Positions 1-64,000 of a stretch of 64,000 nucleotides of DNA are shown here, in pieces; positions within the stretch are counted from its first letter, which is position 1; each line of letters opens with the position of its first letter. The DNA is from Gemmatimonadota bacterium (GTDB lineage Bacteria; Gemmatimonadota; Gemmatimonadetes; Palauibacterales; KS3-K002). The notes under the pieces were generated by a model that was given only the letters and a program-made list of their open reading frames with translations, did not search any database and had not been told where the DNA came from. Both the position numbers and the translations under genes were made by a program. The stretch spans positions 602,894-666,893 of the forward strand of contig CP070815.1 of assembly GCA_020344215.1 (NCBI GenBank), in the 5' to 3' direction.

Positions 1-10218: not shown

Positions 10219-11446
10219 GTTCCAGCTCGGCCAGCGCCCAGCGGTGCATTATGTCACCAGCCAGCTTGATGTCCTCCCCGCGCGAGTCCTCGTCCGGGCG
10301 GTGGCTGACCCCCTTGATGCTGGGGATAAAGAAGAGCCCGGCCGGCGCGACTTGAGCGACGCTCATGACGTCGTGGGCCGCCATCGAGACCATGCGCATC
10401 GACTCCACCCCGGCTTTGTGGCAGATCTCCTCGAAGCGCGAGGTGACTGCTTCCGACATCGGCGTCGGCGGTGCGCTTGCGATCGGCAGCATCTCGAGGC
10501 CGACGCCCGGCGCTCGTGGGCCCGTAGTCGCCACCAGCTCCTTGAGTCGCCGGGCGATCTCGTCTTGGTCGCGATCCGTCGGGGCCCTGTGCTCGACAAT
10601 CGCCCATGCCTGATTGGGGATGACGTTGGCGACGCCTGGCTCGACACCCATCGCCCCGCAGGTGATCACCCCATTCGTCACACCGCGGACCAGCTGAGGT
10701 AGGCGGCCAACCATCCCGGCGATCGGAACCAGGGCATCGCGCCGCTCACGCATCGGCGTCGTGCCGGCGTGATTCGTTTCGCCCATGCTCTCCAAGCGCC
10801 AGCGCCTAATCCCGGACACGTGCGTAACAAGCCCGACCCTCTTGCCGGCGTCGATGAGCTGCCTCCCCTGTTCGATGTGTGCTTCGGCGTAGACCGCGAC
10901 CTCGATCGGCGGCTTGTAGGCGAACTTCGTCACCAGTTCACCCGTCTCCCGGCTCCGCCTGGGCTTCTTCTGCAACCCAAGTTCGGCCAGCAGCTCGGCC
11001 AGGAGTGTTCCCTCCCAGTCACGCAGCAGGAGCTCCTGCTCACTCACCTTGCCGGCGAACGCCCGCGAACCCCAGAGCCCGTTCCCGAAACGGTAGCCCT
11101 CCTCATCGGCCCATATCGCCACCGCGACTGGGGCGTTGCGATGCTTCCGCAGAACCTTCTGCATCGCGGCCAGCGCGGCCGCCACACCGAGCGCGCCGTC
11201 CAGCCAGCCGCCGTTGGGAACGGTATCGAGGTGCGACCCCATCACCACGTACGGTCCGGGCCCGTCTCCGTTGACCAGGAACGTGTTGCCGGCCTGGTCG
11301 CGGATATTCTTCACGCGACGCGAGCGCGAGAACACCGCGGCAGCGGCGGCATGCGCCTTGTCCTCCCATTCGCTCAGCCCGAGCCGCGTGATCCCTTCTT
11401 TAGTCGCGCTGATCGTCTTGAACTTCTTCAGATGCTGATGAATCAT
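10208..11446 (-). CDS. M20-family amidohydrolase (allantoate amidohydrolase / N-carbamoyl-amino-acid hydrolase type)
   Basis: 412 aa with the hydantoinase/carbamoylase-family profile (HLDTVPNGG, HAGTTPM..R.D, AAHDVMSVAQVAPAGLFFIPS..GVSHRPDE). Confidence 0.7.
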   Translation of the reverse strand: MIHQHLKKFKTISATKEGITRLGLSEWEDKAHAAAAAVFSRSRRVKNIRDQAGNTFLVNGDGPGPYVVMGSHLDTVPNGGWLDGALGVAAALAAMQKVLRKHRNAPVAVAIWADEEGYRFGNGLWGSRAFAGKVSEQELLLRDWEGTLLAELLAELGLQKKPRRSRETGELVTKFAYKPPIEVAVYAEAHIEQGRQLIDAGKRVGLVTHVSGIRRWRLESMGETNHAGTTPMRERRDALVPIAGMVGRLPQLVRGVTNGVITCGAMGVEPGVANVIPNQAWAIVEHRAPTDRDQDEIARRLKELVATTGPRAPGVGLEMLPIASAPPTPMSEAVTSRFEEICHKAGVESMRMVSMAAHDVMSVAQVAPAGLFFIPSIKGVSHRPDEDSRGEDIKLAGDIMHRWALAELERVL

Positions 11447-11503
11447 GATCCGTTCACCTGGTCGCAGGAGGCCACTCTCACACCCTCTCCCTATCGGTAT
11501 CCC

Positions 11504-12262
11504 TCAGCCGGCGTTCGCCTGTCGCTCGCCACGACCCGCCGGGTTCGCCCTGAGCACGATCTCCTCTACCGCGACGCTTTCTGGTTGTGCTACAGCGAAA
11601 AACACCGCCTCGGCGACCGCACCCGGGTCGAGCATCTCTGCCCGTGATGGGAGATCGGCTCGCCGATCGGGATCGAATCGATCCCATAGCGGCGTGTCCA
11701 CCGCCGCCGGCTCGATCCACGTCACCCTCAGTCCGCTGCCGTGCAGCTCTTCGACCAGTACTTCATGCAGCCCGCGCAAGCCAAACTTGGAAGCCGAGTA
11801 GGCCGCGTTGCCCGGGAACGCCCTTCGACCTGCTACTGATCCCACATTCACGATGTGTCCGGATCCGCGGGCGAGCATGTCGGGCAAGCAGGCGCGGATG
11901 AGCTCGAACGGCGCCCGCAGATTGACTGCAAGGGCCCGTTCGAAAGCCTCGCTCGCCGTCTCGCTGAACAGCGCAAGCTCGAAGAACCCAGCGTTGTTGA
12001 TCAGGACATCGGGCACGGCGCCCCAAGACTGCTTCACGCGTTCCAGAAGCCGAGCCGCGAACGACCGCTCGCCGAGATCGGCAATGATCGAACGCGCGCC
12101 GAGTCGCGCAGCCAGTTCTTCAAGCGGCCCTGCCCTGCGGCCTAATACCACCAGATCAGCACCGCCGTGCGCCAATCGCTCCGCCACCGCTTGGCCGACA
12201 CCGCCCGTCGCGCCGGTCAGTACGACCCTTACACCCGACAGCTCGCCTCCCGTACTCGTCAC
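11504..12262 (-). CDS. Short-chain dehydrogenase/reductase (SDR); candidate pteridine/sepiapterin-type reductase
   Basis: TGATGGVG Rossmann motif and YSASK catalytic motif. Start overlaps the folE stop by 4 nt. Confidence 0.75.
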
Positions 12263-12885
12263 GATCGGAAGGAGTGAGATGCCACGAGCCGCAAGAACTC
12301 GTCCCGCGTCCGTTGATCGCTTCGGAAGACGCCCTGCACGGAACTCGTGATCGTTCGCGAGTTCTGCTTCTCGACGCCGCGCATCATCATGCAGAGATGG
12401 GCTGCCTCGATTACTACCCCAACGCCCTTCGGCTGCACCGCGTCCTGGATCGCCCGCGCAATTTGGTCCGTGAGGCGCTCCTGAACCTGCAGCCGCCGTG
12501 CGAAAACCTCCACGATCCGTGGCAGCTTGCTGAACCCGATTATTCTACCGTCGGGGATATAGGCGATGTGGGCCTTGCCATAGAACGGCAGGAGGTGATG
12601 CTCGCACATTGAATACAGCTCAATATCTTTGGCAATCACCATCTCGTCGTGCTCGGCCTTAAAGACCCCGTCCCCGATGACCTCGTCAACGCTCATCTCG
12701 TAGCCGCGCGTTAGCCACAGCAACGACTGCTCGACCCTCAGCGGCGTGTTGCTGAGCCCCTCTCGCGCCGGATCCTCACCGAGTATCCGAAGCTGTGCCC
12801 TGATCAGATCCTGCAGCGCTTGCTCGCCGGCCGGGAACCTGACCGTGCCCCCTCGTCCCACTGTCGACTCTCTATTGCCTGGCAT
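12259..12885 (-). CDS. folE: GTP cyclohydrolase I (FolE, zinc-dependent type)
   Basis: [10 protein letters not shown] zinc/active-site motif and a conserved GCH-I core ([20 protein letters not shown]...[34 protein letters not shown]). Confidence 0.9.
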
Positions 12886-13022
12886 TAGCTCTATCCTTCG
12901 CTAGTCTCTCCTCATCGTCCTCGTCATCCTGATCCCCAGCGGCGTCGTCCACGCCAGAAGTCGTTGACGATGAGGATGATGATGGCGGTAAGGACCGAGA
13001 CGGGGCCCCAGACATCGGCGCA

Positions 13023-13436
13023 TCACTCGCCTCGGTACTCCACCAGGTTGCGCTCCGACTCGGAGACGACCACTCGTTCCAACATCCCTTCCGGAAGCAC
13101 CTTCTCGAGTCGACGCCAGACCTGCACCGCGATGTTCTCCGCCGTCGGGATCACACCTTCCATCCACGGCACATCCACATTGAGGTTCGTGTGATCTACA
13201 TCGTTGAGCACAATCTCCTCGACCGTCTCCTTCAGACGCTTCAGATCGAAGACATAACCCGTCTTCGGGTCCACTTCACCTCTGAGCGTGACCTCGAGAC
13301 CGTAGTTGTGGCCGTGGCCGCTCGGGTTGTTGCACAACCCGAAGAGTTCCCGGTTCTCCTGGTCGGATAGCTCGGGGTTGTGCAGGCGGTGGCCGGCGCT
13401 GAAGTGGAGCCGCCGTGTCACACGGACGATGGGCAT
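13023..13436 (-). CDS. queD: 6-pyruvoyl-tetrahydropterin synthase / 6-carboxytetrahydropterin synthase (PTPS/QueD family, Cys-containing type)
   Basis: FSAGHRLHNPELSD...GLCNNPSGHGHNY contains the C-x4-HGH motif of PTPS-I/QueD. 137 aa. Confidence 0.8.
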   Translation of the reverse strand: MPIVRVTRRLHFSAGHRLHNPELSDQENRELFGLCNNPSGHGHNYGLEVTLRGEVDPKTGYVFDLKRLKETVEEIVLNDVDHTNLNVDVPWMEGVIPTAENIAVQVWRRLEKVLPEGMLERVVVSESERNLVEYRGE

Positions 13437-13587
13437 CGGTTAGCTAGCTCACATACGGCGGGGACAACGCTCCCAGAACGCCGCTAGTTAAAGGACCGTG
13501 CGTGGTAAATCGACGCAACTTACAGCATCGCATGGGCTAACGCCAGTTAGGTCCGTCAAGGGGTACGAACCGCGTAAGACGCGGCAC

Positions 13588-13631
13588 AAAAAAGTCGGCC
13601 CCCGAAACTCGGAGGCCGACTGAGCGAAGCT
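13588..13631 (-). terminator. Rho-independent terminator on the minus strand
   Basis: Read on the minus strand: GTCGGCC-TCCGAGTTTCGGG-GGCCGAC followed by TTTTTTGT. A 7-bp perfect GC stem plus U-tract, about 220 nt downstream of the ZIP transporter stop. Confidence 0.65.
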
Positions 13632-13848
13632 GGGGCCGCAGGGCATTCAATTGAAGCCCTCCTGCAACCTGTGGTACCTTCCCTCCGACATACCGCCTTC
13701 CCCAAGGGGCGTGACGTCAGTCGAAGAAGTCAGGTCCGCACATTCTCGTGTTGGCTCAAGAATGGGTCGCTGCGGCCTGCGTCCGCTTAGTCTTATACTA
13801 ATGCGGCGTTTTCTGAACGTCAATTGAACAAAGACCGAAGAATCGAGC

Positions 13849-14664
13849 TCAGTGCGCGGCCAACTTGATCGCAACCATGAGAAGCGAGCCGAGGACGAAC
13901 ATCAAGGTGTTTGTCGGTCGCCCAAGAGCCTGACCCTCCGGCAGCAGATCTGCGGCGCCGACATAGAGGAAAGATCCGCCGGCCAGCGACAACAGGATGC
14001 CGAGCAGTTGGTCCGAGATTCCTCTGAACGTGAAGTAACTGACCAGTAGTGCGAGCGGCGTCACCATCGCCAAGGCGGAAGTGACTAAGGCAGCGCGCTG
14101 TCCGCTGACGCCGGAGTGGTAGAGTGCGGACATCGCCGCGATCCCTACCGGAAGCTTGTGTGCGATGACGAGCAGCGCGGTCACAGAGCCGATCACGGCC
14201 CCCGCGGTCAGGCCGGCGCCTACCGACACGCCATCGACGATCGAGTGGATCGCGAGGCCGCCCACTACCAGCGGACCAACGGTTTGGGTAGGGTGATCGT
14301 GATGGTGTTCGTCGAGGGGGGACTCGCCGCGCGCGTGCACGTGGGGAATGAAATGGGCCTCGACGAGATAGAAGCCGACGAAGGCGACGAGCGCCCAGGT
14401 GAGGCTTAATTCTGGACCGAGTAGCTCCGCTGACCGCGGCAAGAGATGCAGCAGCGCGCCACAAACCAGAAGCCCTGCGGCGAAGGCGATCAGCTCGGCT
14501 GTGTGTTTGATTGCCCACGGCTCGAAGCGGCGAACCGTCCAAACGCCGATAAGCATCCCGAGGGCGGTAAGCAGCGCGAAACCCGTGGCCGCTGCAGGCG
14601 GGGCAGCCCCACTCGCCGCCTCACCGACCACTTCACCTGCCGCTAACGTCGCACCGATGGACAT
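13849..14664 (-). CDS. zupT: ZIP-family metal (zinc) transporter, ZupT-like
   Basis: About 8 TM helices with His-rich interhelix regions (HVHARGESPLDEHHHDHP) and the HKLPVGIAAM / HSIVDG ZIP signatures. Start taken at MSIGATL (complement 14664), not the upstream in-frame extension to 14730. Confidence 0.75.
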   Translation of the reverse strand: MSIGATLAAGEVVGEAASGAAPPAAATGFALLTALGMLIGVWTVRRFEPWAIKHTAELIAFAAGLLVCGALLHLLPRSAELLGPELSLTWALVAFVGFYLVEAHFIPHVHARGESPLDEHHHDHPTQTVGPLVVGGLAIHSIVDGVSVGAGLTAGAVIGSVTALLVIAHKLPVGIAAMSALYHSGVSGQRAALVTSALAMVTPLALLVSYFTFRGISDQLLGILLSLAGGSFLYVGAADLLPEGQALGRPTNTLMFVLGSLLMVAIKLAAH

Positions 14665-14805
14665 CACGTCGCTCTGTCTGTTGCGTATGCCGGGCCGACC
14701 ACAGGGACCTGCGCGATAAGACCGGGGCAATTATAGGAGAAGCGGCACGAGCCTGGCAACAAACAGCTTGACACCCACCCCCGCAACGGGTAGCGTGACT
14801 GAGTC

Positions 14806-15138
14806 ATGGGACTTATCAGGCGCGCCATCGCACTCCAGCTCGTCATGGCCCTACCGGCAGTGGCGGGGGCCCGGCTGGCGCTGGACATACGATCGGCCCC
14901 ACACGCCGAACGGCATGTCGAAGCGAGACACGGCGACAGTTGTGCCAACGCCCATGACCACAGACTCTGCACCCTAGTCTTCAACACCCCGTGGTCGGAC
15001 GCGGCACCGGCGGCGCACGTCGAGCTGTCCGCACCGCCCGCAGTCGCTGCGCTGCTCGTCGCGAGTAGATGCGACAGTGAGGCGCAGGTCCGTCTCCCCC
15101 TCGCCCGCGCTCCTCCAAGCTTCGTTCCAGTCACGTAG
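14806..15138 (+). CDS. Hypothetical small secreted His/Cys-rich protein (uncertain ORF)
   Basis: 110 aa with a signal-peptide-like N-terminus (MGLIRRAIALQLVMALPAVAGA) and a His/Cys segment (HAERHVEARHGDSCANAHDHRLC). Preceded by a TTGACA-17nt-TAGCGT promoter-like element at about 14769-14800. No RBS, several rare codons, and a high-GC genome make a spurious ORF plausible. Confidence 0.25.
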   Translation: MGLIRRAIALQLVMALPAVAGARLALDIRSAPHAERHVEARHGDSCANAHDHRLCTLVFNTPWSDAAPAAHVELSAPPAVAALLVASRCDSEAQVRLPLARAPPSFVPVT

Positions 15139-15246
15139 GTCGGCCCAACGCCGATCTCCCACGCACGCTCACCGGCGCACCGGCGCAGTCCAGCCGCTGT
15201 GTCCGCTGTGTATACTCGCAACCCTGTCAAGCGCGGGAACGGGGCC

Positions 15247-16548
15247 ATGCACAAGAAACGTCTTCGCATCTGTTTGCTCGTGGCCCTGAGCGTCGGAGGC
15301 ATTGTACCCGTCAGCCTCTCGGCTCAGGAAGCGAAGGTCGACAGCCTCGAGGCCCGGATCAGGGAACTCGAGGCCCGGCTCGACAGTCTGCTGGCGGTCC
15401 TGTCACGCGGCGAGCGCCCTGACACCGCTGCCGAGGCAGCGGCAGCGGAGCTGGACGCGCTGCGCGCCGCGCTTCAGGCGGCAGCGGCGGAGCAGCCGCC
15501 GCCCGACACGACCGGCGAGCAGACAAGCCGGGTGCGGAACCTGAATGTCTTGAACCCGGAGATCAGTGTAACCGGCGATGTTGTAGGGACTTACAAGGCT
15601 CCGGCCGAAGGTTGCGACAAGTTCAGCGTTGTACCTCGGGAGTTCGAGTTCGGCTTCCAGGCGGCGCTCGACCCGTACAGCTACACCAAGATCTTTGTGG
15701 CATTCCATGACGGACTCGAGATCGCAGGGTACCCGGAAGAGGAAGGAGGGGAGGAGGGACACGGCCACGTTCACGTCGAAGAGGGCTACTTCTACTACAT
15801 CGGCCTGCCGGTTGGACTGAAGATCGGCAAGTTCCGCCAGGAGATCGGCCTCCACAACCGCTGGCACACGCACGCGCTGTTCGAGATCGACCGTCCCCTG
15901 CCTACGGTGGCCTTTCTGGGCGACGAGGGTCTGATCCAGACGGGACTCTCGTTCACACTCCCGGTCATCACCGCCGGTCCCGGCACTCACGTCGGCACGC
16001 TGGAGATCACGCGAAGCGAGAACGAGGCGCTGTTCGAGGCGGCGAAGGAGATCGGCTTCCTCGGCAACATCCGAAGCTTCTGGGACCTGGGTCCAAGCGC
16101 CTACTTGCAGCTTGGCGCCACCGGGGTGTACGGCGAGAACAAGGACGCCGCCGATCCGTTCGACGCGAGCCTGCTGGCCCTCGATGTCTCATTCCGCTGG
16201 AGGCCACCCAGACAGGCCATGTACCGCGACTTCAACCTCAAAGCCGAGTGGTATTTCGCCAGGCGCGACTTCGGGGCCAGCGAACTGAAGGGAGACGGCG
16301 GCTACGTCCAGGCCAACTACCGACTCAACCGGCGCTGGATCGCCGGCTTCCGGGCCGACTACCTGGACAACTACGGTGCCGGCGGCGAGGTGTACCAGCT
16401 GGTGCCCAGCCTGACCTGGTGGCAGACCGAGTGGGTGTTCTTCAGGCTCCAGTACAACTACTTGAAACCCGAGAGCGGGGACGGCAACCACACCGTTCTA
16501 CTTCAGACCGTCTGGTCGGTAGGACCGCACCGGCACGAGACGTACTGA
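15247..16548 (+). CDS. Outer-membrane porin-like beta-barrel protein (copy 1); OprO/P-like annotation is tentative
   Basis: Signal peptide (MHKKRLRICLLVALSVGGIVPVSLSAQE), an N-terminal coiled coil (AKVDSLEARIRELEARLDSLLAVL), then alternating-hydrophobic beta-strand sequence ending in an aromatic residue. A His-rich loop sits in the middle (EEGHGHVHVEEG). 75-80% identical to the 19148-20452 product. Confidence 0.6.
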   Translation: MHKKRLRICLLVALSVGGIVPVSLSAQEAKVDSLEARIRELEARLDSLLAVLSRGERPDTAAEAAAAELDALRAALQAAAAEQPPPDTTGEQTSRVRNLNVLNPEISVTGDVVGTYKAPAEGCDKFSVVPREFEFGFQAALDPYSYTKIFVAFHDGLEIAGYPEEEGGEEGHGHVHVEEGYFYYIGLPVGLKIGKFRQEIGLHNRWHTHALFEIDRPLPTVAFLGDEGLIQTGLSFTLPVITAGPGTHVGTLEITRSENEALFEAAKEIGFLGNIRSFWDLGPSAYLQLGATGVYGENKDAADPFDASLLALDVSFRWRPPRQAMYRDFNLKAEWYFARRDFGASELKGDGGYVQANYRLNRRWIAGFRADYLDNYGAGGEVYQLVPSLTWWQTEWVFFRLQYNYLKPESGDGNHTVLLQTVWSVGPHRHETY

Positions 16549-16623
16549 TGCCTAGCTCGCAGGCCACAGGGGAAGCGATTGACGGCTTCGCGGAGCGAGG
16601 CCCAGCACAGCAGGAGAAAGAAG

Positions 16624-17736
16624 ATGGGAGTAAGTAAAGGCCGTAGAAGCGCTTGGGACTCAATTCAAGACGCGGCTACATGCCTCCTCGCGATCACGCT
16701 TCTGGCAGCAGAGCCAGCGTACGCTCAAGGAGCACGTCACCGTCACCGACACCAGGGAGGCCAGCAGCGGCTGCTGGTCGTGACGTCGTTGCCCACGTTC
16801 GCGGCGATCACCCGGGAGCTGACGGGCGATCTTGCCGAGGTCGAAGCCATCGCCCGCGGCGATGAGGATCCCCACTTCGTCCAACCCCGGCCGAGCTACG
16901 CGGCCAAGGTCGGGAGAGCCGACCTCTTCGTGACCACCGGGCTAGACCTGGAGATGTGGGCGCCAACAGTCATCGACCGAGCCAACAACCCCAGGGTCGT
17001 CGAAGGCTCCGAGGGCCACGTGGTCACATACCCTGGAGTCAAGCTGCTCGAGGTTCCCGAGGACGTATCGCGCTTCGGCGGGGACGTCCACGCGTTCGGC
17101 AACCCTCACGTTCACACGGACCCGGTCAACGCGATCATCATCGCGGAGAACATCCTCAGGAACCTCACGCAAGTCGATCCGGATAATGCCGAGACCTACG
17201 AGGCGAACTTCCGCGACTTCAAGGATCGGGTGATGCGCCGGCTGTTCGGCGATCAGATCGTGCAGATGCTGGGCGCCGACGCCATCTTCCAGCTGGCACG
17301 GAACTACGAGTTCTGGGGCTTCGCGCGGAATCAGTCCTTTCAGGGAAGGCCGCTGACCGACTACCTGGGCGGCTGGCTGGCGGAGGCGACGCCGTTTCGC
17401 GGTCGACGAATGGCTTGTTACCACAAGAGCTGGGCCTACTTCGGCGCGCGTTTCCAGATCGAGTGTGCCGTTTTCATCGAGCCCAGACCGGGCATCCCGC
17501 CGTCCCCCAGGCACCTGGGGGAGGTCGTCGGGACGATGGGCGACGAGAGTATCCTGGTGCTCTTGGCGGCGAACTACTTCAGCCACAGCCAGGTGGAGCA
17601 AGTGGCTTCCCGCACAAATGCGCGGGCGGTGATCGTCCCACTCGACGTTCGGGGAGCGGAGGGCGTGGACACGTACTTCGACCTGGTGGACCTCTGGGTC
17701 TCGAGCCTGTCCGAGGCGTTCTTGGCTTCGGATTAG
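16624..17736 (+). CDS. Metal (zinc/manganese) ABC transporter substrate-binding protein, ZnuA/TroA-like (copy 1)
   Basis: LLVVTSLPTFAAITRELTGDLAEVEAIARGDEDPHFVQPRPS is the cluster-9 SBP signature. N-terminal His-rich stretch ARHRHRHQ. AGGAG RBS precedes the ATG at 16624. Confidence 0.75.
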   Translation: MGVSKGRRSAWDSIQDAATCLLAITLLAAEPAYAQGARHRHRHQGGQQRLLVVTSLPTFAAITRELTGDLAEVEAIARGDEDPHFVQPRPSYAAKVGRADLFVTTGLDLEMWAPTVIDRANNPRVVEGSEGHVVTYPGVKLLEVPEDVSRFGGDVHAFGNPHVHTDPVNAIIIAENILRNLTQVDPDNAETYEANFRDFKDRVMRRLFGDQIVQMLGADAIFQLARNYEFWGFARNQSFQGRPLTDYLGGWLAEATPFRGRRMACYHKSWAYFGARFQIECAVFIEPRPGIPPSPRHLGEVVGTMGDESILVLLAANYFSHSQVEQVASRTNARAVIVPLDVRGAEGVDTYFDLVDLWVSSLSEAFLASD

Positions 17737-17865
17737 CGCGAGAGCCACGAGTGACAGAGCTGAACTCGAGATATGGCCCCAGATTGGGGCGCGGCCGGGC
17801 TGAGCCTTGTGTAGCGCTGAGACGGGCCCGGTCTCCTGTGGGTACTCGTTGACGGCGGAGACAAG

Positions 17866-18744
17866 ATGCTGGAGCTGATGCTACCGGCCCTCGTGGCCTC
17901 GCTCATCCTGGTCGGGATCCACGCATACCTGGGCATCCACATCATCGCCCGCGGTGTGATCTTCGTGGACCTTGCCCTCGCACAGACCGCCGCCATGGGT
18001 TGGGCGGCCGCTAACCTGGGACTCGCCGACACGCTGGGTGGCTGGTTGGGCGTCCCCGAACCCGCGGCCGGCTACGCCATCGGCCTGGCCGCTACTCTGG
18101 TCGCCGCCGGACTGTTCAGCGTGACACGGATGGAGCACAACTACATACCGCAGGAGGCGATCATCGGGATCGTCTACGTGGTCGCCACAGCGGCCACAAT
18201 CCTGCTCGCCGCCCAAGCGCCGCGCGGATCCGAGCACGTCGAGCAGCTCCTCACCGGCAGCCTCCTGTGGGTGAGCTGGCCCCAGATCTGGAGGACGGCG
18301 GGCATCTACGCGGTTATTGGCGCGGTCCACTGGTTCCTCCGCGAGCGGTTCATGACCATAACGCTGAACCCCGCGGAAGCGCGCAGGAGAGGTTGGCGGA
18401 TAGCAGGGTGGGATTTCCTGTTTTACGCGCTCTTCGGCCTCGTCGTCACTCTGTCGGTTGTGATCGCCGGAGTGCTCGTGGTATTCAGCTTCCTGGTGAT
18501 CCCTGCCGTGATCGCCTTCCTGTTCAGCAGTCAACCCAGCCGGCTCATCGGCATCGCCTGGTTCGCCGGCACGCTAGCGACCGTTGTCGGCCTCTACGGC
18601 TCATACCAAACAGACTGGCCGACCGGTCCGACTGTGGTCGTCGCTTTCGCGGTCGCCCTCATGCTGGCTTTCGTTTTGCGCGGCTTGTTACGGAAGTACG
18701 GCTCGGAGACGGTCGTCGAGACGGGAGTGGCGAGTAACGAATAG
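17866..18744 (+). CDS. Metal ABC transporter permease, ZnuB/ABC-3 family (copy 1, intact)
   Basis: 292 aa with 8-9 TM helices. The family-typical N-terminus MLELMLPALVASLILVGIHAYLGIHIIARGVIFVDLALAQ. Confidence 0.75.
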   Translation: MLELMLPALVASLILVGIHAYLGIHIIARGVIFVDLALAQTAAMGWAAANLGLADTLGGWLGVPEPAAGYAIGLAATLVAAGLFSVTRMEHNYIPQEAIIGIVYVVATAATILLAAQAPRGSEHVEQLLTGSLLWVSWPQIWRTAGIYAVIGAVHWFLRERFMTITLNPAEARRRGWRIAGWDFLFYALFGLVVTLSVVIAGVLVVFSFLVIPAVIAFLFSSQPSRLIGIAWFAGTLATVVGLYGSYQTDWPTGPTVVVAFAVALMLAFVLRGLLRKYGSETVVETGVASNE

Positions 18745-19076
18745 CGGAGAACTCGTTGTTGCCTGGCATGAACTTCTTGACACCCCGTTACAGGCCCAAT
18801 AGTCTGACGCGATAACGCGGGCTTGCGGCTGAATCAGGCGCGGTGCGGCCGCCCGGCTGCTTCTTCCACCTTCGTTGGACAGCGGCAATCCCGGCGCCAC
18901 GGATGGAGGTCGGGGCACGGCTTAGGGCAAGCACGCAAGAAAAGCTGCATCGCGTAGAGCGATGACTCTACCCTCCTCAAGTTTGCTCGTGGCCCACCTG
19001 CCTTAACCTCACCCAGTTATGTGAGCCGCGGCTGTGACGTGGTCTCGGATGGACACCACCCCGGGTCTGGGCCAGT

Positions 19077-19110
19077 CCAGATGGGTAGTCGCGCCAGATG
19101 GGTAGTCGCG
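19077..19110. repeat. 17-bp perfect tandem direct repeat (2 copies)
   Basis: ccagatgggtagtcgcg occurs at 19077-19093 and 19094-19110, 38 nt upstream of the second porin-like gene. Confidence 0.9.
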
Positions 19111-19147
19111 CCCGCTGTGTGGCTGAGCCGGGCGCAGGAGAAGGACT

Positions 19148-20452
19148 ATGCAGAGGAATCGCACCGCAACGCTCGTCGCCTTGGTCCTCACCCTCGCGGC
19201 TGTAGCTCCCACGAGCGTGGCGGCACAGGAAGCGAAAGTGGACAGCCTGGAAGCTCGTATCAAAGAGCTGGAAGCTCGCCTTGATAGCCTGCTCGCGGTA
19301 CTGGCAGGCGGCGAGCGTGCCGACAGTGCGGCGCTGCGGCAGGCCGACGAGCTCGAGGCACTACGTGCTGCGGCGCTGGCGGCTGCCGCCGAGCAGCCGG
19401 AGGCGGACACATCCCAGGAGAGCCGCACGCGCGACCTGAGCATACTCAACCCGGAGATCAGCGTAACTGGCGATGTGGTAGGAACTTACACAGCGCGCGC
19501 CGGGGCCGACAACAGGCTCAGCGGGGTACCGAGGGAGTTCGAGTTCGGATTCGAGTCGGCCCTCGATCCGTACACCCGCACGAAGATCTTCGTGAGCTAC
19601 CATGAGGAGCTCGAGATTGCGGGACTGGAACCGGAGGAAGAAGGTGAGGGGCACGAGCACGGCGGTTTCGAGATCGAGGAAGGTTACCTCTACTGGGTGG
19701 GGCTTCCGGCTAACCTGGGCCTCAAGATCGGCAAGTTCCGGCAAGAGATCGGACTCTACAACCGCTGGCACACACATGCACTCGTCGAGGTGGATCGCCC
19801 GTTGCCGACCGTGGCCTTCTTGGGCGACGATGGTCTAATCCAGACCGGCCTCGCGTTCACTCTCCCCACTGTGGTCACCGGTCCCGGCACGCATATGGCT
19901 ACGCTGGAGATCACCCGGAGTGAGAACGATGCTCTCTTCGAGGCGGCCAAGGAGATCAGCTTCCTCGGTAACTTACGGAGCTTCTGGGACCTAGGTCCTA
20001 GCTCCTACCTGCAGCTCGGCGTGACGGGGGTGTACGGCGCGAACGACGTCGCGGCCGAACCGTTCGATGCAAGCCTGCTCGCCCTGGACATCTCGTTTCG
20101 CTGGCGTCCCCCGGGCAGAGCTCTGTACCGCGACTTCAGCCTCAAGGGCGAATGGTATTATGCCAGGCGGGACTTCGGGTCTACCGACGTCACGGGGGAC
20201 GGAGGATACGTCCAGGCCAACTATCGGCTTAACCGGCGCTGGATCGCGGGGCTGCGGGCCGATTACCTGGACAACTACGGGGAGGGCGGCGAACTGTACC
20301 AGCTGGTCCCGAGCCTCACCTGGTGGCAGAGCGAGTGGGTGTTCTTCCGGCTGCAATACAACTTTGTGAAGCCGGAGAATGGCGACGGCAGCCACACTGT
20401 TCTGCTTCAGACCGTCTGGGCGATGGGGCCACACAAGCACGAGGCGTACTAG
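19148..20452 (+). CDS. Outer-membrane porin-like beta-barrel protein (copy 2)
   Basis: Paralog of 15247-16548 with the same signal peptide + coiled coil + beta-barrel architecture. His-rich loop EEEGEGHEHGG. Confidence 0.6.
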   Translation: MQRNRTATLVALVLTLAAVAPTSVAAQEAKVDSLEARIKELEARLDSLLAVLAGGERADSAALRQADELEALRAAALAAAAEQPEADTSQESRTRDLSILNPEISVTGDVVGTYTARAGADNRLSGVPREFEFGFESALDPYTRTKIFVSYHEELEIAGLEPEEEGEGHEHGGFEIEEGYLYWVGLPANLGLKIGKFRQEIGLYNRWHTHALVEVDRPLPTVAFLGDDGLIQTGLAFTLPTVVTGPGTHMATLEITRSENDALFEAAKEISFLGNLRSFWDLGPSSYLQLGVTGVYGANDVAAEPFDASLLALDISFRWRPPGRALYRDFSLKGEWYYARRDFGSTDVTGDGGYVQANYRLNRRWIAGLRADYLDNYGEGGELYQLVPSLTWWQSEWVFFRLQYNFVKPENGDGSHTVLLQTVWAMGPHKHEAY

Positions 20453-20523
20453 AGCCGGTCCCGGCGTGCGCCCGCGACTGATCGGGTCGAACCCCGAGGC
20501 CGACCAGGAAGGAGAGATTCAGG

Positions 20524-21612
20524 ATGGCTGAATGGGCAAGGCATCCAGGCGCCTTGCGGCGCATGGCGAGCATCGCGCTGGCGCTTCCGCTCCTGTTACC
20601 CGCCAACGCACGCGGTCAGGACAAGCTCCAGGTAGTGACGACGCTGCCCACGTACGCGGCAATCGCCCGGGAGCTAGCCGGCGAGCTCGCCGATGTGAGC
20701 GCTATCGCCCGGGGCGACGAGGATCCCCACTTCGTCAACCCTCGGCCGAGCTTCGCGGCGATGGTGGGCCGGGCGGACGTTTTCGTCGTCACCGGATTGG
20801 ATCTCGAGCTCTGGGTACCTGCAGTCATCGACCGGGCGCGAAATCCGAAGGTTGTAGAGGGAGGACCCGGTCACGTCGTGGCCTATTCCGGCATCGTGTT
20901 GCTGGAGGTCCCCGCGAACATCTCCCGCGCGGGCGGTGACGTTCACGTGTTTGGCAACCCCCACATTCACACCGATCCGGTGAACGGAATCATCATCGCT
21001 CGAAATATCCTCGCGACACTCAAGCGAGCGGATCCGGCAAACGCGGATGTCTATGAGGCAAACGCACAGGCCTTCGAAGACCGCGTGATGCGACGTCTGT
21101 TCGGAGACCAACTGATCGACATCCTCGGAGCGGACCCCATCCTGCAACTTGCTCGCAACTACGAATTCTGGGACTTCGCCAGCAGCCAGAGCTTCCAGGG
21201 CAGACCGCTTACCCACTACCTCGGCGGTTGGCTGGCCGAGGCGGCGCCGTTCCGAGGTCGGCGCATGGCATGCTATCACAAGAACTGGGCCTACTTCAGT
21301 GCCCGATTCCAGGTCCAATGCGCCATTTACATCGAACCGAAGCCAGGCATCCCACCGTCGCCGGGACATATGGCTGAGGTTATCGAGTTCATGGAGGACG
21401 AGAACGTCGGCGTGCTCTTCGCCGCAAATTACTATAGCCGAACACAGGTAGAGCGGGTGGCCTCCCGTACGAACGCACGCGCCGTAGTGGTTCCCGAGCA
21501 CGCGGAGGGCGCGGAAGGTATTGATAGCTATTTCGACCTCATCGACGCCTGGGTGTCCGGCCTCGCCGAGGCTTTCCTGGCGCTGGACCGCAGGCGCGAC
21601 CATCGCGACTGA
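20524..21612 (+). CDS. Metal ABC transporter substrate-binding protein, ZnuA/TroA-like (copy 2)
   Basis: LQVVTTLPTYAAIARELAGELADVSAIARGDEDPHFVNPRPS. AAGGAG RBS 9 nt upstream of the ATG. Paralog of 16624-17736 but lacks the N-terminal His-rich stretch. Confidence 0.75.
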   Translation: MAEWARHPGALRRMASIALALPLLLPANARGQDKLQVVTTLPTYAAIARELAGELADVSAIARGDEDPHFVNPRPSFAAMVGRADVFVVTGLDLELWVPAVIDRARNPKVVEGGPGHVVAYSGIVLLEVPANISRAGGDVHVFGNPHIHTDPVNGIIIARNILATLKRADPANADVYEANAQAFEDRVMRRLFGDQLIDILGADPILQLARNYEFWDFASSQSFQGRPLTHYLGGWLAEAAPFRGRRMACYHKNWAYFSARFQVQCAIYIEPKPGIPPSPGHMAEVIEFMEDENVGVLFAANYYSRTQVERVASRTNARAVVVPEHAEGAEGIDSYFDLIDAWVSGLAEAFLALDRRRDHRD

Positions 21613-21724
21613 AGTTCGCCACGAGCGCGTCCCGAGCTCGACGGCGGGCGCCACAGACTGAGGGGATCGAGGAGGGGGGCGGGACCGGACCCCCGCGCTG
21701 CACTTCCGATCGTACGGCGGAACG

Positions 21725-22587
21725 ATGGCAGAGCTGATGCTTCCGGCCCTCGTGGTCTCACTCATTCTGGTCGGCATCCACGGCTACCTGGGCATTCACA
21801 TCATCGCCCGGGGGGTAATCTTCGTGGACCTGGCCCTTGCACAGGTGGCCGCGCTCGGCTGGGCGGCCGCCGGCTTGGGTCTCTCTGAGGCGCTGGGTGA
21901 CTGGCTGGGGATCCCGGTCTCCGAAGCCGGCTACGCCATAGGGCTCGCCGCCACACTGATCGCCGCAGCCTTGTTCAGTGTCTCGCGGATGGAGCATGAG
22001 TTCGTGCCGCAAGAGGCGATCATCGGGATCGTCTACGTAGTGGCATCGGCAGGGACGATCCTTCTGGCAGCCCAAGCACCGCGCGGCTCGGAACACGTGG
22101 ACGAGCTCCTCTCGGGCAGCCTGCTTTGGGTGGCGTGGCCGGAAATCTTGAAGACCGCTCTCATCTACGCTGTCATTGGCGGGGTACACTGGCTGCTGCG
22201 CGATCGCTTCATCACGATCTCGATGACGCCGGACGAAGCGAAGGCGAGGAGCTGGAAAGTGGTCGGCTGGGACTTCGCTTTCTACGCGTTGTTTGGCGTG
22301 GTCGTCACTTCATCGGTGGCGATCGCAGGGGTGCTGGTCGTGTTCAGCTTCCTCGTAGCCCCGCCGTGATCGCCTTCCTGTTCACTGCGAAACCAGGCAA
22401 GCTGATCGCGATTGCCTATTCGACGGACACGCTGGCCGCAATTGCGGGACTGTACGCCTCGTACGAGACGGATCTGCCAACGGGACCGACGGTGGTGTGC
22501 ACGTTCGCGCTGGCGCTGCTGTCGGCCTTTGCGCTGTCCCAGATCAAGCGCCGCGTGCCCTCGGTATCAGGGGCGACAGCTGAATAG
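21725..22587 (+). pseudogene. ZnuB-like metal ABC permease (copy 2) disrupted by a 1-nt deletion (frameshift)
   Basis: Frame +1 (21725-22369) matches copy 1 up to ...VLVVFSFLV and then hits a stop. The rest of the protein (AVIAFLFTAKPGKL...TGPTVV) continues in another frame, 22126-22587. At DNA level, copy 1 has 'gtg atc cct gcc gtg' where copy 2 has 'gta gcc ccg ccg tg', one base shorter, at about 22355-22370. Confidence 0.6.
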
Positions 22588-22624
22588 CGAGCTGGGGACC
22601 CGGCCTCGCTACGCTCCTGTCCCG

Positions 22625-23236
22625 TTATCTGGGTCTCTCGCTTCGGCTCACCCAGCCGCTTCTGCGGTCGTAGAAGCGCCACCTCTTTGTCGTGCCCTTC
22701 GTGATCCCGACTCGGGTTGTGCGCGCTACCGAACTCTTCGGGACCTTGGTGCCCGGGGTGATGAACAGCGGCGCGTCGCTCAGACGGTGGCGCTGGAGGC
22801 TCGGGCCGATAGCGAGGGCCTGGGTAAGCTTAGCCGGCCCGGAGGTGAGCTCCCGATCCGTGCGACCCGGGCGCCGGCGCCGCATAGTCTCCAAACCTTC
22901 CAGCGGCTCGACGGCTCGGATCAACACGGCGGCGGGGTAGCCTTCGGGCCCCACCACGACGTTAAGGCACCAGTGGACCCCGAAGTTGAGATGGAAATAG
23001 GCCGTCCCCGGGGGACCGAACATGGGGTCGTTACGGGCGGTGCGCCCGATGGGTGCCGCGGCGTGGGAGGCCGGATCGTGCGGACCGGGATAAGCCTCCG
23101 TCTCGACGATCCGGCCCACGCAGCGCTTACCCCCGCAATCGGACACCAGGAAGGAACCGAGCAGCTCCCGCGCTACGGTCTCGGCCGGCCGGTCGAAAAA
23201 GGAGGCGGCGACCAAGGGCCGGTAGCGACCGTTCAT
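22625..23236 (-). CDS. mpg: DNA-3-methyladenine glycosylase (Mpg/AAG family)
   Basis: VGRIVETEAYPGPHDPASHA...FGPPGTAYFHLNFGVHWCLNVV is the Mpg family signature. The ATG overlaps the upstream gene's stop (ATGA at 23234-23238). Confidence 0.8.
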   Translation of the reverse strand: MNGRYRPLVAASFFDRPAETVARELLGSFLVSDCGGKRCVGRIVETEAYPGPHDPASHAAAPIGRTARNDPMFGPPGTAYFHLNFGVHWCLNVVVGPEGYPAAVLIRAVEPLEGLETMRRRRPGRTDRELTSGPAKLTQALAIGPSLQRHRLSDAPLFITPGTKVPKSSVARTTRVGITKGTTKRWRFYDRRSGWVSRSERPR

Positions 23237-25383
23237 CAGTCGCCGGTCTTCCTCTCCTCCCGGCGCGCCTCCAAAACCCGCTCCGCCCGGCGATCGGGCA
23301 GGACCTCGCGGACTCGTTCCGGCTCCTCGTCTAGAATCCGCAGGGTCTCGGCGCCAAACGCCTCGACCAGGGTCTCCGCAGTCTTCTCCCCCACCCCGGG
23401 ATAGCCGGTCAGGCGGGAGACTATGGCGCCGGTGTCGCCGCCGGCGGCCTGCTCAACACGATCCGCCTCGGCGCTCGCAGGCTCGCTGTCCGGCTTCTTC
23501 TGACCCTCGAAGACCGGTGGCGGTGCCTGCGACGGGCGATAGCGACCACGCGTGCCCCAGCGCCCGCGAATCGTACCTCTGGGCGCGCCGGGCAGCGGCG
23601 CCGGCGCGACCGCCGACCGCTTCGATTCGTCGCCCGCTTCCCGCGTCGGCGAAGCCACACCTCGATCGGCATGCTCGGCGGCACCGCCTACTGCCACGTC
23701 GACAGCCGGCGCGGCCGCCAGCGGCGCCGAGGCCACGGCGGCCTCTTCGACATCGACCTCGGCGGCCGAGGGCTCGGGCGGACGTGCAAGACGCTCTTCA
23801 GCACGATGGCCTTTGCGGGGCTCCCGCGGGCCTCTGCCCTCCTCCCGCGTGCGGCGCTCAGCGCCCCCGCGACTCGCCGGCCGCCGCTCTTCGCGCCGAC
23901 CCCTGCCGCCGCGCGCCGACGTCCCTTCAGCCCGCCCCCCGCCGGTCCGGCTTTCCCTCCTGCCCTTCGCTCCCCGCGTGGCCGCGGCCTGTCTACCCCT
24001 CGGCTCACCCCTGCCCTTCCTCGCTTCGCGCGGTTCTTCCGGGCGCTTGCGCTCGGGCGCGCGCGGCTCGCGCTTCGGAGCTGCTGCCGGTGCCTCGCGG
24101 TCCGCCGGCTCCTGGGGACCGGTGCCGAACAGCAAACGTGCCAGACGTTTGACCGTGGATCCTTTCTCACCGGCACTCGGCTCGGCGCTCGGCTGACGCG
24201 GCTTCCTGCGTCGCGCCGACCCCTTCGACCGCCCAACGTGGTAGTTCCCGTTGGGGCCTCTGGTCAGCTCGATGGCGCCTTCCTCGGCGGCCGCGAGCAA
24301 GAACTTGCTGAACTTGCTGAAGCCCAACTCGCCCTCATCGAAGGCCGGATCGATCTCGAGGATACGGCGCTTCACATCGCTGTCACGGACCGAGGCGTCG
24401 TCTGCTTCGAGCAGCGTCCCGAGCGCTCGATCCAGAAGCTCGAGTGCAGACTTCATCGTCAGCTTCGGCCGGGCCCGGCGCGTCCGATCCTCCTCGGTTG
24501 CCCGCGCGCCAGGCTCCGCTGCCTCTCTCACCTTCTCGCGAGCCCGGCGTCCGCCGCGTTCGACCTTCGCTTCCCGCTTCTTCGCTACGCCAGCGCTCTC
24601 CGGCTTGCCCCCCTCGCCCGGCGCGACGCCGTACTGGCCGTTCTCCATCTTCTGGATCGAGACCAGGCCCTGGGAAGCAGCCTCCACAACGAACCGGTTG
24701 AACTTGTTGAAGCCCTGCTCCTTCTCGTTGAAGGAGGGGTCGATCTCCAACATGACCTGCTTCAAGCGGTCAGACCTCATCGTGTCGCCGCGCTCGACCA
24801 TCTTCCCGATGGCCTTCTCGACCAACACCCATGGATCGTGACTCTCGAGCGGTTGATCGCCGCTCCTGCTCAGGCCCGACAGCGACGAGTAGCTGTAGTA
24901 CTCGTCGCAATTCTGCACCAGAAGGTCGGAGCTCGACTCTTGGATCCCCACGCCGATCACGTACTTGCCGTACTCCTTGAGCTTGAGGACCAGGCTGGAG
25001 AAATCGCTGTCCCCCGACATGAGGATGAACGTTCTGATCTCCGGCCGGATGAACACCAGCTCGAGAGCGTCGATCGCCAGCCTGATGTCCGTCGCGTTCT
25101 TCTTCGACGACCCGTATGCCGGCGCGAAGATCAGGTCGATCGACGCCTCCGAGAGCGGCACGATGTACTGCGGATAACGACGCCAGTCCGCGTACGCCCG
25201 CTGCACCGCTACCTTCCCACGTATCACGTCGGAGTTCAGGAGATTGCGGAGTTCCTGACCGAGGTTCGACCGGATGCCCATCGTGACGTTGTCGAAATCG
25301 ATGAGCAGCGCGGCCTGAAGTGAATCTTCCACGTCGGCGCGACTATCGCTCCGACGCTCAGGCGAGTCTTGTCGCATTCCCAT
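23236..25383 (-). CDS. NYN (LabA-like) nuclease-domain protein with two OST-HTH/LOTUS domains, a long Arg/Glu/Ala/Pro-rich low-complexity region and a C-terminal helix-hairpin-helix motif
   Basis: N-terminal NYN core (LLIDFDNV...AYGSSKKNATDIRLAIDALELVF...FILMSGDSDFSSLVLKLKEYGKYVIGVG). Two OST-HTH repeats (LKQVMLEIDPSFNEKEQGFNKFNRFVVEA; VKRRILEIDPAFDEGELGFSKFSKFLLAA). About 300 aa of RE/AP-rich disorder. C-terminal LTGYPGVGEKTAETLVEAFG (HhH). Confidence 0.65.
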   Translation of the reverse strand: MGMRQDSPERRSDSRADVEDSLQAALLIDFDNVTMGIRSNLGQELRNLLNSDVIRGKVAVQRAYADWRRYPQYIVPLSEASIDLIFAPAYGSSKKNATDIRLAIDALELVFIRPEIRTFILMSGDSDFSSLVLKLKEYGKYVIGVGIQESSSDLLVQNCDEYYSYSSLSGLSRSGDQPLESHDPWVLVEKAIGKMVERGDTMRSDRLKQVMLEIDPSFNEKEQGFNKFNRFVVEAASQGLVSIQKMENGQYGVAPGEGGKPESAGVAKKREAKVERGGRRAREKVREAAEPGARATEEDRTRRARPKLTMKSALELLDRALGTLLEADDASVRDSDVKRRILEIDPAFDEGELGFSKFSKFLLAAAEEGAIELTRGPNGNYHVGRSKGSARRRKPRQPSAEPSAGEKGSTVKRLARLLFGTGPQEPADREAPAAAPKREPRAPERKRPEEPREARKGRGEPRGRQAAATRGAKGRRESRTGGGRAEGTSARGGRGRREERRPASRGGAERRTREEGRGPREPRKGHRAEERLARPPEPSAAEVDVEEAAVASAPLAAAPAVDVAVGGAAEHADRGVASPTREAGDESKRSAVAPAPLPGAPRGTIRGRWGTRGRYRPSQAPPPVFEGQKKPDSEPASAEADRVEQAAGGDTGAIVSRLTGYPGVGEKTAETLVEAFGAETLRILDEEPERVREVLPDRRAERVLEARREERKTGD

Positions 25384-25623
25384 GCCTCTTGTAACTCCTT
25401 TTAAAACAACAGATTAGGACACTTGAGAGGCAGCTGCACCGTCGTGGCGCGAGGGGCGTGAGCGTCGAAGTTCGATGGGAAGGAGCTTTGCGAGGCTGGC
25501 AACGGCGCCGATAACCGGTGGAGAATCATTCCACACGGTTGCAGCAGCCGTGCCGAGCATGCCCTTCCACTTCGCACACCGCTCGGGCGACGCTGGCAGT
25601 TCTGGCTCTCTCAAACAGCGTAG

Positions 25624-27141
25624 CTAGTCCCGACGCGCTGCCCGCTCGGCCTGAACCATTCGAGCGAGTTCTACGCGGCGGATCTTGCCGCTCCCCGTCA
25701 TGGGGAACGAGTCCACGAACCGCACGAGGTCCGGGACTTTGTATTGGGCGATCCGCCCCCGGCAGAAATCCTCGATCTCGTCGCCGGTGACGATTGCGCC
25801 CTCCACAGGTGCTATGCAGGCGCAGATGAGTTCGCCGAGGATCTCGTCCTCGACACCTACCACGACGGCTTCCTGCACGGCCGGGTGCAACCTTATCAGG
25901 TCCTCCAACTCGCGCGGGTAGACCGTGTACCCCCCGCGCGTGATAGTGTCCCTCTTACGGCCAACAACATGGAGATAGCCGTCCTCATCTACCATACCGA
26001 GGTCACCGGTCAGAAAGAACCCGTCATCGGTAAACGAGCGGCTCGTCTCATCCGGCTGCCTGAGGTAACCCTTCATCACGTTATAGCCACGGACCGCCAG
26101 CTCACCGACGGACTCCACCGGAAGCGGCGTGCCGTCGTCGCCGAGCACCCGTGCTTCCAGACCCGGAAGCAGGCGGCCCGACGTGAAGTTGCGCTTTTCC
26201 GGCGGATCGGCGGCCTGCGTGATCGAGACCCACGGCGAGGTTTCCGTCAACCCGTAAGCCACTTCCACACCCGGGACAAGCCGCTCGCGGACCTCTCGCG
26301 CCAACCTGTCGAGAACCGACGCCCCCGCCATGATGCCTGTACGCAGACTGGAAAGATCGAGATCATCGATCGCCCCGCAGCGCAACTGCATCACGAACAT
26401 CGTGGGTACACCATGAAGCACGGTCACCCGCGCTTCCTCCACCAGCTGCAACGTCTCGACCGCGTCAAACTTGGCTACCGGTACCACACTGGAACCCACA
26501 CTCAACGCGGCGATCAGCGCACCCAGACCGAAGATGTTGAACATCGGCACCGGTAGGAGAGTCACGTCCTCTGTCGTCATCCCCAAGGCCTCGGCCAGCG
26601 CACCGTTGGACTGCACAAGGTTCGCGTGCGTCAGCATCACACCCTTCGGCTTCCCAGTCGTCCCGGCCGTGTAGAGGATAGCGTAGACATCCTCATCCGG
26701 GTTCACCTCGGCCGGCGGCAGGCTCTTCCCCTCCCCACTCGAAATCATATCCTCGAACTGGAAGACCCGGTCATCGTACCACAGGTCCTCCTCCCCCACC
26801 GTCACCATGTACTGCAGGTCGGGGAGACCGAACTGCATCCGCTCGAACAGCTCCAGGTTGTCTTGCCCCTCGAACTCCTCGACGACGATCACCACCGACG
26901 CCTCCGAGTTCCTGAGCATGAACTGGAGCTCGTGCGTCGAGTACGCCGGATTGAGCGGGACGATTGTCGCGCCCAAATATGCGGCGGCGAGAGCCGATAT
27001 CACGAACTCGGGCCCGTTCGGCAAATCGATGGCCACACGGTCCCCCGCCCCGATCCCTAGGTTGTGCAGCGCCGCCGCCAGGGCACGGGCCTGAAGCTGG
27101 ATCCGCTCGTAGGACAGCGTGTCTCTGCCGAGTCTCACCAA
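25624..27141 (-). CDS. AMP-dependent synthetase/ligase (acyl-CoA synthetase family)
   Basis: LYTAGTTGKPKGVMLTHANL AMP-binding motif, plus GYGLTETSP and GD..GY.HVVGRKRD motifs. Confidence 0.8.
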   Translation of the reverse strand: MVRLGRDTLSYERIQLQARALAAALHNLGIGAGDRVAIDLPNGPEFVISALAAAYLGATIVPLNPAYSTHELQFMLRNSEASVVIVVEEFEGQDNLELFERMQFGLPDLQYMVTVGEEDLWYDDRVFQFEDMISSGEGKSLPPAEVNPDEDVYAILYTAGTTGKPKGVMLTHANLVQSNGALAEALGMTTEDVTLLPVPMFNIFGLGALIAALSVGSSVVPVAKFDAVETLQLVEEARVTVLHGVPTMFVMQLRCGAIDDLDLSSLRTGIMAGASVLDRLAREVRERLVPGVEVAYGLTETSPWVSITQAADPPEKRNFTSGRLLPGLEARVLGDDGTPLPVESVGELAVRGYNVMKGYLRQPDETSRSFTDDGFFLTGDLGMVDEDGYLHVVGRKRDTITRGGYTVYPRELEDLIRLHPAVQEAVVVGVEDEILGELICACIAPVEGAIVTGDEIEDFCRGRIAQYKVPDLVRFVDSFPMTGSGKIRRVELARMVQAERAARRD

Positions 27142-27287
27142 GGGCCTGTCTGGCTCTTCCGCGGTGAAACGGTCGAGCAGGTCCTGAACCGAGAGGCCCT
27201 CGTAACGGGCTTGATTCGCGATAACTCCCCTCCGTAGCGGAAATTACCGAACCAGGTAATCTGCCCCGAAAGGGCCTGCCCGTCAAA

Positions 27288-28436
27288 TCACCGACCCTTG
27301 TCGAACAAGACCGCGCGGACCAGCTCCTCTGGCACCGGGTGCGTCCAGCTCCCCTCATCCGAGCCCGCCACGAGCCCGATATCGACCAGCAACGTGTAGC
27401 GGACCTGGCCCCCCTCCCGCTTCCCAGCCCGCTCCAGCGCCTCGAAGAACCGTGTTGGATCCGCATCCTGATCCAGCGCCACCGGCAGACGGGCCGCTTC
27501 GAGGACCTCGCGGACCCTTACCGAGACCCCCGGCCGGGTTACCCCCGCCGCCTCACCGATGGCGGCCTCCAGGGCCATCCCCGCGGCCACCGCCTCACCG
27601 TGCAACCAGGCGTAGCCCGAGATCGCCTCCTGCGCACTGGCCAAGGTGTGGCCGAAGTTCAGCACCCTGCGGTACCCACCTTCCCACTCGTCGCGGCTCA
27701 TGACTTCGGCCTTGATCTCCACGGATCGCGCGATCAGATCGCTCAGGCGCTCCGGGTCCCGGGCGAACAGGTCCTCCAGCCCGTCGGCGATGGACTCGAA
27801 ATACGCCGCGTCGAGAATGAGACCGTGCTTGAACGCCTCCGCGAGACCCGACGCGAACTGCGGCGCCGGCAGTGTTGTCAGCACCGCGGGGTCGGCCAGC
27901 ACGAGCGCAGGCTGGTGAAAGGCACCCACCAGGTTCTTGCCGGCCGGCGTATCGACGCCCGTCATGCCGCCGACCGAGCTGTCGAGCATCGCCAGCAGGG
28001 TGGTCGGAATCTGTATCAAAGGCACGCCCCGCATGAAGGTCGCGGCCACGAAGCCACCCAGGTCGCCGGCCACACCGCCGCCCAGAACGATGACAGCAGC
28101 ATCGCGCCCGAACCCAGCTCTCAACATCCCATCGCCAAGCTCGCTCCAGCTCTCGCGGGTCTTGTTCCATTCACCCGCCGGGAACTTCAATAGCGCCCCC
28201 TTCAACCCTTCCGCCTCAAGAGCGGCGAGCGTCCGCTCCCCATAGAGCTCGGCCACCTGAGTGTCGGCGATGATCGCATAGCGGTCCGCCGGGCATGCGC
28301 TGCCGATCATCGCACCGGCGTCGTCGAGCATGCCGGGTCGGACCCAGACGTCGTAGGAGACGACCTCCGCATCCCTCTTCACTTTGACCGTGGTGCGATG
28401 ACCGCCGTGCTCTTGCCCGTTCATCCTTCGTTTCAA
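27288..28436 (-). CDS. aroB: 3-dehydroquinate synthase
   Basis: GGGVAGDLGGFVAATFMRGVPLIQIPTTLLAMLDSSVGGMTGVDTPAGKNLVGAFHQP is the DHQS nucleotide/metal-binding core. Confidence 0.85.
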   Translation of the reverse strand: MKRRMNGQEHGGHRTTVKVKRDAEVVSYDVWVRPGMLDDAGAMIGSACPADRYAIIADTQVAELYGERTLAALEAEGLKGALLKFPAGEWNKTRESWSELGDGMLRAGFGRDAAVIVLGGGVAGDLGGFVAATFMRGVPLIQIPTTLLAMLDSSVGGMTGVDTPAGKNLVGAFHQPALVLADPAVLTTLPAPQFASGLAEAFKHGLILDAAYFESIADGLEDLFARDPERLSDLIARSVEIKAEVMSRDEWEGGYRRVLNFGHTLASAQEAISGYAWLHGEAVAAGMALEAAIGEAAGVTRPGVSVRVREVLEAARLPVALDQDADPTRFFEALERAGKREGGQVRYTLLVDIGLVAGSDEGSWTHPVPEELVRAVLFDKGR

Positions 28437-28763
28437 GCTACGAGTTCAATCAGTGCACGGTTCTTGAGCGACTTTTCAAAGTTATTCGACCAACGATCGA
28501 GCATCAAATGGGAGGGTCGATGAAGATTCCGATTTGACTACAAATGTTTCCAGCGGCGACCGTTGCCTGGGCCTTGCGAAAAGGGGTTACATAAACCTTT
28601 CTTTTTTTTTATTTTGTTCCTATCTTGATGCGAGTTGCGAAATATGTGCGGCTCGGGCGGAGGGGCGGATGGAAATTTTGTTGACCCTCAGCACCGCAAC
28701 GCTCGATGAACTCCGACAGGAGGGGTTCTGATAGGAAGCAACGGAGCACAAAGAGCTCCCGCT

Positions 28764-64000: not shown

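Follow-up and report, generated by a model that had tools for sequence, protein, structure and literature searches.

Paired porin, binding-protein and permease cassettes with a CruR-like leader gene: a putative metal-uptake operon of Gemmatimonadota

A stretch of 64,000 nucleotides from a Gemmatimonadota bacterium (the window, throughout this text) carries two consecutive gene cassettes, each with genes for an outer-membrane protein (OMP), a ZnuA-family binding protein (SBP) and a ZnuB-type permease. The locus raises the question of what these cassettes transport, how they are controlled and powered, and why there are two of them. Overall, it appears moderately likely that they are paralogues, each representing a four-gene operon specific to Gemmatimonadota that takes up metal and is energised by an ATPase in trans. 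The features are listed in Table 1.

Table 1 Features of the two cassettes and of the adjacent ZIP gene in the window.
Feature	Position	Strand	Description
ZIP-family (ZupT-like) metal permease gene	13849..14664	-	Divergent from cassette 1; Pfam Zip 87 bits
Putative ZIP-gene promoter	14730..14759	-	Sigma-70-type, TTGCCA-18-TATAAT; consensus match 11/12
Putative cassette 1 promoter	14768..14796	+	TTGACA-17-TAGCGT; read from the sequence
Leader gene	14806..15138	+	110 aa, CruR/DUF2946-like; conserved in relatives at the protein level
Leader-porin spacer	15139..15246	+	108 nt, C-rich (41% C, 30% G)
OMP1	15247..16548	+	Signal peptide, heptad coiled coil, 16-strand porin barrel
SBP1	16624..17736	+	Cluster A-I (ZnuA-family) periplasmic metal-binding protein; Pfam ZnuA 153 bits
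PERM1	17866..18744	+	Intact ABC-3 (ZnuB/PsaC-type) membrane permease, 292 aa; Pfam ABC-3 118 bits
Putative cassette 2 promoter	18777..18805	+	TTGACA-17-TAGTCT; read from the sequence
Cassette 2 leader wreck	18818..19005	+	Colinear weak tblastn fragments against type-2 leader proteins
OMP2	19148..20452	+	Intact OMP1 paralogue, 73.5% identical
SBP2	20524..21612	+	Intact SBP1 paralogue, 68.5% identical
Permease 2	21725..22587	+	Frameshifted; 1 nt deleted at 22358/22359, premature stop at 22367-22369

Divergence, decay and origin of the two copies

A sequence-only reading of this DNA had described two consecutive units with identical gene order, and the gene calls bear this out. Its protein identity of 75-80% was too high: measured globally, the porins and binding proteins have the values in Table 1, and the permeases are 71% identical. 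At the DNA level, homology was found in two blocks, 15320-16546 against 19221-20450 (76.3% identical) and 16770-18659 against 20625-22517 (71.6% identical). The dS between cassettes 1 and 2 is about 1.1-1.6, which is saturated, and dN/dS is 0.14-0.20. This indicates an old divergence under purifying selection and, together with the gene tree, supports the suggestion that the copies are old paralogues.

Copy 1 is complete in the window. Cassette 2 has partly decayed into pseudogenes: the promoter and the genes for porin and binding protein are kept, the leader is lost and the permease is frameshifted. The -10 box of cassette 2 is of the kind seen in the type-2 relatives with which it was compared (related loci L001, L006, L008 and L009). 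The leader wreck consists of fragments of the N-terminus (18818-18904), the motif region (18926-18970) and the RGPP region (18976-19005), and these matches are weak singly (E 0.02-0.2), with their colinearity supporting the reading. The wreck has lost its start codon, its HDHxxC motif and, by deletion, about 100 nt; it contains an in-frame stop and retains ARGPP as a remnant. In permease 2, GTAG-CCCC stands where all 15 homologues have GTN-ATN-CCN. The frameshift costs the protein roughly its final quarter, and the remainder lies in another frame. No excess dN was found in this 3' part relative to intact orthologues, and the frameshift is therefore recent.

The statement that the arrangement is not an assembly artefact also stands. 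Two independent Logan contigs from run SRR14739666 reproduce it. One (L086) spans the ZIP gene to PERM1; the other (L085) spans PERM1, OMP2, mpg and NYN, is 99.94% identical to the window, holds an exact copy of SBP2 and carries the identical permease 2 lesion, called there as 214-aa and 73-aa genes. Although the source is a metagenome and a run of four C adjoins the frameshift, it is extremely improbable that the duplication or the frameshift arose in assembly or sequencing. The nucleotide difference of 24-31% between the copies makes a collapse or mis-join impossible, and the junctions and the frameshift recur on the two independent contigs with 4 mismatches in 6509 bp. Furthermore, the lesion is a change of 'AT' to 'G' relative to all homologues and not a plain change of homopolymer length, and two cassettes are also present in a related genome.

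How the two copies came to lie side by side is less clear-cut than the simple old tandem duplication first proposed, which was not established. The window has the order [1][2] for cassettes of types 1 and 2, and relatives have [2][1], single type-1, single type-2 or hybrid cassettes. Tentatively, and as a real possibility, types 1 and 2 may go back to a single ancestral operon as homeologous versions that diverged in separate lineages. Lateral transfer and recombination would later have placed a second version beside the resident one, and this independently in several genomes. The order is reversed, to [2][1] next to mpg, in L084 and L014, and L008 has a 2/1 hybrid whose permease is 94% identical to PERM1 of the window. 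At the ZIP-mpg locus, type 1 only is found in L004 and type 2 only in L001, L007, L009, L012, L006 and L005; OMP2 shares 78-81% identity with the OMPs that occur as single copies in L001, L006, L007 and L009. Type 1 is a clade with 100% bootstrap that groups with the single cassettes of L002 and L013, and the SBP signature VPLDV is common to them. Between the window and L084, identity is 86-87% for type 1 but only 74-82% for type 2. However, key nodes are weak, at 63% for type 1 with L002/L013 and 36% for the type-2 clade, and an old duplication with differential loss and array rearrangement gives an equal pattern. In addition, no mobile-element genes or repeats were found beside the cassettes, and the L084 and L014 contigs end before the upstream flank.

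Porin, binding protein and conservation of the module

The first protein of each cassette had been read as an outer-membrane barrel, and AF2 and Foldseek agree with this, giving a 16-strand porin with an N-terminal heptad coiled coil. In OMP1 the coiled coil covers about residues 27-53 and 61-81, and the barrel covers residues 105-425. The 16-strand AF2 model has a pLDDT of 77.9 overall and 85-97 in the barrel, and the N-terminal helices and the His loop are of low confidence. The top Foldseek matches in the PDB are all porins, with a probability of 1.0 to OmpU/T, Omp32, PorB, OprP, OprO, OprB and DcaP. The OMP is probably a trimeric porin. The His-containing acidic loops reported earlier are seen in both OMP sequences; this loop (extracellular L2) is not itself conserved, however, and differs among relatives. 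The invariant histidines are those of NRWHTH in the constriction loop L3 (beta5-beta6) and of the C-terminal tail GPHxHExY, which reads GPHRHETY in OMP1.

The predicted His ligands of SBP1 lie in DPH, NPH and YHKSW. The motifs DPH, NPH and YHK(S/N)W are invariant in the family and align with His83, His179 and His243 of Synechocystis ZnuA; SBP1 was also aligned to YfeA. The AF2 model of SBP1 (pLDDT 84.9) has the cluster A-I fold, with Foldseek matches to YfeA, ZnuA, MntC, PsaA and AztC. The protein has a helical insertion of about 50 aa and an N-terminal RHRHRH tract that is type-1-specific, and the family has two conserved Cys. SBP2 has the family-typical VPEH motif and is without the N-terminal His tract.

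Among species-representative genomes, 440 relatives of the OMP family were found, of which the best 80 are all from Gemmatimonadota. The binding-protein gene follows the OMP gene in 75 of 75 assessable Gemmatimonadota cassettes, and the permease gene is next in 69 of 69. The proposed linkage of the porin to a ZnuA-family SBP and an ABC-3 permease is indeed tight, and the module of leader, 16-strand porin, three-His ZnuA-like SBP and ABC-3 permease is phylum-wide. In 29 related loci a divergent ZIP gene with a shared control region lies 5' of the cassette; in 21 others, the gene directly upstream encodes a PhoA-type alkaline phosphatase. The ZIP open reading frame of the window reaches 14730 with a TTG start, with a likely ATG start at 14664, and its NCBIfam ZupT score is below the cut-off. 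The idea of a zinc island at 12-22 kb is supported for the divergent ZIP gene alone; the FolE, PTPS and SDR genes are pterin-pathway-like and syntenic in one clade only.

Control region and leader gene

The region 14731-15246, previously treated as an upstream region, is not non-coding and holds the conserved 110-aa leader gene of the operon. A Zur box had been suggested for this region and for 18745-19147. No Zur-like palindrome or operator was found in these cassette upstream regions; back-to-back promoters and the CruR-like leader gene were found instead. No riboswitch was found, with no Rfam match. The two blocks of the ZIP promoter (AAGATAC and GCAAC on the + strand) are kept in more than 15 related loci. 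Since the cassette 1 promoter ends 9 nt before the leader ATG, the mRNA of cassette 1 would be leaderless or nearly so. Similarly, TTGACA-17-TAnnnT stands 8-10 nt 5' of the ATG in 20 or more related loci.

The leader protein of the window has an N-terminal export signal, E..EH, H50-D-H52-x-L-C55 and R101-A-P-P104 (RAPP). The gap from C55 to RAPP is 45 residues, and the distance from RAPP to the C-terminus is 6 residues and not 3. Residues P17, R23, D27, H50, C55, R101, P103 and P104 are invariant in the family, and a profile search found 89 clusters. An ORF of RAPP type was found 5' of 68 of the 78 assessable Gemmatimonadota cassettes and was undetected at 10. In 38 loci [H/C]xxC stands 43-46 residues ahead of R[AGS]PP, in 25 of them exactly 45. 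PF11162 is matched by 7 of the 44 most distant leader relatives (best E 5e-7) and by only 2 of 23 close ones; the window leader has no match to it even at E <= 5.

The features that define CruR are an export signal, a CXXC motif followed after 45 residues by RAPP close to the C-terminus, and a gene that comes first in its operon (PMC9426467). Arrest is proven for the motifs RAPP and RGPP, and arrest by CruR was obtained in vitro (PMC10951233, PMC12992588). The leader would accordingly be placed among arrest-peptide regulators of the CruR/DUF2946 kind. It is unlikely that the 110-aa protein is a structural periplasmic or membrane-anchored metallochaperone and not a regulator. It is exported, its conserved His, Cys and Glu are fit for metal binding, and it is translated from one mRNA with the transporter. 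However, RAPP is invariant near the C-terminus at a fixed 45 residues from the sensor motif, which is a hallmark of arrest, and RAPP is strongly avoided elsewhere in proteomes. The stretch between the two motifs is poorly conserved and of low complexity, and cassette 2 has kept its porin and SBP without a leader gene. The roles of regulator and metallochaperone are mutually compatible. No stable RNA fold was found in the leader-porin spacer of cassette 1 (z-score -0.24); C-rich spacers are seen in type 1 only. The spacer might be a Rho entry site purely by analogy with CruR.

Energy source, metal and comparison with known systems

PERM1 matches E. coli ZnuB (9oko) and PsaC (7kyp) over its full length. 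The permease family keeps the ZnuB-like cytoplasmic motif SP..A...G(W), at a position that we take to be the coupling helix of ABC-3 permeases. The TM2 motif GDxxxH of ZnuB and PsaC is VDLALAQ in this family. The sole ABC ATPase in the 64-kb window is of DrrA/GldA type (3375-4133, - strand). The earlier observation that no ATPase gene lies in or beside either cassette was confirmed and extends to the relatives: no ZnuC-sized ATPase was found at a distance of up to 5 kb from any of the 82 cassettes, which come from about 80 related genomes. No ATPase partner was found, which leaves the observed ABC system incomplete. Other ABC importers are well known to use ATPases that are unlinked or shared, such as MsiK and MsmX.

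We infer that the permease draws its energy from an ATPase whose gene lies elsewhere in the genome. It is very unlikely that it works without one, either with SBP and permease as a binding-protein-dependent secondary carrier or facilitator, or with SBP and porin feeding the neighbouring ZIP transporter. This would fit the phylum-wide lack of an ATPase gene near the 82 cassettes, the sharp operon boundaries (divergent ZIP gene on one side, convergent mpg on the other), the lack of a conserved downstream gene able to energise transport, and the replaced TM2 motif. On the other hand, the permease is homologous to ZnuB and PsaC over its whole length and keeps the motif at the presumed coupling position, other importers use unlinked ATPases, and the ATPase search covers the neighbourhoods of the cassettes.

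The transported metal is probably zinc. A different metal is rather unlikely, whether Mn, Fe, Ni or the copper of CruR-headed operons. In favour of another metal, CruR, the sole DUF2946 leader characterised, is a copper sensor at the head of copper-uptake operons, RAPP uORFs are enriched 5' of Cu-related genes, and porins tied to Mn (MnoP) and Cu (RopAe) are known. Structural neighbours of the SBP bind Mn, Fe or Zn, and its best PDB matches by structure and sequence include Mn/Fe binders (YfeA, MntC and PsaA). However, the third ligand position of the SBP is His (YHKxW), as in ZnuA and TroA, whereas the Mn/Fe binders YfeA and PsaA have Glu. The leader sensor is HDHxxC, with E..EH in most members, and not the thiophilic CXXC, and no Met-rich motifs are present. 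The recurrent neighbour is a ZIP transporter or a Zn-dependent alkaline phosphatase, and the Zn/Cd efflux operon czrCBA of Caulobacter is also DUF2946-headed.

With zinc as the probable metal and an ATPase in trans, each unit would be transcribed from its own sigma-70-type promoter as a leaderless or near-leaderless mRNA, in the order exported leader, 16-strand porin, ZnuA-family SBP and ZnuB-type (ABC-3) permease. Under scarcity of the metal, most likely Zn2+, the ribosome would stall on the C-terminal RAPP and the downstream genes would be expressed. When metal is bound by the His/Cys sensor motif of the nascent leader, 45 residues ahead of RAPP, the stall would be relieved and downstream expression would fall, as shown for CruR and copper. 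The direction of transport would be inward: the cation would cross the outer membrane via the porin, with its periplasmic N-terminal coiled coil, acidic/His outer loop and histidines in constriction loop and tail, and the SBP would capture it and pass it to the permease, powered by the ATPase encoded elsewhere.

Compared with ZnuABC (E. coli, Synechocystis) and AztABCD (Paracoccus), the SBP is likewise of cluster A-I with His ligands at three matching positions, the ABC-3 permease is homologous to ZnuB over its full length, and the top NCBIfam matches are AztC and AztB. In contrast, the cassettes lack a ZnuC/AztA ATPase gene in about 80 genomes and score far under every equivalog cut-off (AztC, 80 bits against 350). 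Their SBP has the helical insertion and the two conserved Cys, a porin and a leader gene belong to the operon, and no Zur-type operator is seen upstream.

Like CruR (Bp2923, DUF2946) of Bordetella pertussis, the leader is a small exported protein encoded first in a presumed metal-uptake operon that includes an outer-membrane transporter gene, with a sensor motif ending in Cys 45 residues before the C-terminal RAPP and a spacer of at least 100 nt ahead of the next gene. The Gemmatimonadota sensor differs in being mostly HDHxxC (HxxC), with CxxC in only 7 loci, and the family is barely detected by the Pfam model. Downstream are porin, SBP and ABC-3 permease genes and not a TonB-dependent transporter and PepSY, the mRNA appears leaderless, and the metal is probably not copper. 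Gemmatimonadota are absent from the phyla listed by the CruR authors.

OprP/OprO (Porin_O_P) and DcaP are trimeric specific porins that share the 16-strand barrel and long beta5-beta6 loop with the cassette OMPs, with Foldseek E values of 1e-10 to 1e-9 for 2o4v, 4rjw and 6eus. DcaP further resembles the cassette OMPs in its periplasmic coiled coil at the N-terminus. Sequence identity is about 10-14%, however, with TM-scores of about 0.5, and Porin_O_P matches are weak: 7 of 40 OMP relatives match, and both porins of the window fall just under the Pfam cut-off (OMP1, 19 bits against 20.9). Unlike OprP/OprO, the cassette OMPs conserve His and acidic residues and have no arginine ladder, which suggests cation rather than anion selectivity. 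Precedents for porins of a single divalent metal are MnoP, the Mn2+ outer-membrane channel of Bradyrhizobium, and RopAe, a copper-related porin of Rhizobium etli (PMC6011978). Both come from other families of porin, and neither shares an operon with SBP and permease genes, but each is dedicated to, and co-regulated with, the uptake of one divalent metal, as the cassette porin would be.

Two paralogous cassettes and decay of the second

A conserved four-gene module with its own promoter was shown at this locus, in which a leader gene with a C-terminal RAPP motif is followed by genes for a 16-strand porin (OMP), a ZnuA-like binding protein of the cluster A-I fold with a predicted three-His site (SBP), and an ABC-3, ZnuB-like permease (PERM). 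The ORF listing and Pfam confirmed two successive units with identical gene order, as the sequence-only reading had described. The window thus holds two old paralogous copies of the cassette, the second of which is decaying.

Global protein identity between the cassettes was 73.5% for the OMP, 68.5% for the SBP and 71% for the permease. This range of 68.5-73.5% is somewhat lower than the 75-80% first estimated. At the DNA level, the copies are homologous between 15320-16546 and 19221-20450 (76.3%) and between 16770-18659 and 20625-22517 (71.6%). With dS at about 1.1-1.6, synonymous sites are saturated, and the dN/dS ratio lies at 0.14-0.20; these values indicate that the copies are old and evolved under purifying selection. 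An assembly artefact as the origin of the layout, already doubted in the earlier reading, was excluded by two independently assembled contigs from run SRR14739666. Contig L086 spans the ZIP gene to PERM1 in the same arrangement as the window, and contig L085 spans PERM1 to the NYN gene with 99.94% identity to the window over 6509 bp.

Coordinates of the cassette genes, their control elements and the pterin genes upstream
Feature	Position	Strand	Basis or remark
SDR	11504-12262	-	window
FolE type I	12259-12885	-	window
PTPS/QueD-like gene	13023-13436	-	scores under both NCBIfam cut-offs
ZIP promoter, strong	14759-14730	-	sequence; TTGCCA-18-TATAAT
Cassette 1 promoter	14768-14796	+	sequence; TTGACA-17-TAGCGT
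Leader gene, 110 aa	14806-15138	+	
Beta-barrel protein OMP1, unit 1	15247-16548	+	ORF listing, Pfam
ZnuA-family SBP1, unit 1	16624-17736	+	ORF listing, Pfam
ABC-3 permease PERM1, unit 1	17866-18744	+	ORF listing, Pfam
Cassette 2 own promoter	18777-18805	+	sequence
Cassette 2 leader wreck	N-terminus 18818-18904; motif region 18926-18970; ARGPP 18976-19005	+	colinear weak protein-level fragments
Beta-barrel protein OMP2, unit 2	19148-20452	+	ORF listing, Pfam
SBP2, unit 2	20524-21612	+	ORF listing, Pfam
Permease PERM2, frameshifted, unit 2	21725-22587	+	ORF listing, Pfam

In PERM2, one base was lost at 22358/22359, which leads to a stop at 22367-22369. Where 15 homologues carry GTN-ATN-CCN-GCN (VIPA), PERM2 carries GTAG-CCCCGCC. 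The same lesion is found on L085, in which the gene caller yields products of 214 aa and 73 aa. Sequencing error was ruled out, since the independent assembly has the lesion and the change is not purely homopolymeric. No relaxed selection after the frameshift was detectable, and dN of the 3' part lies inside the range of intact orthologues. The inactivation is therefore recent, because the out-of-frame part shows no excess of non-synonymous change over these orthologues. The leader of cassette 2 has lost its start codon and about 100 nt and has gained an in-frame stop. The 403-bp spacer between the cassettes gave no DNA match to any related locus; weak colinear leader-protein fragments were all that was recovered from it. 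From the leader wreck and the frameshift, cassette 2 therefore consists of a promoter, a pseudo-leader, OMP2, SBP2 and a pseudo-permease.

The leader gene and its control region

The interval 14731-15246 had been proposed as a regulatory region in which a Zur box might be sought. It does hold the promoter of cassette 1, but it also holds the conserved 110-aa leader gene. A tblastn search recovered the gene ahead of the OMP gene in 28 related loci. Judged by its C-terminal motif (R[AGS]PP at most 15 residues from the C-terminus), 68 of the 78 assessable cassettes have it. In every case the OMP gene comes next in the same orientation, after a spacer of 52-313 nt.

In the alignment of 23 orthologues, a basic and then hydrophobic N-terminus is followed by E39..H, H50-D-H52-x-L-C55 and R101-A-P103-P104; the last motif is invariant and ends six residues before the protein end. 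Judged from the sequence, a hydrophobic stretch follows the basic residues in all 23 and in 44 further aligned members, and the N-terminus is a predicted export signal or N-in transmembrane segment. The sensor motif in the window is H52-R-L-C55, and the gap from C55 to R101 is exactly 45 residues. Among the related loci, [H/C]xxC stands 43-46 residues ahead of R[AGS]PP in 38, and exactly 45 residues ahead in 25. At this CXXC position the second Cys is invariant, and the first is His in 31 loci (HxxC), Cys in 7 loci and other residues elsewhere. Further members retain an H-x3-C-x3-H-x4-C pattern.

The window protein itself gave no match to Pfam PF11162 (DUF2946) at E <= 5, and 2 of the 23 close relatives matched at E 0.012. 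When a database was queried with the leader alignment, the only matches were 25 "hypothetical proteins" of Gemmatimonadota, none with a Pfam domain. This search was insufficient to connect the family to DUF2946, and the bridge required an exhaustive HMMER search of 1.84 billion representatives with the family profile, by which 89 clusters were found. In the 44 most distant clusters C..RAPP is invariant and HDH near-invariant, and 7 of the 44 match PF11162 (best E 5e-7). Profile comparison thus places the leader as a probable divergent branch of DUF2946, linked to PF11162 only transitively.

The characterized member of DUF2946 is CruR (Bp2923) of Bordetella pertussis, which has an export signal, a CXXC motif and, 45 residues further, RAPP near the C-terminus; its gene is the first in a metal-uptake operon, with a long spacer before the next gene (PMC9426467). 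The nascent CruR chain senses copper, upon which ribosome arrest at RAPP is relieved and Rho-dependent termination is allowed (PMC9426467). The arrest was shown in vitro, and RAPP and RGPP were validated structurally and biochemically as arrest motifs, RSPP being partly permissive (PMC10951233, PMC12992588).

The promoters of the ZIP gene and of cassette 1 stand back-to-back, and the hexamers of both are the sole conserved blocks across the control regions of 23 loci. No Shine-Dalgarno sequence precedes the leader ATG, which lies 8-10 nt past a conserved -10 box (TAnnnT) both in the window (14796-14806) and in about 20 related loci. This spacing suggests that the operon may be transcribed as a leaderless or near-leaderless mRNA across the clade. 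A palindrome-based search for a Zur box found no inverted repeat of at least 12 nt in 14640-14830. No Rfam family matched in 12000-24000 even at E <= 1, the predicted RNA fold of the leader-OMP spacer was no more stable than shuffled sequences, and the count of intrinsic terminators was not above shuffled expectation. The leader-OMP spacer is C-rich (41% C) in type 1, the type of cassette 1 in the window, but not in type 2, the type of cassette 2; a Rho entry site in it is therefore conjectural.

Porin, binding protein and a permease with no linked ATPase

The claim that the first gene of each cassette encodes an outer-membrane beta-barrel held up structurally. The AlphaFold2 model from a 40-sequence alignment is a confident barrel of 16 long strands over residues 105-425 (pLDDT blocks 85-97). 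The best 50 PDB matches listed by Foldseek are all outer-membrane beta-barrels, nearly all of them 16- or 18-strand porins, including OprP, OprO, OprB, Omp32, PorB and DcaP. The porin matches have probability 1.0, E 1e-11 to 1e-8, TM about 0.4-0.55 and identity about 10%. Pfam Porin_O_P (PF07396) is matched in part by both OMPs, below threshold (19.0 and 17.1 bits; cut-off 20.9), and by 7 of 40 relatives (best E 3.4e-6). Ahead of the barrel, the helices are of low confidence in the model; among them, residues 31-52 show in sequence a clean heptad pattern of 3-4 spacing (V31, L34, I38, L41, L45, L48, L52).

DSSP on the same model gave, besides the 16 long strands, a 32-residue loop with a short helix between beta5 and beta6, and the most conserved stretch of the protein, GKFRQEIGLYNRWHTHAL..RPL, lies within it. 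In classical porins this loop is the L3 constriction loop, and it probably folds inward here as well. The C-terminal tail GPH(K/R)HE.Y is invariant. The His-rich loop of the sequence-only reading is L2, which connects strands 3 and 4; all family members keep it acidic, but they differ in how much His it contains. Among the conserved OMP residues His, Glu and Asp predominate, a set that would argue against the anion (phosphate) selectivity of an Arg/Lys ladder.

Both SBPs belong to the Pfam ZnuA/TroA family (PF01297; 153.4 and 152.5 bits, cut-off 29). The fold is that of cluster A-I (TM-score to target 0.80-0.86), in which a helical insertion of about 50 residues comes after a long backbone helix. 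The motifs DPH, NPH and YHK(S/N)W are invariant in 39-69 relatives and align with His83, His179 and His243 of Synechocystis ZnuA, and by this alignment a Zn-type three-His metal site is predicted. VPEH is conserved in the family and occupies the Asp-ligand position of Mn/Fe binders. Type-1 SBPs, including SBP1, have VPLD in its place, plus an N-terminal RHRHRH tract; these features hint at functional divergence of the paralogues. The tract sits after the signal peptide (window 16720-16760, at the SBP1 N-terminus), and the replacement of VPEH by VPLD (window 17620-17640) is a possible change of metal ligand between the paralogues.

PERM1 scored 118.4 bits against Pfam ABC-3 (PF00950; cut-off 20.1), and the permease matches the full length of E. 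coli ZnuB (9oko) and pneumococcal PsaC (7kyp). The family conserves IARGVIFVDLALAQ, APRGxEHVE, FLVIPAVIAFLF and a ZnuB-like SP..A...G(W) cytoplasmic motif. Against the NCBIfam equivalogs (ZnuA/ZnuB, AztC/AztB, MntC and others), all SBP and permease scores were far below the cut-offs, for example 79.7 against 350 for AztC and 46.6 against 284 for ZnuB. These scores indicate that the SBP and the permease form a separate subfamily.

That no ATPase gene lies in or beside the cassettes was verified in the window and within 5 kb of 82 related cassettes, where 0.9 Mb was inspected and no ZnuC-sized ATPase-like ORF was found. A Walker A/LSGGQ scan for ZnuC in the 64-kb window returned only the sole ABC ATPase present, a DrrA/GldA-type protein (3375-4133, -) 11 kb away and paired with a PF16949 membrane protein. 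Its neighbourhood (1684-5686, -) comprises the membrane protein (1684-3378), the ATPase and, upstream, a transglutaminase-core protein (4130-5686); a transglutaminase gene also stands at the edge of two related loci, L001 and L002. In 81 related loci, tblastn and motif scans for a ZnuC partner turned up nothing but FtsE, Dpp-like pairs and two large proteins that are unrelated. The FtsE genes lie beside FtsX, and the tandem pairs, probably Dpp-like, lie more than 6 kb upstream. No conserved gene follows the permease in related loci as a candidate novel energiser, and tblastn of PLSDB plasmids with the permease as query gave nothing. With none in 82 cassettes, the absence of a linked ATPase is a conserved property of the module and not a peculiarity of this window. 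As the permease looks fully ABC-like, its ATPase is most likely supplied in trans from elsewhere in the genome.

Evolutionary history, proposed function and comparison with known systems

All close homologues are from Gemmatimonadota MAGs. A scan of one genome per species gave 440 OMP relatives, and the best 80 of these 440 loci are all from Gemmatimonadota. In the assessable cases among these 80, an SBP follows the OMP in 75/75 and a permease comes next in 69/69. The closed genomes of near relatives, CP070812.1 and CP070823.1, show ZIP-cassette-mpg-NYN synteny with one cassette.

In the concatenated tree, cassette 1 of the window, the second cassette of L084 and the cassette of L004 form the type-1 clade (100% bootstrap), which joins the single cassettes of L002 and L013 at 63%; the VPLD signature is common to both. 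Among type-2 sequences, window cassette 2 groups with L012, L006, L007, L009 and L001, and the first cassette of L084 with L005. At the same locus, L001, L007, L009, L012, L006 and L005 have type 2 only and L004 has type 1 only. L084 and L014 carry both types in reverse order ([2]-leader1-[1]-mpg; L084 74-7422), and L008 is a hybrid (1418-4454) with a type-2 OMP and SBP and a type-1 permease 94% identical to PERM1. The hybrid and the reversed order indicate recombination between cassettes. Trees of the flanking genes place the window with L012, L001 and L004, and L084/L005 outside. The paralogues clearly predate the window species, and the locus is recombinationally active. An old in-situ duplication with differential loss and a lateral acquisition of a homeologous cassette are about equally tenable as the source of the two types.

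The proposal of a zinc-homeostasis island was sustained for the ZIP gene, a recurrent divergent neighbour, but not for the FolE/PTPS/SDR trio, which is linked to the cassette in one clade only. The divergent ZIP gene recurs beside the cassette in 29 loci with a common control region, which supports a functional link. The trio looks like a tetrahydrobiopterin-type pterin-synthesis set. Zinc-starvation regulons usually hold Zn-independent paralogues such as FolE2, and the window FolE and PTPS genes are not of this kind. In 21 other loci, the next gene upstream of the module, in the same orientation, encodes an alkaline phosphatase of the PhoA type, which is a Zn enzyme (e.g. L024 8334-9521); in the clade of the window, the divergent ZIP gene takes that place. 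Elsewhere in the window, 9562-10218 (-) encodes a protein of 218 aa, in which a Trm112-like zinc-ribbon (CxxC...CxxC) at the N-terminus is joined to an unassigned C-terminal domain. The gene at 23236-25383 (-), syntenic beside mpg in many relatives, encodes a NYN + OST-HTH/LOTUS + helix-hairpin-helix protein, whose linker of about 300 aa is of low complexity and rich in Arg, Glu, Pro and Ala (local GC up to 0.72-0.74).

In the proposed mechanism, the substrate of the module would be Zn2+, the porin would serve as a cation-selective entry route, and an unlinked ATPase would power the permease. The metal would relieve ribosome arrest on the leader and so control the downstream genes. A bolder version, which we regard as improbable, holds that the HDHxxC-45-RAPP leader is a zinc-sensing arrest peptide, which would make it the first of the CruR class to sense a metal other than copper, and that it controls an operon whose permease has no dedicated ATPase genome-wide, so that the permease either borrows a housekeeping nucleotide-binding protein or is a binding-protein-dependent secondary carrier.

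What is known of zinc passage through the outer membrane mainly concerns TonB-dependent receptors, and the phylum-wide linkage of a porin to ZnuA/ZnuB-like genes offers a specific candidate for a dedicated cation channel that experiments can test. The constant lack of an ATPase gene raises the question of how ABC-3 permeases are energised in Gemmatimonadota. The leader would extend the recently discovered RAPP arrest-peptide metal sensors to another phylum, to operons of a different type and to a sensor motif built on His, and it would be a natural variant for studying metal specificity encoded in the nascent chain. Annotations usually miss the 110-aa gene or name it "hypothetical", and they mislabel the operon as nothing more than a ZnuA/ZnuB pair.

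Each component is of a known kind; what sets the module apart is how they are combined, together with its His-type sensor, its phylum and the fact that an ATPase gene is systematically lacking. The published DUF2946 survey lists Proteobacteria along with a small number of Planctomycetes, Firmicutes and Deinococcus, and named as partners the genes for TonB-dependent transporters, PepSY, PCuAC, ScoC, YcnI, CopC, MbnPH-like and AhpC_TSA proteins; no porin, SBP or ABC-3 permease is among the partners named (PMC9426467). The OMPs share the 16-strand barrel with Porin_O_P and the 16-strand specific porins, but fall under the Pfam gathering score. Like ZnuABC-type importers, the window system has a PF01297 SBP with an aligned three-His site and a PF00950 permease; unlike them, it has no co-encoded ZnuC-type ATPase gene and reaches no named-equivalog score. 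The window leader shares with CruR the predicted export signal, the C-terminal RAPP, the 45-residue gap, the first-gene position and the spacer, whereas the sensor is CXXC in CruR and HxxC in the window and most Gemmatimonadota leaders.

Follow-up and report, generated by a model that had tools for sequence, protein, structure and literature searches.

Bacterial proteins that combine NYN and LOTUS domains are the presumed ancestors of animal MARF1, and to our knowledge none of them has a known substrate or pathway. Anantharaman, Zhang and Aravind (2010; PMC2848206) described such proteins as LK-nucleases (DUF88/NYN, COG1432) joined to OST-HTH domains, with Synechocystis Slr1870 and Treponema TP0894 among the examples. 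The bacterial layout is stereotyped, with one or two OST-HTH/LOTUS domains placed after an N-terminal NYN domain; the extra fusions described there involve S1/CSD, Zn-knuckle and DUF2384 domains, HhH is not listed, and no conserved gene neighbourhoods were reported (PMC2848206). In a cyanobacterium, ribosomes and an RRM protein were recovered together with a purified NYN/OST-HTH protein (PMC12232666). In MARF1 (limkain b1), residues D178, D215, D246, D272, N181 and S270 are needed for cleavage of single-stranded RNA (PMC6217404).

The gene described here lies in a window of 64,000 nucleotides (the whole stretch of DNA that was analysed) and encodes a variant of this already known NYN + OST-HTH architecture. 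On balance, its product appears to be orthologous to the MARF1-like LK-nuclease + OST-HTH proteins of other bacteria, as their Gemmatimonadota representative. It has the same N-terminal NYN domain and subsequent LOTUS domains, but carries in addition an Arg-rich disordered region of ~260 aa and a C-terminal (HhH)2 domain, and mpg is a neighbour conserved across the phylum. MARF1 shares the endoribonuclease-type NYN domain, the minimal type of LOTUS domain and the catalytic Asp/Asn/Ser pattern, whereas it differs in having RRM domains, eight LOTUS repeats and no HhH, and in working in eukaryotic mRNA decay. The 715-aa open reading frame is a real gene conserved phylum-wide in Gemmatimonadota, with orthologs numbering in the hundreds. 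Its parts are as follows.

23236..25383, minus strand: coding sequence of the 715-aa NYN / 2xLOTUS / disordered / (HhH)2 protein (ORF list)
24892..25314, minus strand: NYN (LabA-like, PIN-like) nuclease domain, aa 24-164 (PF01936, E 2e-25)
24610..24843, minus strand: LOTUS/OST-HTH domain 1, minimal type, aa 181-258 (structure model, likeness to domain 2)
24472..24609, minus strand: basic disordered linker between the LOTUS domains, aa 259-304 (pLDDT below 50)
24214..24471, minus strand: LOTUS/OST-HTH domain 2, aa 305-390 (PF12872, E 1.3e-9)
23437..24213, minus strand: disordered Arg/Ala/Gly/Pro/Glu-rich region, aa 391-649 (pLDDT below 50)
23500..23601, minus strand: conserved Arg-rich linear motif, aa 595-628, APLPGAPRGTIRGRWGTRGRYRPSQAPPPVFEGQ (homolog alignments)
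23239..23436, minus strand: C-terminal (HhH)2 domain, aa 650-715 (HHH_5, structure model, Foldseek)

The original prediction, made from the letters and their open reading frames, had named an NYN domain, two OST-HTH domains, a low-complexity region and a C-terminal HhH motif; profiles, structure prediction and fold search back all four domain calls as well as the low-complexity region. The reading frame starts at its first ATG, at 25383, which has an AAGGAG 11 nt on its 5' side and is common to 14/14 aligned leader sequences; the second ATG is not conserved. An identical NCBI protein, labelled "NYN domain-containing protein [Gemmatimonadota]", is 713 aa long because its start was called at the second ATG, and this database start is probably two codons too late.

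The NYN domain matches PF01936 over aa 24-164 with 90.3 bits (cutoff 24.2), covering profile positions 2-143 of 145. The AlphaFold2 model has a pLDDT below 55 in this region, so that it is sequence profiles alone that assign the NYN fold. The only solved structure matched by sequence is VPA0982 (PDB 2qip; E about 1e-4, a low similarity), a stand-alone single NYN domain that has the SGDxDF core in common with the protein described here. Many homologs carry the JGI name "TIGR00288 family", which is a loose label only, judging by the 33.4 bits obtained against an equivalog cutoff of 178.45. In the family alignment D29, D66, D99, D125 and N32 are invariant in 70/70 homologs, all of which have S or T at position 123. 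The order and spacing of these residues match the MARF1 set, as mapped by motif order and not by structural superposition, and the alignment indicates that the catalytic site is intact. Median identity of the NYN domain to distant relatives is 85%, compared with 49-54% for AroB, the acyl-CoA ligase and Mpg encoded nearby. Conservation as extreme as this suggests that the protein does housekeeping work on a substrate, or with a partner, that is itself conserved.

Domain 2 of the LOTUS pair is recognized directly by PF12872 (aa 315-382, 38.2 bits, cutoff 23.8). Domain 1 scanned alone reaches 18.9 bits, under the same cutoff, and is identified by its 38% identity to domain 2 (E 1e-19) and by its model, a winged helix with a pLDDT of ~96. 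Domain 2 is modelled at ~97 (both domains fall within 95-98) with the same helix-helix-helix-strand-strand layout. Foldseek matches include the TDRD7 LOTUS domain (3rco, target-normalised TM-score 0.79), TDRD5 and NE0665, with weak E-values from a query that was the whole 715-aa model. Two minimal-type LOTUS domains, winged helix-turn-helix folds modelled without the C-terminal extension helix, are thus present, separated by a basic linker (R21/A17/E15/K12 %, net charge +8). LOTUS domains, including one bacterial example, bind G-rich/G4 RNA and not DNA G4, but the bacterial LOTUS domain NE0665 does not bind G4 RNA (PMC7498356).

The disordered region that follows (aa 393-650, 258 aa: A18/R17/G13/P12/E12 %, net charge +17) is encoded by DNA of 74-76% GC, with flanks at about 60-65%. 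Across the family it varies in length from 26 to 322 aa and in net charge from -24 to +33. One stretch stands out: the motif APLPGAPRGTIRGRWGTRGRYRPSQAPPPVFEGQ is almost invariant in aligned C-terminal fragments and forms a consensus block in the main family alignment, and a sister subgroup has related RxxxRxRxGSRGR motifs. The alignments thus depict the Arg-rich tether as fast-evolving, with one conserved Arg-rich motif.

Long open reading frames arise by chance in GC-rich DNA, and the segment illustrates this. The antisense frames foreseen as spurious were found in the ORF list, three of them, of 211, 214 and 550 aa, along with two same-strand frames in alternative registers; such long false ORFs from a GC-rich disordered segment are a practical hazard for annotation. 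The 550-aa antisense frame, together with a frameshift in the adjacent permease gene (near 22360) that shows the assembly to contain errors, could suggest that the long ORF is itself an artefact, either of a collapsed repeat or of two genes joined by an open GC-rich frame. This is extremely improbable. A tandem-repeat search returned only two tiny repeats, the C-terminal domain lies in frame behind disordered regions in 117/120 homologs from independent assemblies, and the same protein is present, identical, in NCBI. The collapsed repeat as source of the low-complexity region was rejected on the basis of the repeat search and the homologs.

The long Arg-rich disordered region, with its alternating charge blocks, resembles the tails of condensate-forming proteins. 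This likeness, and the regulatory nature of every genetic phenotype reported for cyanobacterial LabA, could be taken to mean that the protein is LabA-like and has no catalytic function, acting as an RNA-binding regulator or as a scaffold for condensates, with the NYN domain serving as a binding module only. We regard this as very unlikely: the four catalytic Asp residues and the Asn do not vary in any of the 70 sequences, and neither the length nor the net charge of the disordered region is conserved. The term "scaffold", applied to the protein at the outset, undersells it, given the invariant catalytic residues.

Downstream and upstream of the nuclease gene lie the following features.

23234..23238, minus strand: TGATG junction of nuclease stop and mpg start (sequence)
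22625..23236, minus strand: mpg, DNA-3-methyladenine (methylpurine) glycosylase, 203 aa (PF02245, E 2e-62)
25624..27141, minus strand: gene for an AMP-dependent acyl-CoA ligase, conserved on the upstream side (PF00501, PF13193; synteny)
27288..28436, minus strand: aroB (3-dehydroquinate synthase), first of a four-gene block (PF01761, PF24621; synteny)

The identity of Mpg is supported by PF02245 (210 bits), NF002003 (190 bits against 182) and TIGR00567 (169.5 bits against 116). The nuclease stop and the mpg start overlap, as had been proposed, but not in the four-base ATGA form given: the junction reads ...GAC TGA TG AAC..., a TGATG in which TGA and ATG have one base in common. Close relatives have a GTGA stop/start overlap. 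Linkage in relatives, which the original prediction had put forward as a check, was assessed in the best 80 loci of a genome-collection scan, all from Gemmatimonadota, 77 of them informative for mpg. The glycosylase gene is directly downstream on the same strand in 73 of these 77, and the projected distance between the two genes has a median of 26 nt. The NYN-mpg pairing is therefore conserved across Gemmatimonadota, and it was not found in the literature searched. A parallel is the NYN gene beside a DNA glycosylase gene in NYN-Udg4 operons, noted in a survey of the PIN-like superfamily (PMC5499597), but there the glycosylase family and the taxon are different, and it was reported as a single example and not as a phylum-wide arrangement.

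The conserved block has the order aroB / acyl-CoA ligase / NYN / mpg. Gene order alone is weak evidence of shared function, since aroB and the acyl-CoA ligase gene are conserved in the block too. The nuclease and Mpg could be functionally unrelated members of an inherited housekeeping operon, kept for co-expression only; the presence of metabolic genes with no obvious nucleic-acid link agrees with this, as do the 4 informative loci that lack mpg at this position, in one of which (L023) the next gene follows directly. However, in another locus (L081) aroB and most of the ligase gene have been lost and the NYN-mpg pair is kept, stop/start overlaps recur, and flanks beyond the four genes are conserved in no more than 34 of the 80 loci. 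That the two are functionally unrelated and kept for co-expression only is thus quite unlikely. A promoter/terminator scan found no terminators and one intragenic promoter-like site. PADLOC gave no match for either the nuclease or Mpg, and an anti-phage defence-system reading was dropped on that account.

The C-terminus was modelled separately for fold search, as Foldseek with the full-length model gave weak, diluted matches only. Scanned alone it matches HHH_5 (PF14520, aa 657-708) with 37.8 bits against a cutoff of 27; the score is 20.3 bits when the whole protein is scanned. The domain is modelled with a pLDDT of 90-97 in both the full-length and the separate model, and the G663-V664-G665 hairpin is invariant in the family alignment. 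The top structural matches are the (HhH)2 domains of XPF, UvrC, ERCC1-XPF, FAAP24 and RuvA (probability 0.9-0.98, rmsd 2.1-2.6 A over 53-62 columns), with the weak E-values (0.4-3) of a small domain. The protein thus shares with XPF/ERCC1, UvrC and RuvA domain II a small (HhH)2 fold with a GVG hairpin at the C-terminus of a nuclease, but its second HhH motif is without the glycine hairpin and the nuclease domains are unrelated (ERCC4 and UvrC endonuclease as opposed to NYN). A Pfam scan detected no ERCC4-type nuclease domain, which confines the likeness to XPF to the (HhH)2 domain. A search with the last 120 aa as query returned 17 short fragments of the same family only, and no new context.

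These matches bear on the substrate. The NYN domain, set on duplex DNA by the (HhH)2 domain, might incise an AP site or process a 5' flap or blocked end; Mpg would first have removed the alkylated or deaminated purine, and the pair would form a dedicated base-excision repair module. The adjacency or overlap with mpg, kept when other neighbours change, is compatible with this scheme, as are the structure-specific DNA nucleases XPF and UvrC heading the fold matches, the weak sequence matches of the C-terminus to XPF and topoisomerase V, the placement of NYN in the PIN/FEN-like superfamily, and the NYN-Udg4 precedent. However, the characterized NYN enzymes cited are all RNases (PMC5499597, PMC6217404), and LOTUS domains favour RNA over DNA G4. 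The FEN H3TH / 5_3_exonuc C-terminal profile scores 14.3-17.7 bits, far under its cutoff of 40. Sister orthologs at the same locus, moreover, have an amphipathic helix in place of the (HhH)2 domain, and this subgroup (L081, L082) still has mpg next to the NYN gene; DNA anchoring is therefore not required for the pairing. Taken together, these data make both the nuclease step and the dedicated module unlikely. The exchange of one C-terminal element for another indicates, from the aligned orthologs, that the C-terminal module is swappable, which points to a localization module and not a catalytic one.

From domain content and conservation, we modestly favour the reading that the protein has a housekeeping function as a metal-dependent endonuclease, with RNA as its most likely substrate, that its C-terminus serves as a tether, and that it is expressed together with Mpg. 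Nucleic acid that is single-stranded or structured (G-rich), and most likely RNA, would be bound by the LOTUS domains and Arg-rich segments and delivered to the NYN site, which would cut it endonucleolytically with Mg/Mn, as MARF1 does. The (HhH)2 domain, on a flexible tether of ~260 residues, would give the enzyme a non-specific anchor on duplex nucleic acid, namely the nucleoid. A single transcript would serve for both nuclease and Mpg, translation of the latter being coupled to the end of the nuclease ORF, and this arrangement suggests their joint use on damaged nucleic acid. A DNA substrate is possible as well, because the (HhH)2 type of domain is characteristic of enzymes that act on DNA and the partner gene encodes a DNA glycosylase; a direct role of the nuclease in base-excision repair is likewise possible. 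A bolder version would make the nuclease a dedicated partner of Mpg in a Gemmatimonadota-specific damage pathway, self-controlled via leader helices next to the start codon; this we consider doubtful. Two forms of it can be envisaged: once a base has been excised, the PIN-like nuclease might replace or supplement the AP-endonuclease or flap-processing step, or the pair might clear alkylated or deaminated purines from RNA by cleavage and from DNA by excision.

Expression of the favoured endonuclease may itself be controlled, as the gene is preceded by a further feature.

25384..25623, minus strand: conserved structured 5' leader, the whole ligase-NYN intergenic region (alignments, RNAalifold)

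This leader of 240 nt has a minimum free energy of -98 kcal/mol (z -3.1) and, in RNAalifold analysis of the closest clade, alternative helices that adjoin the start codon. In alignments that draw on 14 related sequences only, 96-97% of cells are paired and 5-6 pairs are compensatory; in slid controls the paired fraction is 37-54%. Rfam gave nothing credible in the leader or in 22000-26000. Sequence blocks of the leader, sought in the 80 genome loci, were present in the closest clade only and absent from distant loci, and a phylum-wide alignment of upstream regions had only faint common blocks. In the closest clade the leader, as modelled, probably controls expression of the nuclease gene through mutually exclusive helices that adjoin the ribosome-binding site and the AUG.

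RNase E is catalytic in its N-terminal domain and continues into a long Arg-rich disordered C-terminal tail; it also has an amphipathic membrane anchor, and its gene rne has a structured 5' leader. The protein described here parallels it in joining a nuclease to a disordered basic tail with short conserved motifs, in the amphipathic helix of the sister subgroup and in the structured leader; the two have no sequence relationship, and the comparison is an analogy only.

In Gemmatimonadota this nuclease domain equals core informational proteins in its degree of conservation. The candidate leader RNA suggests regulated expression of the nuclease gene. The existence of two alternative C-terminal anchors, (HhH)2 and an amphipathic helix, suggests that localization matters for function. 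The pairing with mpg across a phylum provides the first testable functional context for bacterial NYN + LOTUS proteins.

The nuclease gene and its downstream partner were located by ORF scan, and Pfam domains were assigned to the nuclease.

25384-25623, minus strand: leader, 240 nt, from the ligase stop codon to the nuclease start
23236..25383, minus strand: nuclease ORF, 715 aa (ORF scan)
24892-25314, aa 24-164: NYN domain, Pfam E 2.2e-25
aa 315-382: OST-HTH domain (LOTUS2, counted from the N-terminus), Pfam E 1.3e-9
aa 657-708: HHH_5, sub-threshold in the Pfam scan of the whole protein
22625..23236, minus strand: mpg ORF, 203 aa (ORF scan)

The original prediction of a NYN domain, two OST-HTH domains and an HhH motif is backed by Pfam, the similarity of the two LOTUS domains, AlphaFold2 and Foldseek. 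Scanned alone, the C-terminus passed the HHH_5 cutoff of 27 with 37.8 bits; the first putative OST-HTH reached only 18.9 bits and is 38% identical to LOTUS2 (E 1e-19). In an AlphaFold2 model built from 70 homologs, pLDDT was above 95 for both LOTUS domains (aa 181-258 and aa 305-390), each modelled in the helix-helix-helix-strand-strand order of a minimal LOTUS layout, and for the C-terminal helical domain (aa 650-715); aa 259-304 and aa 391-649 were disordered. Foldseek winged-helix matches to the whole model included TDRD7 and TDRD5 LOTUS, the bacterial NE0665 OST-HTH and the RecD2 N-terminal region. The C-terminus, modelled separately, matched the (HhH)2 domains of XPF, UvrC, ERCC1-XPF, FAAP24, NusA and RuvA at an rmsd of about 2.3 Å. 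A PDB-sequence profile search gave weak matches to HhH repeats (those of XPF and topoisomerase V) and to a NYN structure, 2qip. The NYN region itself fell below a pLDDT of 55 although it is the best-conserved part of the protein, whereas the LOTUS and HhH domains, with lower conservation, exceeded 95; the near-invariant alignment there is probably the cause. Since NYN was modelled poorly, its fold rests on the profiles and not on the AlphaFold2 model.

GC content is 74-76% beneath the middle of the nuclease ORF compared to about 60-65% in its flanks. The annotation hazard foreseen for this region is real, because three antisense ORFs (211, 214 and 550 aa) and two same-strand alternative-frame ORFs overlie it. 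The low-complexity Arg/Glu/Ala/Pro segment is likewise present (aa 393-650; A18/R17/G13/P12/E12 %, net charge +17). A collapsed-repeat artefact, considered as a possible origin, is not indicated: a tandem-repeat search of the gene returned nothing meaningful, and the C-terminal domain lies in frame in 117 of the best 120 homologs. GC3 in the folded domains (0.80-0.91) far exceeds GC2 (0.33-0.49), a coding-like pattern for this organism. The nuclease ORF is a real gene and is already annotated at the 'NYN domain-containing protein' level; NCBI holds an identical protein, "NYN domain-containing protein [Gemmatimonadota bacterium]", from a 4.74-Mb contig, with the second ATG as start (713 aa). 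The first ATG (25383) is present in all 14 aligned upstream regions and is preceded at 11 nt by AAGGAG; the second ATG is missing from some. This favours the 715-aa reading over the start used in the database (window 25377-25383).

Between LOTUS2 and the C-terminal domain, the disordered region spans 26 to 322 aa across homologs. Its composition is alike across the family, but net charge varies between -24 and +33, so the region behaves as a flexible tether and not as a fixed pattern of charges. One motif departs from this, at aa 595-628: APLPGAPRGTIRGRWGTRGRYRP..PPPxFEGQ, which is near-invariant in close relatives and appears as RxxxRxRxGSRGR in other homologs.

All 70 aligned homologs share D29, D66, D99, D125 and N32 and have Ser or Thr at position 123. 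By motif order these six positions correspond to D178, D215, D246, D272, N181 and S270 of MARF1, in which ssRNA cleavage requires each of the four aspartates (PMC6217404). NYN identity between this protein and distant Gemmatimonadota has a median of 85% (range 83-92%), compared to medians of 62% for LOTUS1, 50% for LOTUS2, 50% for (HhH)2, 51% for mpg, 54% for the ligase and 49% for aroB. Such constraint suggests a housekeeping enzyme whose substrate or partner is itself highly conserved. The nuclease is most likely a metal-dependent endonuclease, with RNA as its predicted substrate. Substrate recruitment would fall to the LOTUS domains and Arg-rich segments, and tethering to duplex nucleic acid to the C-terminal (HhH)2.

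The downstream gene encodes a standard Mpg/AAG glycosylase (E 2e-62 to PF02245; NF002003 above the equivalog cutoff), in agreement with the 3-methyladenine glycosylase call. The junction reads ...GGC GAC TGA TG AAC GGT...; the predicted stop/start overlap exists, as TGATG with one base common to the stop TGA and the mpg ATG, and not in the four-base ATGA form that had been described. Relatives were scanned at one genome per species, giving at least 582 confirmed. The best 80 loci were all from Gemmatimonadota (Gemmatimonadales, Longimicrobiales and Palauibacter), and the order aroB / acyl-CoA ligase / NYN / mpg was found throughout them. The proposed linkage extends to these relatives: mpg comes next on the same strand in 73 of the 77 loci with enough downstream sequence, at a median projected gap of 26 nt. 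A GTGA overlap occurs in 11 loci, ten of the closest clade plus L074. Four loci lack mpg directly downstream (L023, L042, L058 and L070); in L023 the nuclease gene is directly followed by one for an NhaC-like transporter, which sits after mpg in 34 other loci. Outside the block, gene conservation reaches at most 34/80 loci downstream and 27/80 upstream. The nuclease and Mpg are predicted to be co-translated from a single mRNA. With a glycosylase as partner gene and an XPF/UvrC-like C-terminus, a direct role of the nuclease in base-excision repair is the main rival explanation; characterised NYN and LOTUS domains, however, prefer RNA.

The rival is further weakened by orthologs that lack (HhH)2 and are still paired with mpg. 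Of 1.84 billion cluster representatives searched exhaustively, 472 scored E < 1e-30 and 2361 scored E < 1e-10. Among the best 150 representatives, a second subgroup keeps NYN (identities mostly 75-88%) and LOTUS1 and has no (HhH)2. In these proteins, also from Gemmatimonadota by name, the second LOTUS-like region is divergent, and the tail is rich in Lys/Arg and bears a related Arg motif. At their C-terminal end comes an amphipathic motif that is conserved among them, GG(L/F)(F/L)KRM(T/S)xA(F/L)QRA(V/L)xG, followed by an acidic tail (e.g. P0222, P0342 and P0404), and this motif may be a membrane anchor. Their genes occupy the same ligase / NYN / mpg locus, with a 4-nt overlap with mpg in L082 (nuclease at 6001-8660) and a 3-nt gap in L081 (6001-8685), where a ribosomal-protein/rpoB cluster lies upstream and the mpg pairing is kept. 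Because mpg is retained without (HhH)2 and with a changed upstream context, NYN-mpg is the persistent unit and its C-terminal module is interchangeable. That module would serve as a localisation anchor, to duplex DNA or to the membrane.

Other genes in the window were also noted. An ABC-3 (ZnuB-like) permease gene at 21725-22587 (plus strand) is split between two reading frames with a break near 22360; residues 3-216 of its homolog in L001, a relative's locus, align in one frame and 216-262 in another. The gene is a pseudogene, or else a C-rich run has caused a 1-nt assembly error. Two tandem, slightly overlapping D-Ala-D-Ala-ligase-like ATP-grasp genes (28764-30999, plus strand) are divergent from aroB. 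A 434-aa ORF (19148-20452, plus strand) upstream of a ZnuA-like gene has a signal-peptide-like N-terminus and no Pfam match.

The nuclease is of the NYN + OST-HTH kind. NYN (then DUF88, 'LK-nuclease') with one or two OST-HTH domains was described in 2010 as a stereotyped bacterial architecture and predicted to be a stand-alone RNA-degradation enzyme; no conserved neighbourhoods were found, and the fusions listed were S1/CSD, Zn-knuckle and DUF2384 (PMC2848206). Compared to that kind, the disordered region, (HhH)2 and mpg operon are lineage-specific additions. A PIN-like superfamily survey noted that no bacterial member had been functionally studied and cited one NYN-Udg4 operon (PMC5499597). 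G-rich/G4 RNA, and not DNA G4, was bound by LOTUS domains, among them one of the two bacterial domains assayed (PMC7498356), and a cyanobacterial NYN/OST-HTH protein co-purified with an RRM protein and ribosomes (PMC12232666). A full-text literature search found no paper connecting NYN proteins to Mpg or to Gemmatimonadota. Membership of TIGR00288 (33 bits vs 178), of the FEN family (profile scans) and of the XPF family (no ERCC4 domain in the nuclease) was rejected, and neither the nuclease nor Mpg matched known defence systems.

The leader, which lies outside the coordinates originally described, contains blocks that are invariant in the closest clade and pair mutually as three nested helices. 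The element was seen in the window, L001-L009 and L083-L092, and its sequence blocks are missing at more distant loci; an Rfam search gave no family for it. In an alignment of 14 distinct leader sequences, including additions from a metagenome pattern scan, 96-97% of cells were paired compared to 37-54% with partners slid by 1-3 columns, and five or six pairs showed compensatory changes. The window's leader folds at -98 kcal/mol (z -3.1). The block CUGCCUCUC has alternative partners, 5' GAGAGAGCAG (helix P1) or GAGAGGCA just before the AUG (helix P4); P4 encloses AAGGAG and abuts the AUG. L004 and L088 share one C-to-U change in the CUGCCUCUC block, with compensating changes in each of its two alternative partners; the two are closely related, so this is probably one event. 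The leader is supported, though not proven, as a candidate cis-regulatory element. In many distant loci (L010-L080) a (C)UGCGAGA motif sits about 10-15 nt before the nuclease start codon and could pair with a shared GGGGAGGUCUCGC block further upstream. This hints that a hairpin beside the start codon occurs more widely than the close-clade leader.

Overall, the original description was largely borne out and the finding is real. Its interest is moderate and lies in a conserved nuclease-glycosylase operon, extreme NYN conservation, a swappable putative anchor and a candidate leader RNA.
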